NCBI GenBank assembly: GCA_035403965.1
Contig: DAONGE010000004.1
Location: 18,306 to 82,305 of the forward strand
DNA length: 64,000 bases
Source of the DNA: Candidatus Omnitrophota bacterium
Lineage (GTDB): Bacteria > Omnitrophota > Gorgyraeia > Tantalellales > Tantalellaceae
Direction: 5' to 3'
Part shown: one piece after another, positions 1 to 64,000 of the stretch
Layout of the letters: each line of letters begins with the position of its first letter
Numbering within the stretch: position 1 is the stretch's first letter
Notes under the pieces: model-generated
Databases searched by the model: none
What the model was told of the DNA's origin: nothing
What the model saw: the letters and a program-made list of their open reading frames with translations, nothing else
Translations under genes and position numbers: made by a program

Positions 1-128
1 GCCGAACGCAGTTCTATGTCCAGTTTTTCTTCCTTAAACCTTTTCCGCATGTACGCTTCAGCTAAAATACTGCGACAGCTGTTGCCCGTACATACCACAA
101 GAACTTTTCTCACTTCATCAGCATGCAT

Positions 129-623
129 CTATAGTTTCTTGTTCTTCTCTTCAATGCTTCGAACAAGGTCCTTTTTATGTTGTTCAAGTTTTTTTTCAAT
201 ATCCCTGTCGCTTACGGCAAGTATTTCCGCGGCAAGTATTCCCGCGTTCACGGCACCGGCTTTTCCTATCGCAACTGTCGCCACGGGTATCCCTGACGGC
301 ATCTGCACTGTGGAAAGAAGGGAATCAAGCCCGTTAAGTTTGCTTTCCATCGGCACTCCTATCACAGGAAGCGTGGTATGTGCCGCCACTACACCCGCAA
401 GATGCGCTGCCCCGCCCGCTCCGGCTATAATGACCTTTATTCCTTTTGCCTTGGCCTTTTTAGCAAAATCTGCGGCAAGATCGGGAGACCTGTGCGCGGA
501 CAATATTTTCATATCATGCCCTATGCCGAATTTGGTCAGCATATCCGACGCCTCTTTCATAATGGAAAGATCGGAATCGCTTCCCATTATTATACTCACC
601 GTGATCCCCGCTCTTTTTTTCAT
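129..623 (-). CDS. purE: N5-carboxyaminoimidazole ribonucleotide mutase PurE
   Basis: 164 aa; PurE fold motifs ([16 protein letters not shown]). Stop TAG. Sits in a purine gene cluster. Confidence 0.9.
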
Positions 624-1942
624 TTCTTCTCCCTTTTAAAACAAAATATTTTTCTCTTTTTTTTAGCGGCCGTTCTTTTCACTTCGCGATATCCGATATC
701 CGTACGGTAATGCATACCGTCGAATTTTATCTTTTTTATCCCCTTGTATGCCTGTTCCAGGGCTTTTTCAATATTTTTCCCCGTGCCCACAACATTCAGC
801 ACCCGGCCTCCGGCAGTAACAAGTTTTCCGTCTTTCATTGCTGTGCCTGCGTGAAAGACCATTACCCCTTCTTTTTCGGCCTCTTTGATCCCGGTTATTT
901 CTTTTCCTTTTTCAAAATCCCCCGGATATCCTCCCGATGCGAGAACAACACACACTGCGGTCTTGTTCTCCCATTTTATGGAAGAACTTTCTATCCGCCC
1001 GAAGGCGACCTCCTCAAAAATATCAACGATATCCGACTTCATCCTCGGCAATATCGCCTGTGTCTCCGGGTCCCCAAACCTTACATTGTATTCCAAAACT
1101 TTGGGGCCATTTTTAGTTATCATAAGTCCCGCATATAAAATACCTTTGAACGTCATCCCTTCCTTGCGCATTCCATTTATCGTAGGCTGAAGTATCGTCT
1201 TGTTGATCTGATCCAGCATTTTCTTATCGGCAATAGACGCCGGAGAATATGCCCCCATCCCGCCGGTATTCGGACCTTTATCATCGTTAAAAACTCTTTT
1301 ATGATCCTGACTTGTCGCGAGCGGAACGATCTTTTTCCCGTCCGTGATCACAAGTATAGAGACCTCTTCTCCTCCGAGGCATTCCTCGACTATAATCTTA
1401 TGTCCTGCCGAGCCGAATATTTTATCCTCCAGCATCGCCTTCGCCGCGTTCACGGCTTCTTCTATCGTCGTCGCGACTACAACACCTTTCCCGGCAGCCA
1501 GCCCGTCCGCTTTGATGACAACCGGCACCCCGACGGAATTTATGTATTTCTCCGCCTTGGCCACGTCATCGAATATCCTAAATTCGGCGGTCGGTATGTT
1601 ATATCTAGCCATCAGCTCTTTCGCAAATATCTTGCTGGCCTCTAATCGCGCAGCGACATACGATGGGCCGCAAACCTTTATTCCGGCTTCTTCAAGCACA
1701 TCGGTAATCCCGCGAGCAAGAGCCGCTTCGGGCCCCACGACTACAAGATCTATTTTTTTTGCAAGGCAAAAACCCTTTATCGCGTTATTATCGGCAGGAT
1801 CGACTTCCGTAACGTTCACGGCGATGTTTCCGGTACCACCGTTTCCCGGCATACAATAGAGATTTTTCACGCGTCTACTTTTTTTAATTTTCCAACAAAG
1901 CGCGTGTTCACGCCCACCCGAACCTATAACGAGTATATTCAT
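620..1942 (-). CDS. purD: phosphoribosylamine--glycine ligase PurD
   Basis: ATP-grasp GAR synthetase ([15 protein letters not shown]...). The ORF track extends it to 1978. The ATG at 1942 overlaps the purM stop as ATGA, so 1942 is the likely start. Confidence 0.88.
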
Positions 1943-2961
1943 CTGCCGTTCCCTTTTTCCATCAGATCCACGCCCCATTTGCCGGACTTTATGCCGCCGA
2001 TAACCCAGCTTTTAAGACCGTATTTATTTTTCAGTATCGCTTGCGCTTTTTTTATGTCTTGTTTTGAAATGACAAGCGCCATTCCGATCCCCATATTGAA
2101 AGTCCGGTACATTTCTTTTTCGTCCGGCTCGGCTTTTTTAATTATCATTTTAAACACCTGCGGGATCTCCCATGTTCCTTTTTCGATAAACACCCTTTTA
2201 TCTTTTGGGACCACACGATGTATATTATCGTAAAAACCTCCGCCTGTAATATGCGCGGCGGCCTTGACATTCAGTTTACCCATTATCTCAAGAACCGGTT
2301 TTACATAAATGATTGTAGGCTTCAAAAAAATATCGATATTTTTGATCAGTTCTTTCTTTGAAAATATTTTTCTTACGAACGAATACCCGTTTGAATGCAA
2401 TCCGCTTGATTGTATCCCCAATATCACGTCTCCTGAACGAACCTTGCTTCCATCAAGCGCCTTTTTTCGGTCTACTATACCTACGGCGAATCCAGCCAGA
2501 TCATAATCCCCGTCTTTATACATCCCGGGCATTTCCGCGGTCTCTCCGCCTATAAGGGCGCATTCGGCCTGTTTACACCCTTCAACTATACCGTTTATAA
2601 CACTGGTCCATATCTTGCCGTCCAATTTCCCCGTCGCGAAATAATCCAGAAAGAACAAAGGCCTGGCCCCGCAGCATAAACAATCGTTCACGCTCATCGC
2701 CACAAGATCTATTCCTACAGTCCCGTTCACTCCGGATTCTATCGCTAATTTTAATTTTGTCCCAACCCCGTCGGTAGAAGCCACAAGAAGCGGATTTTTT
2801 ACGCCCCTTTTCCCAGCGTCAAAAAACGCGCCGAACCCTCCAATCGAATCCATACTTCCTTTTACCCTGGTGGAATCAATGCGTTTTCTTATGTCCTTTA
2901 TAAGCTGATTGGCCTTTTCGATATCTACACCGGCCTTTTTATACGTAACCGATCTTTTCAT
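1939..2961 (-). CDS. purM: phosphoribosylformylglycinamidine cyclo-ligase PurM (AIR synthetase)
   Basis: 340 aa with an AIRS N- and C-domain signature (GGFGAFFD, DGVGTK). Confidence 0.9.
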   Translation of the reverse strand: MKRSVTYKKAGVDIEKANQLIKDIRKRIDSTRVKGSMDSIGGFGAFFDAGKRGVKNPLLVASTDGVGTKLKLAIESGVNGTVGIDLVAMSVNDCLCCGARPLFFLDYFATGKLDGKIWTSVINGIVEGCKQAECALIGGETAEMPGMYKDGDYDLAGFAVGIVDRKKALDGSKVRSGDVILGIQSSGLHSNGYSFVRKIFSKKELIKNIDIFLKPTIIYVKPVLEIMGKLNVKAAAHITGGGFYDNIHRVVPKDKRVFIEKGTWEIPQVFKMIIKKAEPDEKEMYRTFNMGIGMALVISKQDIKKAQAILKNKYGLKSWVIGGIKSGKWGVDLMEKGNGR

Positions 2962-2995
2962 TTCCCCCGCCTTTTCGCGCTCTTTTCCCAGTCTG

Positions 2996-4291
2996 TTATT
3001 TAAGCCCTATGCTCTTAAAAACATCGTCTATATGCCTCATATGATAATCCAGGCAGAAACAATCCTTTATTTCTTTTTGCGTCATCAGTTTATTGATCGC
3101 CTTGTCCTTAAGAAGAACCTCATCGAAACCTTTATTTTCTCTGAAAGCCTGAAGCGACGCACCCTGCACAATATCATATGCTTCTACTCTCGTCGCTCCC
3201 TTTTTCACGAGTTCAAGCAGTATTCTCTGTGAATAGATCAAACCTTTTGTTATGCCTAGATTTTCCTTCATCTTTTCTTCGTTAACGACCAGTTTCTCGA
3301 TAAGCGTTTTCATTTTCGCAAGCATGTAATCCAAAAGTATCGTCGAATCCGGTATTATTACGCGTTCCGCGGACGAATGAGAGATGTCCCTTTCGTGCCA
3401 AAGCGCCACATTCTCCATCGCTACCATGGCGTTCCCGCGAAGAACCCTGGCAAGCCCGTCTATCCTCTCGCATATTATCGGGTTCTGTTTATGCGGCATA
3501 CTGGAAGAACCGGTCTGCCCTGTGGCGAAAAATTCCTGAACCTCCGCTATCTCGGTCTTCTGCAGCCCCCTCACTTCCAGCGCGATCTTTTCAAGCGTAG
3601 TGCCTAATAACGCGATCATGTTAAGATAAAAAGCATGTCTATCCCTCTGCAATATCTGGGAGGACACGCGTGCCGGCTTAAATCCTAATTTCTCGCACAC
3701 ATATTCCTCAACGAAAGGATCAACGTTAGCGAATGTTCCCACAGATCCGGATATCTTTCCGCACGCTATCGTTTCCCTGGCTTCCTTAAGCCGCGCGAGA
3801 CCTCTTTCCATCTCCCGGTAATAAAGGGCCATCTTCAAACCAAACGTTATCGGTTCGGCATGTACTCCGTGAGAACGGCCTATCATCGGGGTTTTCTTGT
3901 ATTTTACGGCTTTTTTCTTAAGCTCTTCCTTAACCTCTTCCGCCCCTTTTATCAGGATATCCATCGCCTCGCACATCATAACGGAAAGGGCCGTATCAAG
4001 AACATCGCTAGAAGTAAGCCCAAAATGAAAGTATTTGGCATCTTCTCCGACATATTCCGAAACATTTTTTATAAAAGCCACAACATCGTGATGCGTCTTT
4101 TCCTCTATTTCTTTGATTCTCTCAACATCGATATTGGCTTTTTCTTTTATGATTTTAAAGGATTTCTGCGGTATGATGCCTTTTTGGGCCATAGCTTCGC
4201 ATGCAAGTATTTCTATTTGAAGCATTTTTCGGAATTTGTTTTCATCCGTCCATATCCCGGCTATAACGGGACGAGAATATCTATCGATCAT
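2996..4291 (-). CDS. purB: adenylosuccinate lyase PurB
   Basis: ~431 aa fumarate-lyase family protein with the SSxMPHKxN signature (SSSMPHKQNP). Stop TAA. The track's first codon is GTG; ATG at 4291 is the likely start. Confidence 0.9.
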   Translation of the reverse strand: MIDRYSRPVIAGIWTDENKFRKMLQIEILACEAMAQKGIIPQKSFKIIKEKANIDVERIKEIEEKTHHDVVAFIKNVSEYVGEDAKYFHFGLTSSDVLDTALSVMMCEAMDILIKGAEEVKEELKKKAVKYKKTPMIGRSHGVHAEPITFGLKMALYYREMERGLARLKEARETIACGKISGSVGTFANVDPFVEEYVCEKLGFKPARVSSQILQRDRHAFYLNMIALLGTTLEKIALEVRGLQKTEIAEVQEFFATGQTGSSSMPHKQNPIICERIDGLARVLRGNAMVAMENVALWHERDISHSSAERVIIPDSTILLDYMLAKMKTLIEKLVVNEEKMKENLGITKGLIYSQRILLELVKKGATRVEAYDIVQGASLQAFRENKGFDEVLLKDKAINKLMTQKEIKDCFCLDYHMRHIDDVFKSIGLK

Positions 4292-4594
4292 ACACACACC
4301 CTTTTTTACGGTTTATCTTTCGCTTTTTGAGGTTCCGGCCTCACGCCAGAGTATTTTTTATATCATATATAGTAGGGCCTGTCAACTTTTGTACGGACAG
4401 ATATCCTCTTCTTTACAACATGTCTCTTTATGAATTTATCGGACGCTTTCTAGTACCTCTTGCAAGTTGTTACACTCCCTTTTTTCATGAATAATTTTTG
4501 AAAATCACCAGTTCTGCTCGATTTTTCACTGCACCCCATAATAAACCTTGAAAGGATACCTTTAATTTGTTATAATTCAACTCACATATTTCGT

Positions 4595-4669
4595 CGCGGG
4601 GTGGAGCAGGGGTAGCTCGTGAGGCTCATAACCTCAAGGTCGGAGGTTCGATTCCTTCCCCCGCAACCA
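4595..4669 (+). tRNA. tRNA-Met (CAT), initiator type
   Basis: Cloverleaf with anticodon loop CTCATAA. A C1:A72 mismatch and GC-rich anticodon stem are typical of bacterial tRNA-fMet. CCA is encoded. Confidence 0.85.
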
Positions 4670-4734
4670 GATAAATACAGGCTTTCTACATCTCGGTAGA
4701 AAGCCTTTTTTATATGCTTTGGAGGTGTTTTGAT

Positions 4735-5487
4735 ATGAAATTTTCTCCTGTAAACTGGTTTTTCCTGATCGCGCTGATCTCCGCCTTCATATTTTTTATA
4801 CGCGGCCTCCGGGTGCTTCGAAGTGAGATCATCATAAAATACTTCATTCCTTTTACGATCGTTTTTTCCGGACTGCTGTTTCTGGATAATTTCATACACC
4901 TGAAATTCCTAAAACTTATCGCGCTGGTTTTGCTTCTTTCTGCCGTGATCGTTCTGATCTCGGATATCTTTCTTTATTTTTTCTTTTCTTTAAAACATTA
5001 TATGCGCGCAAAAAAAGACCTGTCTGCGGGTTTGCCTCCCCACATCATGGAGATCTGCTCGGCTTGTGAATCCATGGCTTCGACACGAACGGGGGCCTTA
5101 ATCATCGTCGAGAAAAAAGATCCGCTCGAACCTTTTATAAGCAGCGGCATGCCTTATGATGCCGACATCCGGGCCGAAATTCTTCTCGCGCTATTCGCTA
5201 AAACATCACCGGTCCATGATGGCGCCGTAATAGTCATGAACGGCCGGATCTCACGCGTAAAAAGCATTCTCCCGATATCGACAAGCGCCCTTGTCCCAAT
5301 GGGCGTAGGAACAAGACACCGCGCGGCTATCGGTATCACGGAAAAAACGGATGCTCTTGTTTTCGTTGTTTCGGAGGAACGCGGCGAATTAAGCATCGCA
5401 TATAAAGGAAATCTGTTCAAACCGGAGTCTCAGGATATCCTTTTAAAACTGGTCCAGGACATACTCCGCGGGAAAAATATCGTCTAG
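4735..5487 (+). CDS. cdaA: membrane-anchored diadenylate cyclase CdaA (c-di-AMP synthase)
   Basis: N-terminal TM helices plus a DAC domain (DGA, TRHRAAIGITEKTDALVFVVSEERG). GGAGG RBS lies 8 nt upstream of the ATG at 4735; the track's 4714 start contains the RBS. Confidence 0.85.
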   Translation: MKFSPVNWFFLIALISAFIFFIRGLRVLRSEIIIKYFIPFTIVFSGLLFLDNFIHLKFLKLIALVLLLSAVIVLISDIFLYFFFSLKHYMRAKKDLSAGLPPHIMEICSACESMASTRTGALIIVEKKDPLEPFISSGMPYDADIRAEILLALFAKTSPVHDGAVIVMNGRISRVKSILPISTSALVPMGVGTRHRAAIGITEKTDALVFVVSEERGELSIAYKGNLFKPESQDILLKLVQDILRGKNIV

Positions 5488-5504
5488 AAAAATGTGGAGA
5501 TAAA

Positions 5505-5834
5505 ATGAATACCGTAATATTACTGACCATATCGAATATATTTATGACATTTGCCTGGTACGGACACCTAAAATACAAATCTTCTCCGCTCGCCCTTGTT
5601 ATACTGGTAAGCTGGCTGATAGCCTTTGTGGAATACTGCTTTCAGGTGCCGGCAAACCGCATCGGACACTCGCAATTCTCAGCCGCACAGCTGAAGACCA
5701 TTCAAGAGGTCATTACTCTGGTGGTTTTTTGCGTGTTCTCTGTCACATATCTGAAAGAAGACCTGCGCTGGAATTATCTGGTTGGCTTCGGGTTCATGAT
5801 CCTCGCAGTGTTTTTTGTTTTTAAAAAATGGTAA
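5505..5834 (+). CDS. small DMT-superfamily membrane protein (DUF486-like)
   Basis: 109 aa with 4 predicted TM helices, immediately downstream of cdaA. Confidence 0.55.
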   Translation: MNTVILLTISNIFMTFAWYGHLKYKSSPLALVILVSWLIAFVEYCFQVPANRIGHSQFSAAQLKTIQEVITLVVFCVFSVTYLKEDLRWNYLVGFGFMILAVFFVFKKW

Positions 5835-6069
5835 CTCCCTCTCTCGTCTGTTCGGAAGTTCTGCGCTCTCAAGAAAAATACCCTGTTATTTTTGATCTCC
5901 AGGCGTTTGATACTTCGCTGAAGCGTAAAATATTTCTATCTTTTGCGGGTATTTTTCTTAAGTGCTCGAACATTCCGAACAGACTAATCTCCGAAAAAGC
6001 GTATTTAAGGTTTACGTATTAACGTGACCTTGCAAATGACGTCACTGCGAGGATCAATAGTCAAAGGTT

Positions 6070-6363
6070 GGCGACGAAGCAATCTTTGGGTAGCGAATAG
6101 ATCATTACGCATAGCTTGCTTCGCTCGCAATGACAGCGAGAGATTTTATTGAAGATGTCGTGCGGGAATCCGAGCATTGGAGAGAAAAGCCCACAATAGA
6201 TAAAAGTAAATTACGCATCTGCGATAGGCGAACGCCGGGAGATTAAAAATAACAGGGCTTTTCTCGAAACGCGCAGGATGACGCACAACATCTAAGGGAT
6301 ATCCGGTAGTATATTTTTTAGAGATTGCTTCGTCGCTTCGCTCCTCGCAATGACAATGATGGA
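6070..6363. repeat. structured intergenic repeat, copy A
   Basis: Conserved ~38-nt motif (AAATAAATTACGCATCNGCGNTANNCAAACGCCGGGAG) at 6203-6241. It is enclosed by an 11-bp stem, 6182-6192/6255-6265. Outer inverted repeat 6070-6085/6322-6336. Confidence 0.6.
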
Positions 6364-6492
6364 TCCCTCTCCTCCCGAGACCACATTCGAAAGAACACAA
6401 ACTTCTCCTTGCGAATCAGGCATGCCCATCATATCCATATAAGCATTACTTACGATTGGACATTTTCCGGAAACATTTGGTATACTTATCAC

Positions 6493-6885
6493 ATGAGTCC
6501 ATTCGATTTTTCCGAAAAAAGGCATTCGGCGCGGCTCGCGCTAAAATGCCGCATATCAGTCCGGATAGAGGGAAAAGATTCCGGGGCAAAAAATTTTTCG
6601 GCCATCGGCAAAAACATAAGTACTGACGGCATTTTATTCGCCTCAAAACAACAACTTACCGCCGGAGACACCATATTGATGACATTGTCCTTTCCCGGGG
6701 AAGAAACAAAAGAAGATCAGCTTTTACTGCGCGGTGCGGTAAAATGGTGCTCGCCTATTTTTGAAGGCACCGTAAAAACCGGTTTTTATGATACCGGGAT
6801 CCGTTTTGTTGATCTGGATCAGGCCAACTTAAAATTCCTTGTAAAATACGTTTGTGGAAATCTTACGGAAGGGATATCAAGGTAG
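6493..6885 (+). CDS. PilZ domain protein (c-di-GMP binding)
   Basis: RxxxR plus D/NxSxxG-like motifs (KRHSARL ... NISTDGILF). Start moved to the internal ATG at 6493, downstream of the repeat element. Confidence 0.6.
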   Translation: MSPFDFSEKRHSARLALKCRISVRIEGKDSGAKNFSAIGKNISTDGILFASKQQLTAGDTILMTLSFPGEETKEDQLLLRGAVKWCSPIFEGTVKTGFYDTGIRFVDLDQANLKFLVKYVCGNLTEGISR

Positions 6886-6893
6886 CTATTATC

Positions 6894-7835
6894 ATGAAAA
6901 AACTCGTGCTGCTGGCCGGTAATATTTCTTTCGACCTTATAAAAAGCGTGACACACAGCGACGGCCTGGGATTCACCGCATATATCGGGGGATCTATCTG
7001 CAATACCGCGATACAGGTGAGCCGCCTTGGATTACCGGTAGCGCTCTTTTCCTGTCTGGGAAAAGATCCGCTCAGCGACTATGCCATACATCTATTAAAA
7101 AAAGAACATATACTGACAAAATATATTCACCGGAACGGCGCGTTTCATCCGTCCCTGGCAATAGCGAATCTCGACAAACAAGGTAACTCTTCTTACAGTT
7201 TTTCAAGGGCCAGCGCATCGGCGAAGTTCGAACATATCCCTAAAAGTTTTCTGAAGAACATCAGCGTTTTCCACACGGGTTCTTTTTTCTGTTGTGATAT
7301 TTCAACTTATCCCATAGCCCTTTCTCTTGTAAAAAAAATGAAAAAGGCCGGGGTACCTTCTTTCTTTGATCCGAATTGGCGAGCCTCACGTATCGATGAT
7401 ATTGCCGCGGCAAAAAAACGTATATTTTCACTCCTCCCGTATTTTTCACTCGTTAAATTAAGCGACGATGACATTACGGGTATTACCGGGGAAGCGGATC
7501 TGAACCGGGCGATCAGTATTCTGGAAAAACACACTCGCGCGCACATTATCGTTACGCTGGGCGAAAAAGGCTCACTATATAAAAGCCCGACAGGTTTCAT
7601 AACATGCCCTGCCATAGATATAAAGATCGCCGATACTATAGGAGCTGGGGATGCCTTTACTTCCGGTTTGATTTATAAGTTCATGACATTAGGCAAAGAA
7701 AAATTCTTTAAAGACATGCATGACAATCTTATTTTTGCATCTAAAGTAGCCGCTGTTATTTGTACGGGACACGGTGCCACAAGCGCGTTACGCGGGATCT
7801 CGCAGGTCAAAGCCGTTAAAACACATACCATATAG
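6894..7835 (+). CDS. PfkB-family carbohydrate/nucleoside kinase
   Basis: Ribokinase-fold protein with a C-terminal TIGAGDAF motif. Start at MKKLVLLAGN. Confidence 0.8.
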   Translation: MKKLVLLAGNISFDLIKSVTHSDGLGFTAYIGGSICNTAIQVSRLGLPVALFSCLGKDPLSDYAIHLLKKEHILTKYIHRNGAFHPSLAIANLDKQGNSSYSFSRASASAKFEHIPKSFLKNISVFHTGSFFCCDISTYPIALSLVKKMKKAGVPSFFDPNWRASRIDDIAAAKKRIFSLLPYFSLVKLSDDDITGITGEADLNRAISILEKHTRAHIIVTLGEKGSLYKSPTGFITCPAIDIKIADTIGAGDAFTSGLIYKFMTLGKEKFFKDMHDNLIFASKVAAVICTGHGATSALRGISQVKAVKTHTI

Positions 7836-7889
7836 ATCAGTACCGACAAAGCACCTGTTTAGACGCTAACCGGCCTTTTCTGAAAAAAG

Positions 7890-10137
<2,248 letters not shown>

Positions 10138-10312
10138 TCTTTCTCCTATGAACAGGCATTGATACTTCCGGAAAACCCGGCAGGATAACACCCATACGCA
10201 CTGCGTTCAATGTTGCTATTATATCCCACTGTCCCTGTTTGTCAACAATACGTGTTCTGCGCCACTCCGGGGCTTTTATAAAACATTGCGATAGACGAAA
10301 ATGGTTTTTTTA

Positions 10313-10341
10313 TTGACCGCTCTCCATTTTTATATTATGAT
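10313..10341 (+). promoter_or_regulatory. sigma70-type promoter for the small Cys-rich ORF
   Basis: -35 TTGACC (10313-10318), 17-bp spacer, -10 TATGAT (10336-10341). Confidence 0.55.
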
Positions 10342-10383
10342 TATCGCGTAGGTAGTTTCATAATAACCACGACAGGATGCGCG

Positions 10384-10569
10384 ATGTTCAAAAAATCTCA
10401 AAAATTATTCTGCTGTGAAAAGTGCCAGAATTACTGGACTTGCGAAACCAAATGGTACCGCGGTGAACACGGAGAAGAAAACGTCTGCTGTCCTTTGTGT
10501 TCGTTCTACGAGATACACTGGAAAGATATTCCAGCTTCGGAAAAAACCCCGGGTAAACACTCCCATTAA
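10384..10569 (+). CDS. small cysteine-rich (zinc-ribbon-like) protein, 61 aa
   Basis: 8 Cys (CCEKC ... CCPLC). AGGA RBS. Has its own consensus promoter and a rho-independent terminator. Confidence 0.6.
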   Translation: MFKKSQKLFCCEKCQNYWTCETKWYRGEHGEENVCCPLCSFYEIHWKDIPASEKTPGKHSH

Positions 10570-10590
10570 TTTAACTGTTTGTAAAAACAA

Positions 10591-10628
10591 AAAAGCCTTT
10601 CAGAAAAACTGAAAGGCTTTTTTGTTTA
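10591..10628. terminator. bidirectional rho-independent terminator
   Basis: Hairpin AAAAGCCTTTCAG-AAAAA-CTGAAAGGCTTTT with an A-tract on one side and a T-tract on the other. Sits between the small ORF (+) and tRNA-Thr (-). Confidence 0.8.
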
Positions 10629-10636
10629 TCTGCTTA

Positions 10637-10712
10637 TGGAGCCCGCGAGTGGACTCGAACCACCGACCTAGGCATTACGAATGCCTTGCTCTACCAGCTG
10701 AGCTACGCGGGC
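10637..10712 (-). tRNA. tRNA-Thr (CGT)
   Basis: 76 nt with CCA encoded. Anticodon arm AGGCA-TTCGTAA-TGCCT. Confidence 0.85.
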
Positions 10713-10879
10713 ACACAACAGCGTAAAAATTGTATAATCAAAGTCGTTCTTTTTCAAGAGAATTCTGTTGTCTCCTTTCCGGTAGCAACATATTACCGTC
10801 ACTTTTCGAAATTGCGTATTCTTATCTACGGTAGACGAGCCCTTTTCACAAAGAGAAGTTTGTGTTCTTTCTACCGTGG

Positions 10880-11150
10880 ACGCTCAAAATCCCCGGCGAC
10901 CGAGGACGCAATGTCCGAGGAAGTGCCGAGGCCTCCGGACGAGGCCGGCTCAACTCGCTCAGCGTTCGGCCTCGCTCTCTCCGCTAACGCGGAGATCCGT
11001 GCCCGCATCGGCCTCTCGATGCCCCGTACGAAAGAACATAAACTTCTCCGAAAAAGGAAATCGTATAAACGACAGAACTTCTCGTTTCGCCAAGTCAACC
11101 GAATGAAATATCGCATATATAGCTACGGCTTTTATTGGAGAGCGGGGGGA
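10880..11150. repeat. intergenic mosaic repeat (module 2), shared with 32015-32091
   Basis: GACGCAATGTCYGARGAAGTRCC ... ATAYATAGCTACGGC is shared between the two loci. ORFs 10686..11168 and 10871..11116 inside it are judged spurious. Confidence 0.5.
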
Positions 11151-11281
11151 CGAAGACGGGGGCGATAAACTAAAATAGCAGCTCGCTTCTCCGGATCGTC
11201 CCCGCGAATTGTTTCCCCGGAAACTATCAGGTATAATAAGTTCGAGTTTAGCGCATTTATAGTTATTTTCATTTTAAAATC

Positions 11282-12421
11282 ATGAAGACAAACAGTTTAA
11301 AATTAAAGATTCGCTTTCTGCTCTACCTGGTATTCCTTACGGTCCTGGGCTCGTTCCTTTTTAACTATCTTCTTACGAAACAAAGCACCATCATGTATAA
11401 ATATTTTATCGAACGCCCCGCGGCATACAATCTTGAACGCGCCGAAAGACTGGCAAATTCAATCTATCGCAGCTTCAAAGAAGAAGTCCCGTCTCCGACC
11501 ATCGAAAACATACGGGTCTTCATAGAAAAGTACAACGACATTCCGTTCCTCAGCGTTAATTTCATATATAAGGATTCCTCGGGCGCTATGAAAAGCATCT
11601 TAAAAGACGCGAATGAGAATGATATCCTCAGTGCAGAATATGTCTTCCCTATAAAATACGGCACACAGGAAATAGGCACTTTACTTGTCTATGACATCAA
11701 CAAAGAATACAAAAAAGGTATAGAAGAATACTCGAACATGATGAATATCACCAGGATCTCGTTCAGTTCGCTTATATTTCTCCTTTTATTCATTCTGCTT
11801 TACCGGGAATACAGCACGCGGATAGAGCAGGAAAAACGTCTCGCCGAATTTCAGGCTACGCATGACGGTCTGACCGGTCTTTATAATCACCGCTGTTTCA
11901 AGGAACATCTGGCCAAGACTGTCTCACATCTTTCCGGAACGCATGCGTCAATCTCGCTTATCATGTGCGACGTCGATCACTTTAAAAAATTCAACGACAC
12001 ATACGGCCATTTAGCCGGAGATGAGGTATTAAGAACCGTCTCTTCGATAATCGCGGACAACGTACGCGCTGTCGACATGGTAGCACGTTACGGCGGGGAA
12101 GAGTTCGCCATCCTTCTCAAAGAAAGCCGTCCCGACCACAGAAAAGGACACGAGCACCAGAAGGACATCTTGAAAGAAACCATAGAAATAGCCGAGAGGA
12201 TCCGTTCACGCGTCGAATCTACAAAGGTAAAATTCAACACCATGAACGTAAGCGTCACCATAAGCATGGGGGTATCGACTTACAAAGGTTCAGACAAGGA
12301 ATACAAAACCGAATATCTGATCAGCGAAGCCGATTTGGCTTTATACGAATCAAAAAACACCGGTAGGAACCGTATTACTATTTTCGATCCAGAAACAAAG
12401 TGTTTCAAAAAAGCCGATTAA
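11282..12421 (+). CDS. GGDEF-domain diguanylate cyclase with N-terminal membrane/sensor region
   Basis: 379 aa with TM segments. C-terminal GGDEF domain (RYGGEEF, HFKKFNDTYGH). Confidence 0.85.
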   Translation: MKTNSLKLKIRFLLYLVFLTVLGSFLFNYLLTKQSTIMYKYFIERPAAYNLERAERLANSIYRSFKEEVPSPTIENIRVFIEKYNDIPFLSVNFIYKDSSGAMKSILKDANENDILSAEYVFPIKYGTQEIGTLLVYDINKEYKKGIEEYSNMMNITRISFSSLIFLLLFILLYREYSTRIEQEKRLAEFQATHDGLTGLYNHRCFKEHLAKTVSHLSGTHASISLIMCDVDHFKKFNDTYGHLAGDEVLRTVSSIIADNVRAVDMVARYGGEEFAILLKESRPDHRKGHEHQKDILKETIEIAERIRSRVESTKVKFNTMNVSVTISMGVSTYKGSDKEYKTEYLISEADLALYESKNTGRNRITIFDPETKCFKKAD

Positions 12422-12435
12422 CACAACTCTCTTAC

Positions 12436-13401
12436 TTACATATATTTTCCGGACACAAGATAATTCGTCACATAGTCTTTAACTGCCTCATCAAACGACA
12501 TGAACTTCTGTTTGTACCCGGCTTTTCTAAGTTTTGATATGTCCGCTTCGGTAAAATACTGATATTTCGGCCTCAGGTATTCCGGCATTTCGATATATTG
12601 TATGTTCGCTTTCTTGCCGACAGCCTTGAACATCGCTCCAGCCAGATCGTTCCATGTTTTAGCCTCACCGGTGCCTACGTTGAATATGCCGGTTTTAGCG
12701 GTTTTTCTGAAAAAGTAGAACATGATATCGACAACATCTTTAACATAAATAAAATCTCTTTTTTGTCCGCCGTCCGGATATTCTTTATTGTAGGATTTGA
12801 ACAGACGGATGGTCCCTTCCTTGTCGACTTCTGAGAATTTTTTACACACGACGCTCATCATTTCGCCCTTGTGATATTCATTCGGACCATATACGTTAAA
12901 AAACTTAAAACCCGTAACCTTATTTATAAGTTTATTCCTCATAACCCACATATCGAACATCTGTTTCGAATATCCGTACATATTAAGCGGACACAGATCA
13001 CATAGTTTAGCGTCGTCGTCGCTATATCCCCTTTCCCCGGAACCATAAGTGGCGGCCGAGGACGCATACAAGAACGGTACTTTTTCAGAAACAGCCCATT
13101 CGGCCAATATCTTAGAATACTCATAGTTGTTCTTCAGAAAATAGTCCGCGTCCGTGCATGTGGTCGAACTGCAGGCACCAATATGCACTATCTTTTCCGG
13201 TTTCGGGATATCTCCTTCTTTCACTAGTTCCAAAAAATCACTTTTCTGCATATAATCCGTAAATTTTTTCCCGACGAGATTTTTCCATTTTTCAGAACCG
13301 TCAAGATGATCAACGACCAAAACGTCCTTGATTCCCTCTCCGTTCAATTTTGCCAGAAAGCAACTCCCTATAAAGCCGGCCCCTCCGGTCAGAATTATCA
13401 T
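12436..13401 (-). CDS. hldD: ADP-L-glycero-D-manno-heptose-6-epimerase
   Basis: Collinear with E. coli HldD. Motifs [30 protein letters not shown]. Confidence 0.88.
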
Positions 13402-14441
13402 TTTCTCGCCTCCGGTTCGTCGTATTTATCCGCCAATTTCAGTAGTTTATATATTTTCCCCGCTTTTTTGAAAAGCAATCTGATGAAAGCCAGTTCCTTA
13501 GTAGCCTGTGACGCCTCTTGGGCCGGATAACCGAATATCGTAATCCCTTCTTCCGGGAAATCTTTAGTTATCCCCGCCTGAGCCGCTATCTTATTGTTTT
13601 TCCCTATCGTCGCGTGGTCTTTTATACCGACCTGTCCGCCCATCATCGTGTTATCACCTATCACCGAACTCCCTGCGATACCGCATTGTCCGGCGATTAT
13701 AACATTCTTACCAAGCCTTACATTATGGGCTATCATCACAAGATTATCTATTTTGGTCCCCTTGCTCACGATCGTATCCGTAAAGGTCCCGCGATCAACG
13801 CACGTATTGGCCCCTATTTCAACATCCTCTTCAATAATGACAGAACCGAGCTGCGGAACTTTATATATCTTATCCCCTTTAGGCACATAACCAAACCCAT
13901 CGGCGCCGACAACAACTCCCGAATGCAATATTACCCGGTTGTGTATTATCATACCGTCATATACGCTGGCATTTGCGAATATTTTGACATTATCCCCGAT
14001 ACTAACATTTTTACCGATAAAAACGTTAGCCCCGATCACGGTGTTATTTCCGATTTTTGTATTCTCCCCAATAACCGCATATGGACCAACTGAAACATTC
14101 GCGCCAAAAACCGCCGTCTTGTCCACCGTACTATTAGGATGTATACCACCTTTTGCAGGTGGTCGCATTTCAACAAATACGTTATACGCGACGGTCAAAG
14201 CATATTTCATATCCTTCACACAAATAACGGTTTTGGGGAAATCTTTTACACTAAGCGTCGTTATAATACTCCCCGCATTACTGTTACGAACTGTCTCAAG
14301 CTGGGCTTCATCCATCGCGAAGGTAGCATCTTCCTTGCCCGCAAATCTGACATTCACAAGATCCCTGACCGGCACATCCGGATCTCCGAATACCGTTCCT
14401 CCAATAAATCCGGCCAATTTTCCCGCGGTAAGAGCGAACAT
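13398..14441 (-). CDS. lpxD: UDP-3-O-acylglucosamine N-acyltransferase LpxD
   Basis: 347 aa with a left-handed beta-helix of hexapeptide repeats and an LpxD N-terminal domain. Confidence 0.88.
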
Positions 14442-14597
14442 ATTGTTCCCTTTCTTTAAGTAAACTTTTTCAAAACCGTTTTCAATATTGTACCTAAGAC
14501 TCAGCCCAAATTAAACTTTTTTGTTCATATTATTGTCATCTCTCGCCTTTCCCGGCTTGCTGTTTAAAAAACATCCGCCCGGGCTTAAATAAAAAAA

Positions 14598-14630
14598 GAA
14601 CCCCTGGTGAAATTCTTTCAGGGGTTCTTT
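14598..14630 (-). terminator. rho-independent terminator downstream of the HU gene
   Basis: GAACCCCTG-loop-CAGGGGTTC hairpin flanked by A- and T-runs. Confidence 0.7.
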
Positions 14631-14643
14631 TATTTTTACTTGA

Positions 14644-14928
14644 TTACAGACTCTTTAAAAGACTCTTACCGGCTTTGAAGCCAACAACTTTCTTCGCAGC
14701 TATCTTTATTGTAGCGCCTGTCTGGGGATTTTTTCCCATTCTGGCCTTGCGAACCTTCATCTGGAAAGTGCCGAGTTCCGGAAGACGGATAACTCTCTCT
14801 GTCGCTCCACCTTTGCTCAAACGACCGGTCATCGAACACACCACGGCATCATACGCCCTGGCGGCTTCTGATTTTTTCCCATACTTACCTGACTTGACGA
14901 TTGCATCGATGAATTCTGCTTTGTTCAT
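14644..14928 (-). CDS. HU/IHF-family nucleoid DNA-binding protein
   Basis: 94 aa with a typical HU fold sequence (GKNPQTGATIKI, RLPELGTFQ). Confidence 0.9.
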   Translation of the reverse strand: MNKAEFIDAIVKSGKYGKKSEAARAYDAVVCSMTGRLSKGGATERVIRLPELGTFQMKVRKARMGKNPQTGATIKIAAKKVVGFKAGKSLLKSL

Positions 14929-15150
14929 TTAACTCCTCCTTTGTTTTGTAAAATGACCTTTCAATCCATATTTCTCAGGCCTTGCGGCCGGGACTGATAC
15001 TTGTCAGCGACTTGTTCGACTGACCAGATCACCAAGGTAACTATACCGGACTTCTTTTTATTTGTCAATATTCTTCCGAGAAAATCAGGGTTTCCGGAGA
15101 TTGTCGCTACACAAGCAGCTTGCAAAGCGCTTCTCAGCGATGTCCATTTG

Positions 15151-15774
15151 TCATTTTTTCTTCAGTATATCACTGAATACCCACACTTTGACACCATTCG
15201 CTATAACCTCGACCTGCGAAAAACCTTCCTCCTGCTTTATAACACGGACGTCCAATCCTTTTTTCAACATAAATATCACTTGCATTTCATGCATCTTTTT
15301 TATTGTCTCGAGATTATTCAGATTCTGTTTCAGAAATACCATATTCTGTTTGTTAGGCGCGGCCCATCCCTCACGATCCACAGTATAAACTGCTACCGGC
15401 ACGGCTAAAAACTCTTTCATCGTCCACAAAAGAATATTTCCCTGGTCGAGTTTTACCTGGATCATCTTTCCATCTTCCTGAACAGCGGTCACCTTCAATC
15501 CGGCCTTGAGAAGAATAGCTTCGCGCGCATCATACATCCTTTTTATAACCGCACCATTATTAACGTTTTGCAACAATTCTTCCAGTTTATTTTTGCTGAC
15601 AGCGGCCCACGTTTCTTTCTGCGTGAACAATGTTGTCTGAACAACTTTTGTCTCTGCCGGAATTATTGCTGTCGTTGTTTTATTATTGCTCTCTACTCGG
15701 GTTCTGGGTTCTTTTTTCCCACACCCCACGGCAAAAAACACGACGATCAGCATTAGCACGATTAAATTACGCAT
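15151..15774 (-). CDS. hypothetical lipoprotein
   Basis: Signal peptide with lipobox (LMLIVVFFAVGC). Start moved to the internal MRNLIV. Confidence 0.5.
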   Translation of the reverse strand: MRNLIVLMLIVVFFAVGCGKKEPRTRVESNNKTTTAIIPAETKVVQTTLFTQKETWAAVSKNKLEELLQNVNNGAVIKRMYDAREAILLKAGLKVTAVQEDGKMIQVKLDQGNILLWTMKEFLAVPVAVYTVDREGWAAPNKQNMVFLKQNLNNLETIKKMHEMQVIFMLKKGLDVRVIKQEEGFSQVEVIANGVKVWVFSDILKKK

Positions 15775-15949
15775 TTTTTCTCCTTTTGTGTATTGATTAT
15801 ATATTACCTTGCCCCAAAATCTCTTTTTTGTCAATCCTTCTTGATCCGCTTTTGTTAATGCTCTTCCTTATTAATATTGCCGAAAATCTTACGCATTCTC
15901 TGTTCTGTTAAATTGGCAAACAATCAACAACATAAACCATCAGATTCTA

Positions 15950-16667
15950 TCTGTCATTCATTTCCGGGCAAAAACGCGCAGCTATCCCGCCCGGGGACGG
16001 CGCGAAGCGACGCAGGAGATCCGAAAGCATATCCCCGATGATTTCAAAAATAACATGTGTATTACTCGAACGATGCATATCAAAATAAAAGTCCCATTTC
16101 GAAAACCTATTACGGCTATCCGGGCTGGGCGAGTACCCTAGCAATTCGAGGCAATAGATAGAAATAAATTATGCATCGGCGCTAATCAAACGCCGGGAGT
16201 ACAAAAATAACACGAAGAATTGCGCGGAACGCAGAACGGCCCGGATAGACGGTATTTGAAGTGGGATAATTACCCGGGCGGAAACGCGCAGCAGTCCCGC
16301 CCGGGGACGGCGCGGAGCGACGCAGGTATTTTGAAAATTTATTTTCGAAATACCGAGGAGCATCGCGCATGCAAACGGTCTCAGTTATATCCCTCTTAGC
16401 CGTTTGCACTACCGCTAAAACAAAAAGCTCGATCATTTCTGTGGTTTGGACCCGGGCGGAAAACGAGCCCCGAAGGGGCGAAGTGTCCCACCCGGGGACG
16501 GCGACGTAGCTGACGCAGGATTTTTGAAAAGTTCTTTTCAAAAATCCGAGGAAGCGTAGTCGCGGGCAAACAGCTTTCTCGGGATATCACCGGGGCTGTT
16601 TGCACAACCACTAAAACAAATCGACCGGGTTTGTTCTGTCTTTCGGTACCGGGCGGAAACGCGCAGC
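15950..16667. repeat. tandem degenerate repeats derived from the tRNA-Arg trailer
   Basis: Three or more copies of a ~50-70-nt unit (CGGGCGGAAACGCGCAGCAGTCCCGCCCGGGGACGGCG...). The unit repeats the sequence immediately 3' of the tRNA. Interspersed variable-stem palindromes. Contains copy C of the hairpin element, with the motif at 16162-16199. Confidence 0.65.
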
Positions 16668-16740
16668 AGTCCCCGGGCGGATTCGAACCGCCGCACCAAG
16701 CTCCGGAGGCTTGTACTCTATCCAGCTGAGCTACGGGGAC
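16668..16740 (-). tRNA. tRNA-Arg (CCG)
   Basis: Cloverleaf with anticodon arm CAAGC-CTCCGGA-GCTTG. Resembles E. coli tRNA-Arg. No CCA encoded. Confidence 0.8.
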
Positions 16741-16806
16741 GCATGATTTGTCTCAAATTTTATCATACATTCAATAGAAGTGGTACCACTATCATTTCGT
16801 ATTATC

Positions 16807-17499
16807 TTACACGCCGCGGGTCTCTACTTGTGCGGTATATTTGGAAAGTGTTTGCTTGAATTCTTCAAACTTTTCTTTACTGTATGGTTTGACATCCGCG
16901 TATTTCGGATCGAATGTATTCACTGCCCTAAATTGCTGTAAATAATATTTATCGGACATCACCAGGTTTTTCCCAATGTGCTCAAAATCCTCTGTATCCA
17001 CCACGCCCGGTACGCAGGTGGTTCTAAGTTCATAGGGGATGCCGGACTCTCTGATCACCCTAAGACTTTCTTTTATATGCCCGGCCACGTTCATCATTCC
17101 GGCTACAATACCATATTTCTCAAACGCCGTTTTTATATCCACGGCAATATAGTCCACAGCCTTATTTTGTATAAGGTTCTCCAGAGCTTTTGGATTCGAC
17201 GCGTTCGTATCAAGTTTGGTTTTATACCCCAGAGCCTTGATGCGAAGCATATATTCGGCGAGATCTTTTTGCAGAGTAGGTTCCCCGCCGCTCAGGACAA
17301 CAGCTTCGAGCATTTTTCGTCTGGCGGCGAGAAATTCCATCACTTCGTTCTCATCACATTCAAATTTTCGTTCTCTGGTCACCAGATCCCGGTTGTGACA
17401 ATATGCGCAATGGAAATTACACCCTTGAGTGAATACCACAGCGCATATATGCCCCGGATAATCAACAAGAGACAGTTTTTGCAGTCCGGCTAGTATCAT
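16807..17499 (-). CDS. nrdG: anaerobic ribonucleoside-triphosphate reductase activating protein NrdG (radical SAM)
   Basis: CNFHCAYCHN cluster. N-terminus aligns with E. coli NrdG. Lies downstream of nrdD. Confidence 0.85.
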   Translation of the reverse strand: MILAGLQKLSLVDYPGHICAVVFTQGCNFHCAYCHNRDLVTRERKFECDENEVMEFLAARRKMLEAVVLSGGEPTLQKDLAEYMLRIKALGYKTKLDTNASNPKALENLIQNKAVDYIAVDIKTAFEKYGIVAGMMNVAGHIKESLRVIRESGIPYELRTTCVPGVVDTEDFEHIGKNLVMSDKYYLQQFRAVNTFDPKYADVKPYSKEKFEEFKQTLSKYTAQVETRGV

Positions 17500-17635
17500 T
17501 GCTTTTTACCATGGCCTGAATATCGAATTTTTTCCTATCCTTGAATTCTTCCGCTTTGCCCTTGTTCCACGACTGAACCGGACGGAAAAATCCCGTTACT
17601 CTTGAAAAAACCTCTACATTGCATTTCTTTTCCAT
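17462..17635 (-). CDS. NrdD C-terminal glycyl-radical domain (57 aa), separated from nrdD by an in-frame TAA
   Basis: Translation is MEKKCNVEVFSRVTGFFRPVQSWNKGKAEEFKDR.... It matches the E. coli NrdD tail RVCGYLG..RPFNAGKQEEVKRR. It is in the same frame as nrdD, 10 sense codons after the nrdD stop. Confidence 0.6.
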   Translation of the reverse strand: MEKKCNVEVFSRVTGFFRPVQSWNKGKAEEFKDRKKFDIQAMVKSNDTSRTAKTVSC

Positions 17636-17665
17636 GCTAATCCCCCTTTTTTGTACTATTCCCCT

Positions 17666-19675
17666 TTATTTAGCATGTTCTTTCTCATACGGACATTCAA
17701 AATGTTCTCCGGGTATATACCCGTGAACCGAACAAATCGTAAACGACGGTGTTATCGTATAGTACGGCATCCGATACGTCTCAGCGATACGTCTTACCAG
17801 CTTTTTACAGACCTCTATATCCTCTATTCTTTCTCCGAGAAAAATATGAAACACTGTTCCGCCGGTATATAAGGTTTGCAATCCGTCCTGATGATCCATC
17901 GCACTGATAAGATCTTCCGTGTAGCTTACCGGCAAATTCGACGAATTCGTATAGTACGGCTCGTTCTTCCCCTGTGTAACTATGCCAGGATATCTTTCCT
18001 TGTCCATTTTGGCCAGCCTATACGAAGTTCCTTCGGCCGGAGTGGCTTCAAGATTGTAAAAATGTCCCGTTTCTTCCTGAAAATCCACCATTTTATTTCT
18101 GATATAGTTCAGAACCTCTACAGCAAACGCATTTCCTTTTTTGGATCCGATGTCATCTTTTACGAGATTGAGACACGCCTCATTTATCCCGACCACTCCT
18201 ATGGTTGAGAAATGATTGGCCCAGAACGTGCCAAACCGTTTTTTGATCCCGTCGAGATAACATTTTGAATACGGATACAAGCCCTGTTCCGTCAGCGTTT
18301 CCAGGATCTTCCTTTTTATCTCAAGGGACTCCTTTGCCACTTCCAAAAGTTCATCCAACCCTTTATAGAACGCCTCCTTGCTCCCTGCCGATAAATACGC
18401 AAGTCTTGGGATATTCAACGTTACAACCCCTATGGAGCCCGTCAAAGGATTCGATCCAAAAAGTCCGCCTCCTCTTTTCCTTAATTCCCTGTTATCAAGA
18501 CGCAGCCTGCAGCACATACTTCTGGCATCGTCAGGATTCATATCACTGTTAACAAAATTCGAAAAGTACGGGATCCCGTACTTAGCCGTCATCTCCCAAA
18601 GATATTTATGTTCAGGATTGTCCCAATCGAAGGTCTTCGTGATATTGTATGTGGGTATCGGGAAGGAAAAGATCCTCCCTTTAGCATCCCCTTCTATCAT
18701 CACTTCGCAGAAAGCTTTATTGATCATGTCGGCTTCATGCTGAAAATCCGCATAGGTCTTATCTTTCAGTTCGCCGCCGACAACAACCGCCTCATTCTTA
18801 AATGATTCCGGGATGTTAAGATCCAAGGTTATGTTTGTAAACGGTGTTTGGAATCCAACCCTAGTTGGGACATTGATATTAAAAATAAACTCCTGCATGT
18901 ACTGTTTGACCTGTTTATACTCCAGCTTATCATAATAAATGTACGGCGCGAGTAATGTGTCAAAATTCGAAAAAGCCTGGGCGCCAGCCGCTTCTCCTTG
19001 AAGCGTATAGAAAAAGTTCACTATCTGCCCAAGTGCTACCCTGAAATGCTTCGGTGGTTTGGATTCTACTTTACCATAGGCGCCTCCGAAACCACGGGCC
19101 AAAAGATCCTTTAGGTCCCAGCCGCAGCAATATGCGCTTATCGACCCGAGATCATGTATATGTATGTCTCCCTCAAGATGTCTTTCGGCTACGTTCTTCG
19201 GATAGATCCTGTCCAGCCAATAACTGTTAGATACGGCGGTCGATATAAAGTTATTAAGCCCCTGAAGCGAAAAACCCATGTTGGCGTTCTCTTTAACGCG
19301 CCAGTCCTTTTGCTGTATATAGCTGTCCACCATGTTGACAGCATCACTTAATAACTGTTTTGTCTGACGGAGTTTCGCATGTTGTTCCCTGTAAAGGATA
19401 TAGGCTTTGGCCGTTTTCGCATGCCCGTTCTCGATAAGTATCTTTTCCACCAGATCCTGAACGTTCTCAACCGTCGGGATCCGGTCTCCTTTATACATAA
19501 CCTCAAGGAAAGAAACCGTCTGCCTGGTTATATTCTGGGCCTTTTCCGGATCTTCTCCGCCTACAGCCTGTGCCGCGCAAAAAACGGCCTTCTCGATCTT
19601 GTTTGGGTCGAACTCTTCCAATCTGCCGTCCCTTTTGCGTACAAACTTAATGTCCGTCGAGTACTGTTCCGCCAT
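17666..19675 (-). CDS. nrdD: anaerobic ribonucleoside-triphosphate reductase NrdD (class III RNR), catalytic body
   Basis: 669 aa with an N-terminal ATP-cone. Class III core (CCRLRLD, GGGLFGSNPLTGSIGVVTLNIPRLA). Lacks the glycyl-radical motif at its C-terminus. Confidence 0.9.
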   Translation of the reverse strand: MAEQYSTDIKFVRKRDGRLEEFDPNKIEKAVFCAAQAVGGEDPEKAQNITRQTVSFLEVMYKGDRIPTVENVQDLVEKILIENGHAKTAKAYILYREQHAKLRQTKQLLSDAVNMVDSYIQQKDWRVKENANMGFSLQGLNNFISTAVSNSYWLDRIYPKNVAERHLEGDIHIHDLGSISAYCCGWDLKDLLARGFGGAYGKVESKPPKHFRVALGQIVNFFYTLQGEAAGAQAFSNFDTLLAPYIYYDKLEYKQVKQYMQEFIFNINVPTRVGFQTPFTNITLDLNIPESFKNEAVVVGGELKDKTYADFQHEADMINKAFCEVMIEGDAKGRIFSFPIPTYNITKTFDWDNPEHKYLWEMTAKYGIPYFSNFVNSDMNPDDARSMCCRLRLDNRELRKRGGGLFGSNPLTGSIGVVTLNIPRLAYLSAGSKEAFYKGLDELLEVAKESLEIKRKILETLTEQGLYPYSKCYLDGIKKRFGTFWANHFSTIGVVGINEACLNLVKDDIGSKKGNAFAVEVLNYIRNKMVDFQEETGHFYNLEATPAEGTSYRLAKMDKERYPGIVTQGKNEPYYTNSSNLPVSYTEDLISAMDHQDGLQTLYTGGTVFHIFLGERIEDIEVCKKLVRRIAETYRMPYYTITPSFTICSVHGYIPGEHFECPYEKEHAK

Positions 19676-19828
19676 TTGTTGTCCCCTTTTCCTTGTTCGG
19701 TTTAATCTAACTTTTTACAGTTCTTTTTCCGAAAACCTTTATTAAATCTATCGTATCATTCCTGTTTTTTTGTGTTTTTGCATCATTTGCTATTTTTACT
19801 GCCACTTGTCAAGCGTGTCAATTAGTAC

Positions 19829-19870
19829 CATATATTGTTGTTTGTGTCAAGACAAACACAATATATAGTT
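19829..19870. promoter_or_regulatory. NrdR-box-like palindromic operator upstream of nrdD
   Basis: ATATATTGTTGTTTGTGTC-AA-GACAAACACAATATATAG, a 19-bp near-perfect inverted repeat containing ACACAATATAT. About 155 bp upstream of the nrdD start. Confidence 0.45.
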
Positions 19871-20129
19871 AGGTCGAAAAAAGTTAGCTTTATAATTCTT
19901 GACGCTCTCTTTTTTCGTAATTTCTCATAAAACCCTCTAAAACCTGCATAAATCCTGTTAAAAAAATATTTCCCGGTCTAATTTAATTTTCTCTTTTCGC
20001 TTATTCTACCCAAATAATATTTAAAAATTAATTTTCTCTTATTTTCTGCTTTCCCTTTATCTTGTTTGAAAGTACCCTTCTGTTATTAATGATACCACAA
20101 TAGTGTCCTTATGACAAATTTACGGCCCG

Positions 20130-21296
20130 TTACATTGCTACTTTTCTACACATTTCCGCGCATAATATTCCGACATAAGTTCCCATTATGTTACCCATTA
20201 CTGCCAATAAAAGCCCTACGGGGGCAAGCAACGGTTGATATATAGCGGCAACTACCGGCGCCGACGCTGTCCCTCCTATATTAGCTTGACTGGCCGTCGC
20301 TACAAGAAATAGGGGTGCCCGGACCAAACGAGCTGCCGACAAAAGCACAACCCCATGTATCATTACCCATACTATTCCCGCTATTATCAGCACCGGAGCG
20401 TCTCTCAACGCGGCAAGGTTCGCTCGCGCGCCTATCGTGGCCAAAACAAAATAAAGCAGAAAATAACCAATCTGTGAAGAACCATAGCTTTCCAGCCCTT
20501 TTATCTTTGTAAACGACAGCCCCATACCTATCGCGGTGATTATCACGATCGTCCAGGTATACGCTGAAACAATATTTTTAACTACCGGCATTTTTGAGGA
20601 TATATATATCGCCACAAAAGACGATACTATCCCCACCGCCGTGATACGAGCCAATGCGTTCACTGTCATTCGTTTTTTTACTACGACAGTCTCTTTGATC
20701 CTGTTATTCAGGTCTTTCATCATTTTAATATCGGCTTTATTCCATTTATCGAATTTTGTCTGATAATTCGACGCCACTATAAGCAGGCCCATCCATAGAT
20801 ACGGCACTATCGCGTCCACAATAACCATAGGCATAAATATCGCGTCAGGAGTACTTATTGCTTCCTTAACTGCCAGCATATTGGCACTACCTCCGGTCCA
20901 TGACGCCGCTATCGCGCCAAACCCCGACCAGATCCCGGACGGTAAAAAATCCTTAAAAAGCAAAATAACAACCGGTCCGCCTATGAAAATCCCCAGACTT
21001 CCGGCAAGCATCATCGCTATCGCTTTAGGCCCCAAACGAAAAATCTGTTTTATGTTGACCGACATCAAGATCAGCACCAGACTGACCGGCAATAAATAAT
21101 CCGCCGCAAGTTTGTACAAATCGGACTTGCTTGGTATCAATCCCAGAGTCGACGCAAGAAGAGGAATAAAGTATATCCAGAACATGGAAGGAATTATATT
21201 AAAAAACCATTTGGTCTTGTTGTGCCCCGACAAAAAATATATAGCCCCTTCTATGGCCACCAGAACAGTAATAATGTAAAAATTTCCGACGTTCAT
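20130..21296 (-). CDS. polytopic membrane protein (DUF819-like putative transporter)
   Basis: 388 aa with ~10-12 TM helices. Confidence 0.5.
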   Translation of the reverse strand: MNVGNFYIITVLVAIEGAIYFLSGHNKTKWFFNIIPSMFWIYFIPLLASTLGLIPSKSDLYKLAADYLLPVSLVLILMSVNIKQIFRLGPKAIAMMLAGSLGIFIGGPVVILLFKDFLPSGIWSGFGAIAASWTGGSANMLAVKEAISTPDAIFMPMVIVDAIVPYLWMGLLIVASNYQTKFDKWNKADIKMMKDLNNRIKETVVVKKRMTVNALARITAVGIVSSFVAIYISSKMPVVKNIVSAYTWTIVIITAIGMGLSFTKIKGLESYGSSQIGYFLLYFVLATIGARANLAALRDAPVLIIAGIVWVMIHGVVLLSAARLVRAPLFLVATASQANIGGTASAPVVAAIYQPLLAPVGLLLAVMGNIMGTYVGILCAEMCRKVAM

Positions 21297-22346
21297 TTAT
21301 CCTATCCGGTATTTAGGTCCTGTTATATTGATGCATCCGTAATTTTTCCCGTGTTCCATAAAATGTATGGCGTCCAAATCGATATATTCAAACTGCTTCC
21401 CTGATGCGAAGAATATCCCATTTGATAAACCTGTCATTGTCTCAGTCATACATCCGATCATGGTTTTCAATCCGTTCTTTTTAGCGGTTTCGTATAATTC
21501 TTGCGACCATTTTATCCCGCTTTTTGCCATTTTTATATTTATCCCGCCGCAGAGATCTTCGTCTATAGCCATTTTCAGATCATCCGGCGTGAATACAGTT
21601 TCATCAAGCACGATGGGAATCCCCGACATTTTTTTCGCTTCTTTCATCCCTTTGATATCTTTTTTTTTCATCGGCTGCTCAAATAGCTCGGGCATATATC
21701 TTTTAAACTTAAGATATTCCAAGATTTCCCTGAATGATTTTGTATCATAGCCCTGGTTACCGTCCAAACGTACGACAGCGCCGCTTCTATAATCAGAAAG
21801 AAAATCGAAAACAAAAGATATAATCCGCTTATCGGCAGCAAGGCTCCCGCTCACCTTAAGTTTATATATGTTGAATTTTTGTTTTACGGCGCGAAGTATC
21901 CATTTTTTCAGCACACCCGTATCCATACAAAAAGGAATTGTAATATCCGTTTCTATGGATTTGCGATTCGATTTCCAATATCGGACTTCGTCGATCCCTT
22001 TATTCACAAGATATGTCCGGAAAAGCGCGGTCTCCAACCCCGACACCGTCATAGGCATATTGTCGTATTTCTTTCGTGCACAGGCGATAAATCGCTCATA
22101 TCCGTCTATTTCTTTTCCCTGAAGATCGGAGGTCATTTGTTTAAGAGCGGCTTTGATCCGCTCCATAGTCTCATACGGTACGGCAAAACTGGTCGGAACT
22201 TCGCCGGTACCGCGCGCGCCGTTTTGCAGACTAACGTTAATTATGATGCTTTTTGCGGTGTTTTTTTTACCAAGAGAGGTGGCGAATGTGGTTCTGAGAA
22301 CCCGCTCAACGGGAAAGATCCTGATATTTTTTATCGTCGCTCGCAT
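21297..22346 (-). CDS. enolase-superfamily enzyme (MR/MLE family; dipeptide epimerase-like)
   Basis: 349 aa. The LDGNQGYD region resembles the metal-binding region of L-Ala-D/L-Glu epimerases. Confidence 0.65.
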   Translation of the reverse strand: MRATIKNIRIFPVERVLRTTFATSLGKKNTAKSIIINVSLQNGARGTGEVPTSFAVPYETMERIKAALKQMTSDLQGKEIDGYERFIACARKKYDNMPMTVSGLETALFRTYLVNKGIDEVRYWKSNRKSIETDITIPFCMDTGVLKKWILRAVKQKFNIYKLKVSGSLAADKRIISFVFDFLSDYRSGAVVRLDGNQGYDTKSFREILEYLKFKRYMPELFEQPMKKKDIKGMKEAKKMSGIPIVLDETVFTPDDLKMAIDEDLCGGINIKMAKSGIKWSQELYETAKKNGLKTMIGCMTETMTGLSNGIFFASGKQFEYIDLDAIHFMEHGKNYGCINITGPKYRIG

Positions 22347-22377
22347 TTATCCCGGATTTTCTTATTACCCGTAAAAC

Positions 22378-22731
22378 TTAAAAAACAAATCTGCTTTTTA
22401 TCTCCATGCCGGTTCTGTACATCTTGCTGCCATCCGCAGATATTTTTTCCGGACATTCCTTTGTCCAGACAACACGCCCTTCACAGATAATAGGTTCGTC
22501 TTCAACATATAACTCTATTCTTACCACGGCGTTCAGAGGAAGCTGTTCGTCCACTATAACCTGAAGACCTTCCTCGCTCATGTCTTCGGTATAAGCGGAA
22601 AGTATTTTATCGTCCGGAGAATAAACAAATATCTTGCAGGGTATATTATGCCTGGCGAATCTACGCCGTTCGTGTGACCCGGATCCGAGTTGATCCTGTT
22701 CTTTATTATCCTTTTTTCGAAAGAAGAACAT
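22378..22731 (-). CDS. PilZ domain protein
   Basis: RRRFARHNI ... DMSEEGL, i.e. canonical RxxxR and DxSxxG c-di-GMP-binding motifs. Confidence 0.7.
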   Translation of the reverse strand: MFFFRKKDNKEQDQLGSGSHERRRFARHNIPCKIFVYSPDDKILSAYTEDMSEEGLQVIVDEQLPLNAVVRIELYVEDEPIICEGRVVWTKECPEKISADGSKMYRTGMEIKSRFVF

Positions 22732-23095
22732 CCAAAAGGTCCCTTCTTGAGGTAATCCCTACAAGTTTCTGATTGTCCATGACCAAAAGATGTCGGAATT
22801 TCATTTCACAGAGTGTTTTGTATATATTGTTCAGACCTTCTTTTAATTCCACCATAACAACCTGACGCGTCATAACATCTCTAGCTTTGACGCTGTCAAC
22901 CGGAACGTTATCGGCAAGAACATTGCGTATTATATCCCGTTCGGTCACCATCCCAACGACTTTCCCGTCGTTTAATACAACTATTACACCGATATCATTA
23001 TCTTTCATTAATTTTGCCACTTGGGGCAGGGGCACATCTTCGGTCACCGTAATTACATCGCCTGTGATGATACCTAAGAATTTACGTCTTTGCAT
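22706..23095 (-). CDS. CBS domain pair protein
   Basis: 129 aa; two CBS motifs. Confidence 0.7.
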   Translation of the reverse strand: MQRRKFLGIITGDVITVTEDVPLPQVAKLMKDNDIGVIVVLNDGKVVGMVTERDIIRNVLADNVPVDSVKARDVMTRQVVMVELKEGLNNIYKTLCEMKFRHLLVMDNQKLVGITSRRDLLDVLLSKKG

Positions 23096-23187
23096 TGTTT
23101 TCCTTTTCGTTGTACCTACGAGATATTATTGCATATTTTTTTTATTTTACAATTTATTTATTTAAAAGTCAGACTATTTACGCTTTT

Positions 23188-24909
23188 CTACCGAGCTCCT
23201 GAACGCCGATTCAATTCCCGCATAAAATCCGGCGCCATAACGGCTCCAAGCTCTTGGGCTTTTTTAACATCTTGACGACTTTTATCATACTCACCTTTAA
23301 GAAAATATGCCACAGCCCGATTCTTGTATGCTAAAGCATATTTCGGATTTATTTCTATCGCGCTGTCAAAATCGCTTATGGCCTTATCTTTCTCTCCCCG
23401 CACCGTATATACTATGCCCCGGTCGCAAAATATCTTGGCATTATCGAGCTTGATCTCAACGATGAATTCCTCGGTCCATACACCGGTTTTCTGCATCAGT
23501 TCATAGTACGCGGCTTTTTCGGCTTTGATCCTGAAAAGTATTCCTATCGCCTTGTCGTAATCCATCAGCGCTTTGTCCGTCTCCCCTGACTCATAATATA
23601 GAACTCCCCGATTATGATAGCCCCGGACCTTATTCGGAGACTTTTTGATCACATCGGTCCAAAGGCTTATTCCGTCACGCCAGACCGCATTCCTCGCGAT
23701 CGTCATTCCACCATATATAACCGAAATGATCACAAGTATCACCATCAAAAGCTGTTTATTTTTCCTGCCCGTTATTATCGAAACCGCCTCCGGTAAAAAC
23801 ACGGCGAATCCGGCAAGCGGCAGATATAGCCGATGTTCAAAAATAAGATCTTCGCTGACAAAAAAGCTGGATTGCGGTAAAACCGTAATAAAGAACCACG
23901 ATACACAAAAAAATAATTTTTTATTATTTTTTCTCATAATGAACGCGGTAAAAATAATGGAACAGAGAACAACCGCCGACGCTATCACCGACGGTTCAAA
24001 AAAACTATCCGATACCAGATAGTCATAATCCAGATTCTGCCCAAACGGTACGAACGCCAGCCTTATATACGTACATATAACTTTTAGCTGTGTGAAAAAA
24101 TATGTAGATACCAGATAGCTATTACTGCGCTGGAATACGTTCAGTATTTGTCCAAGTTTAGTATCGCCAAACAAACCTATCGCCAAAGGAATTATCAATA
24201 TAGCCGCGGCGGCAGGCACGACATATTTGATCTTTTCCCGAAATTTCTGGCCTTTATTGAAAATAATCTCATAACAAATAATCATCACTGGCAGCGTGAC
24301 TGAGATCTCTTTTGTAAACATTGCAAAAATACAAAAGCAGCATGCTCCGCAAAAAAACACATATCGGATTTTCCCTCCTCCCCGCGAGGATATTCTTCCT
24401 TCCAAATACAAAACAAACGCAGCCAGATAAAAAAACGTCGCAAGTGACGTTATTCTTTGACAGATATATGTAACCGCCTGGGTCTGCACAGGATGCACAG
24501 CAAATAAAATACCGGCAAAAAAAGGAACAACCCATGTTTCTTTATTTCCCACTTCGTTTTCTTCTTTTCCGATCAAATACGCCATTCGCCACACGAATAA
24601 AGATGCTCCGGCATGTACTGCAATATTTGTCAGGTGATACCAGAAAACTTCCAGCCCCGAAAACCGGTAATTCAATGCAAAGGAAAAATACGCCACAAAA
24701 CGGGTCCTATTAGCTTTCCACATCGCGGCAAGATCAAACAGATCGCGGATGCTTTTGTTCTGAGTTATATATATTTTGTCATCGAAAACGAAAGGCGAAT
24801 GGAGCGAGTTCAGATAGACCAAAAACGCGGCCGCGACGATAAGAAACATCAACAGAAAAGGACTTGGAGATTTTATCGTTTTTGATCTTTTCCCCCGGTT
24901 TTTAGTCAT
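23188..24909 (-). CDS. TPR-repeat membrane protein with N-terminal PMT_2/ArnT-like polytopic domain
   Basis: 573 aa. ~10 TM helices followed by C-terminal TPR repeats (AYKNRAVAYFLKGEYDKS...). Confidence 0.6.
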   Translation of the reverse strand: MTKNRGKRSKTIKSPSPFLLMFLIVAAAFLVYLNSLHSPFVFDDKIYITQNKSIRDLFDLAAMWKANRTRFVAYFSFALNYRFSGLEVFWYHLTNIAVHAGASLFVWRMAYLIGKEENEVGNKETWVVPFFAGILFAVHPVQTQAVTYICQRITSLATFFYLAAFVLYLEGRISSRGGGKIRYVFFCGACCFCIFAMFTKEISVTLPVMIICYEIIFNKGQKFREKIKYVVPAAAAILIIPLAIGLFGDTKLGQILNVFQRSNSYLVSTYFFTQLKVICTYIRLAFVPFGQNLDYDYLVSDSFFEPSVIASAVVLCSIIFTAFIMRKNNKKLFFCVSWFFITVLPQSSFFVSEDLIFEHRLYLPLAGFAVFLPEAVSIITGRKNKQLLMVILVIISVIYGGMTIARNAVWRDGISLWTDVIKKSPNKVRGYHNRGVLYYESGETDKALMDYDKAIGILFRIKAEKAAYYELMQKTGVWTEEFIVEIKLDNAKIFCDRGIVYTVRGEKDKAISDFDSAIEINPKYALAYKNRAVAYFLKGEYDKSRQDVKKAQELGAVMAPDFMRELNRRSGAR

Positions 24910-25728
24910 TTATTTCATCTGCCCTTTCCTGGCTAGGAACACTTTATACAGGGCTATTGTTCCGGCGCACGCTACATTTAGCGAGTCTATTACTTCCTGC
25001 TGCATGGGGATCCTTATTTTTAGATCCGCCTCATCCATTACCGGTCTCTCGGCCCCTTCTTCTTCGTTACCCATCACTATACATACGTTCCCGGTCAGCG
25101 ATACTTCTTCTATCGAACGGCCGGTCTTTGCTGGTGTCGTAACGATCACTTTTGTCTTTTTTTCTTTCCTAAGATATTTCAACACTTCTACAAGATCGTC
25201 TTCATATGCAACCGGCATATTAAAAACCGTGCCGATCGATATTCGAGCGGCTTTTCTGTAATACGGGTCGCATGTCCTGCGATCGGCAATGACAGCCGTA
25301 CATCCGAACGCTGACGCGCTTCTCAGGATAAGACCTACGTTCTGAGGATCGGTTACGCTGTTGAATGCGATCATAAAAATATCTTTTTTTGACCTTCCGA
25401 TCACATCCCGTATCCCCAGCTTTTCCGGATGCCGCGCCAATGCCAAAGCCCCCTGATAGAATTTAAATCCCGTGATCTTGCCAAGTTCTTTTTTTGTTCC
25501 TACGTATACTGGAAAATCTTTACCGGACAGATATGGTTTCATACGTTCATAGCAATTTTCCGTCATCAGGCACGATTCTGTTTTTAGTTTGCTGTCCAGG
25601 AGTTTTTGGACCACACGTTCGGTTTCGGCCACAAAAAACCCCTGATCTTCAAGTTCCCGTGCGTTCATGCTCCGATAGGCACTTAATGAGGGGGCCTCTA
25701 TGTTTTTGATCCTTATTGTTTTTTTCAC
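24910..25728 (-). CDS. TrmH/SpoU-family RNA 2'-O-methyltransferase
   Basis: SPOUT motifs (DPQNVGLILRSASAFG, IVMGNEEEG). Confidence 0.8.
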   Translation of the reverse strand: MKKTIRIKNIEAPSLSAYRSMNARELEDQGFFVAETERVVQKLLDSKLKTESCLMTENCYERMKPYLSGKDFPVYVGTKKELGKITGFKFYQGALALARHPEKLGIRDVIGRSKKDIFMIAFNSVTDPQNVGLILRSASAFGCTAVIADRRTCDPYYRKAARISIGTVFNMPVAYEDDLVEVLKYLRKEKKTKVIVTTPAKTGRSIEEVSLTGNVCIVMGNEEEGAERPVMDEADLKIRIPMQQEVIDSLNVACAGTIALYKVFLARKGQMK

Positions 25729-25771
25729 TTAAACTTTATCTTTCCCCGGAGAGACTTCCGGATCAGCCCCG

Positions 25772-27277
25772 TTAAATATTTCTGTTGTCCGGAAGAATAA
25801 AAGAAAACGTCGTTCCTTTGCCGACTTCACTCTCAACCCATATCTTACCGTCATGCTGTTCGACAAGCTTCTTTACTATCGCAAGTCCGAGTCCCGTGCT
25901 TTTTTCTCCGGCGGTCGCTTTCACTGACGTTTTTTTAAAAGCATCGAATACCCCGGCAACTTCCCCCACCGGGATGCCGACTCCGCGATCGGCCACTTGC
26001 ACAAGGATCCCTTCTATGTCCTTCCGCAACACTACGGCATAGTCCCTGTCCGGCTGCGAATATTTTATCGCGTTGCTGATAAGGTTATCCAAAACCTGTC
26101 CCAGACGTTTTTTATCCGCATTCACTAGCACCGGTCCTTTTCCGTTTATTTCATTAACGAACGTTCCGACTATATTCTTCTTTTTCCCTATCAGATTCAT
26201 AAAATCAACACGTTCTTCTATCAGCGCCGCCATATCCATATCTTCTTTTTCAAGTTCTACCACGCCGCTATCTATACTGGACATATCCAGCATGGAATTC
26301 AGAAGATCTACGGTATGATTAGCGATATCATGTATCGTTTTTATCGCGGCTTCTTTATCTTTCCCTTCAAGTATGCCTTCCGAAATCAACGACGCATATC
26401 CTATGATCAACCCGATCGGATTGCGCAGATCGTGCGCAGCCATTCCTAAAAGCTTGTTTTTCTGGATATTAAGCGCCTTTTCGTTATTAAGTGCATCCCG
26501 AAGTTTTTTCGATAAAATTTCTCTTTTTAAAAGATTCTTCGTCCGCGCGGCGATCTCAAGATGCGCCAGATTCTTATTTATATAATCGTCCGCTCCAGCT
26601 TCTAAGAATTCCAACGCCGTCGGTTCGTCCGAAGATATTCCGAGAACAGGGATAGTGCTATATATCTCGTTGTTCCTCAATTCTCCGCACCATTCCACTC
26701 CTTTTCCATCAGGCAGAAAATTATCCAAGATAATAATGTCCACCGGGTATTGCTCTATGGTCTCCATCGCGCTAGCGACGCTGTCCGCCTCATATACCCG
26801 TACATTGATCCCGGTCAAAAGCTCAGCTATGATTTTTCTCGTCAATTTACTGTCGTCCACAACAAGAGCACTACCCTGGAACGCATGGCGTTCGGTATCA
26901 AGATATTGGCTCACATATTTAAAAATAGAGAATTTAACGAATGGTTTTTTAAAAGTTTCCGTGACTCCTGACTGCAGGGCTTTAGCCCTTACGGTGTCAT
27001 CCAATGTTCCTGAAAGCAATATGAACGGTATCTGCCCGTCACCCGGATACCGTCGGATCGCATGGCAAAATTCGAATCCGTCCATTCCCGGCATCACAAG
27101 ATCGGATATTATGAAATCTGGGATTTTTGTTTCAATATCGACAAGGGCCTTCGCGGGAGTATCATATTCGTAAACTTCAAAATCATTATTATTCTCGAAT
27201 TCGGAGATAACCACTTTACGGCTTATAATACTATCATCTACAACAAATATCTTTATTTTTTTCTGGGCCTTATTCAT
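25772..27277 (-). CDS. hybrid sensor histidine kinase/response regulator (REC-REC-HisKA-HATPase)
   Basis: Two receiver domains (KIFVVDDS..., ALVVDDS...). H-box (AHDLRNP) and a GxGxG ATPase domain. Confidence 0.8.
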   Translation of the reverse strand: MNKAQKKIKIFVVDDSIISRKVVISEFENNNDFEVYEYDTPAKALVDIETKIPDFIISDLVMPGMDGFEFCHAIRRYPGDGQIPFILLSGTLDDTVRAKALQSGVTETFKKPFVKFSIFKYVSQYLDTERHAFQGSALVVDDSKLTRKIIAELLTGINVRVYEADSVASAMETIEQYPVDIIILDNFLPDGKGVEWCGELRNNEIYSTIPVLGISSDEPTALEFLEAGADDYINKNLAHLEIAARTKNLLKREILSKKLRDALNNEKALNIQKNKLLGMAAHDLRNPIGLIIGYASLISEGILEGKDKEAAIKTIHDIANHTVDLLNSMLDMSSIDSGVVELEKEDMDMAALIEERVDFMNLIGKKKNIVGTFVNEINGKGPVLVNADKKRLGQVLDNLISNAIKYSQPDRDYAVVLRKDIEGILVQVADRGVGIPVGEVAGVFDAFKKTSVKATAGEKSTGLGLAIVKKLVEQHDGKIWVESEVGKGTTFSFILPDNRNI

Positions 27278-27466
27278 ACTCCTCCTTCTCAAATGCCGCC
27301 TGCCGATAAAATTACTATATCATACTTTCTTTCGCATGATAAACCGGTTTATCAAAAATGTTGAACGCTAGCGCTTAAGGGGTCTTTTCTTAATTTAAAA
27401 CGCTAAACTAAACACAAAGGACCGGTTTTTGACCGGTCCTTCGTCTAAATAATATTATTTGTTGGT

Positions 27467-28126
27467 TTATTTCTTCGCACAGCAGCAGTCGCCCATCGCG
27501 CTCCACGGCCATTTTTCATCGAACGGATAGCCTTTGTTATCCGGAGGATTCGGCAGGAAGAACGAAGCCACATCAACCGCACCGTCCATCTCTCGGCTAA
27601 GGAAGAACCAGATACCTTTTACTATGCCGGCATCCGGGGCTTTTTCATTTATACCTTTGGCGATCTGTCCGGGTACTTCAATAACCCCGAAAAGGGCGTT
27701 ACCAAGGCCTCGAAGCAGTTTGTTCCCGATCGGAGCAAGCGTCGCTTCGCCAAAATCAGGATCGATACAGCTGTAATGTGTACCCTCTTCCCAAGCATAT
27801 TCGGCGTCTAACGGTATGCTTATTCTGTCGTTATTATCCGGATCCGCCGCCCAGAAGCCTGTCAATTCGCCGGCGCCGGAAACCGTTCTTCCTACCCCGT
27901 GATACACGCCACGAAAAATGCCGAGGAAAGCTCCGCCGACATTCTCTCTGTTATACCCTTTTACGATCTGCGCCGGTATCTCCACCCATCCCGTAAACAC
28001 ATTTACTATACCCCTGAAAAATTTCTGCCCCATGCCGGTCATAACCTCATTGGCATCGGCATACGCGAATGACGACATCACAAAAACGAATACCGCCACC
28101 ATAAAACCTGTTAAAAGCTTCTTCAT
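27467..28126 (-). CDS. secreted protein with an internal duplication (possible exosortase-system-associated family)
   Basis: Signal peptide. Duplicated VFTGWVEIPAQIVKG / LFGVIEVPGQIAKG modules. C-terminal CCC. Confidence 0.5.
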   Translation of the reverse strand: MKKLLTGFMVAVFVFVMSSFAYADANEVMTGMGQKFFRGIVNVFTGWVEIPAQIVKGYNRENVGGAFLGIFRGVYHGVGRTVSGAGELTGFWAADPDNNDRISIPLDAEYAWEEGTHYSCIDPDFGEATLAPIGNKLLRGLGNALFGVIEVPGQIAKGINEKAPDAGIVKGIWFFLSREMDGAVDVASFFLPNPPDNKGYPFDEKWPWSAMGDCCCAKK

Positions 28127-28221
28127 TGTTTCCTCCCGTTTTTATTTGTCCCTTTAACCACTGCTCTTACTATAATTCTATCGCTATTCTTTTTTTCTTC
28201 AAGCGTTTTTTGAAAAATATA

Positions 28222-29007
28222 TCACAGCTCGACAGAATACTTTCCTTTTTTTTCGCGCAAGCGGATCCTCATCCCATAGGCTTTAGTTAACATCCGTGAG
28301 GTCAATATCCTCTCTTTTTTATCTGATCCTAACACCTTCCCTTTACACATCAGCATTACATGCGTAAATGCGGGTGATATCTCGCTCACATCGTGTGTAA
28401 TAAGAATGATCGGGATCCGCCTTTTCCCTTTTATCAGGTGCGAGAGAAAATCCATGAAATTTTTTCTAGCAGCCATATCAAGGCCAAGACATGGTTCATC
28501 CAGCACTAGTATATCAGGATCCGTCATAAGCGCTCGGGCGATAAGAACTTTCTGTTGTTCTCCTTGAGAGATCTCTCCCCAGGTTCTTCCAAAAAGATAC
28601 CCGCATTTTATTGCTTTCAGAAGTTTTTCAGCCTTTTCTCTGTCCGCTCTTGAGGGTTTTCCCCAGTAATTGATAAGGGCATGCTTGCCGCTAACCACAG
28701 TCTCCGTTACTTCCTCGCCTTTACGTATCCTACGATAAAGGCTATTACTCACGAAGCCTATCTTATCCCGTACTTCCCGCCAGTCTAGATCCCCATATTT
28801 GTTCCCAAGGACTTCCACTTCACCTTCGGTAAAAAGACCGTACCCCATCAGTACATTTATCAATGTGGTTTTCCCGGCGCCATTCGGCCCGAGAATAACC
28901 CACTGCTCGCCCCGATTAATGATCCAATTGATCTTCTGAAGGATCGTTTTACCCCGGACGACCGTAAGATTTGTTATTTGAATTATTTTTTTGTTCCCAT
29001 TTATCAT
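28222..29007 (-). CDS. ABC transporter ATP-binding protein
   Basis: Walker A (GPNGAGKTTL), signature motif, and Walker B (ILVLDEP). Confidence 0.85.
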   Translation of the reverse strand: MINGNKKIIQITNLTVVRGKTILQKINWIINRGEQWVILGPNGAGKTTLINVLMGYGLFTEGEVEVLGNKYGDLDWREVRDKIGFVSNSLYRRIRKGEEVTETVVSGKHALINYWGKPSRADREKAEKLLKAIKCGYLFGRTWGEISQGEQQKVLIARALMTDPDILVLDEPCLGLDMAARKNFMDFLSHLIKGKRRIPIILITHDVSEISPAFTHVMLMCKGKVLGSDKKERILTSRMLTKAYGMRIRLREKKGKYSVEL

Positions 29008-29182
29008 GTTCCCGAACCTCTTTATACACCTCGTGTGAGATAAACGCTATGTTGCTCTCTTTTTATCATAATACTTGACACCTTGACACATGACCAAAAA
29101 ATCACCTTTCCATTCTCTGATAAATGACACTAAAGACAAAGCCACTTGTCTTATACAACAAGTGGCCTCATCTATGTTTTTA

Positions 29183-29524
29183 TTATATATTTTTTTCCGC
29201 TATATCACCGGCAACTGGGAATTTAAATTTCTCCCCTTTGTAGGCCTTTATCATCAGAACCAGCCAGATAACCACTTCGATCACCCACAGTACCGGCAGA
29301 AACACCCAGCCGATCACGGGAATGAACGGCAGGATCATAGCGATTACAAAGAGTCCGCCGAACACGACAATGGACTGCATCGCGTGAAATCTGACATATT
29401 TATTTTCTTTCTCAATAACAAAAAATATGATCCCCGTTATAAAACCAAGCAGATAACTCAACATCGCGGCAAGATTAGCCTGCATCCCTATTGTGGTCTT
29501 TCCTAAATCATTATTCTCCGCCAT
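29183..29524 (-). CDS. DUF4870-family small membrane protein
   Basis: 113 aa. 3 TM helices with a sequence pattern typical of DUF4870. Confidence 0.55.
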   Translation of the reverse strand: MAENNDLGKTTIGMQANLAAMLSYLLGFITGIIFFVIEKENKYVRFHAMQSIVVFGGLFVIAMILPFIPVIGWVFLPVLWVIEVVIWLVLMIKAYKGEKFKFPVAGDIAEKNI

Positions 29525-29607
29525 CTTACACCTCCGTTTTTTACCGACCGGTCCGGCCAGTATTACTATTTATACCTTATATTTCTCTCTATGGCAAAAC
29601 TTTTCCT

Positions 29608-30708
29608 TTATATCCTGGTTAAAAGTTCTTTCTTTTTTTCCTCGTACTCACCTCTCGTTATCATCCCTTTTTCCTTCAATTCCGCAAGTTTTTCTATCTG
29701 CGCGTACACATCGTCTTTCTCGTACCGCCCATGAACCACTTCTTTGTTTTTTTCAGGATCATGCTGCTCTGTCGTTTTTGCCCCTTCTTTTTTATCTTTA
29801 TGTATCCTGCTTTTCCCTTTTAAGAACAAAGAATGCGGAAAAGCGATGATAAATACTACCACCCCATATCCCCACCATTTCCAGAAACTTCTTCCCTTGC
29901 TCTTGGCTATCAAGGCGGGAATACATCCGAGTATCAAAAGGACCGGTATCAACATAAGCCTTACGTTGTCTTTTATCAAAGATAAAAATCGGACATGCTC
30001 CGGGGTCCCCATCTTTTTTACGGCTTCTACGGCCGCCTTTTTAGCGCGATCAACGTCTTCGGCCGAAATTTTTCTTTTGGCCTGTTCAGTGCGAAAATTC
30101 AGCCAATCCCGGCTGGCGTCCTGTTCGCTAATCCTGGACTCATTCGATTCAGCAGAAACAAGCAGCGCGTACTGTCCTTTTTCATCGATCGAGAACAGAT
30201 ATTTCATCCGTTCACCGTTCAGAATAAATCCGATCTCTACATTCTCTCCTTTTTTCTTAAGCGACGGTTGAAGATCATTTCCGTCGGCATCTCTATAAAG
30301 CTGCGTCTCCACAATAAGCCCCCAAAGACTTGTCTCAAAGCTTTTGAAATCTCCGTCCCCGGTCACTACTCCGGCCGTACATTTATTGTATCTGGCGATT
30401 ATTTGTTCTACGCCAGCGTTTTGTTGTTTAGTTTCTTGTTCCTGAACGGCAGGTTTTTGTTCATTCATCATATTAATCTTTGCCGTTCCGGGATTCGCAG
30501 ACCCCGCGGACATTGTCTGCTGTTGTGGGACTTTTTGTACCGCCGGTTTACCGTACTGACTCCCCATTTCCCGTTTTACCTGCGCCCTGGCTTCCGCGCG
30601 TATCGCGTCCAGATCCATATCGCTGGCAGCAGAAGAGTTGCCCACCGCCAAAACGATCGCGCTTATCCCTATTACACCTATTATAGCTATTTTCCTTATC
30701 ATCCCCAT
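29608..30708 (-). CDS. membrane protein with a C-terminal SHOCT domain
   Basis: GGAGG RBS before MGMIRK at 30708. Signal/TM, a Gln/Ala-rich periplasmic region, a TM helix, and a C-terminal SHOCT-like tail (LKEKGMITRGEYEEKKKELL). Confidence 0.6.
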   Translation of the reverse strand: MGMIRKIAIIGVIGISAIVLAVGNSSAASDMDLDAIRAEARAQVKREMGSQYGKPAVQKVPQQQTMSAGSANPGTAKINMMNEQKPAVQEQETKQQNAGVEQIIARYNKCTAGVVTGDGDFKSFETSLWGLIVETQLYRDADGNDLQPSLKKKGENVEIGFILNGERMKYLFSIDEKGQYALLVSAESNESRISEQDASRDWLNFRTEQAKRKISAEDVDRAKKAAVEAVKKMGTPEHVRFLSLIKDNVRLMLIPVLLILGCIPALIAKSKGRSFWKWWGYGVVVFIIAFPHSLFLKGKSRIHKDKKEGAKTTEQHDPEKNKEVVHGRYEKDDVYAQIEKLAELKEKGMITRGEYEEKKKELLTRI

Positions 30709-30846
30709 TTGACCTCCATTTATAGATGTTTTCATTATATTACATCGTTTTACTTTATTGAAACTTTTCTTTTTTGAATATCGTTCACATTGAATCATTG
30801 AATTTTTTGTGTTATTATTTTTATATGCTACGCAAAAGGAGATCTT

Positions 30847-31491
30847 ATGCGCTTTATATTTTCGTTGATATTGATCTTGTCGTTCGCAACACCCTTTCTG
30901 TCTTCGGCACAAGAAAACACTTCGATCAAATTATCCGCGCCGAGGATAGATGCCGGTAAACCGCTCATGGCCACGCTTAAGGAACGTAAATCTTCCCGCT
31001 CTTTCGATCCGAATAAAGAACTTCCTGTCGAAACTCTTTCAGATCTTTTATGGGCGGCGTCCGGTGTGAATCGTGAAGATTCCGGAAGGCTGACCGCTCC
31101 CACAGCCTGCAACTGGCAGGAAATAGACGTCTATGTGGCGATGAAAAACGGCCTTTTCCTATATATACCGAAGACCCATTCCCTTTCGCCTGTTTCATCC
31201 TCTGACATCCGACAATATACCGGACTTCAGCCATTCGTTAAAACTGCGCCTATTGTTCTCATTTATGTAGCCGATTTTGAAAAAATGGGCAAGGACACAA
31301 CTGCTCAAAACTTTTATTCGGCCACAGATACCGGATTTATAAGCCAAAATGTATACCTCTTCTGTGCTTCGGAAGGATTGGCAACCGTGGTTTTGGGATA
31401 CGTGGACAAAACCAAACTGGCGAAAGTCATGTCTCTCAAACCACAACAAAAGATCATACTGACTCAACCGGTGGGATACCCCGGGAAATAG
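30847..31491 (+). CDS. secreted nitroreductase-family protein (SagB-type dehydrogenase-like)
   Basis: Signal peptide and a nitroreductase fold. Confidence 0.6.
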   Translation: MRFIFSLILILSFATPFLSSAQENTSIKLSAPRIDAGKPLMATLKERKSSRSFDPNKELPVETLSDLLWAASGVNREDSGRLTAPTACNWQEIDVYVAMKNGLFLYIPKTHSLSPVSSSDIRQYTGLQPFVKTAPIVLIYVADFEKMGKDTTAQNFYSATDTGFISQNVYLFCASEGLATVVLGYVDKTKLAKVMSLKPQQKIILTQPVGYPGK

Positions 31492-31497
31492 AAGTAT

Positions 31498-31600
31498 CAG
31501 GTGTCAGAGTATCAAGTATCAGGTGTCATGTATCAGGGAAAAGTCATCCCCCTCCTATACATGATCCTTGACACTTTGACGCATGATACTCTGACACCTG
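31498..31600. promoter_or_regulatory. large palindromic/direct-repeat structure (TGACAC/GTGTCA repeats)
   Basis: 17-bp arms CAGGTGTCAGAGTATCA (31498-31514) and TGATACTCTGACACCTG (31584-31600). Internal direct repeats GTATCAGGTGTCA. Between the nitroreductase gene and tRNA-Val. Confidence 0.5.
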
Positions 31601-31663
31601 CCCCGCACGCGCTAATTCTCCTTTGACAGGCTTATACCCCTCAGTGTATAATAGCCGGACTTA

Positions 31664-31740
31664 GGGCGCGTAACTCAGCGGTTTAGAGTGCTTCCCTTAC
31701 AAGGAAGAAGTCAAAGGTTCAAATCCTTTCGCGCCCACCA
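31664..31740 (+). tRNA. tRNA-Val (TAC)
   Basis: Anticodon arm CTTCC-CTTACAA-GGAAG. CCA encoded. Confidence 0.85.
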
Positions 31741-31789
31741 TTTGCATAATTGACGCGTAACTCGTTCTATGTTATAGTTTTTATTTCGT

Positions 31790-31867
31790 GGGGTGGTAGT
31801 TCAGTTTGGTTAGAACGTCGGACTGTCGATCCGAAGGTCGCGGGTTCGAGCCCCGTCCACCCCGCCA
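31790..31867 (+). tRNA. tRNA-Asp (GTC)
   Basis: Anticodon arm TCGGA-CTGTCGA-TCCGA. Resembles E. coli tRNA-Asp. CCA encoded. Confidence 0.85.
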
Positions 31868-31870
31868 CTT

Positions 31871-31917
31871 AAATAACAAAGCCTGATCTTGTTAAAGATC
31901 GGGCTTTGTTATTTAGT
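31871..31917 (+). terminator. rho-independent terminator after the tRNA-Val/Asp pair
   Basis: AAATAACAAAGCC-TGATCTTGTTAAAGATC-GGGCTTTGTTATTT hairpin. Confidence 0.75.
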
Positions 31918-31920
31918 ATG

Positions 31921-32270
31921 TACCTTACGGGGCGAGAAGTGAGAATTTGAGCCTTTAATTTAGCGAAGTTTCCCAGTCAGCGCGGAAACGATCCAAAACA
32001 AAGATGCGGATGGCGACTAAAGACGCAATGTCTGAAGAAGTACCTCGAGCTCCGCCGAGCGGGTTCTCCCATACATAGCTACGGCGGGCATGTCAGATTT
32101 GCCGTTATCCGATTAAAAATAATTTACGCATCAGCGCGAGTCAAACACCGGAAGCTTAGAAATGAAAAGGCGAATCGGATATGCCCGCCGTAGCTATTTC
32201 GCACCTGACACACCTAGAGTCATCCATAATTTAAACATTTGGCATTTCATAGATACGCTGTATAATTGTT
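31921..32270. repeat. mosaic intergenic repeat, copy D (module 2 plus hairpin element)
   Basis: Module 2 at 32015-32091. Hairpin with 18-bp stems 32074-32091/32181-32197 enclosing the conserved motif at 32116-32153. Confidence 0.6.
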
Positions 32271-32276
32271 TCAATC

Positions 32277-32852
32277 ATGGCGGCATTTTTAACATCTTTT
32301 ATTTTTGTTCTTCTCGCGGAGATGGGTGACAAAACCCAGCTCCTCGTTATGGCTTTTGCCGCCAGGTACAGCATCGGGAAAGTGCTTTTGGCTGTTTTTC
32401 TCGCAACGGTCGCGAATCATTCTTTGGCGGTCGTAACGGGACACCTGTTAACAAAGATCATTCCCTTGAACATCGTATCTTTGCTCGCTTCATTATCTTT
32501 TATCATTTTCGGCCTATGGACCTTACGAGAAGAAGAGGCTCATACGGCGGATAAACAGGAAAACCGTTTCGGACCGATACTGACAGTCGGGATAGCGTTC
32601 TTTTTAGCGGAAATGGGCGACAAAACCCAACTCGCGGCGATGAGCCTAGCCGCTACGTACAAAAATATGTTTTTCGTTCTCGCTGGGACTACTTTGGGAA
32701 TGATGGTCGCAAACGCTATCGGTCTTGCCGTCGGAATGCTACTGCATAAACACGTTCCCGAGAAATCCATCAAATGGATCGCAGCGATAGTGTTCATTTT
32801 GTTCGGTCTATTCGGGATATTTGAGTATATCCGCACAACATTTTTTATCTAG
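32277..32852 (+). CDS. UPF0016/GDT1 (TMEM165)-family cation transporter
   Basis: Two E-x-G-D-K-T repeats (LAEMGDKTQL twice) across 6 TM helices. Confidence 0.8.
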   Translation: MAAFLTSFIFVLLAEMGDKTQLLVMAFAARYSIGKVLLAVFLATVANHSLAVVTGHLLTKIIPLNIVSLLASLSFIIFGLWTLREEEAHTADKQENRFGPILTVGIAFFLAEMGDKTQLAAMSLAATYKNMFFVLAGTTLGMMVANAIGLAVGMLLHKHVPEKSIKWIAAIVFILFGLFGIFEYIRTTFFI

Positions 32853-33198
32853 CAGCGACAGGAACTATCTTCTTATTCCCGCTGCCTGCTATATTGCATT
32901 TGGCCACTATATTCAGCGTCTCGCCGGGCTTTATATCTTTGGCTTTATATGCAACGGTTTGTGTTTCCTTGTTATCTTGTTTTACCGGCTTTTGTTCGAA
33001 AAGTTTTTCTGATCCCGAAAATATTGTGACATCGTTTATAAAATGTTTTTCCGGATTCGCGACCTTGTGGTAGATCACGGCCGTCACGGTTTTGGTATTT
33101 TTATCGTACGTCGCTTCTATTTTCTGAGGTGGATGTGCTAGCGCCGATTGCGCGTACGCCACAACGAACAACATTAGAATTATTACGGTCTTTTTCAT
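32845..33198 (-). CDS. hypothetical secreted protein
   Basis: 117 aa with a signal peptide (MKKTVIILMLFVVAYAQSALA). Confidence 0.45.
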   Translation of the reverse strand: MKKTVIILMLFVVAYAQSALAHPPQKIEATYDKNTKTVTAVIYHKVANPEKHFINDVTIFSGSEKLFEQKPVKQDNKETQTVAYKAKDIKPGETLNIVAKCNIAGSGNKKIVPVAAR

Positions 33199-33210
33199 TT
33201 TCCCTCCTGA

Positions 33211-33405
33211 TCACATTTCAGTCATTATCACTATTACAAAATGCGTGGTTCCAAGAACCAAGGTCGTAACCCCAAGCGCTATGTGCCACGACAATTTGAG
33301 CCACGGGATATTGAATTTCATGATCGCGTATCCGGTAACAACGGTAAGAAACAATGTTACATATGTTATCATTCCGAGAGGTGCTATCAATCTGCCCAAA
33401 CCCAT
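33211..33405 (-). CDS. hypothetical small membrane protein (64 aa)
   Basis: Two TM helices. Directly upstream of, and co-oriented with, the 32845..33198 gene. Confidence 0.35.
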   Translation of the reverse strand: MGLGRLIAPLGMITYVTLFLTVVTGYAIMKFNIPWLKLSWHIALGVTTLVLGTTHFVIVIMTEM

Positions 33406-33543
33406 GTCTCCCCCTTTGTTCTCTAACTATTATGTTACCATGCTTTCCCGATTCTTCAAATATTTTGCCTCCTTGTTTTCTTTTTGGATTAATGTAAAAT
33501 TTATCTATACGAGATAGCGCTATTTTTCAAAAAAGGAGAAAAA

Positions 33544-34095
33544 ATGTTTCGTTCATTTATTCCAAAAAGCTTCTTCGTGTCTTTGATCTGTTGTTCTCTT
33601 TTATTCGCGAGTTCCTCTTTCGCGGGCACCGCTAAAGAAATTGACGCCAGCGTCGACGCGGCCTTAGATAAATTCGACGCGATCAAGGGTGGATCCGACA
33701 TTATTAAAAAAGCTCAGGGCACTTTGATCTTTCCCAGTGTCGTAAAAGCCGGCCTGGGTCTCGGCGGAGAATACGGCGAAGGCGCGCTTCGCATAAAAGG
33801 CAAAACGGTTGATTATTACAACACGGCCGCAGCGTCTATCGGTTTTCAGCTCGGGGTTCAGCAAAAAACTATAATTATAGTTTTTACGAAAAAGGATGCT
33901 CTCGACAAATTCCGCGCGAGTGACGGTTGGAAAGTGGGCCTTGATGCTTCGATAGCTGTCGTGGCGGTTGGCGCAGGCGGGGCCCTCGATAGCTCTCAGA
34001 TCAATCAGCCGATCGTGGCGTTTGTTTTAGATCAAAAAGGGCTTATGTACAACTTGACTCTCGAAGGCGCAAAAATAACAAAAATAAAAAAATAG
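33544..34095 (+). CDS. SYLF (Ysc84/DUF500) lipid-binding domain protein, secreted
   Basis: Signal peptide. Gly-rich SYLF motifs (GLGLGGEYGEG, AVVAVGAGGALD). Confidence 0.7.
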   Translation: MFRSFIPKSFFVSLICCSLLFASSSFAGTAKEIDASVDAALDKFDAIKGGSDIIKKAQGTLIFPSVVKAGLGLGGEYGEGALRIKGKTVDYYNTAAASIGFQLGVQQKTIIIVFTKKDALDKFRASDGWKVGLDASIAVVAVGAGGALDSSQINQPIVAFVLDQKGLMYNLTLEGAKITKIKK

Positions 34096-34116
34096 GTTTT
34101 GTTTACAAATAAAAAA

Positions 34117-34144
34117 AGGGGCGCGAAGATTCGCGCCCCTTTTC
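34117..34144. terminator. bidirectional rho-independent terminator
   Basis: AGGGGCGCGAA-GAT-TCGCGCCCCT plus TTTT. Sits between convergent genes. Confidence 0.8.
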
Positions 34145-34158
34145 ATTCAGCATTGATA

Positions 34159-34842
34159 TTATCTGTTTTTCTTTCTTCTGGCAAAAGCCAAGGATACTCC
34201 GCCTAACAAAAACAAAGCCGATGATACCGGCTCCGGTGTAGAAAGAGATTTCGCCGTAAGTCCGTACAGATACGTTCTTGACGAATACTCCGCGCCCCAA
34301 TCCGACATAATAACACTTGTAAGATACTGTGATTTAAATTCGTCCGGCAGCGGGATCAGCTGCTTATCTACGCAGGCCCATCCGTTATCGTATACGTTCA
34401 TACTGTTCGGACTGGATAAACTATTTATGTAAGACCCATGATACCAGTCCCTTATGTCATACCCGCCTACAAATGTTTTAGTATATGTCGCTCCTTCACT
34501 ACCAATGAACGTCATCGACGCGACCTGACTGCCGTTGTATCCCCACGAAGTATTGATCAATGTATCTACCTCGGTTACGCCGTAAAGATTCATGGCAATG
34601 GTCAGCGTTTTGGTTCCACTACCGGTATTGCTGTCCCAAGTATTTAAACCCGTCGGGATAGAAAAAGGAACTCCCCCCAGCAAAATACCGTCTCCTGTCG
34701 GGTACTCCGCACAGCGGCCACTGTTGGCGCCGTTATAATCATATGCGATAGTAGTATATTTATAATCTTCCGCATAGAGCGTCGTCCCAAAAGTACCTAC
34801 TGCCACCATAATAAAAAACACCGCTATAAAAAATTTCTTCAT
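34159..34842 (-). CDS. PEP-CTERM sorting-domain protein (exosortase substrate)
   Basis: Signal peptide. C-terminal TPEP plus a hydrophobic helix plus RRKKNR. Confidence 0.75.
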   Translation of the reverse strand: MKKFFIAVFFIMVAVGTFGTTLYAEDYKYTTIAYDYNGANSGRCAEYPTGDGILLGGVPFSIPTGLNTWDSNTGSGTKTLTIAMNLYGVTEVDTLINTSWGYNGSQVASMTFIGSEGATYTKTFVGGYDIRDWYHGSYINSLSSPNSMNVYDNGWACVDKQLIPLPDEFKSQYLTSVIMSDWGAEYSSRTYLYGLTAKSLSTPEPVSSALFLLGGVSLAFARRKKNR

Positions 34843-34950
34843 TTAACTGCCTCCTTTTTTATCTCTTACCCGGGCATTTTACCATTTTCTTCTCTTAAAA
34901 TCTACCGTTTTTTTGGGGAAAATATTTTCTTGTTCCCCATAAGGAATATT

Positions 34951-35538
34951 TCATTCTACGATTTCGGACTCGGTCGCATCGGGCAAATCCCGATAGACCT
35001 CATCCGGAGTGGTCTTTTCTGTCAGTATTTTAACCACAGATAATAATGGTTTTACAAGAATGGGTTTATACACGGGCTGCTCACCGTTGTTCGCGGGAAA
35101 AGCCAACTGTTCTTTCGGAGGACAAAAATCAGAACAGATCCCTGGTTTATTTCCCCGGGGATCGACACGGTACCATCCGTATTTTTCAAGATAAACGACA
35201 TTTAATCCATGTAAACAAAATTTTTTATTTTTCTGATCGATCAGGGTTCTTTGATAACACAGCCCGGCAGGAATACCATTTGCCCGGCATAATGCCGCTA
35301 ACAAATGGCTTTTCGCAAAACAAAATCCTGTCCGTTCCGCCAGAACATCGGACGCCTTACAGGTTACCTTGTCGGTCTTGATATCCAAACTATGCTTTAT
35401 CTCATCGCGGACAAACTCGAAACATTTTTTTGCGATCTCTTCTTTATTTTTAGATCCATTAGCGATCATTCTCGCCGTTTCTAAAATCCTTTTATTCCGC
35501 CAATCTACCCATTCACTGTTTTCCAAAAAATCTTTCAC
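34951..35538 (-). CDS. transglutaminase-like cysteine protease superfamily protein
   Basis: Cys-His-Asp core pattern (GFCFAKSH ... HGLNVVY ... RVDP). Confidence 0.6.
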   Translation of the reverse strand: MKDFLENSEWVDWRNKRILETARMIANGSKNKEEIAKKCFEFVRDEIKHSLDIKTDKVTCKASDVLAERTGFCFAKSHLLAALCRANGIPAGLCYQRTLIDQKNKKFCLHGLNVVYLEKYGWYRVDPRGNKPGICSDFCPPKEQLAFPANNGEQPVYKPILVKPLLSVVKILTEKTTPDEVYRDLPDATESEIVE

Positions 35539-35567
35539 CTTAAGGCCCCTTACCTTATCGCCTACTT

Positions 35568-36146
35568 TTAATCTTCCACCTTTATCCCTAAAGAGGATAA
35601 TAAAGAAAGAACTCCGGGATATGAAAACTTCGCCCCTTTTAACTTATTGCTCATTGGATCTATATAATAATTTTCTGCTTTTTTTAGATTGGCTTTCTCC
35701 AAAACCGCATTATGGAACCTTGTCCCTTTAAGATCCGCTCCGGAAAAATCAGATTCCCCGAGATCAACATTAACAAAATCCGTTTCCCGAACAGTCGACC
35801 CTGAAAATTTACTTTTTCTCATCTTGAGCCCGTTAAAATTACAAAGCTCTATTCTACTGTTCCGGAACTCCCAGCTCAAAAGAAAAGGATTTATATCCGT
35901 GAAACAAATACCGACCAGCTTGCTTTCCTCGAATATCACGCCTCGAAATCCACATTTATCCATTTTGATATTGGCAAGATTGCAGGCCTTAAAAACACTG
36001 TCTATGAACGCAGTCCCCGAAAAATCACATCCGGCAAAATCACAGTTCTCGAATCGACAGCCCTGGAATTCTTTGCGGCATATTTTTTCCCCGGACAGGA
36101 CAATCCCCTTGAATTCTTTATTCTCATACACTTCTTCCTCGAACAT
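35568..36146 (-). CDS. pentapeptide-repeat protein
   Basis: Tandem A(D/N)LxF-type pentapeptide repeats throughout. Confidence 0.75.
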   Translation of the reverse strand: MFEEEVYENKEFKGIVLSGEKICRKEFQGCRFENCDFAGCDFSGTAFIDSVFKACNLANIKMDKCGFRGVIFEESKLVGICFTDINPFLLSWEFRNSRIELCNFNGLKMRKSKFSGSTVRETDFVNVDLGESDFSGADLKGTRFHNAVLEKANLKKAENYYIDPMSNKLKGAKFSYPGVLSLLSSLGIKVED

Positions 36147-36160
36147 GGATCCCTTTCCCG

Positions 36161-37015
36161 TTACTTTTTTGACATTTTATCCGCACCTACAAAAGATCTC
36201 GCAGTAAGCGGATTGGCCATCGTATCCGGTAGCCCCAATTTTTGAAGAACGGTCTCGCAAAGACGCATGGGATCGGCTATTCCCATCGTTTGCGTACAGC
36301 TTTGTACCGCCTGGTCGATATTAGTCAGATAGTCAATACTTGCCCCCAAAAGCCCGGCGGCGACATCTTTGCCTCTGGGGTCATCCCACGAAGACAGAAT
36401 AAAGAACGGATCATTTATTTTATTCAGTTTTTTCACGGACGCGATACTGTCCTTGATATTCTCGTACACTGGCATTTGTCCGGGCAGGAGAACGGCGTCA
36501 CCGCAAAACAATATTTTTTCTTGTTCGAAATAAAAGGACAGCGACCCGTCCGAATGTCCCGGGGTATATATCGCGGTAAGGGTTATTCCTTTTTCGACCT
36601 CTATTCTTTCCATATCCTGTATCAATCGGTCCACTTTTACAGAGCCTTCCACAAATGAGTTAAACCCTGGAACGGGCCGCATGCGGCACTGAAGCGCGAC
36701 ATCCTCTATCCAGTCTTTTTCTCCAGAATGCGCCGCGACAACACATCCCGTCTCTTTTTTGATCGTTGCGAGAGAACCGATATGATCCGGATGTGAGTGC
36801 GACAAAAGGACCATTTTGATGTCTTTGGGATTTTTCCCTATCGTTTTAAGATATTCAAATATTTTTTCGGCCGATCCGGATACGCCCGTATCCAGAAGCA
36901 TTACCTTATCTCCCACTATCGCGTAGACATACACAAACCTGTCCATCGTCCTGCCGGGAGCGATTTGTATCTTGAACGGTATCTTTATCGCGTGCACATG
37001 TTCCGTTATTCTCAT
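36161..37015 (-). CDS. MBL-fold metallo-hydrolase
   Basis: HxHxDH motif (LLSHSHPDHIG). Start moved to the internal MRITEH. Confidence 0.75.
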   Translation of the reverse strand: MRITEHVHAIKIPFKIQIAPGRTMDRFVYVYAIVGDKVMLLDTGVSGSAEKIFEYLKTIGKNPKDIKMVLLSHSHPDHIGSLATIKKETGCVVAAHSGEKDWIEDVALQCRMRPVPGFNSFVEGSVKVDRLIQDMERIEVEKGITLTAIYTPGHSDGSLSFYFEQEKILFCGDAVLLPGQMPVYENIKDSIASVKKLNKINDPFFILSSWDDPRGKDVAAGLLGASIDYLTNIDQAVQSCTQTMGIADPMRLCETVLQKLGLPDTMANPLTARSFVGADKMSKK

Positions 37016-37020
37016 CTTTC

Positions 37021-37632
37021 TCACCATTTTTCCCAATGCATAAGTTCCGGTCTGTATTTATCTTTCGGTTGATCCGCTCCCGTCGGACGCCCCACCGGGA
37101 TCACATTAAGCGGGATAACATTTTCCGGTATACCAAGAACTTTGCGCACAAATATCATTCTGTCCGGGTCAGGATACGCGGCCGTCCAAACTCCGCCAAG
37201 CCCCATCGCTTCGATCGCAAGAAGAATATTCTCACTGGCGCACGACGCGTCTAAAATTGCATATTCCGTACTTTTATTATATGCTTCCTCCGGAAGAGCG
37301 CAGACAACTATCGCAGCACCCGCTTTATCCAGCATTTTCGCGTACGGCAAACCGCCGGCCAAGGCTTTTAATTGTTCCGGTTTCGTAACAATAACAAAAG
37401 ACCATGGCTGCCGGTTCACAGCCGTAGGCGCGGCCATCCCGGCTTTCACGATAGCCGTCAACTGTTCTTTCGTAACGGTTTCTCCCGTAAAATTCCGAAC
37501 GCTTTTTCTCGTGTGTATCACCGTCATAGCGTCGGGGATATTCGTAGTTTCCACGGCAAATCCCGCAAAAGAGAACACACACATCATAACCCATATAAAA
37601 ATAGTTCCTGTGTAAATACTTTTATTTTTCAT
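37021..37632 (-). CDS. nitroreductase-family protein with signal peptide
   Basis: Nitroreductase fold (RKSVRNFTGE, NRQPWSFVIV). Confidence 0.7.
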   Translation of the reverse strand: MKNKSIYTGTIFIWVMMCVFSFAGFAVETTNIPDAMTVIHTRKSVRNFTGETVTKEQLTAIVKAGMAAPTAVNRQPWSFVIVTKPEQLKALAGGLPYAKMLDKAGAAIVVCALPEEAYNKSTEYAILDASCASENILLAIEAMGLGGVWTAAYPDPDRMIFVRKVLGIPENVIPLNVIPVGRPTGADQPKDKYRPELMHWEKW

Positions 37633-37655
37633 TGTTCCCCCTTTAAACACACTTC

Positions 37656-38213
37656 TCACTTTATTTCTAATCCGCTTTTCCAGGCTGATCCTATTTGTTT
37701 TCCAAGTGTCCAGTATTTATTGTCCGGCATGGTCAGCATGAAAGGCCGTACTTTTTCCACATCCGGTTGTCCGTTCACTAGGAATCTGTCTTCGCTATAC
37801 ACACCGGCGATCTCTCCTATATATAGCGTATCTACACCTAACGGGACGGTCTTTACCAGTTTACACTGCATCGAGACAGGACAATCTTCGATCATCGGAG
37901 CATGAGCAAGTTCGCCGTCATAGGTTTTGAATATTTTTGATTTATCCGCCTTCGCTCCGGACTTGATCCCGCAATGATCCACTTTTGCCATTATGTCTAT
38001 GCCGGGGATATTCACACTGAACATCTTATGATCCTCTATCCCTTTATTCGTATAGTGACTGCCCAGCGCGACCCCTACCATCGCCGGTTGATAATTCACC
38101 CTCGTTGCCCATGCGGCCGCCATAAAATTAGGCTTTCCGTCGACTTCGGCACCTATCAGGACCATAGTCATGGGGTAAATAAACGCGCTGTTCTCCAGTT
38201 TCTTTTTTCCCAT
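37656..38213 (-). CDS. flavin reductase-like FMN-binding protein
   Basis: Split-barrel flavin reductase family pattern. Confidence 0.6.
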   Translation of the reverse strand: MGKKKLENSAFIYPMTMVLIGAEVDGKPNFMAAAWATRVNYQPAMVGVALGSHYTNKGIEDHKMFSVNIPGIDIMAKVDHCGIKSGAKADKSKIFKTYDGELAHAPMIEDCPVSMQCKLVKTVPLGVDTLYIGEIAGVYSEDRFLVNGQPDVEKVRPFMLTMPDNKYWTLGKQIGSAWKSGLEIK

Positions 38214-38226
38214 TTCTTCCTCCGTT

Positions 38227-38925
38227 TTATTTTTCTGCGCCATATATCGCGAAATTGTATTTTTTCCAAACCACTTCTATATTTTTAAATCCTGTTTTTT
38301 TCAATGTCTCTAACTCGAACATCAGCTCCGCTGGCCGGTCCTCGCGTTTATGTTTATCCAGGACGGATATGATCTGAGTGGGGGATAAATTTTTAGCCAT
38401 AAAAGCTTTCCAGTGGTCCACGTACATCGTCTTTAAATAATCCCCTGGAGGGATAACGAAATCCGCGGTGTAGAACACCCCGCCTCGCGACATTCCGTTA
38501 TATATTTTTTTATAAAATTTCGGCTTATCTTTTTTCTCTATATGATGGAGCACGAGCGACGATATCACGGCGTCATACCGCCCCGAAAAATCCTCGTCGG
38601 CAATGTTTCCCACACGATATTCCACGTTTTTATATTTTTTAAGTTTAGCCCTGGCCATTTTTATCATTCCCTCCGCCAGATCCACGCATACGACCGACGC
38701 TTTCGGATATTTATCCAATAAAGCCTTTGTAATGTTCCCTGTTCCGCACCCCAGATCCACGACTTTGATCTTTTCGGTCTCTTTAAAAGAAAGCGCGGAT
38801 ATCAAAGCCCCTATCGCTTCTTTGTAATAAGGCGCCACTTTAAAAAAGTTCCTGTCAAATTCCCTCGCTTCTTTTTCAAAATGTTCCCTTATCTCGTCCA
38901 TACGTTGCTTGGGGTAGTTACTCAT
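38227..38925 (-). CDS. class I SAM-dependent methyltransferase
   Basis: Motif I VVDLGCGTGN. Confidence 0.8.
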   Translation of the reverse strand: MSNYPKQRMDEIREHFEKEAREFDRNFFKVAPYYKEAIGALISALSFKETEKIKVVDLGCGTGNITKALLDKYPKASVVCVDLAEGMIKMARAKLKKYKNVEYRVGNIADEDFSGRYDAVISSLVLHHIEKKDKPKFYKKIYNGMSRGGVFYTADFVIPPGDYLKTMYVDHWKAFMAKNLSPTQIISVLDKHKREDRPAELMFELETLKKTGFKNIEVVWKKYNFAIYGAEK

Positions 38926-39644
38926 TTTTCCATCGCTTTCTTTTTTAGCTCAGCCGGCATTTTTTCTATCGCGTATCTCAGCGCCGTGCGCGGCATGCGC
39001 TCTTTGTTTTTCATCACATAATTAAATACTTCTTTTTGGTGAGCCTCGCTCGCGGCCTTCAGCATCCACCCGTATCCTTTTTGTACCAGATCGTCCTCAT
39101 CTTTCAATATAATGTCCGCAATACAAAAAATGTCTTTAAGAAATTTCCCCCGTCTTGCAGGAATGATCAGCGTAACAGCCGCGGCGCGTTTTACCCACCG
39201 GTTGTCCGACACCGCCCATTTTTTCAATTCATTTATATACTCCGGGTACATTTCTATAAAAGTTCCAACCGTGTGATTACATAACGTATCGCACGCGGCC
39301 CAGTTCGACACGTATTTATGGACCCATTTTTTAAAGACTTCAAAATCTTCCGGTGTAAATTCTTTACGAAGACGGTATGCCCAGTCGCACGCCACAAAAG
39401 ATTCTTCCATATATCCGGACTTCCATAATTCTTCGCATATTTCAAATATTTCTTTTTTGTTTTTCCCTTCTATCAGCTTTAAACATTCTCGGCCGATCTT
39501 TCGAACCAGATCCGTTTTTACCCCATAAAGCTTTATCTCTTCTTTAAAAAATCTTTTCCCGCCTTCTTTTGTTTTTTGATCGGCGTTCTCTTTGAACCGT
39601 TCTCTGAGCGTTGTAAGGATTTTTTTCATTGTTCGGATATCCAT
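38922..39644 (-). CDS. DNA alkylation repair protein (AlkD-like HEAT-repeat glycosylase family)
   Basis: 240 aa. Sequence is typical of the DNA_alkylation family (NRWVKRAAAVTLIIP). Confidence 0.6.
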   Translation of the reverse strand: MDIRTMKKILTTLRERFKENADQKTKEGGKRFFKEEIKLYGVKTDLVRKIGRECLKLIEGKNKKEIFEICEELWKSGYMEESFVACDWAYRLRKEFTPEDFEVFKKWVHKYVSNWAACDTLCNHTVGTFIEMYPEYINELKKWAVSDNRWVKRAAAVTLIIPARRGKFLKDIFCIADIILKDEDDLVQKGYGWMLKAASEAHQKEVFNYVMKNKERMPRTALRYAIEKMPAELKKKAMEK

Positions 39645-40177
39645 TCTTTTGTGGTCATTACTTTACTGAAACGCATCGCCTGCGTAACAAGAATGGCCTT
39701 GTGTAATTCTTCAGCCGTGACCGCTCCTGCGTTATTCGACACATCCAGCGTTCCTGTCGCGTCGGAAAGGAATTCTACATTGAAACCTAGATGCACGGCC
39801 TGCCTCGCCGTTGTGTCGCAACACATCTGTGTCATGTATCCCGCGATCACGATGGTTTTAATTTCATTTGTCTTAAGCCATAATTCCAATCTGGTCCCGG
39901 TAAAACTGCCGGGTAAGGTTTTCTCAAACACAACATCACTTCCCCTTTTCGCGACTTCCGGATGCAGATCCCATTCATGGCTTCCTTTTTTAAATCCCGC
40001 CATAGTGGATGACGAGTGCTGAATTATCACGATCGGCAGGCCGATCTTCTTCGCTTCGTCCATCACGATTAAAATGTTATCCAGACTGTCCTTCGGATAG
40101 GTAACCTTCATTTTTCCGGAAAAATATATATTTTGCGCGTCGATTATTAAAAGCGCTTTGTTGATATTTTTATTCAT
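39626..40177 (-). CDS. isochorismatase-family cysteine hydrolase
   Basis: ALLIIDAQN ... catalytic Cys region. Internal start chosen so it overlaps the upstream gene as ATGA. Confidence 0.7.
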   Translation of the reverse strand: MNKNINKALLIIDAQNIYFSGKMKVTYPKDSLDNILIVMDEAKKIGLPIVIIQHSSSTMAGFKKGSHEWDLHPEVAKRGSDVVFEKTLPGSFTGTRLELWLKTNEIKTIVIAGYMTQMCCDTTARQAVHLGFNVEFLSDATGTLDVSNNAGAVTAEELHKAILVTQAMRFSKVMTTKEWISEQ

Positions 40178-40860
40178 TTCCTCTCTCCCACCGTTTGATT
40201 TTCCTTCGTTCCTAAATGATGCGGACACACCTCTCTGCATCGCCAGCATTGTATTTCAGGCGCTCCGTTTATTTTTTTGAACGCGTATCCCAAACACGCT
40301 TTTTGATCCATCATCTCGTCGCCTAACGCCCGTGCCGGACAATTCTCAACACACAACCCGCATGACGTGTTGCACGGAGCGTATTCCGCGGGAGCGTCCG
40401 ATTCGAGAACAAGTGCGGTTAATACCGCGCCGAACCATATCATGTTCCCGTATGTCTTATTGACAAGCAGGGTGTTCCTTCCGATTTTCCCAATTCCGGC
40501 GAGTTCCGCCGCGTGTTTAAAAGAGATCGTCCCGTGATATCTGCCGTTCTCTCCTATTTTCGTCCCTTCGCCCACCGGGTAAACATCAGACCCCGCCTCT
40601 TTAATTTTCGCGGCGACTTTTTCCAGCACCTTAGCGACTTTATTGATCGTTTCGTTCCTTATTTTCGTGTATTCCGCGGGGGCCTTATCCAACGCCGTTT
40701 TCGGGAATTCACACCCCAGAACTATCACCGATCTGCACGTCGGCATCACATCTTTAGGATGAAACCCTTTAGGCGCGCTACCAAACTTCTCTGCGGATGC
40801 TATACCAACAAGGTCCGCTCCCGCTTGCAGGCAAATATCTTTGATCTCAGTTTCTCTCAT
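40174..40860 (-). CDS. 4Fe-4S cluster-binding protein (QueG/reductive-dehalogenase-like ferredoxin domain)
   Basis: CGLCVENCP and CWRCREVCP motifs. Confidence 0.55.
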   Translation of the reverse strand: MRETEIKDICLQAGADLVGIASAEKFGSAPKGFHPKDVMPTCRSVIVLGCEFPKTALDKAPAEYTKIRNETINKVAKVLEKVAAKIKEAGSDVYPVGEGTKIGENGRYHGTISFKHAAELAGIGKIGRNTLLVNKTYGNMIWFGAVLTALVLESDAPAEYAPCNTSCGLCVENCPARALGDEMMDQKACLGYAFKKINGAPEIQCWRCREVCPHHLGTKENQTVGERK

Positions 40861-40887
40861 TCCGATCCTTGCGTTCTTTCAGTCTTC

Positions 40888-41511
40888 TCATTTTTTCCCG
40901 GTTATAATAAACACTTTGAACGCGCTTTGGACTTTATCACGATCCGGTTTTATGATCTCAGCGGCCGTGCCTGCCCGAACATCCTTAAAACCTATCCCGG
41001 ATAATCTTTTTTTAATTTCGTCTCTATTAAAACCAAAATGAAAGACACCGTCGTTGTTCTCGTGAAACCTCCCACCTTCCTCGTCCAGATCCGCAATAGC
41101 TACGTATCCGCCCGGCTTTATCATATCAAAAAAACCGGCAAGACATTTTCCGATATCCTCCACATGGTGCAAGGTCAGGCTTGTGAATATAAGATCATAT
41201 TTTTCGTCTTTAGAATAAATCTCCGTCAGCTCTTTTATACTCTTCGCTTCCACGTTCCCCATTCTTTGCGCTTCTATCTTACCGAGAAAAACCGATATCA
41301 TCCCTTCCGAAGTGTCTACTCCCGTTATCTTTTTCACTTTGTCTTTTATCGCGATCGCGACCAACCCCGTGCCGCATCCGAAATCCAGGACCGACATCTC
41401 CTTTGTCAACGGTACGCGGCTAATAACGGCCTGCGCGATATCCCGCGAGATCCCAACCCTCGGCGGGGTATCCCAGACAGCGGCTTCTTTATCAAAATCT
41501 CGTTTGTTCAT
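40888..41511 (-). CDS. class I SAM-dependent methyltransferase
   Basis: VLDFGCGTGL motif I. Confidence 0.8.
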   Translation of the reverse strand: MNKRDFDKEAAVWDTPPRVGISRDIAQAVISRVPLTKEMSVLDFGCGTGLVAIAIKDKVKKITGVDTSEGMISVFLGKIEAQRMGNVEAKSIKELTEIYSKDEKYDLIFTSLTLHHVEDIGKCLAGFFDMIKPGGYVAIADLDEEGGRFHENNDGVFHFGFNRDEIKKRLSGIGFKDVRAGTAAEIIKPDRDKVQSAFKVFIITGKK

Positions 41512-41550
41512 TTTTCTTCCATTCCAATTTTTTTGTCAGGCTGCCGAGAT

Positions 41551-42072
41551 CTACTTTGTTTTTTCCAAATACACGATCTCTATGCCGCCACATCCCTTTT
41601 GCTCTTTTTTAAATATCCTGTATCCCTGTTTTTGATACAACGCTATATTCTTCAGGCTTTTGGCTCCGGTAAAAAGCTCATACCGCTCAGCCGCGAACAT
41701 ATCCTCGATCTTACGTAACAAAGCCGTCCCTATCCCTTGATTCCTCGCTTCGGACAGCACGGCTAATCGTTCGATATAACACGTTCCGCCATCCTGATAT
41801 GCGCGAACCGTTCCCACTATTTTGTTTTTAAGAACAGCTTTTAGGATCGTCCTTGTCTTGAATTGTTCTTTCAGGTCTTCTATGGTCTGAGTAAGAGGAG
41901 CTATCTTATCATTCCCATATAATGCCGCTTCGCTTTGATATGCTTCTTTTTGAAGTGACAATATTTCTTCCGCGTCACGTATGGATGCGTTAATATATTT
42001 TATGCGCGCCGCTTCGGCGCCTTTCGGCCCCTTTCGATCTAAAAGAGCCCGAAAAAATTTAAGAACATTCAT
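41551..42072 (-). CDS. GNAT-family N-acetyltransferase
   Basis: Acetyl-CoA-binding motif (RNQGIGTALL). Confidence 0.75.
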   Translation of the reverse strand: MNVLKFFRALLDRKGPKGAEAARIKYINASIRDAEEILSLQKEAYQSEAALYGNDKIAPLTQTIEDLKEQFKTRTILKAVLKNKIVGTVRAYQDGGTCYIERLAVLSEARNQGIGTALLRKIEDMFAAERYELFTGAKSLKNIALYQKQGYRIFKKEQKGCGGIEIVYLEKTK

Positions 42073-43694
42073 TGTTTTACTTTTTGTTTTAATGTCTCGG
42101 CCAGTTTTTTTAATCTATCGGAAGTATCGTATTTCTCGAGCCGAACGTCTATGACCGTGGGCGAATTATAGTTATTCTTGCCATGCTCCAAAGCTTCCAC
42201 CAATTCGTCTTCCCTGAACACCACATATCCTTTTCCTCCGCCGATGAGACGGATCATATCCGCATAATTCCACGACTGGATGTCGTTGAATTCCCCGTCT
42301 ATCATGGAACGGAACGTCCCATATCCGCCGTTATTCATCACCACAACTATCGGGCTCAGCCCGTATCTTACGCAGACCGAAAGTTCTGTCCCCGTCATCT
42401 GGAAAGACCCGTCACCTATCAGCACAAGCGGCCTGCGATCGGGCGAAGCCAATTGAACGCCTATCGCCGCGGGTATAGAAAACCCGAGCGACGCGTAATA
42501 CGCGGGCGAAAGAAATTCTGCCATCCCGTGCACGCGGATATCTAAAGCCCCAAAAAGCGCGTCCCCCGGCTCGGCAATTACGGTAGTATTGTCGTCCAAA
42601 ATAGTGTTTATACATTCAAACAATCTTTTTACAGTTATTTTTTCTCCCTTTTTCGGAATGAACGGGATAAGTTCGTGTTTTTTAGGCTGTCCTTTTATTT
42701 TTTTCTCCGGCATGGCTTTGATAAGCGCTTCAAGCAGGCTTTTCATTCCTATCGCTTCGTATGAATGATGTTTAACAATGATCTTATCCGGCATCATCAC
42801 AACGCCGCAGCCCGGATCTATATGATGCGTGAATATCCCGGTGGCGAGATCCGTCAGATACGGCCCTATCGCGATCAGGCAGTCGGCTTTTTCGACTGCG
42901 TCCCTCACATCATCGGGGCTCATCCCGCCGACATAAACACCGATGAATTGCGGATGATTTTCCGACATCGCCGATTTACCTAAAATACCCGTCACGAACG
43001 GCAGGCCGGTTCTTTCTATAAAATCGAGCGCCATCGTCTGTAATCCGTATCTGTGGACTTCAACGCCGATCATCACTATCGGGTTTTTAGAACGCTTTAT
43101 CATCCCGATAACTTCGCCCAGAGCTTCTTCCAGCGTAATGTTATCTATTTCGTCCTTTTCTTTAAGAACAGTTTTCGGCAAGTCGATATCAACGTCTACC
43201 ATATCGCGCGGGATCTCAATATATCCCGGCCTCTTTGTTTCTTTGATGGCGCCGATGACCCTGTTTATCTCATCCGCCGCGTTCTTAGGATCGCCGAGCA
43301 CGGCCTGGGCGCAGGTCATTTCGCGAAAAACATTTACCTGCGTCTCGAAAGATTTTATCTTGTGGTGGAGAAGCGGGTCGTGTTTGCGTTCGCACATACC
43401 CGGCGCGCCGCTGATGATAAGCACCGGCGATAATTCCGCAAACGCCTGAGCCGTGCTATTGGCGAGCTTTAGGCCCCCAACTCCGTACGTAACGCAAGCA
43501 ACCCCGAACCCGGTCACTCTGGCGTACGCGTCGGCCGCGAACCCGGCTCCCTGCTCGTCGCAGGTATTGATCACCTTCAGCGGGCTTTTGCATAACTGCG
43601 CGTAAAAATTCAGGACATAGTCACCCTGTATACCGAACACATGGCGGGTCCCGGTAGCGTAAATCTGCTGTATAAGATATTCTCCGATCTTCAT
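42069..43694 (-). CDS. thiamine-pyrophosphate-dependent 2-keto acid decarboxylase (indolepyruvate/pyruvate decarboxylase family)
   Basis: 541 aa. N-terminal TPP-pyrimidine domain and C-terminal GDGSFQMT TPP-binding motif. Confidence 0.8.
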   Translation of the reverse strand: MKIGEYLIQQIYATGTRHVFGIQGDYVLNFYAQLCKSPLKVINTCDEQGAGFAADAYARVTGFGVACVTYGVGGLKLANSTAQAFAELSPVLIISGAPGMCERKHDPLLHHKIKSFETQVNVFREMTCAQAVLGDPKNAADEINRVIGAIKETKRPGYIEIPRDMVDVDIDLPKTVLKEKDEIDNITLEEALGEVIGMIKRSKNPIVMIGVEVHRYGLQTMALDFIERTGLPFVTGILGKSAMSENHPQFIGVYVGGMSPDDVRDAVEKADCLIAIGPYLTDLATGIFTHHIDPGCGVVMMPDKIIVKHHSYEAIGMKSLLEALIKAMPEKKIKGQPKKHELIPFIPKKGEKITVKRLFECINTILDDNTTVIAEPGDALFGALDIRVHGMAEFLSPAYYASLGFSIPAAIGVQLASPDRRPLVLIGDGSFQMTGTELSVCVRYGLSPIVVVMNNGGYGTFRSMIDGEFNDIQSWNYADMIRLIGGGKGYVVFREDELVEALEHGKNNYNSPTVIDVRLEKYDTSDRLKKLAETLKQKVKQ

Positions 43695-43696
43695 AA

Positions 43697-44560
43697 TTAT
43701 TTCTTATTCCTTTTTATGATCTCGCCGATCATCTTGTCTAACTGTTCATTGAAAGCATCCGGCGCTTCAAGCATTATAAAATGTCCCAGGCCCGGCATGA
43801 TACGCAGTTCAAAACCCGGAACATATTTACGATTGTGTTCCATATTGACCGGCCAAAAATCTGAATCAAGCGCCCAAACCTGCGCTTCGGTCCGGGGAAG
43901 ATCAACATACGACGTTTTCATCAGCTCTTCCATCGAGCTTATCCCGACTTTGGGATCGGTTGACGATATTTTTCCCGCTATCTCATCGATAAGTTTCGGA
44001 TCCGTTCCTTTAACAAACATTCCTCTTATAAAAGAATCCGCTGTTTTTTGAAAATTTTCCTGAAAAGGTTTTATTCGTTTTTCGATATCGTCCGGAGTCC
44101 CGCGCCACTCAAAATCATGTATCGTATCGATCCCCACTACTGCTATAACTTTGTCCGGCATACGTGCGGCCGCCTCGAATATAATCACCCCTGACATCGA
44201 ATGTCCAAACAAAATAACCTTTGAAGGATTAACTTTGTTCACAACGGCGGCGACATCTTCGCCGAATGCTTTCATCGAATACAACGCTCTTTCTTTTCCG
44301 GAAAGTCCGAATCCTCCAAGATCTATCGTGATAACTTTATATTTTTTGTCGAAATACGGCACCTGATATTTCCAAACTGACCGGTCCCCGCCCCATCCGT
44401 GTATAAAAACCAAGGCGGGTTCTCCTTCGCCGTAAACCGAATAAGCGATCTTTACCCCATCCTTTGATAGAACTGTTCCATCCTCAGCAGTTACTCTGCC
44501 GGCACCCACACAAAAGAAAAGAATAGCCATAGATACTATCGTAAATTTTCTAATATTCAT
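43697..44560 (-). CDS. alpha/beta hydrolase with signal peptide
   Basis: GHSMSG nucleophile elbow. Confidence 0.75.
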   Translation of the reverse strand: MNIRKFTIVSMAILFFCVGAGRVTAEDGTVLSKDGVKIAYSVYGEGEPALVFIHGWGGDRSVWKYQVPYFDKKYKVITIDLGGFGLSGKERALYSMKAFGEDVAAVVNKVNPSKVILFGHSMSGVIIFEAAARMPDKVIAVVGIDTIHDFEWRGTPDDIEKRIKPFQENFQKTADSFIRGMFVKGTDPKLIDEIAGKISSTDPKVGISSMEELMKTSYVDLPRTEAQVWALDSDFWPVNMEHNRKYVPGFELRIMPGLGHFIMLEAPDAFNEQLDKMIGEIIKRNKK

Positions 44561-44648
44561 TTTCTGATCTCCTTTTTATCACTATACAACACATAGTCGT
44601 ACAATGCAAATTTGACGCTTTTTTAGCGCTTTGCTGGTTTGTTTTCCG

Positions 44649-45410
44649 TTATTTTGAGGCAATAACCAGCATTTCGAAATCTTCCGTGGTTAATTTGTCG
44701 TTTCTGGAATACGCCCCGAGCTTCGCGCCGAAAATATCAATCTTTTTATACCCCAGCGTCTTTAAAAGCCATGTGATCTCGCTTGGCACATAGTAGCGTT
44801 CGTTACAGGTTAATGCCTTTTTAATTCCCGCATCGTCCTCGAATACGACGGTGTTGTGGTCCCGGAACGTCATCAGATCGAAAGAGCAATCTTTGCACTC
44901 CGAATTGCCTTCCTTAGCCGATGACTCATAAAATTCTTTAACAGAATGAAAAAGCGGAAATAATCCGTTCAACGTCGTGAATATAAACTTGCCCTTATCT
45001 TTTAACGCCTTTGTCGCGTTCTTTAAGATCTCAAAATTCATCTCGTCCGTTTCCATCAAAGAAAACCCGCCCTCACAGAGCATTATCGCCAGGTCGAACT
45101 CGCCTTCAAAAGGAAGGTTTCTGGCGTCTTGTTCCTGAAAACAAATGTTCAGATCAAGTTCTTTCGCTTTTTCCTTTGCCCTCTTAAGCTGTGACTCGGA
45201 CAGATCAACACCGGTCACTCTATATCCTCTTCTTGTCAGTTCGATCGAATGCCGTCCTGTCCCACAGCCGATATCCAAAATTTTCAAAGACTTATCGTTC
45301 CCTATTTCTTTTTCAAGAAAATCGCATTCCCCCGTAGTTCCGTGCACGTAACTTTCGTTATCATATTTTTTCCCGTAATTTTCGAATAGCTCTTCATACC
45401 ATTGTTTCAT
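44649..45410 (-). CDS. class I SAM-dependent methyltransferase
   Basis: ILDIGCGTGRHS motif I. Confidence 0.8.
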   Translation of the reverse strand: MKQWYEELFENYGKKYDNESYVHGTTGECDFLEKEIGNDKSLKILDIGCGTGRHSIELTRRGYRVTGVDLSESQLKRAKEKAKELDLNICFQEQDARNLPFEGEFDLAIMLCEGGFSLMETDEMNFEILKNATKALKDKGKFIFTTLNGLFPLFHSVKEFYESSAKEGNSECKDCSFDLMTFRDHNTVVFEDDAGIKKALTCNERYYVPSEITWLLKTLGYKKIDIFGAKLGAYSRNDKLTTEDFEMLVIASK

Positions 45411-45419
45411 CTTGTTCTC

Positions 45420-46136
45420 CTATAGTTTCGCCAATCTTGTTTCCGGCATAATTTTTAAGATCCACGCTATAAACCGCCAGCGCCGTGTAATATAGACTTT
45501 GCTCTTCTTTCGTTCTATCGCACTATAGATCTGCTTCGCGGCTTTATCTACAGGCGCCACCCAGAAGAGCCCTTCCCCTTGCGCCATTTTTGTGTCCACG
45601 AATCCGGGCCGGATATCCGTAACGGTTATCGGCATTTTCATTTTTATCATCTTTATTCTCAAGCCTTCCAAATAATTCGAGACGAACGCTTTAGACGCCG
45701 AATACGCCGGCGCCGTGAAATCTCCCCTGATGGCGGCCAGCGACGATATGCCGACAAGGTGTCCGCTTCTCTGTGCCAGAAAATACTTGGCCGCGTGATC
45801 CGCGATAGCCGTAAAACCGGAGACATTGACATCGATCGTTTCTTTTTCTTTTTCCCACGCGAGCTCCGGATTGATAAACCCCACCCCGGCGCTTATTACG
45901 CACACGTCCATCCCGCCCATTTCCCTGATCAATCCTTCAAAAGCGCGGATCGCCTCGTCGGGTTTGGCCACATCCATGTGTTTAACAAACATTTTCCCGG
46001 TAGAATTTTTAGTCATTTCCGATAACAATTCCGTCCGCCTGGCCGTGACACCGACAACGTAATTATTCTGAATGAATATTTTGGACAATTCCTTGCCAAT
46101 ACCCGATGACGCGCCGATTATGACAACTTTCTTCAT
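45420..46136 (-). CDS. SDR-family oxidoreductase
   Basis: GASSGIG Rossmann motif and YSASK catalytic motif. Confidence 0.85.
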   Translation of the reverse strand: MKKVVIIGASSGIGKELSKIFIQNNYVVGVTARRTELLSEMTKNSTGKMFVKHMDVAKPDEAIRAFEGLIREMGGMDVCVISAGVGFINPELAWEKEKETIDVNVSGFTAIADHAAKYFLAQRSGHLVGISSLAAIRGDFTAPAYSASKAFVSNYLEGLRIKMIKMKMPITVTDIRPGFVDTKMAQGEGLFWVAPVDKAAKQIYSAIERKKSKVYITRRWRFIAWILKIMPETRLAKL

Positions 46137-46490
46137 CCGTTTGACCTTCTCCTTCCGGGATAATACAGTGAAAGCATCGTGTATAAACTACCATAATCCC
46201 CGTTGGCGGGAAATATTTTTTTATATCCTTCGCGAACCTTTTAGCACTACCGGCGGAAATCACAGGATAGGCCGAGACCTTCGGTAGCTTGGCTCGAAAC
46301 CTGACTCGCCGCAGGTATAAATTAGGAGGAGATTTTAGAAATGTATATGGAAATAATATTTTTTTGCTTTTTTCCCGGTCCGGGTAAGACACTCGTCCAT
46401 TTCTTTCATATACTTCGGCACGTCGTTATATGGCCCGTCAAAAACTTTAGTCACAAAAGCCCCTGAGAAGCGGACATTCCTCGTCCCAAA

Positions 46491-46527
46491 GAGCGGGTTC
46501 AAATTCCGCGCAACACTCCCGTTGATC
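46491..46527 (+). other. tRNA 3'-end-like fragment (T-arm plus acceptor 3' half)
   Basis: GAGCGGGTTCAAATTCCGCGCAACACTCC: a GCGGG-TTCAAAT-TCCGC T-arm followed by a 7-nt acceptor-like segment, with no 5' half upstream. Confidence 0.4.
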
Positions 46528-46665
46528 CGTATTATTTGTCATTGTTCCTCCAAGCACGGTTTGTGGCCACAATTAATGTGGGTGTATTTTTAAAAACTCC
46601 CGCGCATGAAACATGGGTTGGCGGATATCCTTGGGCGAACCCATACTCAAAAACCAAAAAACTCA

Positions 46666-47424
46666 TCAAGGAACCGACCGAGACCATAAATAACCATACC
46701 GGGGATTGTTCTTCAGTAAAGTCGATACCTCTATGGCTGAAATCCATTCCGGCAGATCGAACTTCTCCGCCGTTTCGCCGGATGAAAAATTAAAATTATT
46801 ATTTCCCAGATCATTCAAATGTTTTAAATAATTCTGAGTCGAACTCACCGTTTCAGGACACAGTTCTAATGAAACCATGTGAACTTTTTGATTGAGACCT
46901 TTTAAAACATTATGTTCATTCCCTTCAACATCAATCTTTACATAATCTGGCAGACCATATTTTTTAATCAGATTATCCAATGTCGTTACTTCAACTTCCA
47001 CTTCTCTGTTCCAATCAAATTCAGAATACCTCTTACTTTCCTTGCATGCCTTGATCCAATCTGGCGCTACGGTTGACAGCGAATTAACTTCGCACATATA
47101 AAGCTTCTTCTTGCCAACACTTGTATCTAATGCCTGCGGAATAATGTCAACTTTGCGGTTAAACCGATATTTTTTTCGCAAATACCGAACGCACTCCGGA
47201 TTCGGCTCTACAGCAATGACTCTCGCCCCAAGACACAATAAAATATCTGTTACCCTCCCGATATTCGCGCCAACATCAAAACATAGCGGTTCCTCCTTAG
47301 ACAAAAAAGATCTATAAAACTTTGTTATCTTTGGATTGTTCTTATCCCGGCCATAGATCATGTCTCTTGTAATGTTAAATAAGCCAAACCAATTTAAGAT
47401 CTTTGCTTTTGTAACTGTTTTCAT
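46666..47424 (-). CDS. FkbM-family methyltransferase
   Basis: CFDVGANIGRVTD and VIAVEPNP motifs. Start at the internal MKTVTK. An isolated gene flanked by non-coding DNA and tRNA-like fragments. Confidence 0.7.
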   Translation of the reverse strand: MKTVTKAKILNWFGLFNITRDMIYGRDKNNPKITKFYRSFLSKEEPLCFDVGANIGRVTDILLCLGARVIAVEPNPECVRYLRKKYRFNRKVDIIPQALDTSVGKKKLYMCEVNSLSTVAPDWIKACKESKRYSEFDWNREVEVEVTTLDNLIKKYGLPDYVKIDVEGNEHNVLKGLNQKVHMVSLELCPETVSSTQNYLKHLNDLGNNNFNFSSGETAEKFDLPEWISAIEVSTLLKNNPRYGYLWSRSVP

Positions 47425-47440
47425 TCTATTTGACCTTTTT

Positions 47441-47462
47441 AGTTCGAATCCCCTTCTGCGCA
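47441..47462 (+). other. second tRNA 3'-end-like fragment (possible att remnant)
   Basis: AGTTCGAATCCCCTTCTGCGCA: a T-loop plus 3' T-stem plus an acceptor-like 3' end, with no 5' portion. Lies at the left edge of the nuclease operon. Confidence 0.35.
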
Positions 47463-47737
47463 AGCCGAAATCGAACATAACTCTCGATGGAAGGGTTCAC
47501 TTCAAAACTGGCGGGTAGTCGTGGACGGTAGGCGAACCCTACAAACCCTTGAAATAAGCCTACTTATAAAACTCTACCGTAAACGTAGTATGGGAGCGCT
47601 GATATCTTTAGGGGATCCACTCGACACTACCCTGCCGTACAATAAGGGCATTTTATCACAACACCGGCAAAAATCCAGTAAAATGGCCGTTTTGACCCCC
47701 TAAAATGACAAATCCCACAACCTTCCCCACCCTACCC

Positions 47738-49030
47738 TTAAACATCGAACTCTTCCCGATCCTGCAATATTTGCACGTTCTTAAACAATCTCGGGTATTG
47801 CCCAGACTCAAAAGTGTGAATCGGAATCAACTTGCCCGGGTTTAACGCTCCGGCAAAAACCTTTAAATCCTGTATTGTGGCATGACCGCTTGTATGAACA
47901 GTTTCAATATCCAATCCTTTTTGAGCGATAAAATCCTTAAATTTATCAGTCAAATATCCTTCCCACATTGAATAAATAATCTTTGCTCTCTCTATACCCT
48001 TGATATTCTTCACGAGTATGGGGAAAATAGAATTATCCCGTGCAAGCATCAAGACCTTATCCTTGATCGCATTAATCTCATCAATCTCAATCTTCCGAGT
48101 GTTGTAAGCATAGAGAAGTTTTACCGAGGCATTCTGAGCCAAAGAATCGGCGTGGCTCTTCAAAAATTTAACTCTGATATTTCGCCAGTTGAATTGAGGG
48201 ATATGTTTTGATACTTTCCTCAAACAATCAAGAATATACGCTGTATAAATATCAATCACGAATACATGATTTGTTTTAAGACAAGCCTTATACGCTGAAA
48301 CGATTCGGTCAATATTCTGAGATGATGCAAATAAAAACTTTATATTAGGGGTCGTCTTTAAAACTTTTTCCATGCAAGCTTGCACCGCCTGCTCATCTTT
48401 GAATAATTGTTCTCCTCTACCAATCATCGAACCTTCCAATAGCAAACAATCAATACCTTTCGGCGGCTTAGACACCATGCGCCTATAAAGCTCGCTTTTT
48501 CTTCCATGCCCCCTAAAATCTCCCGAATAAAAAACTTTCTTCCCATCAGCTTTAATCATGAAAGCGAGAGCGTCAAAAGCGGAGTGATCTACCAGATAAG
48601 GCGTGATTTCAAAATCACCAATGACCAGCTTCTTGCGCTTGTCTATAATTCTGGTATTTATTTTGCCGATTTTGTGCGGGGTAAATATATCCGACACCTC
48701 AATCAACGTCTTTGCCCCCTCGCTCATATATATAGGTATGCCGGGATGCACATACCGAAGCAATCCATAGTGATCCATGTGAGAATGCGATATGAGGATG
48801 GCGTCAACCGACCTCTCCTCATCTTTATAGAGGCCGCTCACGCTGGGAAGAATTTTTAATCTCCTCAATTCTTCCGGAGATTTACCAATCAAAGCCCTTG
48901 AATCAAACGATTCTTTTTGGGCGTTAACAAGCGGCAGTCCGAAATCGATCACGATCCGGTTTTTCTCCGTGAATACCTCTACGCAGGTCCCGCCAATTTC
49001 GGCTGTGCCTCTATGGATAATTAGCTTCAT
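47738..49030 (-). CDS. MBL-fold/beta-CASP nuclease (RNase J-like)
   Basis: 430 aa. HSHMDHYG motif and the C-terminal beta-CASP motif (HTSGHA). Last gene of a six-gene operon. Confidence 0.75.
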   Translation of the reverse strand: MKLIIHRGTAEIGGTCVEVFTEKNRIVIDFGLPLVNAQKESFDSRALIGKSPEELRRLKILPSVSGLYKDEERSVDAILISHSHMDHYGLLRYVHPGIPIYMSEGAKTLIEVSDIFTPHKIGKINTRIIDKRKKLVIGDFEITPYLVDHSAFDALAFMIKADGKKVFYSGDFRGHGRKSELYRRMVSKPPKGIDCLLLEGSMIGRGEQLFKDEQAVQACMEKVLKTTPNIKFLFASSQNIDRIVSAYKACLKTNHVFVIDIYTAYILDCLRKVSKHIPQFNWRNIRVKFLKSHADSLAQNASVKLLYAYNTRKIEIDEINAIKDKVLMLARDNSIFPILVKNIKGIERAKIIYSMWEGYLTDKFKDFIAQKGLDIETVHTSGHATIQDLKVFAGALNPGKLIPIHTFESGQYPRLFKNVQILQDREEFDV

Positions 49031-49866
49031 ATTAAATTATTAAACCTGATTTCATTCTTTATGTGTAAAACCTTAATATCAGGATGCTTCGCCTTAAGCT
49101 CGGCTATGCTTTTCTCCGCAAGACCGGAATATCCACCAACCACAACTATCCCGAGCACCCCTTCCACGATTTCGATTTTCAATCCACTCGGCATGAGTCC
49201 CAGTCCCTGCTTCTGAATGAAATTCAATTCGTAACTCTTTTTATATTGGGGAAAATTTCTTGTGATACGCTCAACGTACCCTTTGAGCTGTTGAAAAACG
49301 TCCTCTCGTAATTCCGGATTATTGCCAAGCTTCACCTCTATGACGCAAAATTGGTATTTCCCCGGCTCTGCCTGCTTGAGTCCCAGCAAGTCCATTTTGG
49401 TATCGTGATCACGATCAACAACCTGTCTGTCGATAACTATTAAATCTTCCCGGCCTACGTTATCCGTCAAAAGCATTTGCTCAAAAACAATCTCTTCTTG
49501 AAACTGAACAGCCTTGACCTTCTGCCCCATGGACGCCAAATTCCTTGAGCTAAAAAGCGGATGCAACTTCTTACTAGGTAAAATAAAAACAGCGTAATCC
49601 TTAACAATCGCTGGCGAAAAACGATTAATAATTGAATCATCCACAAATTTGCGGTGTATTTTTATCTCATAGACTTTTTGGCCAGCCCTATAAGATATTT
49701 TCCCTATACTATTGCCTTTATAATATAGATTTAAGTAGTCATCTCGAATCTGTAGCCCATATTCAAAACCGGACTCCTTAATTTTATCAATTAGGAAAAC
49801 GAAATCATCCCTGACAGCATCGTATGTTACGTCTGATAAATATCGACTGATTACGGGCTTGCTCAT
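49027..49866 (-). CDS. hypothetical protein with a PD-(D/E)xK nuclease-like C-terminal domain
   Basis: E...IVID...CVIEVKLG pattern. Overlaps both neighbours by 4 nt. Confidence 0.5.
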   Translation of the reverse strand: MSKPVISRYLSDVTYDAVRDDFVFLIDKIKESGFEYGLQIRDDYLNLYYKGNSIGKISYRAGQKVYEIKIHRKFVDDSIINRFSPAIVKDYAVFILPSKKLHPLFSSRNLASMGQKVKAVQFQEEIVFEQMLLTDNVGREDLIVIDRQVVDRDHDTKMDLLGLKQAEPGKYQFCVIEVKLGNNPELREDVFQQLKGYVERITRNFPQYKKSYELNFIQKQGLGLMPSGLKIEIVEGVLGIVVVGGYSGLAEKSIAELKAKHPDIKVLHIKNEIRFNNLI

Positions 49867-50954
49867 CGTCCCCCCTTAGGAAGCCCCTTTGCCAGAGCTT
49901 GAACTGATGCGCTAGCGTGCCTCAACAGGTTTTTTCTGTTAAATGTAATAAAGTCCGGGTGAGTTGAGAGTCGATACTGCTTCGATGCGTTATTCTCTAC
50001 AAACTTCTTGGCATCCTTACCCAGCAAACTCCCCTCAAGCGGTTTCCTAACGTGATCAAATATTTGATATTTACCCGCATCAACCTTCTTGGTAAGCCAA
50101 CCACCTTTTCCTTTCTTAAGCTCAACCAGCAATTCGATAAATAGAGTAAATGGCTTATCCGGCATTTTAATTTTATGCCCGTTTACCTCAAGGTCATTAC
50201 TCCGCTTCATTGGAGCGGTTCCCGGGATATGGATTTTATCGTAACATTTGTAGTCGAAATCCTTATAATCCTTCGCCTGTTTTTTAGTCAGAGCCGTAGC
50301 CCCACCCTCAGGCATAAATTCCTTAATGAGATCCTCAATCGACAATTTAAATGTTTTTAAATCGAGCGCCGTAGCAATGGGAACCGTGACTATCTGGCAT
50401 TTGCTCAAACCCCAGTTTAATAAAATATCCTCTATCTTCGTGAAAGGAGTAAAAACAACGAGAACCTTGTCATCTTTGCAAATGTCCTTTAACCCGACGA
50501 ATTTGACCAGCTTGCCGCCCCCAATCTTCGGCACAAAAACAAACCCAACCCGAAAACTATCGTAGAGCTTATACCCTACATAAAAATACCCTTCGGGGAT
50601 TTCTTGAAACTTTCCCTCGATCTTATTAACCGTCCGAATTTTCTCAAACAAGACCGGTATTGAAAGCTGATAACGCCGCAGATCCGCTTCTGTTACCTCA
50701 ATAGGCGCACTATCCGCTGACTCCACCGAGTATGCGTAAAATCGACTTCCAACCTTCTTGATCCTTCGCTCGTTACCATTATCCCCCAACGCCAACGAAT
50801 AATACGGCTCTTTCATATAGTCATACTTCATTCGGTCTAAACATTTTTGCTTGGTCAAAAAATTGAAATCGGTCTTTGAAATACGCACCAGCTCGCTCTC
50901 GGCAAACGACGCTGTGGGAAAAGCCTCAAGATTTTTTAATATGAAGTTTATCAC
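49863..50954 (-). CDS. hypothetical protein (363 aa), no recognisable domain
   Basis: Long ORF translationally coupled (ATGA overlaps) within the operon. Confidence 0.5.
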   Translation of the reverse strand: MINFILKNLEAFPTASFAESELVRISKTDFNFLTKQKCLDRMKYDYMKEPYYSLALGDNGNERRIKKVGSRFYAYSVESADSAPIEVTEADLRRYQLSIPVLFEKIRTVNKIEGKFQEIPEGYFYVGYKLYDSFRVGFVFVPKIGGGKLVKFVGLKDICKDDKVLVVFTPFTKIEDILLNWGLSKCQIVTVPIATALDLKTFKLSIEDLIKEFMPEGGATALTKKQAKDYKDFDYKCYDKIHIPGTAPMKRSNDLEVNGHKIKMPDKPFTLFIELLVELKKGKGGWLTKKVDAGKYQIFDHVRKPLEGSLLGKDAKKFVENNASKQYRLSTHPDFITFNRKNLLRHASASVQALAKGLPKGGR

Positions 50955-52057
50955 GTTAAAAGCACCCCATTGTCCCGCAGATACGTCTCAATGATCCCCT
51001 TCTCCGCTTTTTCGGGTAATTTCGTGTTCTCCGGCGGCTTGATCTCAACAGTTATTGACTTGGGCTTCTTACCGCCACGCTTAATGTAAAACCTTAATTT
51101 CGCTGAAACATATTCAGCGTCCTGCATGGATATGTTCAAGTCCGAGAACGCCTGCCGCACATCGCCGCAGTTAATCGTCACCTTAATGATCTTTGTGCCT
51201 CTGCACTTTACCTTCACCTCGGTTAAATCCACTGACTCGACATCATTATTCCCGGTATAGCTGAAAGTGCCGTTCTTAATGGGATCGAGAACAACCAAGG
51301 TGTTATTGAAAGTCGCCTCCGGCACCTGATCCATGCCAAGGATTGCGCTTCCGAATATCTCAATATACTTCTTTTTGTCCGCCTCGCTCCAGCCGCCAGC
51401 ATTAACACTTAGCACGCAATTCCTCGTGTCAAAAACAAGCATATCCTCTCTGGCCGGACGATAAGATTGGATATCGACTTTCCCATCATTAAAGATCAAG
51501 TGCGTTTTCATATAGTCGCCGTGGGCGATTAAAATGACGTGCTTGCCATCGTGCGTCCTGTATCGGATAGCGCAGTTCTCGCTCTTGCCGGTATCCTTAA
51601 AATGTTGCTCGATGGCCGTCTTTAACTGAGCGACACGATCCTCGGCGAAGTTACAGTTGTTATGATCGAATTTGTGGTGGCTTAATTTTTCGGAATAGAC
51701 AACATATAGGTAGAAGTCGAAGGCGAGTGAGAATGCTTCCTCGCTATGCAGAAAAACCCGCATGGCGGTTGTTTCCGACGGCTCATCATCTTGAGTGGTT
51801 ATGCTATATTGACGTTTCGCCTGTTCAAGATATCCTCTTGCCCGATCAGCGATATCGTTAATGCACTGCAACTCCTCCTCAACATAGGATCGTTTCCCAT
51901 CATCGGTGATGCCGTCCAAAAAATCGTGGATATTATTCCGGTCAAAAACAAAACCATCGGGAACCGGAACATTGCGCTTACTAAAATACGCCTTGAGTAG
52001 GTCGTTATTAACTCCCGTGACAAATTTTTCTAGTTTAAACGACCTATGCTTTGCCAT
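50951..52057 (-). CDS. hypothetical protein (368 aa), no recognisable domain
   Basis: Long ORF coupled within the operon. Confidence 0.5.
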   Translation of the reverse strand: MAKHRSFKLEKFVTGVNNDLLKAYFSKRNVPVPDGFVFDRNNIHDFLDGITDDGKRSYVEEELQCINDIADRARGYLEQAKRQYSITTQDDEPSETTAMRVFLHSEEAFSLAFDFYLYVVYSEKLSHHKFDHNNCNFAEDRVAQLKTAIEQHFKDTGKSENCAIRYRTHDGKHVILIAHGDYMKTHLIFNDGKVDIQSYRPAREDMLVFDTRNCVLSVNAGGWSEADKKKYIEIFGSAILGMDQVPEATFNNTLVVLDPIKNGTFSYTGNNDVESVDLTEVKVKCRGTKIIKVTINCGDVRQAFSDLNISMQDAEYVSAKLRFYIKRGGKKPKSITVEIKPPENTKLPEKAEKGIIETYLRDNGVLLT

Positions 52058-52065
52058 CTAACGCC

Positions 52066-53013
52066 TCATATTTTTAATGCCTTAATGTGCTTCTTCAGGG
52101 CATTGTCGAGCTTAATCATTGCATCAATCATATCGTCCTGCAATCTACCCCATTTATCTGGGTTATTGAGTCCGGCATAATCAAATCGCTTGCTGATCCT
52201 GCAAGCTCTTCGATCCTCCAGTCTGTCCCAGTTAAGTTTTTCACCAAACTCTTTATCAATCTCTGCACGATGAGAAACAAGTTCATCAAAAATGCGCTTG
52301 TTCTCTTCGTCAGACTCCTTGCCTCGATCGATATACAACTCTGCTTGCCCGTATTTATCAGTAACTGCGTAATTTAACCCCAATCCCCTAACGCCTGAAC
52401 TGGTTCCAATCCAGTTCGCAATTCCGGGTGATATGCTAGAGTGCAGATTTGTTTTCTTCTTGCTCTTCTCAAGCAATGACTTCCAAAACTCATAACGCTG
52501 ACTATCACGTTCAGCAATTTCTTTCTTTTCATCCCCAACAATTTTTGTCTTTTCGCTAGGGCCCGTCACTATGGTAAACTTTGCCGCTGGCTCTGAGTTA
52601 CCAATCTTGTATGCCTCGACCTGCACAAGATAAAACTTCACGCCGCTCCCGGTTTCATTAAGCCACTCGATGGCTCGCATGTGTTCAGCTCGAGGATTAC
52701 TTGAAACCCAAATAGCAGTTTTTGCATCAAGATTTGAAATATAGGTCAGAATCTGGCCAAGATGTCCATGGTCTGTTTTTTCGAGTTGGTTCTCGATCAA
52801 TACTTTTTGCCCAGAACTATCTTCGGCAATTATGTCCGCTGAAAACGAACCAACACTCTTCTCTTTTTCGTCAGCGGTTAACTTAAGATCAAGCTCTTCG
52901 CCGAGAACTTCCAAGTTTTCAAATAACCAACAGGTAAAATCTTTCGCTTCTTTTTTCCAGACATCACGCAATGGAACACGTTCCATTCTTCCGACCATAT
53001 TGCCACCTCCCAC
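52066..53013 (-). CDS. DUF4268-like protein with an N-terminal PD-(D/E)xK nuclease domain
   Basis: ADIIAEDSSGQKVLIENQLEKTDHGHLGQILTY matches the D...ExQ/K nuclease core typical of this family. Confidence 0.55.
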   Translation of the reverse strand: MGGGNMVGRMERVPLRDVWKKEAKDFTCWLFENLEVLGEELDLKLTADEKEKSVGSFSADIIAEDSSGQKVLIENQLEKTDHGHLGQILTYISNLDAKTAIWVSSNPRAEHMRAIEWLNETGSGVKFYLVQVEAYKIGNSEPAAKFTIVTGPSEKTKIVGDEKKEIAERDSQRYEFWKSLLEKSKKKTNLHSSISPGIANWIGTSSGVRGLGLNYAVTDKYGQAELYIDRGKESDEENKRIFDELVSHRAEIDKEFGEKLNWDRLEDRRACRISKRFDYAGLNNPDKWGRLQDDMIDAMIKLDNALKKHIKALKI

Positions 53014-53026
53014 TGAGCGTTATAAA

Positions 53027-53257
53027 TTAATGTTTTCTATCTTTGGGCGGACACGGATCCTTGCCAAAGCTATCCTTATCCTGAATCTTGCCATCACGCC
53101 CATGGATCACGAGCTCAGACTGCTGATGTTTCGCAATCTGCCTTCCGGCATTCTCAGCGGCGTTCTTTGTGCGATGCTCCGATGTTAGCTTTGAATTACC
53201 TTCACCACGAACACCCCAGCCAGCATCCGTCTTTACCACATGCTGATTCTTACCCAT
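53027..53257 (-). CDS. DUF2188-family small protein
   Basis: HVVKTDAGWGVRGEGNSK ... ELVIHGRDGKIQDKDSFGKDPCPP matches the DUF2188 pattern. AGGAGGTG RBS before the ATG at 53257. First gene of the operon. Confidence 0.65.
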   Translation of the reverse strand: MGKNQHVVKTDAGWGVRGEGNSKLTSEHRTKNAAENAGRQIAKHQQSELVIHGRDGKIQDKDSFGKDPCPPKDRKH

Positions 53258-53379
53258 ACCGCACCTCCTGCGTTTGCCAGTAAATAAAAAAACCTCCGCC
53301 AAGTGACAATAATAGCACTAGACGAAGGTTTTGCTTTTTTAACGTCCGGGATTTATTCCTTCTAACTCGGGACACTATA

Positions 53380-53455
53380 ATTTTACATAATAGTAGCTGT
53401 TTTGTCAATTCATAAATATAAGCAAATGGACAATTAAGGATATTAGTATTATAAT
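53380..53455. promoter_or_regulatory. divergent sigma70-type promoters
   Basis: Plus strand: -35 TGGACA (53427-53432), 17-bp spacer, -10 TATAAT (53450-53455), feeding the 53497 gene. Minus strand: -35 TTGACA (complement of 53403-53408), 17-bp spacer, -10 TAAAAT (complement of 53380-53385), feeding the DUF2188 operon. Confidence 0.55.
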
Positions 53456-53496
53456 AAACAAATTACCGTTTGACTAGTATTTTTTGAGGTGCTTGC

Positions 53497-54969
53497 ATGA
53501 AAACAATGGAAATATGGGCAGATAGCTTTCATGAAGGGGAATGGTTTGTTGCCAACATTGCCCCATTCTGTAAAAGCCAGAAGATTGACTATATTTATGG
53601 CTTTATCCCTAGCCACACCTTACAGATAGCTGACTCTGTTAATGTGAACTTTACAGTCTTTGGTAGCTATAAATCATGGGAAAACTTACCAGCCAAAATT
53701 GAAAAATTATTGGACTATGGTAAACCCGATATCATTATTTACGATCGGGATTCAGATACAGTTATTTTGGCAATCGAAGAAACAGCGGCCGTCCCTACTG
53801 GAAATCAGGCCCTACAAAGATGTGAGAGGATTTTTGGAAGCGCCTATCTCAAAACTCCTTTTTCCTACCTACTCCCTGAATATGGCATCCATACTGATGG
53901 ACAAAATAGAAGAACCAGTATTTGGCCAACTTTGTTGGCTCTCAAGCTATCCATTCAATTTGGAGTGCCGTCCGTTTCATTTATGTATTCGGATTCCGAT
54001 AATCCCGAGGATTATCACAAAGGCACTGGCCTTAAATCATTATTTGAATATTCATACTTGCAAATAAAAAAGCACCTTAACCTTCTAAGCGAGAATGAAA
54101 AGGAACGCCTCAAAAAAGTTCTTAGTGACCAAATAGGTCGAATGTGTACTTTTATTGTTGATCAATACGCAAATATAATTCATTACTTACCAAGCGTGGA
54201 ACAATTAAAAAATCATGAATTCGTCCATGCGTTAGCCCAGAAGATCTTAGATAAAAGCAATTCTGAAAATTTAAATCTAGACACTTTCTTAAATTGGCCT
54301 TGTAAAAAAGATATTGATGGATTATCCCCCCTGCTCGGCTATATAAACAAAGACTCTTTCCTTTCCGGAATTGATACCGCTATAGAAAACAATAACGGGT
54401 ACGTTATCTCTCAAGGAGTTGGAAGCAAACCACAAAGCAAAGAAAGTATTGATGAGTGGCTTTTATCACAAGCCAAGCAATCTAAAAAAATAAATATTGA
54501 TTATTTAAGTCCTGTTAAGTCATTCTTGAAAACTGAAAATGGAAATTACCATATTACAACGTCAAAAAATATTACTTACTTCCTTGATAATATTTTACAT
54601 ATCGACACGGCATTCCACGATGCCTTTCCAAAAAGAAACTTTAAGCCAAGCGACCTACTCAACAACCATAAAAACCTACCGGTGTTCTTATACATTTCGA
54701 ATTCGTTGAAACCAAACCGTATCTTCGGAGATCCCTTTACTGGCCAATTCGCAACATTCTCAAATCTTTTTTGCTTTACATGTTCTTACAGAAGATACCG
54801 ATCTTCAATTATTTATCTACCCTATGTTTCGGCGGGGTGTTTTTATGATAACTCCAATACTTTAGTCCAAAATAAAGGGCTATCGATTTATCTATTATTA
54901 GCAGATTTAATAATTTGTAATAACGGGTATGTTATTTCAATGATGGAGAAAGGCAAGCTCTATGCGTAA
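53497..54969 (+). CDS. putative restriction endonuclease, large ORF (490 aa)
   Basis: AT-rich gene convergent with two DNA methyltransferases. PD-(D/E)xK-like segment DIIIYDRDSDTVILAIEET. No other recognisable homology. Confidence 0.5.
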   Translation: MKTMEIWADSFHEGEWFVANIAPFCKSQKIDYIYGFIPSHTLQIADSVNVNFTVFGSYKSWENLPAKIEKLLDYGKPDIIIYDRDSDTVILAIEETAAVPTGNQALQRCERIFGSAYLKTPFSYLLPEYGIHTDGQNRRTSIWPTLLALKLSIQFGVPSVSFMYSDSDNPEDYHKGTGLKSLFEYSYLQIKKHLNLLSENEKERLKKVLSDQIGRMCTFIVDQYANIIHYLPSVEQLKNHEFVHALAQKILDKSNSENLNLDTFLNWPCKKDIDGLSPLLGYINKDSFLSGIDTAIENNNGYVISQGVGSKPQSKESIDEWLLSQAKQSKKINIDYLSPVKSFLKTENGNYHITTSKNITYFLDNILHIDTAFHDAFPKRNFKPSDLLNNHKNLPVFLYISNSLKPNRIFGDPFTGQFATFSNLFCFTCSYRRYRSSIIYLPYVSAGCFYDNSNTLVQNKGLSIYLLLADLIICNNGYVISMMEKGKLYA

Positions 54970-55567
54970 TAATCAAATAATATATTCAATATCCGAAGAA
55001 ATCGTGCGCTTCACATTTGAAGTCCACGTAAAACGAAGCGCTCCGGAGTGGAATATTTGTTTTACAAATCCAACAGCGGGTCCATGGAAAACAATTACTT
55101 ATGAGACGCCGGATAGCTCTATAAAAATTGGTCGATACGAAAGAGAAGAACAACGTCCCGATCTAATTCTTCTAAATAATAGTAAATCGGTTTGTTTAAT
55201 AGTTGAGGCTAAGGATGAGTTCAGCAAAATATCTTCGATGGATCAAATAAATAAATCTTTTAAGGTTTTTAAAAAAGAGGTTAAACGATTTCAGTCCTGC
55301 ACAAACCTGACTAATTACTTACGAAATAAGCTTTGTTTTATCGATGGTTTTTTGTGGTATTCATCGGACAAAAAATCGGCGGATATTTTTGCGGAATCTT
55401 ATTACAAAGAAACAAAAAGCGTCAACCCTCTTGTCTGCATTCTGATCTACAAACTTCCTGACAACTCCCTCGCTTGCGGTGGTTCATTGTTTTTTGCTCC
55501 AAACACAGACAAGAGCGATCACATCATCTCTTCCTTTCAGGAATTAATGCTAAAAAGGCTCAGTTGA
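54962..55567 (+). CDS. PD-(D/E)xK nuclease-like protein (second endonuclease ORF or subunit)
   Basis: RPDLILLNN ... VCLIVEAKDE is a classic PD..(D/E)xK pattern. Overlaps the upstream ORF by 8 nt in another frame. Confidence 0.5.
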   Translation: MRNNQIIYSISEEIVRFTFEVHVKRSAPEWNICFTNPTAGPWKTITYETPDSSIKIGRYEREEQRPDLILLNNSKSVCLIVEAKDEFSKISSMDQINKSFKVFKKEVKRFQSCTNLTNYLRNKLCFIDGFLWYSSDKKSADIFAESYYKETKSVNPLVCILIYKLPDNSLACGGSLFFAPNTDKSDHIISSFQELMLKRLS

Positions 55568-57417
55568 TTATCCGCTCTTAATTGATAAAGTTTCCCTTTT
55601 TTCTCTGCAACATTTTTTAACACATCAAGAATTTCTACAATTTCCGGAGCACGACTAAAATCATAATTATCTAAAACGTTCTTTACTATTTCCCACCCAT
55701 CACAGGATCCCTTTTGCAAGCGATCCTTAACTATAGCCTCAATGTCATTTTGAACCGGCGTCGTCTTTTCGTAAGTGGGAAGATACAATAATCGTGCCTC
55801 TTTTAATTCATTAAAATTCTCTTTCAGAAACTCTTCGGCATAATACAAATGATCGCAAGATAGTTGTTTTTTAAGAACGACGCCCACAATCACTCTGATT
55901 GCATGCGGCTTATAAATAACGCCTTCCCTTGCGCCCGCCATATTTCCGAACATTTCTTTCAATAAATCATTAAATTCTTTTTGGGACAACTTATTGCGCT
56001 GGCATTCACTAACCTTCTTAAACGTTACATAAAAATCTCCTAGATAACTCCCTTGGGGTGAAAATCGTGCCTTTGCAGGGATAACCGCAGGTAATGTCAG
56101 ACATATATCTTCAAAATTTAGTGAGGCCTGTTCCGAGGCTAAAAGCAACGAATGCCACGCATCAATAACTAAGTGGTTAAATGTAAAAGTTACACATCCA
56201 TTAAAACAGAGACTATTAACGGCTTTTTTTATACCATCGACCAATTCGTTTTTATAAATATCCCACGATTTATTCCGAGTTTTACTATCTGAAACTACTA
56301 TTTCTTTTTTATAATTTGGTTCTTTTTTTAACCAAGCGTTCCAGATAGCTGAAAATTCAAGGTAAGGAACACTGTCTCCATAAGGTGGGTCAGCGAAAAT
56401 ATATCCTATTTTCTTCTCAGATATCCTCTCTCCAACAGCATCTATCCCATCGGAATATATATATGTTTTAGTCCCTTCCTTGAGCAACACATTTATTCGA
56501 GCCAATGCATCCATTGTTTTTTTGAAGCGACTTTCAAACGCAACGAAAGGATTAGTTTCTAAATGAATAGCGGGAATCCAAAAGCCGGGAACAGACCACG
56601 CAGGTCCTCCCGTAGTTAAATCATTACGATAGGCAATAAGACGGCTACATTGTGTTGCTGTAGCAGTAAGATTAAGCAAAAAAATATTTCTTATAGTTTC
56701 GTCTTTAATAGCATGGATTTTATTTGCCATCTTCGACAAAACAGTGTATGCCCTAGGTGTATAAAATTTACGCAACGTCGTATCTTGATAACTTAATATC
56801 CTTTTGTTTACTATAAACCTCACATCGTAGATTTGCCCGATCTCGTCTTTTTTGTTAGCCTGAACCGTCTGTTGCTCAATATTCTTTTTATTGTTGATAT
56901 CGAGCTTTGATGTTAACAGAACCTTGATTACGTCAGATCCACTTATGGTGCCTAAATTTGCATTGTTTGCGGTTGAACACTGCGGACAAATATATTTTTT
57001 CCCTTTCTTTTTAACTCCCTTAATCGAATAAACATTTTCGCATTTTTGACATTTAAGACACACCTCATGGACGCAATACTTTACCATCCCGTGTTCAGTT
57101 TCATATGGCTGAGCATACTCCTTAAATAAATTCTTGAGGTTCTCATGCTCATCAATTATTTTGCTCATTATTACTTTTGTTGTTGAAACATTTCCGATTA
57201 AACCAGAAATTGGGTTGATATCAATTCCGATACTATTAATACCTAGTTTTGCTGATTCGATATTAGTAACACAGCTTCCGCAGAATGGATCTAATACATA
57301 AGCGTTTTCCAACGCATATTTTTTTATAAATGACGCCACAACATTATGGGGTTTTCTAGCCCAGTATTTGTGGATTAAATATTCAGAAGGATGCGTTTTG
57401 GCAACGTAAACTTTCAT
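55537..57417 (-). CDS. DNA methyltransferase (N6-adenine/N4-cytosine, DPPY type) with a zinc-ribbon insert
   Basis: Motif I LDPFCGSC, motif IV IFADPPYGD, and C-x2-C...C-x2-C between them. 626 aa. Confidence 0.75.
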   Translation of the reverse strand: MKVYVAKTHPSEYLIHKYWARKPHNVVASFIKKYALENAYVLDPFCGSCVTNIESAKLGINSIGIDINPISGLIGNVSTTKVIMSKIIDEHENLKNLFKEYAQPYETEHGMVKYCVHEVCLKCQKCENVYSIKGVKKKGKKYICPQCSTANNANLGTISGSDVIKVLLTSKLDINNKKNIEQQTVQANKKDEIGQIYDVRFIVNKRILSYQDTTLRKFYTPRAYTVLSKMANKIHAIKDETIRNIFLLNLTATATQCSRLIAYRNDLTTGGPAWSVPGFWIPAIHLETNPFVAFESRFKKTMDALARINVLLKEGTKTYIYSDGIDAVGERISEKKIGYIFADPPYGDSVPYLEFSAIWNAWLKKEPNYKKEIVVSDSKTRNKSWDIYKNELVDGIKKAVNSLCFNGCVTFTFNHLVIDAWHSLLLASEQASLNFEDICLTLPAVIPAKARFSPQGSYLGDFYVTFKKVSECQRNKLSQKEFNDLLKEMFGNMAGAREGVIYKPHAIRVIVGVVLKKQLSCDHLYYAEEFLKENFNELKEARLLYLPTYEKTTPVQNDIEAIVKDRLQKGSCDGWEIVKNVLDNYDFSRAPEIVEILDVLKNVAEKKGKLYQLRADNQLSLFSINS

Positions 57418-58637
57418 TTTTTCTTCTCAAATGTAAGTATAAAATCAGAAAGAACAATCCCGACCTTATCACCCTCTCTTCGTTGACTGGCAACCCAAGA
57501 AGCTTCGGTAAATTTAGGTCTTCTGATCGCAATATTAATCAATTCAAGATCTATATCCCGTAAACAATCCAACAATAAACGAGTGGTTGGAATGTGTTTC
57601 CCCCTTAATCGAGTATCCCCGATCATCAAAGAAAAATAAGTTTTCTTATTAATTTGAGAGGAAAGCGCTCTAATGCTATCCGCCATATCATCAACATATT
57701 TATGAACATTCTCTTCTTTCCCGATCTTGAAGAACTCCCTAACTTCGTTTTTTGATAATTCCTTATTCGAAATGCCAAGCCAAGGCAACTCTAGCGAAAA
57801 TATCGTACTAAATTTATACACATTAAAATACGGCGGATGGCATATTATAAGTTTTGGATTAATTTCCTTGAAATTCACATGACGCACATCCTCTCTTATA
57901 AATCGAGGCGAAGCAAAATTTTCCGGGAGAGCAGAAACTGCCTTTATGATTTTTTCGGCACTTTTGTTAAATTCTATAATGGGTTCGGATTGGGCAGACT
58001 TAACATCCAGAAATAAACGACCTTGCAAAGACGTTGCCTTTGATACTTTTCTTATAATTGAAATAAAAATACAATCAAATACTCGTCTAGTAATTTCGTC
58101 ATCAATATCATTAATTAAGCTCTTAATACGTTGTAAATTCTTAAATGTTTGAGGCAAATACCAATGCTCTATTCTGGACTCATCAAACGGAATTTTCAGA
58201 TCATAGTTTTTAGATGACAATTTTTTGTATTTCTCATTTAAATTACTTAATGTTTGCTTAAGTCGACTTCCTTTCACGTATTGACATTTGACATTAACCA
58301 ACAACTCGCTCAAAACGCTTACATCTGAACATACCACCTTACGATCCATCAATAAACACTCAAGAGCTGTGGTTCCACTACCACACATAGGGTCAAAAAC
58401 CATATCACCTATCTTTGTATATCTTGAAATTAAGCCCCTAGCTACGGGTGGAGGGAATTTTCCGAAAAACCTAAATATGGAATGAGTGAGATAGGCTAAT
58501 TTAATCGAAGAATGGGGTATATCCCAGACATCCGTTATACTGCTATAATCTTCCAATTTAGAATCTCTAAGCAGTTCTTTTTGATAATCCAGAGATATAG
58601 GATCCGTTGATATAACAATTTCGGGATACGTATTCAT
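57414..58637 (-). CDS. DNA methyltransferase (second MTase of the R-M module)
   Basis: Motif I VFDPMCGSGTT and motif IV ICHPPYFN. Overlaps the downstream MTase by 4 nt. Own promoter-like TTGAAA/TAAAAT at ~58665-58700 on the minus strand. Confidence 0.75.
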   Translation of the reverse strand: MNTYPEIVISTDPISLDYQKELLRDSKLEDYSSITDVWDIPHSSIKLAYLTHSIFRFFGKFPPPVARGLISRYTKIGDMVFDPMCGSGTTALECLLMDRKVVCSDVSVLSELLVNVKCQYVKGSRLKQTLSNLNEKYKKLSSKNYDLKIPFDESRIEHWYLPQTFKNLQRIKSLINDIDDEITRRVFDCIFISIIRKVSKATSLQGRLFLDVKSAQSEPIIEFNKSAEKIIKAVSALPENFASPRFIREDVRHVNFKEINPKLIICHPPYFNVYKFSTIFSLELPWLGISNKELSKNEVREFFKIGKEENVHKYVDDMADSIRALSSQINKKTYFSLMIGDTRLRGKHIPTTRLLLDCLRDIDLELINIAIRRPKFTEASWVASQRREGDKVGIVLSDFILTFEKKK

Positions 58638-58726
58638 AATTGCTATGCCTTTTCGCTATGTATTCCTGCAATGGTTTAATTAGTATTTTACCGCTTCCTC
58701 ATTTTTTTTCAAGACTATTTAGCTAA

Positions 58727-59062
58727 TCACATAAGTTTTTTTACCTCAGAAATCATCGCACAAAAATAAAGATTTAAAATATCAGCAACAAACTTCATCT
58801 TCCCTCCGACATGCCAATCGGTATTTCGCTCCGGCTCAATCCGTGACTTGTAGTCATAAATCGTGAACACCAGCCCATTGATCCTACCAACCCACTCTGC
58901 CTTGATCTTGCCATCTGGTGAATTACCGAACTGCGGCTGGCCGAACACCCGGACGATATCCTCATAACGTGTACCTTCCGGCAAATACCCCTGACAGCCG
59001 GTGCCATCATGCGACACGCCGCCCATCTCAACCTTTAAATCAAGTTCCGCCTTAACTTTCAT
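58727..59062 (-). CDS. hypothetical small protein (111 aa), phage-like
   Basis: Overlapping-start/stop operon member; no confident domain. Confidence 0.45.
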   Translation of the reverse strand: MKVKAELDLKVEMGGVSHDGTGCQGYLPEGTRYEDIVRVFGQPQFGNSPDGKIKAEWVGRINGLVFTIYDYKSRIEPERNTDWHVGGKMKFVADILNLYFCAMISEVKKLM

Positions 59063-59342
59063 GGCTTACCTTTCTCTTGCCCCAGCCAGCCTTCCATCTG
59101 GCGACAGCTCCGGCCACAATCGTATCAACAGCTTTTTGATCGCCGATATTCTTTAACACTTCACTCAACTCCTGCTTATTTAGAACCCGAAAGTTTTTAA
59201 CCCCTCGTTCCTTAGCCGTCATCATAAGCTCGTTACGAGAAGCCCCGACATGCATAACAATCCCTTCTTTTGGAGATGCTAAACTTTCAGCTGAAACCTT
59301 TTTATTTTCTGCGACCTTTTGCTTTTTAGCTTTTTTAGCCAT
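59052..59342 (-). CDS. small basic protein with a Rho-N/SAP-like helix-extension-helix motif
   Basis: TAKERGVKNFRVLNKQELSEVLKNI resembles the Rho termination factor N-terminal domain. Lys-rich N-terminus. Confidence 0.45.
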   Translation of the reverse strand: MAKKAKKQKVAENKKVSAESLASPKEGIVMHVGASRNELMMTAKERGVKNFRVLNKQELSEVLKNIGDQKAVDTIVAGAVARWKAGWGKRKVSHES

Positions 59343-59361
59343 TGCGATATCCTCCTTTAAT

Positions 59362-59628
59362 TTACAGCACCGACTCTTGTAATTTACCGGTTACGACATC
59401 AAGCATTTGAAAGTGTGTGACACCGCCTTCCTTCCACTGCTGTTCGATCGTGATCGACCATTTGCCCAGCGGCATAACTCGCTGGATTTCCCGTAAGCGT
59501 AACTTAGCGGCCGGAAGATGATCCCGCATCCGCCCGGACACCGGGATATTCTCGACATACGTCTCATCGCCAGAATTATGGACGCTGATATACCGGCTCT
59601 TTTTCGCCGTCATGTTTTCACGAACCAT
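59362..59628 (-). CDS. hypothetical small protein (88 aa)
   Basis: Operon member, no domain recognised. Confidence 0.4.
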   Translation of the reverse strand: MVRENMTAKKSRYISVHNSGDETYVENIPVSGRMRDHLPAAKLRLREIQRVMPLGKWSITIEQQWKEGGVTHFQMLDVVTGKLQESVL

Positions 59629-59691
59629 AAAAATCCCCTCCTTTCGAGGGGTATAGGGCCATACGTTTTAATAGTTGGCAAGGCGTTTCTT

Positions 59692-60027
59692 CTAAAATTC
59701 CACCCGCACGCCAGCCTTACCACCCACGCCCTTGCGATTATCTGATTCGGCGAATCCATAGCCTTCCACAAAAGGACTGACCTCAATGCCGGGCTTCTCC
59801 TGCTTTTTCTGATCCACCGTCACCTGAGCGCCGGACTGAGCGATGATATGCGTTTCCTGCTTTGTGGTTTGCGTCGGCATAAAGAACGCACGATAAATCG
59901 TGAGCCCGACAAAACCAAGCAACGCTATGCCAGCCGCATAACGTAATGTTTTCACCCACGGTAATACCTGAGTGAAACTTCCCAAAAACTTCAATAAACT
60001 AAACTTCTCACCATCAGCCATATACAC
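59692..60027 (-). CDS. small membrane protein (111 aa), holin/spanin-like
   Basis: One or two TM helices then a hydrophilic tail. Confidence 0.4.
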   Translation of the reverse strand: MYMADGEKFSLLKFLGSFTQVLPWVKTLRYAAGIALLGFVGLTIYRAFFMPTQTTKQETHIIAQSGAQVTVDQKKQEKPGIEVSPFVEGYGFAESDNRKGVGGKAGVRVEF

Positions 60028-60028
60028 C

Positions 60029-60295
60029 TCACTTTCTTCCCGCTTTAAGATCGCTCCTGAGTTCGTCTATCGCCTTAATAATCCGGTCATTTTCTTTCTC
60101 GATAAACCGGCTCTGAATATCAAACTCCGCTTTCGACACATAAAGGCTTCTTGGCATGTGAATCTCGTCATTCGCCAGATGATGAAACAGCTTCTCATCA
60201 ATACGGTTGACCTGCGCAATAATAACCCCGAGCATGAATATCGTAATTGTCACCAGAACCGGCGTGATGAATTTAGTCCAGTTACCGCTCTGCAT
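60029..60295 (-). CDS. small membrane-anchored coiled-coil protein (88 aa), i-spanin-like
   Basis: N-terminal TM helix followed by a coiled coil. Confidence 0.4.
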   Translation of the reverse strand: MQSGNWTKFITPVLVTITIFMLGVIIAQVNRIDEKLFHHLANDEIHMPRSLYVSKAEFDIQSRFIEKENDRIIKAIDELRSDLKAGRK

Positions 60296-61508
60296 GATCG
60301 CCTTTCCCTTTTAACGCTTCCAATATCTCCTCGTTCTGCTTGGCGACATCAACCAATACCTTTCCGACCTTATAGAGCATGCGCTCACGCCTGTCAGCCA
60401 GCTCAACCGGCAAAAAGCCCAACGCCTGCTCGCTCTCAACAGCACATATCCGGCAATATTTCGTGATCGGCACCGTGAGTTCCTGATTGACCTTGTAGTG
60501 CGTGATCACGCAACTGTGACATGTGCGGGCGTGCGGGCAGTTCTTCCAACAGCCGGTGTATTCCTTGTCGATATTCAAAAAGATGCCCCGGATAAATGGT
60601 CGCTCGTGAAAGATATTCCCGAGCTTGAATATCCGTGCGCTGGCCGCACGATGACAAGGATAAACGTCACCGTTATCCAATATCGCAATATACGTCTTGC
60701 CAGCCTGACAGTATTCCTTCTCTGGTGGCGTCTCATCATTAACGATCCTGAGTGGCTTATCGATAAACGCTATCTCAAGCGGCAACCCCTGACGTTTGCA
60801 ATACCGGCGGTAATGATAAATCTGCGCCAGCTGATACCGGTACTGCTCGACCGCTTCCTCTGTCCAATCTTGCTCCATTACGGCGTGATGCATAATCTTC
60901 GTAATCCCAAGCTCATGCAAATACTGAACGTTGATCGCCAGCCGCCCGACTGTCTTGGGCGTGAACGTCATACGCACGCTCATATCCGGCTTAATCGCCA
61001 AAATACTTTTTATGTTCTCAATGATCCTCTTATAGTCGCCATGCCGGTATTCGGTATGCGTGATCTCATCGCCGTCACAGCTGACCTGAACCGCCATCCC
61101 CAGCTCGGCGAATTTCTTGAACACGCCCTCATCGAAAAACATACCGTTGGTAGAAATCGAGAATGTGGATGTATGCCGACCCTCTTTATCCGGCGGCCAC
61201 AGTTCCCGTGCGTATTGAGCAAGCTCAATCACCGTCTGCGGATAAAGTAACGGCTCACCACCAAAGAACGTAATCTGCAACCCCTGCGGGCTTAACTCCT
61301 TCATTCGAGCGAGAATCTTTTTTCCATGTTCGACCGAAAGCACCGCCTCAGTCTTTGGATGAAAACAATAATCACAATGCATATTGCACTGCTCGGTAAC
61401 GAACAAATCAATACTTTTGATTTCGTCTTTGGTCTTACCGCCGACCACTTCCTCGTTAGACATTAACCGCCTCCTTCTTTTCTTTTTCCAACTGAATATA
61501 TTTATCAA
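60282..61508 (-). CDS. radical SAM/SPASM-domain enzyme 1 (anSME-like)
   Basis: CNMHCDYC cluster plus a C-terminal SPASM Cys array (CQAGKTYIAILDNGDVYPC, CWKNCPHARTCHSC). Start is uncertain, either M1 or MSNEE. Confidence 0.8.
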   Translation of the reverse strand: MINIFSWKKKRRRRLMSNEEVVGGKTKDEIKSIDLFVTEQCNMHCDYCFHPKTEAVLSVEHGKKILARMKELSPQGLQITFFGGEPLLYPQTVIELAQYARELWPPDKEGRHTSTFSISTNGMFFDEGVFKKFAELGMAVQVSCDGDEITHTEYRHGDYKRIIENIKSILAIKPDMSVRMTFTPKTVGRLAINVQYLHELGITKIMHHAVMEQDWTEEAVEQYRYQLAQIYHYRRYCKRQGLPLEIAFIDKPLRIVNDETPPEKEYCQAGKTYIAILDNGDVYPCHRAASARIFKLGNIFHERPFIRGIFLNIDKEYTGCWKNCPHARTCHSCVITHYKVNQELTVPITKYCRICAVESEQALGFLPVELADRRERMLYKVGKVLVDVAKQNEEILEALKGKGDHAER

Positions 61509-62541
61509 TAACCTTCGCCAAAACCTTGTTCATAGCGCAATAACCCGGCTCCGGATTAAACATGTCGCCCATATGCTCAAGATTAAGCCCCAAACATTTA
61601 TTGCGAGGACACCGTTTATACAACTCGCAATCCTCACAGAACCTGCCGAGAAACTGCTCCCGATTAGCGTCTATCTCCCAAACGTAATCAAGTTTTGAGT
61701 AATCAATTCCCTCATACACTGACCCAAGTTTGTTATGCCTGCAGATATACATGTTGTCGCACTGCCAGATGCCACCCTCGGTATCAATAAAAAGCCGCTC
61801 AAGCCCTGTCCTGCAAAAATGAAATTCCCGCACCTGCGCCTTTAACCCGAACTCCCGCACATAAGCGTTGCTATGAAGCGCCGGGTTTAATGTTTGAAAC
61901 ATCTCAGCGTCCCGCTCATGCTCAATGAGCAACTCGAAATACTGATCAGCGAACCTCTCCAAATCTTCACGGCTGTGATCGTGCCTTGTGGCGAGGTCAA
62001 TCGTGATATTGCGGGTGATGTTCTCTGCGATAAAATCAAAATCCTCTTTCAGCTTCTCATACTCCACAACCATGAAATTAACGTTGTGATTCGGATTCTC
62101 CCTGACCAGATTCAGCATCCACGACTCAGCCTGCGCCTTCCCTTGAGGCCCGCCGTATTTTTCATAACAGTTCCCAAACGACCACGTGATCCCAATATTG
62201 CGATGCTTTGAGAAAAACTTATACATGCGCTCATCGACCAACGCTCCGTTTGTGTTCATATGAAAGAGCATCTGCGGATACTTCTCCATCACATGCTGGA
62301 TAACCTCGAAATTAACCGTTGGCTCACCACCCCAAAAATAAATAGTGAACTTAGGTGCGAGCTTGAGCTTTGAGAAACAAAAATCTAATATGTCATCCGC
62401 TATCTGCTTGGACATCTTCACAGGCCCGAGCGTTGATATCTTGTTGCGCTCAAACAATCCCCTGCGGTAGCAAAACGAGCAATTGGCGTTGCAGGCGTGC
62501 GTCAAATACAGATACACTGACTTGTAAATCGGAATCCTCAT
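61456..62541 (-). CDS. radical SAM/SPASM-domain enzyme 2 (paralog)
   Basis: CNANCSFC cluster plus SPASM (CRTGLERLFIDTEGGIWQCDNMY, CEDCELYKRCPRNKC). Confidence 0.8.
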   Translation of the reverse strand: MRIPIYKSVYLYLTHACNANCSFCYRRGLFERNKISTLGPVKMSKQIADDILDFCFSKLKLAPKFTIYFWGGEPTVNFEVIQHVMEKYPQMLFHMNTNGALVDERMYKFFSKHRNIGITWSFGNCYEKYGGPQGKAQAESWMLNLVRENPNHNVNFMVVEYEKLKEDFDFIAENITRNITIDLATRHDHSREDLERFADQYFELLIEHERDAEMFQTLNPALHSNAYVREFGLKAQVREFHFCRTGLERLFIDTEGGIWQCDNMYICRHNKLGSVYEGIDYSKLDYVWEIDANREQFLGRFCEDCELYKRCPRNKCLGLNLEHMGDMFNPEPGYCAMNKVLAKVIDKYIQLEKEKKEAVNV

Positions 62542-63755
62542 GCCCGCCCCTTGTAATAAAGCGTATCGACTCCAGTCTCGATCGCTTTCTTTACGATATA
62601 CTCATACGTCGCAGTCTCAATCCGATTCGCCCAGCAATGATTCGGCGCTGGCTTTAACGGATTGCCGGTGACGGTGTAATTCTCCGCCAAACACATCGCC
62701 CTTGGACAACACCTGATATCGCCGTCAAAACAAACCTCGCAATCCCGGCAATGCTCATACAGCTCATCAATCCAATCGCCCATCTTCTTGAAAAAGAACG
62801 CTGTGTCGTTAAACCCGTTCCGCACATCGCCAATCTTAAACTCCGGATAATTAGCGAAGAAATCGCAAGGATAAATCTCGCCTTTATTGTTCACCGCAAG
62901 ATATAAATATCCGCACCCGCAAAAAGTCGGCGGCACGTCCTTAAGCGGCATTCCCTTCATCTTGCGGTAAATGTTATTCTTCAATGCTATATCCCACTGA
63001 CTCCTGCCAAACTTCGGCTGGTCGCTAAAATAAACGTAATCCGCAATGCGTTTGAATAAATCCTTGAACTGCTCGTTCTTATTCCTAACCATATCCCAAT
63101 GCCGGGCAGATGATACCCTCACGATCGGCACACCGTATTCATACAACCGAATAATCTCCTCATAAATCCCCGGACGCTCCGGGTCATCAACCACGTAATG
63201 CACATCCCCGCCGTTGGCTTTAACCAAATCGAGCACCGCCTTGGCTTTATCCAAATAACCATCACCCAAAACACTGCGTAACGCCGACACGCTGACGCTC
63301 AAATTTAAATGATATTTGTGCCGCAATACCCATTCCCTGACATCCTCATTCTCCAAAAGCACAAGACCGTTCGTGGTGACAACGTAACGATACATGCAAT
63401 AGGTATCACAAAGATATCGAACCATCGGGAAATTCAAAAACGGTTCACCGCCAAAGATGCTGAACTTAATCCTGCGTTCATTGAACGTCCGGGAAACCCA
63501 GTCCATCGTTGAATCGATAACATCCTGCGTAATACCGGTATCCTTCTGTCTGAACTCTTTAGGCTGATAACAATAGGCGCATCGCAGATTGCAATCCTGC
63601 GTCATGAGAAAATACACTGTGGTGTATTCCTGCTTGCCGTCCGTTATCGAGTCGATATCAAACATCCCCTCGTCTTTATACCGCTTGATAACATCCCTGC
63701 ACTGTAACGGCAGGTCACCGGCCGCCTTGCTGTTCTTAAGTTCAAATACCGCCAT
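62538..63755 (-). CDS. radical SAM/SPASM-domain enzyme 3 (paralog)
   Basis: CNLRCAYC cluster plus SPASM (CGCGYLYLAVNNKGEIYPCDFF, CRDCEVCFDGDIRCCPRAMC). Confidence 0.8.
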   Translation of the reverse strand: MAVFELKNSKAAGDLPLQCRDVIKRYKDEGMFDIDSITDGKQEYTTVYFLMTQDCNLRCAYCYQPKEFRQKDTGITQDVIDSTMDWVSRTFNERRIKFSIFGGEPFLNFPMVRYLCDTYCMYRYVVTTNGLVLLENEDVREWVLRHKYHLNLSVSVSALRSVLGDGYLDKAKAVLDLVKANGGDVHYVVDDPERPGIYEEIIRLYEYGVPIVRVSSARHWDMVRNKNEQFKDLFKRIADYVYFSDQPKFGRSQWDIALKNNIYRKMKGMPLKDVPPTFCGCGYLYLAVNNKGEIYPCDFFANYPEFKIGDVRNGFNDTAFFFKKMGDWIDELYEHCRDCEVCFDGDIRCCPRAMCLAENYTVTGNPLKPAPNHCWANRIETATYEYIVKKAIETGVDTLYYKGRA

Positions 63756-63993
63756 CGATCCTCCAAATCAATTTGCTAAGACCCGCCTCGATCTCAACAA
63801 TATCCATCCCGAGTCTTTCCGAAAATACCTGCCGGTGTTGATCGGTAATATCGCCCACGTGTGAGGCGTAAAGGTTATCCCTATGCTTCCCGGCAACAAA
63901 TAAAACGAAGTTTGAGATATTGCCATTCTCTCCCTCAACGCCAAGATCCTGATAAACCTGACGCAAGACATCAACGAAAGCCTGAACACTCAT
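63742..63993 (-). CDS. hypothetical protein upstream of the radical-SAM trio (possibly truncated by the window edge)
   Basis: 83 aa as listed. Overlaps the start of rSAM 3. The frame may continue beyond position 64000. Confidence 0.35.
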   Translation of the reverse strand: MSVQAFVDVLRQVYQDLGVEGENGNISNFVLFVAGKHRDNLYASHVGDITDQHRQVFSERLGMDIVEIEAGLSKLIWRIDGGI

Positions 63994-64000
63994 AAATCTC

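Follow-up and report, generated by a model that had tools for sequence, protein, structure and literature searches.

The window analysed here, a 64,000-nucleotide stretch of an Omnitrophota genome, contains a small set of intergenic hairpins that share a conserved middle but are closed by stems of quite different sequence, each still complementary. This raises the question of what kind of element would hold its centre constant while its ends change. A first-pass annotation had proposed either a structured RNA or a protein-recognised DNA hairpin. As uncultured bacteria, Omnitrophota are known through genomes assembled from metagenomes. The family proves to be real, abundant and structurally unusual, and is most probably selfish or tolerated repeat DNA.

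Copies in the window and in related contigs

All three copies recognised by the first-pass annotation, A, B and C, are present. A degenerate form of their shared motif is exact in copies A and B, and a slightly relaxed form is found in A, B and C, with 0 occurrences expected (100 shuffles). A covariance model (R1) run with filters off returned exactly four copies in the window, and an HMM built from the four centres returned the same four only in the 64 kb, so the original total of three falls short by a copy on the minus strand (copy D).

Copy A (A-type) occupies 6147-6299 on the plus strand (R1 157 bits, E 1.5e-35). From the outside in, it consists of an outer helix with one A:C mismatch (6153-6164/6282-6293), an internal loop formed by CCGAGCA at 6170-6176 and CGCGCAGGA at 6270-6278, an inner helix of perfect complements (6182-6192/6255-6265) and a conserved 62-nt centre (6193-6254). 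Its A-type arms recur at at least seven other loci. Copy D (D-type) lies about 150 nt from copy A, at 5838-5992 on the minus strand (nhmmer E 2.5e-16, R1 142 bits), and surfaced when the intergenic region between DMT_6 and PilZ was aligned with two other assemblies. It starts 12 nt past the DMT_6 stop codon, its arms form a 38-nt inverted repeat (I1, 5846-5883/5947-5984) that is 82% complementary, and its centre, read on the minus strand, spans 5884-5946.

Copy B (B-type) is found at 16106-16258 on the plus strand (R1 133 bits), with an outer helix at 16114-16125/16239-16248, the loop motif as CGAGTAC (16130-16136) and CGCAGAA (16230-16236), an inner helix at 16141-16148/16213-16223 and its centre at 16151-16212; the B-type is present at three other loci. 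Copy C (C-type), at 32069-32203 on the plus strand (R1 86 bits), lacks the internal-loop module, and its outer helix (32074-32091/32181-32197) and an inner helix, gatttgcc/ggcgaatc, enclose a centre at 32106-32167. Nine further C-type copies, showing compensatory changes, were found besides it.

The hairpins themselves are borne out by folding, with z-scores against shuffled sequence of -3.8 for A, -4.5 for B and -6.9 for C. The complementarity reported for the stems is perfect in copy A (6182-6192/6255-6265) and, for B and C, was established by reading the sequence and is seen as pairing in the folds. The symmetric distances described between stem and motif (10/13, 36/39 and about 24/27 nt) agree on counting, but they are not unpaired spacers, since a second helix and a conserved internal loop lie inside them, and the motif, put at about 38 nt in the first-pass annotation, is part of a shared centre of about 62 nt. 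The copies are all intergenic, and two of them are near tRNA genes, as had been noticed, copy C at a distance of about 200 nt (tRNA-Asp) and copy B at about 410 nt (tRNA-Arg).

Further copies exist well beyond the window. A scan of metagenome contigs with the motif retrieved 38 stretches from three JGI metagenomes (source metagenomes 3300010352, 3300025858 and 3300009694), and nhmmer found 76 matches in 425 kb of collected sequence, of which about 41-43 are distinct. The covariance model and nhmmer together thus confirm the expectation of additional copies, with about 40 distinct ones on metagenome contigs outside the window's four. Contigs from two of the three JGI metagenomes that yielded these loci, plus others, are identical (100%) to the window over 6.5 kb that include copy C; judged by this identity, the metagenome loci (L005-L042) probably belong to the window's organism, and we have assumed that they represent the same genome. 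The enolase and GDT1 proteins match a Candidatus Omnitrophota MAG (TPA) at 100% identity. Two SNPs were noticed within the elements, and these may be either genuine or produced by read mapping. Several of the fetched contigs and loci begin or stop in a copy or very near one, as expected where assemblers halt at repeats. Many of the contig ends observed fall at this abundant repeat of about 150 nt, which therefore probably fragments Omnitrophota assemblies.

The exact degenerate motif is absent from GTDB species genomes and from viral contigs. A BLAST search of 5836-6354 against plasmids and phages matched the neighbouring REP-like unit only and not the hairpin element, and full-text searches of the literature with the core sequence returned unrelated matches only. 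The family is undescribed, and has so far been seen in one Omnitrophota lineage.

Hairpin architecture, subfamilies and compensatory change

Elements of the A, B, D, E, F and G types are built alike, with, from the outside in, an outer helix of 12-20 bp, an internal-loop module, an inner helix of 8-13 bp and the 62-nt centre, for a total length of about 135-155 nt. The module contains an asymmetric 2x3 internal loop, 5'-GA/5'-GCA, that is found in most subfamilies, the C and H types being without it. Its consensus is 5' ..C-GA-GY-A-YY-GGA.. opposite 3' ..GA-RG-M-RC-GCA-G.., or in short form ..CGAGYAY../..RCGCAGRA... At the loop bases, none of the 27 aligned copies departs from GAG (5' side) or from C-CA--A (3' side), and the G between is nearly invariant. 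Two short helices within the module covary, GU/AC alternating with GC/GC, and CU/AG with CC/GG and UU/AA. Assignment of the loop to the kink-turn or sarcin-ricin motifs was considered and rejected, since the covarying GY/RC and YY/RR pairs of a Watson-Crick register account for it better. The centre is non-palindromic, with the consensus ..GAT(A/T)AAAA(A/G)TA(A/T)(A/T)TTACGCATCNGCGCGAGTCAAACGCCGGGAGATCA(A/G)AAAT(G/A)A(A/C)A. The elements contain no conserved ORF, ATG being limited to the C and E types; a small protein was likewise rejected, as GGGAG followed by ATG occurs in those two types only, and ATA takes the place of ATG in the A, B and D types.

At least six subfamilies can be distinguished by arm sequence, and the arms of each recur at many unrelated loci. 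The A, B, C, D and E types are each represented at several loci and the F, G and H types by single examples. Identity within a subfamily is 0.90-0.97 for A, D and E and 0.83-0.94 for B, whereas between subfamilies it is 0.77 in the centre and 0.49 in the arms. Consistent with this low value, no terminal sequence is common to all subfamilies, and the arm ends read GAAGATG.., TCCGCC.., GGCTAT.., AATGCC.. and ATAGCT... Copies are 3-10% diverged, showing no sign of a very recent burst. These comparisons revise the idea that each copy has a stem of its own: A, B and C stand for three subfamilies, the arms of which recur at other loci. The argument that the element cannot be a MITE for want of conserved TIRs consequently fails within a subfamily, where the arms are 90-97% conserved across loci.

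The helices of the different subfamilies differ in sequence yet stay complementary. When 27 distinct copies covering six subfamilies are aligned, the paired fraction of cells is 94%, compared with 65.8% in shuffles and 30-45% in slid registers, and the covariation score of 0.771 exceeds both the shuffled value (0.270, with 0/500 shuffles reaching that observed) and slid registers (0.11-0.16). RNAalifold predicted 25 pairs for these copies, 22 of them with compensatory changes, and strong covariation is seen in all four helical segments. Changes of the same kind occur inside subfamilies, as in the C-type (atAgct/agcTat to atGgct/agcCat, and ggCggg/cccGcc to ggTggg/cccAcc) and the E-type (aaTgcc/ggcAtt to aaCgcc/ggcGtt). 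The conserved centre with covarying stems that was first noticed in three copies is thus better founded than had been claimed, and such covariation is equally expected for a DNA hairpin and for a structured RNA.

One further signal concerns the strand. Among single-step stem mismatches, each counted as a departure from a Watson-Crick pair of the subfamily consensus, G:T events outnumber A:C events 30 to 11 (p = 0.004); a cruder earlier count, which ran past the helices, had shown no bias (102 vs 86). The orientation of the elements bears no relation to GC skew (21:19), making a replication-linked mutation bias an unlikely source of the excess. One strand therefore appears to fold alone, and model R1 favours the forward strand over the reverse by about 130 bits. 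Folding of the forward strand seems to be what matters, and single-stranded DNA and RNA are indistinguishable from these data.

Genomic context and the nature of the family

A crude call of ORFs placed 33 of the 43 copies between ORFs and flagged 10 as lying inside one, these being taken to be spurious ORFs over repeat-filled intergenic DNA. The copies are oriented at random with respect to the nearest ORFs (13 opposite/opposite, 10 same/same, 8 divergent and 4 convergent). The sequence beyond the arms is unrelated between copies, and hence no shared promoter or terminator is found there. Decay forms exist, including truncated copies with a replaced left arm, orphan arms, one solo right arm and a chimera of a D-type left arm with a G-type right arm. 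The window has an example of its own at 11026-11129 on the plus strand, where a module of about 90 nt that usually precedes C-type copies runs into the remnant of a C-type left arm, atatagctacggc (11117-11129, with the arm motif mapped to 11120), which is truncated; the centre and right arm are absent. This module was identified by comparison with the left flanks of three loci (L042, L019 and L021), and the region is repeated in the loci. Copies cluster with one another, with REP-like units and with other repeat modules in mosaic intergenic tracts. Random orientation, decay products and mosaic tracts are the habits of selfish or tolerated repeats and not of a gene.

Signs of a mobilising enzyme or of an insertion event were sought in several ways. 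No transposase, RAYT or integrase was found among the ORFs of the 64-kb window (Pfam, NCBIfam and PADLOC), and no multi-copy ORF family stood out as a transposase candidate in the fetched loci. Pairs of C-type arm motifs spaced more widely than one element were also mapped, and two of these were inspected: one (L006) lies in and beside two giant ORFs, and in the other (L027) the arms are 204 nt apart in a mosaic of repeat modules. No consistent direct repeat flanks the B-, C- and D-type copies; a 'TA' can be set beside only some of the C-type ends. Complementarity is lost within 1-3 nt of where the arms end, and no extended complementarity was found in the flanks. Comparison with empty sites failed for want of close relatives: those at enolase (89% and 82% identical) are on contigs that end before the D/A site, their 12-13 kb being free of copies, identity to the nearest relative at GDT1 is 69%, a search of GTDB by way of the PfkB kinase found no relatives, and all assemblies of the window's organism are 100% identical at copy C. 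With neither a target-site duplication nor an empty site, we infer mobility from distribution only. Cleavage sites like those of IS608 (TTAC/TCAA) in the centre were considered and rejected, TCAA being absent from A-type copies.

Among known elements the family comes nearest to REPINs and to palindromic MITEs (ERIC and Correia, for example), resembling them in most respects. REPINs are hairpin repeats in which compensatory changes are common and which insert beside or into each other (PMC3116915). Like the family, they form hairpins of about 100-150 nt from two inverted arms around a spacer and reach tens to hundreds of intergenic copies (PMC3116915), and they come in several 'flavours' per genome, with compensatory changes, clusters, singlet remnants and no target-site duplication (PMC3116915). 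Recognition as a single strand has been proposed for them (PMC3116915), as we propose here. The family shares the REPIN fold, two inverted units and a spacer giving a hairpin with compensatory changes. It does not share the unit, because its arms, of about 45 nt, are not short self-palindromes and have no GTAG or CGTC tag at their ends, and no RAYT was found in the 64 kb or the locus fragments. The pattern of conservation also differs, the ends of REPINs (REP 16-mers) being invariant and the spacer variable, while here the centre and the internal loop are invariant and the ends vary by subfamily.

Bacterial palindromic MITEs (ERIC/IRU, Correia/NEMIS, RUP, bcr1 and Nezha) agree with the family in size class, intergenic location, lack of coding capacity and occurrence in either orientation, and they too have TIRs conserved within subfamilies, along with truncations and chimeras. 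By size and location the family would pass for one of them (135-155 nt, non-coding, about 40 distinct copies, mostly intergenic), and its TIRs are conserved within each subfamily (0.83-0.97), though not between subfamilies. Correia elements have a functional motif in the centre, an IHF site (PMC10969869), to which the family's centre can be likened. The family differs from MITEs in that it has no detectable target-site duplication, no parent insertion sequence was identified in the window or the fetched loci, there is no terminal sequence common to the subfamilies that one DDE transposase could bind, and plasmids and phages show no similarity other than to the neighbouring REP-like unit. Given the lack of a tagged short palindrome, of a target-site duplication and of an identified transposase, together with conservation weighted towards the centre, we have filed the family as neither REPIN nor MITE.

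Two other systems offer partial likenesses. BIMEs and RIP elements (REP-IHF-REP) of enterobacteria also form mosaic intergenic arrays in alternating orientation and have a non-palindromic conserved centre between inverted units, but their sequences are different and they belong to another phylum, whereas the family has arms of about 45 nt in a two-helix arrangement with a fixed internal loop. The attC sites of integrons are recognised as a folded single strand, and keep their structure and a few unpaired bases while the stems vary. In them, however, the apical region is variable, whereas here it is conserved, and the family has neither R/L boxes (R''/L''...L'/R' boxes with GTTRRRY are absent from the consensus) nor a cassette array, is randomly oriented, and has no integron integrase nearby, none being present in the window.

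We favour, with the balance of probability standing about even, the reading that the family is a non-autonomous hairpin repeat of REPIN-like or MITE-like kind, whose conserved centre and loop would be the features by which its folded single strand is recognised. The element would multiply, or be kept, as a folded single strand, for which DNA would be the most economical identity, as in REPINs and elements of the IS200/IS605 type. A putative protein supplied in trans may recognise the invariant centre and internal loop, in which case the helices would need only to pair and could drift freely by compensatory change. Individual copies would go unmaintained by the host, and would decay, be truncated and recombine. 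Against this reading stand the failure to find a transposase, RAYT or integrase in the window, a target-site duplication or an empty site, the lack of any sign of a very recent burst, and the reversal of conservation relative to REPINs and MITEs, with the centre kept across subfamilies and the ends not; the G:T excess and the invariant loop would suit RNA equally. A possible though distinctly less probable reading is that this is a new class of structure-recognised element or RNA, in which the 62-nt apical domain and the GA/GCA loop would be the ligand of a dedicated protein and any complementary stems would serve. Such a protein would have the folded forward strand as its substrate, whether in the form of single-stranded DNA (the element then being a hairpin transposon unrelated to REP/RAYT) or of RNA (a multi-copy RNP component or a retro-mobile element), and the system would be confined so far to one Omnitrophota lineage.

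It is rather unlikely, in our judgement, that the family is a structured non-coding RNA, its forward strand transcribed by read-through or from flanking promoters and the hairpin acting as RNA, possibly as a protein-binding or processing signal, as a stabiliser or destabiliser of mRNA, or as a small RNA released by RNase III or RNase E. Strong covariation in four helical segments, an invariant non-Watson-Crick internal loop, the excess of G:U-type over A:C mismatches (30 vs 11), the roughly 130 bits by which the forward strand leads in the model, and the TTATTTTT that trails E-, F- and G-type copies would all fit, and a role in transcripts is known for REP, ERIC and Correia repeats (PMC10969869, PMC3733652). 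What weighs against a gene for such an RNA, or a cis-regulatory one, is the setting of the copies, which are randomly oriented to both neighbours and occur in divergent promoter regions too, have unrelated flanks with no conserved promoter or terminator outside the arms, and leave truncated and chimeric forms and orphan arms. Near-perfect duplexes of 35-45 bp would, moreover, be substrates of RNase III and not stable RNAs. An Rfam scan of the whole window at gathering thresholds reported five tRNAs only, and at the permissive level of E<=5 the hairpins match no family (5800-6400 and 32000-32280). The family thus has the covariation of a structured RNA without a match to a curated family or a consistent orientation to genes, so that of the two options first offered for the hairpins, RNA gene or cis-regulatory RNA is not favoured and a protein-recognised DNA hairpin is the one we prefer. 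Readings that rely on double-stranded DNA fare less well. By analogy with the IHF-binding centres of E. coli RIP/BIME-1 and of Correia, the asymmetric conserved centre between inverted repeats might be a site that serves the host by binding a putative nucleoid-associated or architectural protein (IHF or HU, for instance), the repeats promoting a cruciform or bending; we regard this as improbable. The centre does have an A/T-rich stretch followed by (A/T/G)TCAAAC, and the D-type reads TATCAAACGCCTG, near the IHF consensus WATCAANNNNTTR, but the match is partial, the spacing from the A/T tract is off and the A-type has GGCGAAC instead. Mosaic clusters with REP-like units would also be in keeping with such a site, recalling BIMEs (PMC2817692), yet a strand-asymmetric G:T excess and invariant unpaired loop bases would be left unexplained.

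More improbable still is a series of nested insertions, by which a small mobile centre would have entered the loops of unrelated hairpins such as REPs or terminators, so that the stems would be targets and their differences no covariation. Copy A does lie within a REP-like palindrome, in its loop, and another organism has this palindrome in unbroken form, REP-like hairpins at two further loci (L025 and L026) carry loop insertions, and REPIN clusters arise by insertion into existing REPINs (PMC3116915). This reading would nevertheless require an implausible run of identical nestings, since the internal-loop motif sits between two variable helices and is common to six subfamilies. The helices, besides, look homologous and related by stepwise compensatory change (as in the outer helices of F and G, ACGTCC/GGACGT and ACAGCC/GGCTGT, and in the inner helices of A and D), complementarity ends 1-3 nt from the arm ends, and no instance of the centre was found on its own or in a hairpin outside the family. 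The least probable reading, which we hold to be very unlikely indeed, is an outward promoter like that of Correia, in which TTGACT-17 nt-TATTTT on the reverse strand of the centre (C and E types) could drive transcription via the left arm into neighbouring DNA. A sigma-70-like match can be seen by eye on the reverse strand of C-, E-, B- and D-type centres, judged by a consensus that may not be that of Omnitrophota, and the 1-nt insertion of the D-type falls in the spacer, lengthening it from 17 to 18 nt; several MITEs are known to carry promoters (PMC10969869). Here, however, the abundant A-type has lost the -35 hexamer (it reads TTCGCC), the 'spacer' is conserved as strongly as the hexamers, which a promoter does not need, orientation to the downstream gene is random, and a consensus scan of 5800-6500 gave no such site. 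Forward-strand promoters of the sigma-54 or sigma-70 kind were likewise rejected, no fit being seen by eye.

The family inverts the usual pattern of mobile DNA, the centre and one loop being fixed while the ends drift by compensatory change, and it has a single-strand signature in the G:T excess. If a cognate protein exists, the family would offer a clean natural system for hairpin recognition based on structure rather than on sequence; if it is merely decaying selfish DNA, it would be one more repeat family, useful mainly for strain typing and as an assembly marker.

The REP-like palindrome around copy A

Copy A was also said to sit inside an outer inverted repeat, and this is so: 6071-6085 and 6322-6336 are 100% complementary over 15 nt. 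The palindrome is not part of the hairpin element, its halves belonging to a different, widespread repeat family. The left half (6041-6085, minus strand) is a REP-like unit, GTCACTGCGAGGA...GCGACGAAGCAATCT, contained in inverted repeats I3 and I5, and the right half (6322-6356, plus strand) is a TGTC-tagged REP-like unit, AGATTGCTTCGTCGCTTCGCTCCTCGCAATGACA; the halves read GTCA(C/T)TGCGAGG...GAAGCAATC and GATTGCTTCG...CCTCGCAATGAC. REP units are palindromes of 20-40 bp that carry, on one side, an unpaired GTAG or CGTC tag (PMC3733652), and the TGTC/CGTC head, the A-T start of the stem and the CCA tail of the copy in Methylosinus resemble the CGTC-tagged REP superfamily (PMC3733652). The right half is an exact 32-nt match to a plasmid of Methylosinus trichosporium, where the two halves form an uninterrupted hairpin. 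At other loci the TGTC-tagged unit trails A-type copies by about 30 nt, and the A-type copy and the REP-like unit are thus a recurrent composite. Separate TGTC-tagged REP-like hairpins exist in the same genome, and small hairpins of REP-like form at L025 and L026 have insertions in their loops.

Sequence changes within the hairpin elements

The window differs from each of two other assemblies, L001 and L002, at one position (5964 in one case, 6243 in the other) and is otherwise identical to them, and both differences fall within hairpin elements. The one at 5964 lies in the CGAG(C/T)AC motif of the internal loop of copy D. The one at 6243 belongs to copy A and falls in its centre; there the variant matches the A-type consensus. 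Either the copies have undergone gene conversion with one another or the repeats have been mis-assembled. A further set of changes is found in two copies of the C-type subfamily, at 2300–2361 and 9589–9650 of L033, a locus presumed to belong to the same genome, in which three CG-to-CA changes (ACGC to ACAC, GCGC to GCAC and ACGCC to ACACC) distinguish the centre from the consensus. Such changes resemble those left when methylated cytosines of the opposite strand are deaminated.

Copy C is present, and identical, on the metagenome contig Ga0209099_1000269, yet was missed by the metagenome-contig scan; the scan is thus not exhaustive, and the hairpin-element copy counts based on it are therefore lower bounds.

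Repeats and insertions adjoining the elements

C-type copies are usually preceded by a module, gaaagaacayaaacttctc...ttctcgtttcgccaag. The module also forms part of a composite repeat, some 290 nt long, that lies between tRNA-Thr and a GGDEF gene (10842–11129) and has up to 25 BLAST matches in the other loci compared. At 8150–8210 of L027, a solo C-type right arm (atgcccaccgtagctat) abuts this module, whose normal place is in front of the left arm; it seems that a deletion has removed both that arm and the centre, and the solo arm may be an excision-like footprint.

E-type copies are followed by small hairpins of the form stem-loop-stem+TGACA, such as tccccgatagaagcattcggggatgaca and ttcccgctaaatgcgtgcgggaatgaca, which occur at L025 8950–9035, at L026 5060–5145 and in the right flanks of the E-type copies of L013, L027 and L039. 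An insertion of about 58 nt carrying a C-type arm motif is found in the loop of this same hairpin in L025, L026 and L036, and hairpin loops seem to be frequent insertion sites in this Omnitrophota genome.

The stretch from copy B to tRNA-Arg holds two units (16260–16667), each about 185 nt long and diverged from the other, that were not called by Tandem Repeats Finder; both begin with a GC-rich hairpin (cccgggcgg...ccgcccggg) similar to the sequence adjoining the tRNA-Arg 3′ end. These units may be leftovers of integration at tRNA-Arg.

Defence island

Three ORFs at 49027–52057 had no family match. A defence island (52066–58637) comprises a PDC-S11 candidate protein, a type II nicking-endonuclease-like gene (53497–54969) and two type II DNA methyltransferases (55537–57417 and 57414–58637); GC content is low, 0.35–0.36, over its 54–58 kb stretch.

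A second, REP-like repeat family

A palindrome unrelated to the hairpin element, GTCA(Y)TGCGAGG..GAAGCAATC / GATTGCTTCG..CCTCGCAATGAC, occurs at 6041–6085, 6113–6146 and 6322–6356 of the window and at 2455–2535 of another locus, L043, and resembles the CGTC/TGTC-tagged REP superfamily. All 32 nt of 6323–6354 occur unchanged on a plasmid of Methylosinus trichosporium OB3b, and a Methylocystis plasmid and a human-gut ‘Bacteriophage sp.’ contig each carry sequence about 94–97% identical to this segment; such near-identity between phyla is striking.

Follow-up and report, generated by a model that had tools for sequence, protein, structure and literature searches.

A putative two-polypeptide anaerobic ribonucleotide reductase in Omnitrophota with its glycyl radical on a separate 57-residue subunit

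RESULTS

Gene layout of the nrdD locus

Class III (anaerobic) ribonucleotide reductase (RNR) is an oxygen-sensitive enzyme that makes DNA building blocks, and a glycyl radical enzyme is by definition a single chain with the radical on its C-terminal domain. We analyzed the nrdD locus in a 64-kb stretch of a Candidatus Omnitrophota genome (here called the window), in which three consecutive genes lie on the minus strand. The first one, nrdD (17666-19675), encodes a large catalytic subunit of 669 amino acids with an ATP-cone and the NRDD barrel, in which the glycyl-radical loop is absent. It has the sequence S-M-C-C-R-L at residues 386 to 391 (Cys388, 18514-18512; Cys389, 18511-18509), in agreement with the MGCR or MCCR motif defined for the NrdD finger loop (PMC9669993), and M387, C388, C389, and R390 were invariant in the alignment of large subunits. 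Residues of the zinc site follow at Cys648 (17734-17732), His651 (17725-17723), and Cys661-Pro (17695-17690), and the gene is closed by a TAA stop at 17666-17668.

Exactly as in the original prediction, this TAA is followed by ten in-frame sense codons (RGIVQKRGIS), which make up a 30-nt spacer (17636-17665, minus strand), and then by the ATG (17635-17633) of a small gene for 57 amino acids (17462-17635, with its TGA at 17464-17462). A Shine-Dalgarno sequence, AAGGGGGA (17648-17641, minus strand), was found 6 nt upstream of this ATG. The small-subunit peptide begins MEKKCNVEVFSRVTGFFRPVQSWNKGKAEEF and contains a cysteine at position 5 (17623-17621), the predicted radical glycine, Gly15, within RVTGF (17593-17591), and then a WNKGKxEEF tail.

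The third gene, nrdG (16807-17499, minus strand), encodes a radical-SAM activase of 230 amino acids that is of the NrdG2 type (TIGR02495, 211.7 bits; cut-off, 131). It starts with an ATG located 38 nt within the small open reading frame (ORF), the last ~13 codons of which overlap nrdG. The NrdG N terminus was found at the same 38 nt inside the small ORF by tblastn in 29 of the 30 Omnitrophota junctions described below, with an ATG there in 26. The genes for the large subunit, the small subunit, and NrdG appear to be a tightly packed and conserved operon. A candidate operon promoter (TTGACA, an 18-nt spacer, and AAAAAT; 19821-19792, minus strand) is assigned tentatively by its match to the consensus. 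A likewise tentative NrdR-box-like palindrome at 19856-19871 has 2 mismatches, with 0.64 such matches expected by chance in the window, and it is suggestive only by its position upstream of nrdD. An Rfam search found no RNA element in the junction spacer, the only match being a tRNA-Arg downstream of nrdG.

Complementary NrdD profile matches of the two reading frames

The large ORF scored as a full NrdD equivalog with NF006126 (1040.6 bits; cut-off, 548) and TIGR02487 (533 bits; cut-off, 326), and Pfam assigned 83.8 bits to its ATP-cone and 612 bits to its NRDD domain (PF13597). The small ORF had NRDD as its sole Pfam match at an E value of ≤0.01, and its NCBIfam matches were all NrdD models. 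On the 684 positions of the NCBIfam model PRK08270, the large ORF covered 4 to 649 (1040 bits) and the small ORF 646 to 683; on the 562 positions of Pfam NRDD, they covered 1 to 525 and 526 to 562, respectively. Because the profile spans adjoin in this way, far beyond what chance would produce, the two ORFs abut with nothing missing. These C-terminal matches also bear out the earlier assignment of a glycyl-radical motif to the 57-codon ORF. The RVxG[FY] loop is not on the large ORF, which stops at profile position 649 of 684, but on the small one, which is exactly the C terminus absent from the large NrdD, RVTG15F loop included. The domain set of the NrdD family is complete only when both ORFs are summed.

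Among 26 aligned homologs, 21 residues of the small subunit were invariant (C5, V7-F10, R12-F16, R18-Q21, W23, N24, G26, K27, E30, F31, and R34), the radical glycine being one of them. The small core had a pN of 0.083 and a pS of 0.898 (pN/pS, ~0.09), tighter than the adjacent C terminus of the large subunit (pN/pS, 0.25). Purifying selection on the small ORF is strong. Standalone homologs were numerous: 280 proteins of 48 to 76 amino acids, and a second small-protein family of 522 from Victivallaceae, other Lentisphaerota, and Thermoguttaceae, the two families together spanning about 43 to 83 amino acids. Among the best 150 representatives at 50% identity that were matched by the small-subunit profile, 134 were proteins of <110 amino acids starting with methionine.

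Conservation of the split across Omnitrophota

Three independent assemblies, made from different samples, shared an identical 400-nt junction sequence, TAA included, and the 57-residue protein was present on 11 contigs. We then compared 30 Omnitrophota junctions, i.e., those of 29 species representatives and that of the window. The two-gene layout was present in 29 of them, the opposite of the uninterrupted nrdD in all relatives that the original prediction had set against a genuine split. The stop and start overlap as ATGA at 22 junctions, with the small ORF in another frame (-1), and the remaining eight have spacers of 16 to 71 nt in frames 0, +1, and +2. Since the small ORF of most relatives is in a different frame, the frame shared by the two ORFs in this genome is an accident. 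Extra in-frame stops occur at some junctions (those of L009, L012, L018, and L029). The large gene ends in TGA (22 junctions), TAA (5), or TAG (3), and the small ORF starts with ATG in all 30. A Shine-Dalgarno core of at least 4 nt was found at 29/30 junctions and one of at least 6 nt at 19/30 (1.4% of background positions). Across all of these junctions, separate translation of the small ORF is the one reading that is consistent. The large subunits end in tails of 4 to 25 variable residues, and the small subunits begin with a leader of 3 to 5 residues.

A reassigned genetic code, which had been judged unlikely from the start, was rejected. Long ORFs of the window end in TAA (14), TGA (10), or TAG (2), and as all three stops close long ORFs, the code is the standard one; all three also occur at the junctions of relatives. 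No intein, intron, or endonuclease sequence was found at the break, where junctions span -4 to 71 nt, and a split intein, an intron, or a homing endonuclease was rejected as the cause, given a junction that is both too short for them and unconserved.

In a neighbor-joining tree with 200 bootstrap replicates, L017, the single fused case in Omnitrophota, was nested within the split clade with 100% support. L017 still has the ATGA; what sets it apart from its split sister is an indel of 1 nt upstream of this ATGA. The tree resolved Omnitrophota as monophyletic and the L017 fusion as secondary, and the split is older than the Omnitrophota radiation. Support at the deep nodes was 25 to 47%, and the tree does not decide the number of origins of the splits in Omnitrophota, DPANN-A, and DPANN-B; differing break positions relative to the CPxC motif suggest several origins.

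Split nrdD genes in other lineages and in phages

The best 120 large-subunit homologs from Lentisphaerota and Planctomycetota, 652 to 681 amino acids long, were truncated without exception. The complete Lentisphaerota genome CP119760.1 has the same split architecture, and in Lentisphaerota the gap between the large and small genes reaches 104 to 212 nt. The nrdD gene of DPANN archaea is split at a similar site, as are 17 of 80 phage nrdD loci. Orphan small genes were also found in phages, adjoining terminase, tail, tape-measure, and endolysin genes, with neither an NrdD barrel nor NrdG beside them within 11 to 20 kb (6 of 12 contigs) or 3 to 5 kb (the other 6). Standalone copies of the small gene, distant from any large gene, occur in Thermoguttaceae as well, at a second locus in Thermoguttaceae-type contigs. 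These data show what appears to be an obligate two-piece form of an essential glycyl radical enzyme, the anaerobic RNR, in a whole phylum and several unrelated lineages.

The zinc site at the break

The large subunit has C648-x2-H651 ... C661-P, without the fourth cysteine of the CxxC/H ... CPxC site. This CPxC was present in 5/5 fused relatives, and the fourth cysteine was absent from 120/120 PVC-type large subunits and from 29/29 split Omnitrophota; the split forms of DPANN-A and phages retain CPxC. Conversely, a cysteine occurs 1 to 8 residues before the EV[FY]SR strand in 353 of 364 standalone small proteins, and the PVC-type small peptide opens with the "CG" of the ancestral CPxCG. From these sequences, we infer that the invariant Cys5 of the small subunit completes the zinc site together with C648, H651, and C661 and tethers the peptide to the large subunit. 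On the other hand, split large subunits have an invariant His658, and the position of the fourth ligand is Glu or Asp in 116/120 PVC-type proteins, so that one or the other of these residues could supply that ligand from the large subunit itself. The Omnitrophota small-subunit cysteine is at -3, versus -5 in the canonical arrangement. The split forms that keep CPxC (DPANN and phage) still conserve a cysteine at -1/+1, and the small-subunit cysteine may therefore have another role.

Alternative explanations of the split

The original prediction had offered four explanations and chosen none. That of a separate radical-carrying subunit is now strongly supported, and a sequencing or assembly error, a pseudogene, and readthrough are refuted or very unlikely.

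The alternative that survives best is one in which the small protein is an optional, GrcA-like spare part that rescues an oxygen-cleaved full-length NrdD encoded elsewhere, the truncated large gene being a dependent second copy. Spare parts for PFL do exist in E. coli and phage T4 (PMC8683613), the orphan phage genes and the second-locus copies in Thermoguttaceae-type contigs would fit such a role, and the window covers 64 kb of this genome. However, the large subunit encoded next to the small gene lacks a radical domain, and the small protein is therefore expected to be obligatory for it. Large genes are truncated in the best 120 of 120 Lentisphaerota/Planctomycetota homologs and in 29/30 Omnitrophota, and no full-length nrdD paralog surfaced in homolog searches of these groups, nor was a second nrdD found within the window. 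The conserved ATGA coupling also argues for 1:1 coproduction. We consider an optional spare part very unlikely.

Recoding, by readthrough in this genome and by -1 frameshifting at the ATGA junctions of relatives, would yield a fused functional NrdD and make the small ORF incidental. It draws on the in-frame arrangement in the window, on the -1 frame of the small ORF at ATGA junctions, where a -1 slip would fuse the two, and on L017, which, if its sequence is real, shows that a linker is tolerated. Yet no one mechanism fits frames 0, +1, and +2, three different stops, additional in-frame stops, and spacers as long as 71 nt, and each junction has an ATG with a Shine-Dalgarno sequence before it (a core of at least 4 nt in 29/30). 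Neither the Lentisphaerota gaps of up to 104 to 212 nt nor the phage and Thermoguttaceae small genes that stand far from any large gene agree with recoding, which we regard as highly improbable. A minor readthrough product may be made in this genome, in which the frame is shared and a single TAA intervenes.

An error, with an artefactual TAA in a truly uninterrupted nrdD of ~737 codons, would account for the two ORFs sharing a frame with one stop between them and would have a counterpart in the fused L017, but it has next to no chance of being correct when three independent assemblies agree over 400 nt, species-level relatives are split too with differing junction sequences and frames, the small ORF is preceded by a conserved Shine-Dalgarno sequence and ATG, and L017 sits inside the split clade with one base different; a split that is conserved phylum-wide and copied by phages is therefore not an error. 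Recent pseudogenization, in which a nonsense mutation inactivated nrdD and left the downstream ORF to decay, has its classic signature here in a premature stop ahead of an essential domain, but it can hardly be entertained against the saturated synonymous sites (pS, 0.90) of a small core with a pN of 0.083, the 21 invariant residues in 26 homologs, radical glycine included, a split predating the Omnitrophota radiation, the equivalog-level score of the large gene, and the intact overlapping nrdG; neither frequent frameshifts in relatives nor, in the small ORF, a dN/dS near 1 was observed.

DISCUSSION

The split is real, conserved, selected, and separately translatable, the two pieces amounting to one NrdD, and the locus very probably encodes a two-polypeptide class III RNR with the radical on a separate small subunit. 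In the mechanism that we propose, the ATP-cone, the MCCR finger loop, and the catalytic barrel would all reside on the 669-residue large subunit, together with the greater part of the C-terminal zinc site. The 57-residue small subunit would be translated separately from its own ribosome-binding site, its translation being coupled to that of the large gene in most relatives through the ATGA stop/start overlap, and would contribute a β-hairpin loop with the radical glycine (Gly15 in RVTGF). NrdG would put the glycyl radical onto the small subunit, and the loop would then dock in the large-subunit barrel beside the finger-loop cysteines, with catalysis proceeding as in single-chain NrdD.

Oxygen damage cleaves a glycyl-radical chain at the radical glycine. 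A conceivable benefit of the two-piece form, which we put forward as pure inference, is that such damage would cost only a cheap, replaceable peptide. Phage genomes with the small gene alone are consistent with the idea of an exchangeable radical cartridge. Somewhat more daringly, and with a likelihood that falls a little short of even, the peptide could be a consumable cartridge: an obligate free peptide of ~6 kDa that is radicalized by NrdG, clipped on through zinc, and replaced after oxygen cleavage, having arisen in Omnitrophota and, independently of them, in Lentisphaerota, Planctomycetota, DPANN archaea, and phages, with phages that infect these hosts carrying only the cartridge gene and thereby sustaining host dNTP synthesis.

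We compared the locus with the single-chain NrdD and NrdG of phage T4, E. coli, Thermotoga maritima, and Prevotella copri (PDB 1H78, 4COI/4U3E, and 8P23), with the motif classes for NrdD taken from PMC9669993. As in these canonical systems, an ATP-cone, a barrel, MCCR, a zinc-ribbon region, an RVxG[FY] loop, and an adjacent radical-SAM activase are all present when the ORFs are summed. Unlike in canonical NrdD, the radical loop is on its own 57-residue polypeptide, and the break coincides with the position of the fourth zinc ligand, a cysteine that is lost from the large subunit. In every solved structure, NrdD is a single chain.

GrcA/YfiD of E. coli and Y06I of phage T4 are likewise small standalone proteins with a glycyl-radical loop, and both systems have a phage version (PMC8683613). 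GrcA and Y06I work in trans on PFL, a large barrel subunit, with the cognate radical-SAM activase as their activator (PMC8683613), as we propose for the peptide described here. However, GrcA (IPR011140; Gly_radical, PF01228) is homologous to the PFL C terminus, whereas the 57-residue peptide matches NRDD only and not the GrcA family. GrcA is also an optional protein, coming to the rescue of a PFL whose own radical domain is normally present, whereas the large subunit here and all of its close homologs are without such a domain. Formate lyases are, according to reviews, the only enzymes with known spare-part radical proteins, GrcA/YfiD and Y06I being the sole detachable radical domains on record, and whether other glycyl radical enzymes have such proteins has explicitly been left open (PMC13450708, PMC8683613).

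Other RNRs come in pieces as well. In the split class II RNR NrdJa/NrdJb, a C-terminal zinc-finger accessory module is the second of two consecutive genes, with the barrel in the first (PMC9669993, PMC3653736); it differs from the locus described here in RNR class and chemistry, and NrdJb has a re-reducing cysteine pair and an IscU-like domain, where the small subunit here has the radical cofactor. The nrdA gene of Aeromonas phage Aeh1 and the intron- or intein-interrupted nrdD genes of phages are also naturally in pieces, and the Aeh1 nrdA pieces are separately translated and reassemble into an active enzyme (PMC3045599, PMC3653736). Those breaks are due to mobile elements (the mobE homing endonuclease, introns, and inteins), whereas none was found at the junction here, where the split is ancient and phylum-wide.

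A functional analogue is class I RNR (alpha/beta), in which a stable radical is kept on a small subunit apart from the catalytic subunit. There is no homology to class I beta, a ferritin-like metalloprotein with long-range radical transfer; here, a short loop would enter the barrel directly.

We found no description of a split NrdD radical domain in the searchable literature, which most subscription-journal papers lie outside. Outside the formate lyases, the cartridge, if true, would be without precedent as a spare-part or detachable radical subunit. The two-piece enzyme, if confirmed biochemically, would offer a natural, soluble activase substrate of 57 residues for studying how a buried glycine reaches the radical-SAM enzyme, a system in which to test how strict anaerobes and ultra-small symbionts repair oxygen damage, and a new class of phage auxiliary gene. 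For genome annotation, caution is advisable, as a truncated large nrdD could be mistaken for a pseudogene and the small ORF frequently goes uncalled or carries the label hypothetical.

Organization of the nrdD locus

The large ORF of nrdD occupies 19675-17666 on the minus strand (669 codons) and ends in a TAA at 17668-17666. As in the original prediction, ten sense codons in the same frame separate this stop from the ATG (17635) of a 57-codon ORF, which runs on the same strand to a TGA at 17462-17464. The large ORF matched positions 4-649 of the 684 in PRK08270 (NCBIfam; 1040 bits against a cut-off of 548), and the small ORF matched positions 646-683; in Pfam NRDD, the two covered positions 1-525 and 526-562 of 562, respectively. 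Because these alignments abut, the two ORFs are complementary halves that add up to one complete canonical NrdD. The glycyl-radical motif and C-terminal tail attributed to the small ORF were found as an RVTG15F radical loop and a WNKGKxEEF tail. A Shine-Dalgarno (SD) sequence, AAGGGGGA, lies in the spacer 6 nt upstream of the small-subunit ATG, and the small ORF overlaps by 38 nt the start of nrdG, which encodes a 230-aa NrdG2-type activase. All three stop codons terminate long ORFs in the window, so the genetic code is standard, in line with the earlier judgment that a reassigned code was unlikely.

Upstream of nrdD (19792-19871) are a sigma-70-like promoter, TTGACA-18-AAAAAT, and an NrdR-box-like palindrome, ACACAATATATAGTTA (2 mismatches), neither statistically significant alone, with a weaker second half-site near the palindrome. 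Directly after nrdG lies a tRNA-Arg(CCG) gene (16668-16740). After it come three or four degenerate partial copies of its 3' part (CCGGGCGGAAACGCGCAGCAGTCCC...), approximately 180 to 375 nt apart (15950-16740), possibly left behind by serial integrations at the tRNA.

Conservation and translation of the split in Omnitrophota

A one-genome-per-species scan returned 29 Omnitrophota loci with NrdD 74 to 84% identical to that of the window. The original prediction had considered that related genomes might all carry an uninterrupted nrdD; when these orthologues were compared, 29 of the 30 junctions, the window included, were split. The small ORF began with ATG at all 30 junctions and was preceded by an SD core at 29, with a match of at least 6 nt at 19 of the 30, versus 1.4% of random positions. 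Its 33-codon core had a pN of 0.083 versus a pS of 0.898 (30 sequences), compared with 0.20 versus 0.80 for the adjacent 70 large-subunit codons, and 21 positions, including Cys5 and Gly15, were invariant among 26 aligned small proteins. The conserved split, the ORF's own ATG and SD, and this purifying selection favor a separate radical-carrying subunit among the explanations first proposed.

Stop-codon readthrough, another of those explanations, would make use of the shared frame of the two window ORFs. This sharing is accidental, since the relatives are mostly in other frames: at 22 of the 30 junctions, the large-gene TGA and the small-gene ATG are merged as ATGA, so that the two ORFs differ in frame, and the remaining eight have 16- to 71-nt spacers that set the small ORF in frame 0, +1, or +2, with additional in-frame stops in some. 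The large-gene stop is TGA in 22, TAA in 5, and TAG in 3. No single readthrough or frameshift scheme accounts for all 30 junctions, whereas separate or coupled translation does. A sequencing or assembly error was rejected, as the 400-nt junction including the TAA is identical in three assemblies from different samples (JGI 3300010352, ENA ERZ27257423, and JGI 3300009694); the identical 57-aa protein occurs on 11 contigs. We are highly confident that the split is genuine and functional and that the two parts are translated separately.

By tblastn, the nrdG N-terminus lies precisely 38 nt within the small ORF at 29 of the 30 junctions (17462-17499 in the window; L001-L032 among the database loci), with an ATG at that start in 26. 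The small-protein tail, conserved as ...SRxxKTV[SA][CG], overlaps the NrdG N-terminus MILAGLQKLSLVDYPG in another frame. That tail is probably a by-product of the conserved NrdG N-terminus, which may account for the apparent conservation of the small protein's last ~13 residues.

The sole fused Omnitrophota nrdD, L017, is nested in the split clade as sister to a split genome, L021 (100% bootstrap). Relative to L021, it has a single additional A in GAACAAACAAG, approximately 30 nt before an ATGA that has been retained (L017:4960-5060); this reflects either a natural re-fusion that arose secondarily or an error in the MAG consensus. Three other loci had unusual ends. The L020 large subunit (3646-3856) carries a ~70-aa low-complexity, Ala/Gly/Pro/Ser-rich C-terminal extension, and that of Omnitrophus magneticus (L009; 4990-5047) an extra CNSC motif in its tail, with a 71-nt spacer. 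The small ORF of L023 (2200-2463) has 87 codons and extends into nrdG, versus the normal 60 in its near-identical relative L024, probably due to a frameshift or assembly error in a short contig.

Split nrdD in other bacteria and archaea

A search of 1.84 billion cluster representatives with the small-protein profile gave 4035 matches. Among the best 150 of these, approximately 134 were M-start proteins of <110 aa and none had the full zinc motif upstream, indicating that these proteins are not fragments of fused genes. A second small family (522 matches; M-x-x-CGEKTEVYSRV[CT]GYFRPV...) was found in Victivallaceae, other Lentisphaerota, and Thermoguttaceae. The gene order in Lentisphaerota and Thermoguttaceae is the large gene, a gap of 29 to 212 nt, and the small gene, and the best 120 homologs of the Victivallaceae large subunit were all truncated, at 652 to 681 aa. 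The complete 3.2-Mb genome of Lentisphaerota bacterium ZTH (CP119760.1; L071, 3001-5366) encodes a 666-aa large and a 50-aa small subunit separated by 212 nt, with nrdG not adjacent; this may be a tractable organism for experiments. In the Thermoguttaceae-type loci L052:4001-4177 and L053:2953-3129, the small gene lies ~170 nt downstream of a truncated nrdD and was not called by the gene finder. A lone, 92%-identical copy (L068:5151-5270) sits at another locus between ymdB-like and GATase1-like genes, which may mean two copies per genome if these contigs share one.

Five DPANN archaeal loci (L033, L036, L037, L040, and L041) are split at the same site with different junctions (TAGATG, TAGtATG, TGAtATG, a 15-nt spacer, and ATGA), and two further junction types are represented among DPANN; in three of the five, the large subunit retains an intact CPxC. 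The deep nodes of the NrdD tree are poorly resolved, making the DPANN split compatible with one origin or several. The large ORFs of L033, L036, L037, L038, and L041 span 816 to 1246 codons, versus ~680 elsewhere, and contain in-frame insertions of 0.4 to 1.7 kb that are probably inteins. Fused relatives were found in Epulonipiscium, Bacilli, Peregrinibacteria, Saccharibacteria, and one Nanoarchaeota, with the ancestral motif C-x2-[HC]...CPxC-x2-5-EV[YW][ST]R[IV][VT]G[FY].

Break point and zinc site

The break separates the zinc ribbon from the strand leading into the radical loop. Large subunits of Omnitrophota and of the Lentisphaerota/Planctomycetota (PVC) type keep C648, H651, and C661-Pro and lack the fourth cysteine, the region reading CP-x-[E/D/A] in 120 of 120 PVC-type sequences and CP[YH]-x in the 29 split Omnitrophota. 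A Cys lies 1 to 8 residues before the EV[FY]SR strand in 353 of 364 standalone small proteins, and the PVC-type peptide starts exactly at the 'CG' of the ancestral CPxCG. The small subunit may thus donate the fourth ligand and be tethered through a shared metal site, a reading that we hold to be about evenly balanced; even split forms that retain CPxC have a conserved Cys at -1/+1, which counts against it. Alternatively, the fourth ligand may be His658 of the large subunit, invariant in split and variable in fused forms, or the acidic residue that usually occupies the fourth-ligand position.

Proposed mechanism and known systems

On sequence grounds, the two genes were shown to be separately translatable, co-selected, and jointly equal to NrdD, with the activase gene coupled to them. 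By analogy with NrdD, PFL, and GrcA, NrdG would abstract the hydrogen of small-subunit Gly15, and the radical loop would insert in the large-subunit barrel beside the finger-loop cysteines, whose MCCR sequence is of the double-cysteine class (PMC9669993). The peptide is likely an obligate subunit, not an optional spare. Oxygen cleaves the chain of glycyl radical enzymes at the radical glycine (PMC13450708). A detached loop might be easier to activate and, on exposure to oxygen, might confine the damage to an inexpensive peptide of 57 residues that the cell or a phage could replace; we offer this oxygen-repair or cartridge rationale only tentatively.

Known split RNRs include the class II NrdJa/NrdJb (PMC9669993) and the phage nrdA and nrdD genes that mobile elements have interrupted (PMC3045599, PMC3653736). 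Only formate lyases are known to have detachable radical domains (PMC13450708), and whether other glycyl radical enzymes have them has been explicitly left open (PMC8683613). We found no description of a separately encoded NrdD radical loop in the searchable literature, whose coverage is incomplete. Apart from the zinc site, for which several candidate fourth ligands exist, the window system matches class III RNR in every tested feature but differs in the same-chain radical loop; the peptide would work like GrcA, yet falls outside the GrcA family.

Phage-borne copies

Among 80 phage-contig nrdD loci of the clade (L073-L152; e.g., L130:3208-3500, L132, and L135), 54 were fused and 17 split; at 8, the large gene was truncated and the small gene absent within 1.5 kb. 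The split phage small subunits have ~35 to 90 residues and differ in the length of their N-terminal leaders. Twelve IMG/VR contigs (including L056/L153, L057/L154, L058/L155, L062/L158, and L065/L161) carry an orphan small gene preceded by SD-like sequences. The encoded proteins have 48 to 113 aa, and at 10 of the 12 loci they share 65 to 82% identity with the Omnitrophota peptide. Neighboring genes encode the terminase large (phrog_675, E 9e-106) and small subunits, tape-measure and virion proteins, RusA, and endolysin; neither an NrdD barrel nor NrdG was found within up to 10 kb of flank per side (stretches of 3 to 20 kb). This indicates that the peptide would be able to work in trans with a host large subunit. 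In this respect the genes resemble T4 Y06I, a phage homolog of GrcA (PMC8683613), and seem to encode a 'spare radical subunit' carried by phages. Three proteins (L061:3342-3620, L066:3-191, and L067:2817-3158) have their own N-terminal CxxC...CxxC zinc ribbon before the radical loop and, judged by sequence, each is a complete standalone glycyl-radical domain, not just a loop. One split phage type recurred; its small subunit has ~85 aa and starts with MLSEFEKAVLKNN..., and its Cys is placed either as CEVY or as VECY.

Follow-up and report, generated by a model that had tools for sequence, protein, structure and literature searches.

The window, by which we mean the whole 64-kb stretch of Candidatus Omnitrophota DNA analysed here, contains six co-oriented minus-strand ORFs at 47738-53302 in its ORF listing (g1 to g6 in transcriptional order, the third and fourth written G3 and G4). 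A conserved leader RNA stands ahead of them, and a restriction-modification (R-M) system adjoins them.

53497..58637, genes on both strands: neighbouring R-M system (PADLOC, Pfam; GC 0.34-0.37)
53427-53455, plus strand: sigma70-like promoter of the R-M endonuclease gene, divergent from the cluster promoter
53380..53408, minus strand: sigma70-like cluster promoter (TTGACA, 17-nt spacer, TAAAAT; 11/12 consensus matches)
53282..53374, minus strand: conserved structured leader RNA of 93 nt (covariance model R1, 104 bits, E about 1e-19)
53027..53257, minus strand: g1, 76-aa DUF2188 protein (likely start ATG 53257, GGAGG Shine-Dalgarno)
52066..52998, minus strand: g2, NucS-like PD-(D/E)xK nuclease with DUF4268 (likely start ATG 52998)
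Junction g2/g3, minus strand: 8-nt gap
50951..52057, minus strand: G3, 368 aa, no Pfam family, predicted RdgC/RexA/YejK/CENP-N-L DNA-clamp superfamily fold
Junction g3/g4, minus strand: GTGA overlap, the GTG start of G4 overlapping the G3 stop
49863..50954, minus strand: G4, 363-aa basic protein with GTG start, no Pfam family, three domains predicted
Junctions g4/g5 and g5/g6, minus strand: ATGA overlap each
49027..49866, minus strand: g5, 279 aa, no Pfam family, PD-(D/E)xK motif (D159, E177-x-K179)
47738..49030, minus strand: g6, 430-aa metallo-beta-lactamase (MBL)/beta-CASP nuclease (Pfam Lactamase_B_2 and RMMBL)

A sequence-only reading of this DNA had described six overlapping minus-strand ORFs with a divergent promoter facing the R-M endonuclease gene, and this layout is confirmed. 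Both promoters lie within the 194-nt gap between the cluster and the endonuclease gene, and terminator-like sites in the promoter/terminator scan are not in excess of shuffled sequence. The ATGA overlaps argue for coordinated expression of the cluster genes, and the six are probably co-transcribed from one promoter in this Candidatus Omnitrophota genome. The genes were said to be joined by ATGA overlaps or gaps of 13 nt or less, which is correct for the junctions from g2 to g6, whereas g1 and g2 are separated by about 28 nt after start-codon correction. The “compositionally distinct island” does not extend to the six genes, whose GC content (0.41-0.47) brackets the window average of ~0.44; distinct composition is limited to the R-M block at 54-59 kb (GC 0.34-0.37). 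Likewise, neither the Rfam scan nor the k-mer comparison bears out tRNA-3'-end fragments as island borders: there is no tRNA and no Rfam match of any kind at E<=1 between 44 and 64 kb, no 13-mer or longer match to the window's own tRNAs near the cluster, and T-loop-like 11-mers occur at chance level (15 observed vs 8.7 +/- 3.1).

The basic product of g1 (pI 9.9), the first gene behind the leader RNA, matches Pfam DUF2188 (4.9e-22), as had been proposed, together with PADLOC PDC-S16 (3.8e-34) and phrog_3220 (4e-28). PDC-S16 is a PADLOC candidate family only, and no validation of it was found in the literature searched. The call of a DUF4268-like PD-(D/E)xK protein likewise holds for g2 (Pfam DUF4268 3e-30; weak NucS match of 1.4e-4 over residues 24-99; PD-(D/E)xK residues D60 and ENQLEK 74-79). 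However, the accompanying statement that the genes match no named system applies to four of the six: besides the candidate assignment of g1, the PADLOC profile search returned a full-length PDC-S11 match for g2 (E 1.2e-126; residues 6-314 on profile positions 4-312 of 314), which by sequence is a member of the PDC-S11/Madara family. PDC-S11 has been renamed “Madara” and validated as a modification-dependent nuclease (bioRxiv 10.64898/2026.09.05.749240). Madara, validated in E. coli ECOR34, and MdgA, which came from metagenomic selection, are reported to restrict hypermodified (T-even-like) phage DNA, not unmodified DNA. g2 has the same NucS-like PD-(D/E)xK plus DUF4268 architecture as both and adjoins an R-M-type system as Madara adjoins BREX; it differs from Madara in its Omnitrophota rather than E. 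coli host and in lying inside a longer operon. We predict g2 to be a modification-dependent, type IV-like nuclease that would cut hypermodified phage DNA. In locus L001, the g2 homologue is 81% identical whereas G3 is only 52% identical, and g2 therefore moved independently.

At the other end of the cluster, the 279-aa g5 had been taken for a second PD-(D/E)xK protein, and its motif is intact: D159, E177 and K179 (E177-V-K179) are invariant in 33 homologues, with no Pfam match and a weak match to PADLOC PDC-S18 (1.6e-4). Pfam also agrees with the MBL/beta-CASP call for the 430-aa g6, which carries HSHMDH at 82-87 and the RMMBL motif; its closest solved relatives in a PDB sequence search are EF2904 (2AZ4, 1.6e-19) and then RNase J (1e-12). 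RNase J proper can be rejected, as g6 scores 70 bits against TIGR00649 (RNase J; cutoff 400) and, at 430 aa, is without the RNase J C-terminal domain. The protein has the HxHxDH MBL motif, beta-CASP insertion and RMMBL of RNase J and EF2904, and the length of EF2904, but unlike RNase J it is encoded alongside a PD-(D/E)xK protein, in some cases also DUF6508, in surroundings of mobile or defence genes. Judged by these sequence features, g6 is a member of a distinct beta-CASP subfamily, EF2904 being closest, followed by RNase J. The g5-g6 pair is a candidate new two-gene system, whose predicted action is cleavage of nucleic acid followed by its degradation, and would add a beta-CASP nuclease to the defence effectors. 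The description of the cluster as “rich in nucleases” fits g2, g5 and g6 but not G4, whose nuclease-like domain is without conserved catalytic residues.

G3 and G4 were considered domainless, which is right as to Pfam. Fold prediction, proposed as the check, gives a DNA-clamp fold for G3 and, for G4, winged helix-turn-helix (wHTH) and nuclease-like folds, arranged as an N-terminal winged helix (residues 1-~118), an alpha/beta middle domain of restriction-endonuclease-like topology and a C-terminal OmpR/PhoB-type wHTH. Across 41 homologues, residues 115-215 of G4 contain no acidic column at 80% conservation and no conserved D...(D/E)xK; the predicted domain resembles PD-(D/E)xK nucleases in fold only, the catalytic residues being absent. 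G4 has no transmembrane (TM) segment (no hydrophobic 19-mer above 1.26, Kyte-Doolittle) and no Response_reg match, PF00072 being carried only by the chimeric homologue P0205. G3, with 862 representatives of 50%-identity clusters, matches neither Pfam NA37 (the YejK-like family) nor any further family at E<=1. Its strongly conserved polar motifs (H4, N67-D68, H127-H128, D181, R200, E204-D205) could mark an unrecognised catalytic site.

Known systems offer partial parallels. G3 is predicted to fall into the same fold group as lambda RexA (RdgC/Iml3-Chl4 = CENP-L/N), whose members are non-specific DNA binders, and G3-G4, like RexA-RexB, is a two-gene unit, of which one distant pair follows a CI/LexA-like repressor as rexAB does. 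Unlike the polytopic membrane protein RexB, G4 is predicted to be soluble and globular with three domains. PANGU combines a YejK-like nucleoid-associated sensor with an effector (bioRxiv 10.64898/2026.04.06.716658), which is toxic, either a GRel toxSAS or a transmembrane protein; by contrast, G3 has an extra N-terminal helical domain, and G4 is a wHTH protein with neither catalytic motif nor TM segment. G4 shares the winged-helix effector domain with OmpR/PhoB response regulators but has a winged helix in place of a receiver (REC) domain at its N-terminus, and its degenerate nuclease-like domain and strict G3 pairing set it apart from these as well as from BrxR, CapH-CapP and R-M C proteins. 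From gene structure, homology, predicted folds, co-occurrence and, for the leader, RNA covariation we infer all functions and mechanisms discussed here. The putative G3 clamp would report DNA state in the manner of RexA and of the YejK-like sensor of PANGU, and its signal would reach the wHTH of G4 through the N-terminal domain of that protein, which is G3-specific. Because G3-G4 shows no recognisable effector activity, the proposed output is a guess: it would be DNA binding or transcriptional control, not catalysis, and may extend to co-located effectors, the g5-g6 nucleases here and a patatin phospholipase elsewhere. The pair, unnamed so far, is a candidate new two-gene system that is widespread yet not annotated by Pfam or PADLOC, and would extend the RexA/PANGU idea of RdgC/YejK-fold DNA clamps as infection sensors to a non-toxin partner.

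We compared the cluster with about 130 related loci. All six genes occur together only in the near-identical relative L044, and a five-gene form that lacks g2 is confined to a clade of close Omnitrophota relatives (L018, L045, L046 and L048), where L048 retains it down to 78% (g5) and 60% (g6) identity. Beyond this clade, the cluster, presented earlier as one conserved system, splits into G3-G4, g5-g6, DUF2188 and DUF4268; the anticipated conserved co-occurrence is found for the pairs G3-G4 and g5-g6, and for all six genes in close relatives only. Wherever the contig has room, G3 and G4 stand next to each other (about 29 loci), in Omnitrophota, Elusimicrobiota, Margulisiibacteriota, Marinimicrobia, Ignavibacteria, Brevinema and others, and even the downstream partners of very distant G3 relatives match the G4 profile (hhalign probability 99.6% and 97.9%). 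A g6-type MBL gene follows g5 in 44 of the 56 loci with room, out of 80 g5 loci, only six of which have G3/G4 nearby. With moderate confidence, we read the cluster as four separately mobile defence-island modules arranged head to tail: the leader with g1, g2, G3-G4 and g5-g6. The apparent six-gene system is thereby resolved into separately testable units and becomes a defence-island composite, whose candidate novelties are two two-gene systems and one cis-regulatory RNA. All units come from uncultured lineages, where defence biology is almost wholly unexplored by experiment.

One alternative, doubtful in our view, is that G3-G4 is not self-contained defence but a sensor-regulator cassette, forming a four-gene unit with the g5-g6 effectors here and controlling patatin or adjacent R-M genes elsewhere. 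The OmpR-type wHTH output domain of G4 points this way, as do the same type of domain as output of the receiver-domain protein P0205, the lack of conserved catalytic residues in G4, the ATGA overlaps at G4/g5 and g5/g6, and, in L047 and L061, the position of g5-g6 behind a strongly diverged G4-like gene (24% identity). L010 and L042, moreover, carry patatin genes that are 90% identical to each other: the one in L010 precedes G3-G4 by 15 nt, and the one in L042, a locus with no G3, precedes by 22 nt the gene for a 249-aa G4 homologue that lacks residues 1-118. This shared neighbour, which counts for the four-module reading as well, ties the G4 core to an effector. However, a conserved effector-like neighbour is missing at most G3-G4 loci, the genes downstream vary strongly and often have no relation to defence, and g5-g6 and patatin are mostly found without G3-G4. 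In addition, G3-G4 usually stands at the 3' end of its operon, whereas known defence regulators are upstream or divergent.

The first of the four modules begins with the leader RNA, whose 5' end lies ~6 nt downstream of the -10 element and whose 3' end lies 24 nt ahead of the g1 start codon. It comprises a 5' hairpin (GUCC...GGAC around GGG-AUAAAU-CCC) joined by an A-rich linker to a 17-bp hairpin, behind which comes a U-run, in the shape of an intrinsic terminator. Pairing is kept in 95.3% of pair cells across 19 instances, against 35-56% in slid controls, and double changes occur at 10 pairs, a level of covariation reached by none of 500 shuffles. Most of this covariation is in the terminator stem, the 5' hairpin being kept mainly as sequence, and the copy in the window folds no better than shuffles (z = -1.2). 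A 191-nt scan gave no Rfam match at gathering score (best 21 bits vs 90). Elsewhere, the RNA stands ahead of R-M and other defence operons, some of the R-M operons beginning with a gene for a small RHH-like protein. The element is a candidate new cis-regulatory RNA, previously undescribed, which together with the small basic DUF2188 protein g1 would form a regulatory front end. As a transcription attenuator, it would hold toxic defence genes low pending a signal; GAAGG of the 5' hairpin could compete with the terminator 3' arm for CCUUC and so form an antiterminator, a pairing between invariant bases that hence has no covariation support. It is unlikely that the 93-nt element is instead a small independent RNA gene or a promoter-proximal terminator moving with the cassette. 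A start at the predicted +1 and an end at the terminator would indeed yield a discrete ~93-nt RNA, and the concentration of covariation in the terminator stem, with a 5' hairpin conserved chiefly in sequence, agrees with this. But all 24 instances examined are on the coding strand and lie no more than about 180 nt ahead of the operon's first gene, the 5' part is far better conserved than a plain terminator requires, and the GAAGG/CCUUC layout fits an attenuator.

Tentatively, and aware that the combination is a long way from probable, we suggest that the locus holds two new elements, the leader as an attenuator/riboswitch class and G3-G4 as a phage-exclusion family. Through the leader class, one common signal may govern numerous unrelated defence operons in Omnitrophota and neighbouring phyla, among them type I, II and III R-M systems, Madara-like nucleases and G3-G4, with DUF2188 or the small RHH protein perhaps as its cognate first-gene partner. 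This suggests a common RNA-level switch for defence islands of poorly studied phyla and bears on how toxic immune genes stay silent and are then co-induced. In G3-G4, the RdgC/RexA-fold clamp may sense aberrant DNA and act via a transcription-factor-like partner, not a toxin.

The proposed defence-island setting is substantiated by the adjoining type II R-M system and by the surroundings of G3-G4 relatives. The R-M system consists of a 490-aa type II nicking-type endonuclease (plus strand; PADLOC REase_II 3e-103), two N6/N4 methyltransferases (minus strand; MTase_II 8e-121 and 8e-91) and a 201-aa plus-strand ORF with weak PD-(D/E)xK (HSDR_N_2) similarity. G3-G4 usually adjoins R-M systems or lies in the accessory regions of prophages, and relatives immediately follow R-M operons of type I or type III or neighbour AIPR/AbiEi. 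The 121 immediate neighbours at 23 loci include nine N6_N4 methyltransferases, seven ResIII, five type III Mod, three type I HsdR and two GmrSD, with HindIII also present, and one locus is a prophage end with a serine recombinase, a KAP NTPase and a type IIG R-M system. Such surroundings allow for G3-G4 being mobile-element housekeeping (a prophage switch, superinfection immunity or nucleoid organisation) that reaches islands as cargo hot spots, which we consider distinctly improbable. The pair directly follows a LexA/CI-like S24 repressor beside an integrase (serine recombinase) in L127, as rexAB follows lambda cI, and RexA biases the lambda switch (PMC11077077). In L039 the pair has phage genes on one side and a serine recombinase on the other, and in L040 it belongs to an element with a primase-polymerase. 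Four IMG/VR contigs carry the pair, and there is a weak full-length match to phrog_37634. At many G3-G4 loci, however, phage and element genes are missing within 10 kb and the pair is right behind chromosomal R-M operons, and tblastn found no match in 50,697 phage records and 72,556 plasmids.

That all six proteins act together as one multi-component defence system is very improbable: despite overlapping or nearly abutting genes, one common promoter, no internal terminator and the six- and five-gene relatives, co-occurrence collapses outside one Omnitrophota clade, 74 of the 80 g5 loci are without G3/G4, g5-g6 is missing in relatives with a 90%-identical G3 (L008-L012 and L020), and g2, absent from the five-gene relatives, alone matches a validated single-gene system. 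Within the four-module reading, G3-G4 and g5-g6 may be functionally linked in this lineage, given the persistence of the five-gene form in L048 and the G4-like neighbour in L047 and L061.

The cluster at 47738-53302 comprises two conserved gene pairs, G3-G4 and g5-g6, for which, as for the conserved leader RNA before it, the profile libraries and literature searched hold no description, together with two genes, g1 and g2, that match PADLOC profiles. The six ORFs run in the same direction on the minus strand, as the sequence-only reading had stated, and encode a 76-aa protein (g1), a putative nuclease (g2), proteins of 368 aa (G3), 363 aa (G4) and 279 aa (g5) and a 430-aa protein (g6). Its domain calls were upheld: DUF2188 in g1, DUF4268 in g2, MBL and RMMBL in g6, and no Pfam domain in the 368-, 363- and 279-aa proteins. 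The tight junctions that it described are present as ATGA at G4/g5 and g5/g6, GTGA at G3/G4 and 8 nt at g2/G3; g1 and g2 are about 28 nt apart because we placed the starts at ATG 53257 (g1) and ATG 52998 (g2), both supported by Shine-Dalgarno sequences. The proposed divergent promoter was borne out by two near-consensus sigma70-type promoters, one per direction, in the 194-nt gap between g1 and the endonuclease gene, and terminator-like sites within the cluster show no excess over shuffled sequence. The claimed island borders did not stand: searches of the region found no tRNA-like sequence flanking it, and tRNA fragments were rejected as borders. Neither did the compositional distinctness, as the GC content of the six genes (0.41-0.47) brackets the window average (about 0.44). 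The source genome is a Candidatus Omnitrophota MAG; the consecutive locus tags PKY78_01845 and PKY78_01840 belong to exact (100%) protein matches of G4 and g5.

The statement that no named system is present fails for g2, which matches the PADLOC profile PDC-S11 from end to end (E 1e-126); g1 matches PDC-S16 (E 4e-34), and G3, G4, g5 and g6 have no significant match among the PADLOC profiles. PDC-S11 has been validated in E. coli, renamed Madara and described as modification-dependent, its nuclease having a NucS-like PD-(D/E)xK domain (bioRxiv 10.64898/2026.09.05.749240); in an independent study, the DUF4268 nuclease MdgA degraded T4 DNA, with much less activity on unmodified T4-GT7 DNA (bioRxiv 10.1101/2025.02.28.640651). 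Common to these proteins and g2 are the NucS-like domain, a weak match in g2, and DUF4268; on these two features and an ENQLEK motif we place g2, by sequence, in the PDC-S11/Madara family. Among the neighbours of the cluster, PADLOC detected a type II nicking-type endonuclease and two methyltransferases:

53497-58637, R-M system: 490-aa nicking-type endonuclease, overlapping 201-aa ORF (weak HSDR_N_2, PD-(D/E)xK), two methyltransferases

Its layout resembles that of heterodimeric nicking/type IIS enzymes such as BspD6I. This block, at 54-59 kb, is the only compositionally distinct and strongly low-GC one (0.34-0.37).

G3 and G4 homologues fall into 88 and 131 clusters, respectively, often on the same contigs, and span Omnitrophota, Elusimicrobiota, Margulisiibacteriota, Marinimicrobia and other lineages. 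Wherever the contig extends, in loci from genomes, metagenomes and IMG/VR (L numbers here and below denote individual loci), G4 directly follows G3, with stop and start codons that overlap or nearly abut. An exhaustive profile search with G3 returned 862 representatives of 50%-identity clusters (E<=1e-3), and in the two distant relatives inspected the downstream genes match the G4 profile with hhalign probabilities of 99.6% and 97.9%. G3 evolves more slowly than G4 (G3/G4 identities of 52%/37% in L001, 50%/22% in L021 and 38%/26% in L005). A conserved third gene 3' of G4 was rejected, as the downstream genes are mutually unrelated and nothing beyond the pair is constant. The pair is absent from the deposited phage genomes and plasmids searched, G3 having no tblastn match in either set of records, and our literature search found no named system resembling it; San Juan (sjdAB) was rejected as a counterpart, sjdB having four TM helices. 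In L008 and L009 (11107-13755), a G4 ORF without a stop codon continues into a signal-peptide gene, giving 882 aa. An effector fusion was rejected here because the extension opens with the signal peptide, as if translation ran through into the following gene, and the ORF probably reflects a lost stop codon or an assembly artefact.

The defence setting that had been proposed is supported: R-M components predominate among the 121 immediate neighbours of G3-G4 in 23 non-redundant loci, and a type II R-M system adjoins the cluster itself. In L013, L017 and L034 the pair has type III Mod-Res genes, encoded on its own strand, immediately 5' of it; L001 and L028 have type I HsdR in the 5' position, and L003 has two methyltransferases and a helicase there. 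Further contexts are AIPR with AbiEi, and a prophage end with a serine recombinase, a KAP NTPase and a type IIG R-M system. A LexA/CI-like S24 repressor gene immediately precedes the very distant G3-G4 pair of L127 (6347-9155), which also adjoins a serine recombinase/integrase; the placement mirrors rexA-rexB after cI in lambda. About half of the loci have DUF2188 next to G3-G4, either 5' (the Omnitrophota clade, L017, L021) or 3' (L003, L022), and a survey lists an Extensimonas perlucida operon of "DUF2188 + two hypothetical proteins" under CapH/CapP control (bioRxiv 10.1101/2022.04.27.489752).

Structure prediction places G3 in the RdgC/RexA/YejK/CENP-N DNA-clamp group, to which lambda RexA was assigned by crystallography (PMC11077077) and whose YejK-like members are infection sensors in PANGU systems (bioRxiv 10.64898/2026.04.06.716658). 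At the sequence level, no Pfam family was detected for G3; scans of G3, G4 and g5 against Pfam, NCBIfam and PHROGs, including each alignment member at E<=1, gave chance-level matches only, and their profiles found nothing significant in sequence searches of the PDB. G4 is basic, lacks a TM segment and is predicted to consist of an N-terminal winged helix, a nuclease-like middle domain and an OmpR-type wHTH. The middle domain shows neither a conserved acidic column nor a conserved ExK column in the alignment, and we therefore treat it as non-catalytic. Residues 1-118 of G4 are missing from 250-aa homologues that form about 20 clusters, and one homologue has a receiver domain in place of everything before the wHTH. 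Patatin genes, 90% identical to each other, precede both a short and a full form:

L010, 8798-9985, patatin gene, 15 nt before a full G3-G4 pair
L042, 2776-3936, patatin gene, 22 nt before a short G4 homologue (249 aa, without the N-terminal 118 residues) in a SIR2-HerA island, no G3 in the locus

This suggests that the N-terminal domain is the G3-specific part of G4 and that the core can team with an effector.

g5 and g6 make up the second, independent pair. Homologues of g5 fill more than 369 clusters, and D159, E177 and K179 are invariant in 33 homologues; in 44 of the 56 loci with room, among 80 metagenomic g5 loci, a g6-type MBL gene lies 3' of g5 at a distance of -1 to 111 nt. A DUF6508 gene often precedes g5 homologues (L030-L033) and is apparently fused to g5 in L102 and L103 (441-aa ORF); some DUF6508-g5 loci have no MBL gene. 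Homology of g5 to DUF6508, or to the small ORFs beside proteobacterial g6, was rejected (hhalign probability <2%). g6 carries an HSHMDH motif and RMMBL; among solved structures it is closest to EF2904 (2AZ4), followed by RNase J, and its score is far under the RNase J cutoff. Contexts of the pair include Dcm/Vsr/HNH, type ISP R-M, primase-polymerase and integrase genes. In plasmid records g5 had no tblastn match; g6 homologues (30-35% identity) with different small partners occur on Rhizobium and Ochrobactrum plasmids, adjoining Eco57I-type and GIY-YIG genes or PD-(D/E)xK/UvrD genes. Our literature search found neither a named system resembling g5-g6 nor a mention of DUF6508.

Full-length g6-type beta-CASP genes on plasmids (33-35% identity), each with unrelated small ORFs 5' and a ~320-aa ORF 3'
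L124, Rhizobium phaseoli plasmid
L125, Ochrobactrum plasmid

A caveat to reading the pairs as separate modules comes from two loci (L047 29-979, L061 111-1181) in which a G4-like gene of 24% identity precedes g5-g6 genes about 88% identical to those of the window. This placement favours a local functional link and indicates that the nuclease pair has been shuffled among G4 lineages. It also speaks for the main rival, in which the parts are unchanged and G3-G4 controls effectors encoded nearby (in this cluster g5-g6); we consider this rival unlikely. That all six genes form a single defence system, as had been proposed, is very improbable: the full set occurs only in L044 and five genes without g2 only in L018, L045, L046 and L048, g5-g6 are absent from L008-L012 and L020, where G3 is 90% identical, and G3/G4 are present in just 6 of the 80 metagenomic g5 loci, all six close relatives of the window. 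L001 and L014, from unrelated lineages, carry a g2 homologue next to G3-G4, and the identities of these genes disagree. The earlier observation was largely right; its interpretation was right on the defence setting and wrong on unity and on the absence of named components.

When the regions 5' of DUF2188 were aligned, a conserved stretch of about 93 nt emerged at 53282-53374 (minus strand), starting at the predicted +1. Its covariance model matches before DUF2188-G3-G4 operons with E values of 1e-10 to 1e-23. The leader also lies directly 5' of G3 in the divergent loci L005, L026 and L028 (G3 33-38% identical) and in L007, and before operons led by an RHH-like protein (~60 aa), which is followed by type III Mod in L013, by DUF4268-G3-G4 in L014 and by other genes elsewhere. 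An exact-pattern scan of IMG/VR added five cases, two before DUF2188 (L130 and L128, the latter continuing with a PD-(D/E)xK-like gene and a Dam-like methylase), two before RHH and a C5 methylase and one before RHH and HsdM/HsdS.

Leader instances
L005, 3731-3841
L007, 9890-9979
L013, 83-167
L014, 567-656
L026, 3066-3177
L028, 9865-9973
L128-L132

In the 19 instances taken together, pairing holds in 95.3% of pair cells, and compensatory double changes affect 10 pairs; 0 of 500 shuffles reached the observed covariation, and slid registers gave 35-56%. The window's own sequence folds no better than shuffles, so the evidence for the leader is comparative only; no Rfam family matched it. The covarying 3' helix and its U-run have the shape of an intrinsic terminator. 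An invariant GAAGG in the 5' hairpin repeats the sequence of the terminator 3' arm, so that it could pair with the invariant CCUUC in the terminator 5' arm, an arrangement that we infer to be an antiterminator layout; because these bases never vary, covariation does not extend to this pairing. Standing before DUF2188-, G3- and RHH-led defence operons, type I, II and III R-M included, the leader is possibly a shared attenuator or riboswitch.

The analysis shows how the genes are arranged, to what they are homologous and with what they co-occur, which folds are predicted and that the RNA covaries; from this we infer the following course. Transcription would start at 53374 and mostly halt at the leader terminator, until some signal or protein, by way of the 5' hairpin, permits read-through. 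Hypermodified DNA would be cut by g2; G3 would clamp DNA and signal its abnormal state to G4, whose wHTH may give a DNA-binding or transcriptional output; g5 would nick or cut nucleic acid, which g6 would then degrade.

Beyond the R-M system, at 58727-63755 (minus strand), three radical-SAM paralogues in tandem (393, 361 and 405 aa) come before five small ORFs (111, 96, 88, 109 and 88 aa), a group that may be a RiPP-like maturase/precursor cluster. Homologues of these small ORFs recur close to G3-G4 loci in related genomes.

What the first reader, a model, noticed from the sequence alone, without database searches (positions are those of the whole stretch)
60282..63993. Three tandem paralogous radical-SAM/SPASM (anSME-like) enzymes in one overlapping operon that runs off the window
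Three consecutive ORFs each carry a CxxxCxxC cluster and a C-terminal SPASM twitch domain with the anSME-like GxxYPC motif. Their starts and stops overlap, and a further overlapping ORF (63742..63993) precedes them. Tandem triplication of peptide/protein-modifying rSAM maturases predicts a multi-step post-translational modification pathway. Candidates are a RiPP or modification of a protein substrate. No Cys-rich precursor peptide is visible in the downstream part of the operon, so the substrate gene is probably upstream of 64000 or is one of the small proteins.
Basis: partly seen in the sequence, partly recalled or inferred. Interest (0 to 1): 0.75.

Follow-up and report, generated by a model that had tools for sequence, protein, structure and literature searches.

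The report
Radical-SAM trio beside Cys-rich prophage tail protein
Three different radical-SAM enzymes sit at the end of the tail genes of a prophage in an Omnitrophota bacterium, right after a cysteine-rich tail-fibre-type protein that they most likely cross-link; this would be a way of building virus particles that has not been described.

Summary
Three overlapping minus-strand genes (rsA 62538-63755, rsB 61456-62541, rsC 60282-61463) each carry CX3CX2C and a SPASM-type Cys extension. They are 20-27% identical paralogs, not fragments of one gene. They are not anSME: there is no sulfatase, and TIGR03942 scores are 37-68 bits against a cutoff of 349. The best-scoring models are thioether-forming maturases (PapB family, then SCIFF/CteB and QhpD), all below cutoff. 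The window is bacterial chromosome (Omnitrophota, Velamenicoccus-like). The trio closes a complete lambda-like prophage morphogenesis operon (terminase to tail-tip J). Identical contigs extend past 64000. Two genes upstream of rsA they encode a 241-aa protein with three 'WTDPTITAxxTKIRKVHIDELR' repeats and a C-terminal domain with 13 Cys, 9 of them invariant. The cassette Cys-protein plus rSAM A-B-C is kept wherever the contigs reach, including phages with unrelated contractile tails. Shorter relatives (repeats plus Cys tract), two of them fused to a tail-fibre intramolecular-chaperone domain, also had rSAM genes within three genes in 7 of 7 look-ups. Most likely the enzymes install thioether cross-links in a tail-fibre-type protein; the chemistry and the virion location are inferred. 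I found no description of this in the searchable literature.

The parts
63742..64000 (-). 3' part of a 131-134-aa gene ('s134') of unknown function. It lies between the Cys-rich protein gene (outside the window, at what would be 64143-64868) and rsA, and overlaps rsA by 14 bp.
   Evidence: It is conserved at 33-94% identity in the sipho-type lineage but absent from the myo-type loci L042, L043, L045, L072 and L074. It has no Pfam, PHROG, NCBIfam or PDB match.
62538..63755 (-). rsA, a 405-aa radical SAM/SPASM enzyme ('A type'). It has CNLRCAYC at residues 55-62, a 45-aa N-terminal extension and no RRE-sized domain.
   Evidence: Pfam Radical_SAM 1.7e-8. TIGR04085 SPASM 33.4 bits against a cutoff of 27; best NCBIfam model NF047865 (PapB family) 107.8 bits against 340. 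Best PDB sequence match 5wgg (CteB) at 1e-16. Orthologs at 37-39% identity keep first position in L042, L043 and L074.
61456..62541 (-). rsB, a 361-aa radical SAM/SPASM-like enzyme ('B type'). It has CNANCSFC at residues 17-24. Its start overlaps the rsA stop by 4 bp.
   Evidence: Pfam Radical_SAM 29.8 bits against 29.5. NF047865 101.9 bits over the full length; TIGR04085 24.0 bits against 27, just below cutoff. 5wgg at 6e-10. The SPASM Cys columns align with rsA and rsC. Orthologs at 32-40% identity keep second position.
60282..61463 (-). rsC, a 393-aa radical SAM/SPASM enzyme ('C type'). It has CNMHCDYC at residues 26-33. The ATG at 61463 follows AAGGAGG, and the gene overlaps rsB by 8 bp.
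   Evidence: Pfam Radical_SAM 7.5e-16 and SPASM 23.6 bits against 21.5. NF047865 170 bits, TIGR03974 106 bits. 5wgg at 1.7e-19. The C type is the most widely kept partner: orthologs at 28-50% identity are the last or the first rSAM next to the Cys-tract protein in L042, L043, L045, L072, L074 and L082-L086.
60029..60295 (-). 88-aa protein with one predicted membrane helix. It overlaps the rsC stop by 14 bp and is co-transcribed. Function unknown.
   Evidence: No family match. In L008-type loci a 1.1-kb insert with 98-aa and 183-aa ORFs separates it from rsC.
59692..60021 (-). 109-aa protein with a hydrophobic segment. It is the last gene before the terminator-like hairpin. Function unknown.
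59635..59651 (-). Terminator-like hairpin (CCCCTC-GAAAG-GAGGGG followed by ATTTTTAT). It is the first convincing one downstream of tail gene J.
   Evidence: L002 14105-14121; window coordinate = 73756 minus L002 coordinate.

Best explanation
The three genes encode three non-redundant radical-SAM/SPASM protein maturases of the thioether-forming type (PapB / SCIFF maturase / QhpD-like). None has a peptide-recognition (RRE) domain. They are expressed as the tail end of the late (morphogenesis) operon of a lambda-like prophage in a Velamenicoccus-like Omnitrophota bacterium.

Their substrate is most likely the 241-aa protein encoded two genes upstream, just outside the window. That protein has an N-terminal bundle of three 'WTDPTITAxxTKIRKVHIDELR' repeats. 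Its 110-aa C-terminal domain has 13 cysteines: nine are invariant (C133, C135, C140, C143, C146, C160, C178, C234, C236) and they sit beside invariant E138 and D145. C92 in the linker is also invariant and D95 is invariant or nearly so, giving a further C92-x-x-D95 pair.

In the anoxic host cytoplasm, each enzyme would abstract a hydrogen atom from a carbon of an acceptor residue and join it to a Cys sulfur. Different sites would be handled by A, B and C. The product would be a redox-insensitive, multiply cross-linked knot on a tail-fibre-type protein that is then built into, or onto, the tail tip.

Shown: the gene content, the paralogy, the operon structure, the prophage context and the conserved co-occurrence.
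Inferred: the enzyme-substrate relation, the thioether chemistry, the division of labour among A, B and C, and the virion location.
For: 1. Enzyme type. All three score best, and over their full length, against NF047865 (PapB-family ranthipeptide maturase). Next come the SCIFF, nif11, CXXX-repeat and QhpD maturase models. The best solved structure for all three is CteB, 5wgg.

2. Ancient, conserved triplication. A, B and C are 20-28% identical to each other. Each is 32-50% identical to its ortholog in distant loci, and the A-B-C order is kept.

3. Operon. The genes overlap by 4, 8 and 14 bp. No terminator-like site lies between J and rsC, and a good one follows at 59635-59651.

4. Context. TerL, portal, scaffold, major head, connectors, major tail, tape measure, M, L, K and J are followed by small ORFs, then the Cys protein, then the rSAM genes.

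5. Co-occurrence.
- In 30 of 30 IMG/VR loci, and 10 of 10 genome loci, with sequence downstream of the Cys protein, rsA follows. All three rSAM genes are present wherever there is at least 3.6 kb of downstream sequence.
- The cassette persists where the tail genes are only about 30% identical (L032-L039).
- It also persists next to contractile-tail baseplates: L042/L076; L043 with base_V, PAAR and gp25; L074.

6. Relatives outside this lineage. A family of short proteins (repeats plus tails such as CLCDCDGHCACHCDAC...) has 1-5 rSAM genes within three genes in 7 of 7 loci examined (L082-L088). The loci are usually just after Baseplate_J or fibre-like genes.

7. Fibre nature.
- P0266 and P0271 fuse repeats plus a Cys tract to a Peptidase_S74 intramolecular-chaperone domain. 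By established knowledge this domain is specific to trimeric phage fibres and spikes.
- P0265 is followed by a separate S74 ORF.
- Upstream neighbours are fibre-like.
- In L042 the gene after the rSAM genes hits a tail-fibre-assembly PHROG at 1e-7.

8. Controls. Repeat-only proteins with signal peptides (P0050, P0052) have no rSAM neighbours. P0050 sits next to a thioredoxin-fold protein with a CxxC motif, which looked DsbA-like to me but was not scanned.

9. An anaerobic setting fits oxygen-sensitive enzymes: NrdD is in the window, and the closest genome comes from a methanogenic enrichment (PMC12583861).
Against: - There is no biochemical or proteomic evidence. Substrate assignment rests on conserved adjacency only.
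- All three enzymes fall far below the curated cutoffs of every named maturase family, so the chemistry could differ (for example C-C cross-links, epimerisation or methylation).
- The Cys-rich domain was modelled with low confidence (pLDDT 40-70) and has no structural neighbour in the PDB.
- CxCx4Cx2Cx2C is also a plausible metal or Fe-S binding motif.
- The Cys protein is among the most conserved proteins of the region: 93% identity where J is 85% and s134 is 64%. That is unlike a typical host-range-determining adhesin.
- In the L032 group the cassette tracks the downstream genes (d88 at 93%) rather than the tail genes (about 30%). It could therefore be an accessory 'moron' that merely sits after tail genes.
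- The window-lineage protein has no S74 domain.
- HMMs of the family find nothing next to the rSAM clusters of cultured jumbo phages.
Confidence: 0.55

Rival explanations
1. The cassette is a phage-borne RiPP-like cluster. The triple-repeat domain would act as a large leader (as nitrile-hydratase-like leaders do in proteusins). The Cys-rich part would be a heavily modified core, released at lysis or by a host protease as a toxin, signal or host-modulating factor, and would not be part of the virion.
For: - The enzymes belong to the RiPP-maturase branch.
- Clusters of the short family also carry B12-binding rSAM, aminotransferase (Aminotran_1_2, DegT) and carbamoyltransferase genes, as in multi-step natural-product pathways.
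- In the L032 group the cassette tracks the downstream genes rather than the tail genes, and the junction after rsC is variable.
Against: - No leader peptidase, exporter or immunity gene lies within 10 kb in any locus.
- No own promoter or terminator separates the cassette from the tail genes.
- The position directly after fibre or baseplate genes is kept across unrelated tail types.
- Two homologs are fused to the tail-fibre S74 chaperone domain.
- The repeat domain also occurs in thousands of large extracellular proteins that have no rSAM partner in the two cases looked up.
Confidence: 0.2
2. The Cys-rich domain is a metal-ion or Fe-S binding element. It could be a structural staple of a fibre, as His-bound Fe/Zn is in T4 gp37 and gp12, or a dedicated electron carrier for the enzymes. 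The three rSAM enzymes would then act on something else: another tail protein, a cofactor or a small molecule.
For: - C140-x2-C143-x2-C146 plus C133, C135 and C153 resembles cluster-binding spacing.
- The tails of the short family are rich in C, H, D and N, like metal-binding peptides.
- AlphaFold cannot fold the domain on its own.
Against: - Strict adjacency to 1-5 rSAM/SPASM genes of the thioether-forming branch across at least 9 lineages is what is seen for maturase-substrate pairs.
- A ferredoxin role does not explain the extracellular-type repeat domain or the S74 fusion.
- No other conserved candidate substrate accompanies the enzymes across lineages: s134 and the 330-377-aa protein are each lineage-restricted.
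Confidence: 0.12
3. The genes are ordinary anaerobic sulfatase-maturing enzymes (anSME) that convert Cys or Ser to formylglycine in sulfatases.
For: A GxxYPC-like motif and a SPASM domain are present, as in anSME. TIGR03942 gives weak hits.
Against: - TIGR03942 scores are 67.5, 37.3 and 44.8 bits against a cutoff of 349, well below the PapB, SCIFF and nif11 models.
- No sulfatase gene lies in the window's last 10 kb or in the 10 kb beyond it.
- The neighbours are phage tail genes.
Confidence: 0.02
4. The three ORFs are fragments or recent duplicates of one disrupted gene.
For: The ORFs are adjacent and overlapping.
Against: - Each ORF is full-length against a 330-position maturase model, with its own CX3CX2C and SPASM cysteines.
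- Pairwise identity is only 20-28%.
- Each has its own ortholog series in distant loci.
Confidence: 0.01

Closest known systems
PapB / freyrasin ranthipeptide system (NF047865). The enzymology is from my own knowledge: PapB links Cys sulfur to the beta-carbon of Asp in CX3D motifs.
   Same: It is the best-scoring model for all three enzymes, aligned end to end (positions 2-330). It is a short rSAM/SPASM architecture with no long N-terminal domain. The candidate substrate has conserved Cys residues near invariant or nearly invariant Asp/Glu (C92-x-x-D95, C135-x-x-E138, C143-x-D145).
   Different: Scores of 170, 102 and 108 bits lie far below the cutoff of 340. There are three diverged enzymes instead of one. 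The substrate is a 241-aa two-domain protein in a phage tail operon rather than a short leader-core peptide. There is no protease or exporter.
CteB / SCIFF maturase (TIGR03974; PDB 5wgg)
   Same: It is the closest solved structure by sequence for all three (E = 1.7e-19, 6e-10, 1e-16). It is a thioether-forming SPASM enzyme from anaerobes.
   Different: The alignments start after CteB's N-terminal RRE domain (chain residue ~91), so the RRE is missing here. TIGR03974 scores are 106, 40 and 74 bits against 425. There is no SCIFF-type 45-residue precursor.
QhpD-QhpC (TIGR03906). From my own knowledge: QhpD makes intra-protein Cys-to-Asp/Glu thioethers in the small subunit of quinohemoprotein amine dehydrogenase.
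   Same: It is the precedent for an rSAM/SPASM enzyme that cross-links a Cys-rich protein subunit which stays part of a larger assembly, rather than a peptide that is cleaved and exported. All three enzymes hit the model (62.6, 61.5 and 55.2 bits).
   Different: The scores are far below the cutoff of 453. There are no Qhp dehydrogenase genes. Here there are three enzymes and a phage structural context.
Phage fibres stabilised by other means: T4 gp37 and gp12 with axial His-bound Fe/Zn, and fibres or spikes folded by a C-terminal Peptidase_S74 intramolecular chaperone (my own knowledge)
   Same: The genes sit after tail-tip or baseplate genes. Family members P0266 and P0271 carry the S74 domain with the SDxRLK cleavage motif. 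The tract is repetitive and rich in Cys and His.
   Different: No known fibre is matured by radical-SAM enzymes. The window's protein has no S74 domain, and its oligomeric state is unknown.
rSAM gene clusters inside structural modules of giant phages: Aeromonas phage 332-Vera with eight rSAM genes, called 'highly unusual' in PMC12390700; SPN3US-like phages and Ralstonia RP12
   Same: Tandem rSAM genes of the same PHROG (phrog_1802) lie next to virion structural genes.
   Different: Identity is only 20-25%. HMMs of the repeat/Cys-tract family find no homolog beside the Lh1B and RP12 clusters, so a shared substrate type is not shown.

Membership tests
Radical SAM superfamily (PF04055) | A CX3CX2C motif binding the SAM-cleaving 4Fe-4S cluster, and a Pfam score above the gathering threshold | tested here: met
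   One CX3CX2C per protein. PF04055 scores are 59.2 (rsC), 29.8 (rsB, borderline) and 35.2 (rsA) bits against 29.5.
SPASM/twitch subfamily (PF13186, TIGR04085) | A C-terminal extension with CX9-15GX4C, a CX2CX5CX3C-like block and a further Cys, for auxiliary Fe-S clusters | tested here: met
   rsC: PF13186 23.6 bits against 21.5. rsA: TIGR04085 33.4 bits against 27. rsB: TIGR04085 24.0 bits, just below 27, but it has CX17C with the conserved Gly, CEDCELYKRCPRNKC and a distal Cys, aligned with the other two. Cluster binding itself is not testable here.
anSME (TIGR03942) | A score above the curated cutoff | tested here: not met
   67.5, 37.3 and 44.8 bits against 349.45.
anSME (TIGR03942) | Association with a sulfatase gene | tested here: not met
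   No sulfatase lies among the called genes within 10 kb on either side.
PapB-family ranthipeptide maturase (NF047865) | A score above the equivalog cutoff | tested here: not met
   170.1, 101.9 and 107.8 bits against 340. This is nevertheless the top model, matched over the full length.
PapB-family ranthipeptide maturase (NF047865) | Cys-to-non-alpha-carbon thioether formation on a Cys/Asp-rich substrate | not testable with these tools
   A Cys/acidic-rich candidate substrate exists. The chemistry needs mass spectrometry or NMR.
SCIFF maturase (TIGR03974) | A score above cutoff, an N-terminal RRE and an adjacent SCIFF precursor | tested here: not met
   106, 40 and 74 bits against 425. The alignments start at model position ~91-100, after the RRE. 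No SCIFF-like ORF is present.
QhpD (TIGR03906) | A score above cutoff and qhpABC neighbours | tested here: not met
   62.6, 61.5 and 55.2 bits against 453. No Qhp genes are present.
Canonical RiPP biosynthetic cluster | A short precursor with a leader, an RRE (fused or discrete), and a leader peptidase and/or exporter | tested here: not met
   The candidate precursor is 241 aa. There is no RRE-sized domain. s134 has no PqqD-like or any other match. No peptidase or transporter lies in the +/-10 kb; the only peptidase-fold gene is tail protein K (NlpC/P60).
Lambda-like siphophage morphogenesis module (prophage) | TerL, portal, major head protein, tail terminator, tape measure, M, L, K, J in order | tested here: met
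   PHROG hits: TerL 3e-200, portal 1e-131, major head 6e-49, scaffold 1e-12; the tail terminator hit is weak (5.5e-4). Pfam Phage_min_tail, Phage_tail_L, NLPC_P60 and GpJ domains. It sits in a closed bacterial chromosome. Integrase, att sites and inducibility were not examined.

The most novel reading that the evidence does not exclude
A previously unrecognised class of phage tail-fibre-type proteins exists. Each has a triple 'TDPTITAxxTKIRxxHIxELR' domain plus a Cys-rich tract, and is post-translationally cross-linked by dedicated, phage-encoded radical-SAM/SPASM enzymes (one to five per locus) before or during virion assembly. In phages of anaerobes this would give thioether-stapled, redox-proof fibre tips. 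It would be the first radical-SAM maturation of a virion structural protein. It would also offer an explanation for at least part of the puzzling rSAM gene clusters found in phage structural modules.
Probability: 0.45. Interest if true: 0.88.

Novelty: new variant of a known kind. Interest (0 to 1): 0.78.

Why it matters
Radical-SAM/SPASM maturases are known for peptides (RiPPs) and for a few enzyme subunits (QhpC, sulfatases). Virion proteins are known to be stabilised by disulfides, isopeptide bonds, metal ions and intramolecular chaperones. An enzyme-installed thioether knot on a tail-fibre-type protein would join these two fields.

It would give a concrete, testable reason why phages of anoxic habitats carry several oxygen-sensitive rSAM genes inside their structural operons. 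That feature has been noted as 'highly unusual' and left unexplained (PMC12390700).

It would also supply a large, naturally diversified set of substrate/enzyme pairs for protein-stapling chemistry.

The closest genome is the closed chromosome of Ca. Velamenicoccus archaeovorus LiM, an enrichment-cultured predator of archaea and bacteria with published metaproteomes. The first test can therefore be made on existing data.

Tried and rejected
1. 'The window is a huge phage.' This was my working assumption after (scattered tRNAs, NrdD, many PHROG hits, a 308-kb contig). I rejected it for two reasons. The same locus lies in the closed 1.97-Mb chromosome of Ca. V. archaeovorus and in Omnitrophota MAG contigs of up to 820 kb. 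The left part of the window encodes purD, purM, purB, a PfkB kinase, sugar epimerases and similar genes.

2. 'The number of rSAM genes scales with the number of Cys.' I dropped this. The apparent one-enzyme locus L075 was a truncated contig; its extension L083 has five rSAM genes.

3. Generalisation to cultured jumbo phages. The proteins upstream of the rSAM genes of Lh1B and RP12 were read. RP12 ORF074 looked repeat-like by eye, but HMMs of the family give no hit at E <= 10 in L046, L047, L077, L078, L080 or L081.

4. s134 as a discrete RRE or chaperone. It has no Pfam, PHROG or NCBIfam hit, and a profile search of the PDB gives nothing below E = 0.3. It is also absent from the myo-type loci.

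5. Structure of the Cys protein. AlphaFold gives three confident helices for the repeats (pLDDT 80-93) but a poorly defined Cys domain. Foldseek against the PDB gives no match at E <= 0.001.

6. DNA and protein searches of GenBank phages. There is no near DNA match. There is no protein match for the Cys protein or for the 163-aa fibre-like protein.

7. A scan of viral contigs with the short-family alignment failed because no stretch was conserved enough. P0105 found nothing.

8. Literature. Nine searches and seven papers read gave no description of rSAM-modified phage tail proteins or of this prophage. The library lacks most subscription journals, so absence is not proof.

Full report
OBSERVATION

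The region holds three consecutive minus-strand genes. I call them:
- rsA, 62538-63755, 405 aa
- rsB, 61456-62541, 361 aa
- rsC, 60282-61463, 393 aa

Pfam finds Radical_SAM and Fer4_12 in all three. Each has one CX3CX2C motif and a C-terminal cysteine cluster that aligns column for column among the three. SPASM models pass their cutoffs in rsC (PF13186, 23.6 bits against 21.5) and in rsA (TIGR04085, 33.4 against 27). In rsB the score is just short (24.0 against 27).

The genes are translationally coupled. rsA and rsB share ATGA. rsB and rsC overlap by 8 bp when rsC starts at the ATG at 61463, which follows AAGGAGG.

ORF 63742-63993 is the 3' part of a 131-134-aa gene that starts beyond the window.

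The three proteins are only 20-28% identical to each other, and each is full-length against a 330-position maturase model. They are old paralogs, not pieces of one broken gene.

WHAT KIND OF ENZYMES

For all three, the best NCBIfam model is NF047865, the PapB family of ranthipeptide maturases. It aligns end to end at 170, 102 and 108 bits, but the cutoff is 340. Next come the SCIFF, nif11, CXXX-repeat, CcpM and QhpD maturase models.

The anSME model is much weaker (67.5, 37.3 and 44.8 bits against 349). The closest solved structure for all three is CteB, the SCIFF thioether synthase (5wgg).

Alignments to RRE-bearing families start after the RRE. The enzymes therefore lack a peptide-recognition domain.

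My reading: they belong to the thioether-forming, peptide/protein-modifying branch, but to no named family.

WHERE THE WINDOW COMES FROM

At first I took the window for a huge phage. That is wrong.

- The exact rsA protein occurs on nine contigs, and the last 11.46 kb of the window is 100% identical to three of them.
- A scan of species-representative genomes places the same gene order, at 77-95% protein identity, in two kinds of record. One is the closed 1.97-Mb chromosome of Candidatus Velamenicoccus archaeovorus LiM. The others are Omnitrophota MAG contigs of up to 820 kb.
- The left part of the window encodes purD, purM, purB, a PfkB kinase, sugar-nucleotide enzymes and similar genes.

Upstream of the trio, beyond position 64000, the identical contigs carry a complete lambda-like morphogenesis module. 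In order it contains:
- large terminase, portal, scaffold and major head protein
- connectors and tail terminator
- major tail protein and tape measure
- tail proteins M, L, K (NlpC/P60) and the 1162-1206-aa tip protein J

After J come ORFs of 72-83, 91, 163, 241 and 134 aa, and then rsA, rsB and rsC. Two small membrane proteins follow, then a terminator-like hairpin at window 59635-59651.

The trio is therefore the distal end of the late operon of a prophage, or a prophage-derived element, in an anaerobic Omnitrophota bacterium.

THE CANDIDATE SUBSTRATE

The 241-aa protein (L002 8888-9613; it would lie at 64143-64868 in window coordinates) has 17 cysteines and no signal peptide.

N-terminal 130 residues. 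This part holds three repeats of WTDPTITAxxTKIRKVHIDELR. AlphaFold models them as three helices with pLDDT 80-93.

C-terminal 110 residues. This part has 13 Cys. Across 44 homologs down to 38% identity, the invariant residues are:
- in the C-terminal domain: C133, C135, E138, C140, Y142, C143, D145, C146, G147, C160, C178, W206, W218, C234, C236
- in the linker: C92, with P93 nearly invariant and D95 invariant or nearly so

Conserved Cys residues thus sit next to conserved acidic residues: C92-x-x-D95, C135-x-x-E138 and C143-x-D145. By my own knowledge of PapB and QhpD, this is the kind of pairing those enzymes join.

The Cys domain is poorly modelled, and the model has no PDB neighbour. No Pfam, PHROG or NCBIfam family covers the protein.

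COMPARATIVE EVIDENCE FOR A FUNCTIONAL UNIT

Within the window's lineage:
- Among 36 IMG/VR loci found with the 241-aa protein, all 30 that extend past it carry rsA next. In most of them s134 lies in between.
- All 17 loci that extend at least 3.6 kb carry A, B and C in that order.
- The same holds for the genome loci.

Across tail types:
- In the L032-L039 group the tail genes are only about 30% identical and the small fibre-like ORFs are replaced. The cassette is still there at 59-71% identity.
- The cassette also occurs next to contractile-tail baseplates. L042/L076 and L074 carry A, B and C at 32-50% identity.
- L043 has Phage_base_V, PAAR, gp25 and a baseplate wedge. Then come two unknown proteins, the Cys protein, A, B and C, and two more rSAM genes.
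- L045 and L072 have a 219-227-aa version with two rSAM genes, one A/B-like and one C.
- Each ortholog is far closer to its counterpart than to its paralogs. The triplication is therefore old, and each copy is kept.

A WIDER CLASS

A profile of the family finds 3928 cluster representatives at E <= 0.001.
- Only about 15 of the 150 best hits listed cover both domains.
- The triple repeat alone is a widespread module of large extracellular-type proteins. Its partner domains include FN3, CBM6/35, Big_9 and Peptidase_S74.

A distinct short family (135-210 aa) consists of the repeats followed by tails such as CLCDCDGHCACHCDACGCDCDWCSSHC. I looked up seven such loci outside the window's lineage, and all seven have rSAM genes within three genes:
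- L082: next to a diversity-generating retroelement and fibre-like genes, with one 461-aa rSAM/SPASM.
- L083: five rSAM genes plus an aminotransferase.
- L084 and L086: after Baseplate_J and fibre-like genes, with a C-type rSAM, a B12-binding rSAM, an A/B-type rSAM and, in L084 only, a fourth rSAM with a SPASM domain.
- L085: a C-type and an A/B-type rSAM.
- L087 and L088.

In L082-L086, L045 and L072, the rSAM that matches best is a C-type ortholog at 28-38% identity to rsC.

Two members (P0266, P0271) fuse the repeats and a Cys tract to a Peptidase_S74 domain with the SDxRLK cleavage motif. P0265, which has 30 Cys in CNCNYCT heptads, is followed by a separate S74 ORF. By established knowledge, this intramolecular chaperone is specific to trimeric phage fibres and spikes. 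It is therefore the strongest indication that these proteins are fibre components.

As controls, two repeat-domain proteins with signal peptides (P0050, P0052) have no rSAM neighbours. P0050 lies next to a thioredoxin-fold protein with a CxxC motif, which looked DsbA-like by eye but was not scanned.

MECHANISM PROPOSED

- Shown: three distinct SPASM-type rSAM enzymes are co-transcribed with tail genes and invariably linked to a Cys-rich protein of fibre type.
- Inferred, step 1: the 241-aa protein is their substrate.
- Inferred, step 2: each enzyme forms thioether links from Cys sulfur to a carbon of nearby residues, at its own set of sites.
- Inferred, step 3: the product is a covalently knotted domain that does not depend on disulfides. 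That would suit a particle released into a reducing, anoxic habitat.
- Inferred, step 4: the repeat bundle serves as the docking or scaffold part.

The host cytoplasm is anoxic. NrdD lies in the window, and the closest genome comes from a methanogenic enrichment (PMC12583861). Oxygen-sensitive enzymes are therefore usable there.

RIVALS

- A released RiPP-like product. This fits the enzyme branch, the extra tailoring genes of the short family, and the way the cassette tracks the downstream genes in the L032 group. It lacks a protease, an exporter and its own transcription signals, and it does not explain the S74 fusions.
- A metal or Fe-S binding Cys domain, with the enzymes acting elsewhere. 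Sequence cannot exclude this.
- The anSME reading and the broken-gene reading are both refuted.

CAVEATS

- No experiment or proteomic datum was available.
- All family scores are below cutoff.
- The Cys protein is unusually conserved for a receptor-binding protein.
- The window-lineage protein has no S74 domain.
- The repeat/Cys family is not found beside the rSAM clusters of cultured jumbo phages. The link to those clusters is only one of gene family (phrog_1802) and position.

NOVELTY

The enzymology is of a known kind. What appears undescribed is the combination of three things: a dedicated multi-enzyme set, a tail-fibre-type protein substrate with a characteristic repeat domain, and a fixed place in phage tail modules. 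I found no account of it in the papers I could search, and that library is incomplete.

I rate it a new variant of a known kind, with interest 0.78.

Noticed in passing
window 1-53000: This part is bacterial chromosome, not phage. It encodes purD (620-1978), purM-like (1939-2961), purB (2996-4297), a PfkB kinase (6852-7835), an NAD epimerase (12436-13401), a hexapeptide transferase (13398-14441), anaerobic ribonucleotide reductase NrdD (17666-19675) and five scattered tRNA genes. Genes lie almost all on the minus strand, and GC skew is steadily negative across the window.
   Followed up: partly
window 53497-58637: A low-GC island (35-36% against about 44%). It carries two N6/N4 DNA methyltransferase genes (57414-58637 and 55537-57417, minus strand) and two convergent plus-strand ORFs of 490 and 201 aa with no family match. 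This may be a horizontally acquired restriction-modification unit just downstream of the prophage late operon.
   Followed up: partly
window 42069-47478: A small biosynthetic-looking cluster. It contains a thiamine-diphosphate enzyme (42069-43694), an esterase/lipase-like protein (43697-44560), two methyltransferases (44649-45410, 46666-47478) and a FabG-like reductase (45420-46136). A metallo-beta-lactamase/RMMBL protein follows at 47738-49030.
   Followed up: no
window 25772-27292: A hybrid histidine kinase with two receiver-domain matches followed by HisKA and HATPase_c. A TPR protein lies next to it at 23188-24909.
   Followed up: no
L008 12581-13443 (also L012, L016, L021-L027, L089, L090, L093): In many related loci, including the closed V. 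archaeovorus genome, a 1.1-kb insert lies between rsC and the 88-aa membrane protein. It carries a 98-aa ORF and a 183-aa ORF. In the window these two flanking genes overlap, so this junction is a variable spot.
   Followed up: partly
L082 2337-5501: A diversity-generating retroelement lies directly upstream of a repeat/Cys-tract protein and its rSAM. By eye it comprises a reverse transcriptase (407 aa), an Avd-like 112-aa protein and a 412-aa target protein that looks like a formylglycine-generating-enzyme/C-type-lectin fold; these three assignments are from reading the sequences, not from a domain scan.
   Followed up: no
proteins P0048-P0054 and the 3928 hits: The triple repeat 'WTDPTITAxxTKIRKVHIDELR' is a very widespread, apparently unnamed domain. 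It often sits at the C-terminus of secreted multi-domain proteins (FN3, CBM, Big_9 partners), including proteins from Patescibacteria and Elusimicrobiota MAGs. No model in the Pfam copy used here matches the members scanned. One cluster carried a precomputed PF27469 tag that this Pfam copy did not reproduce.
   Followed up: partly
L083-L086 (genes directly after the short Cys-tract protein): A conserved protein of 327-377 aa with unknown function always lies between the short repeat/Cys-tract protein and the first rSAM. The copies are 23-29% identical to each other. It has no counterpart in the window's cassette, where the unrelated 134-aa protein occupies that place.
   Followed up: partly
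L001 versus L002, 7543-7909: The 3' end of tail gene J differs between two otherwise identical contigs (1206 aa against 1162 aa, with the last part in another frame). This could be a frameshift, an assembly variant or a programmed alternative C-terminus of the tail-tip protein.
   Followed up: no
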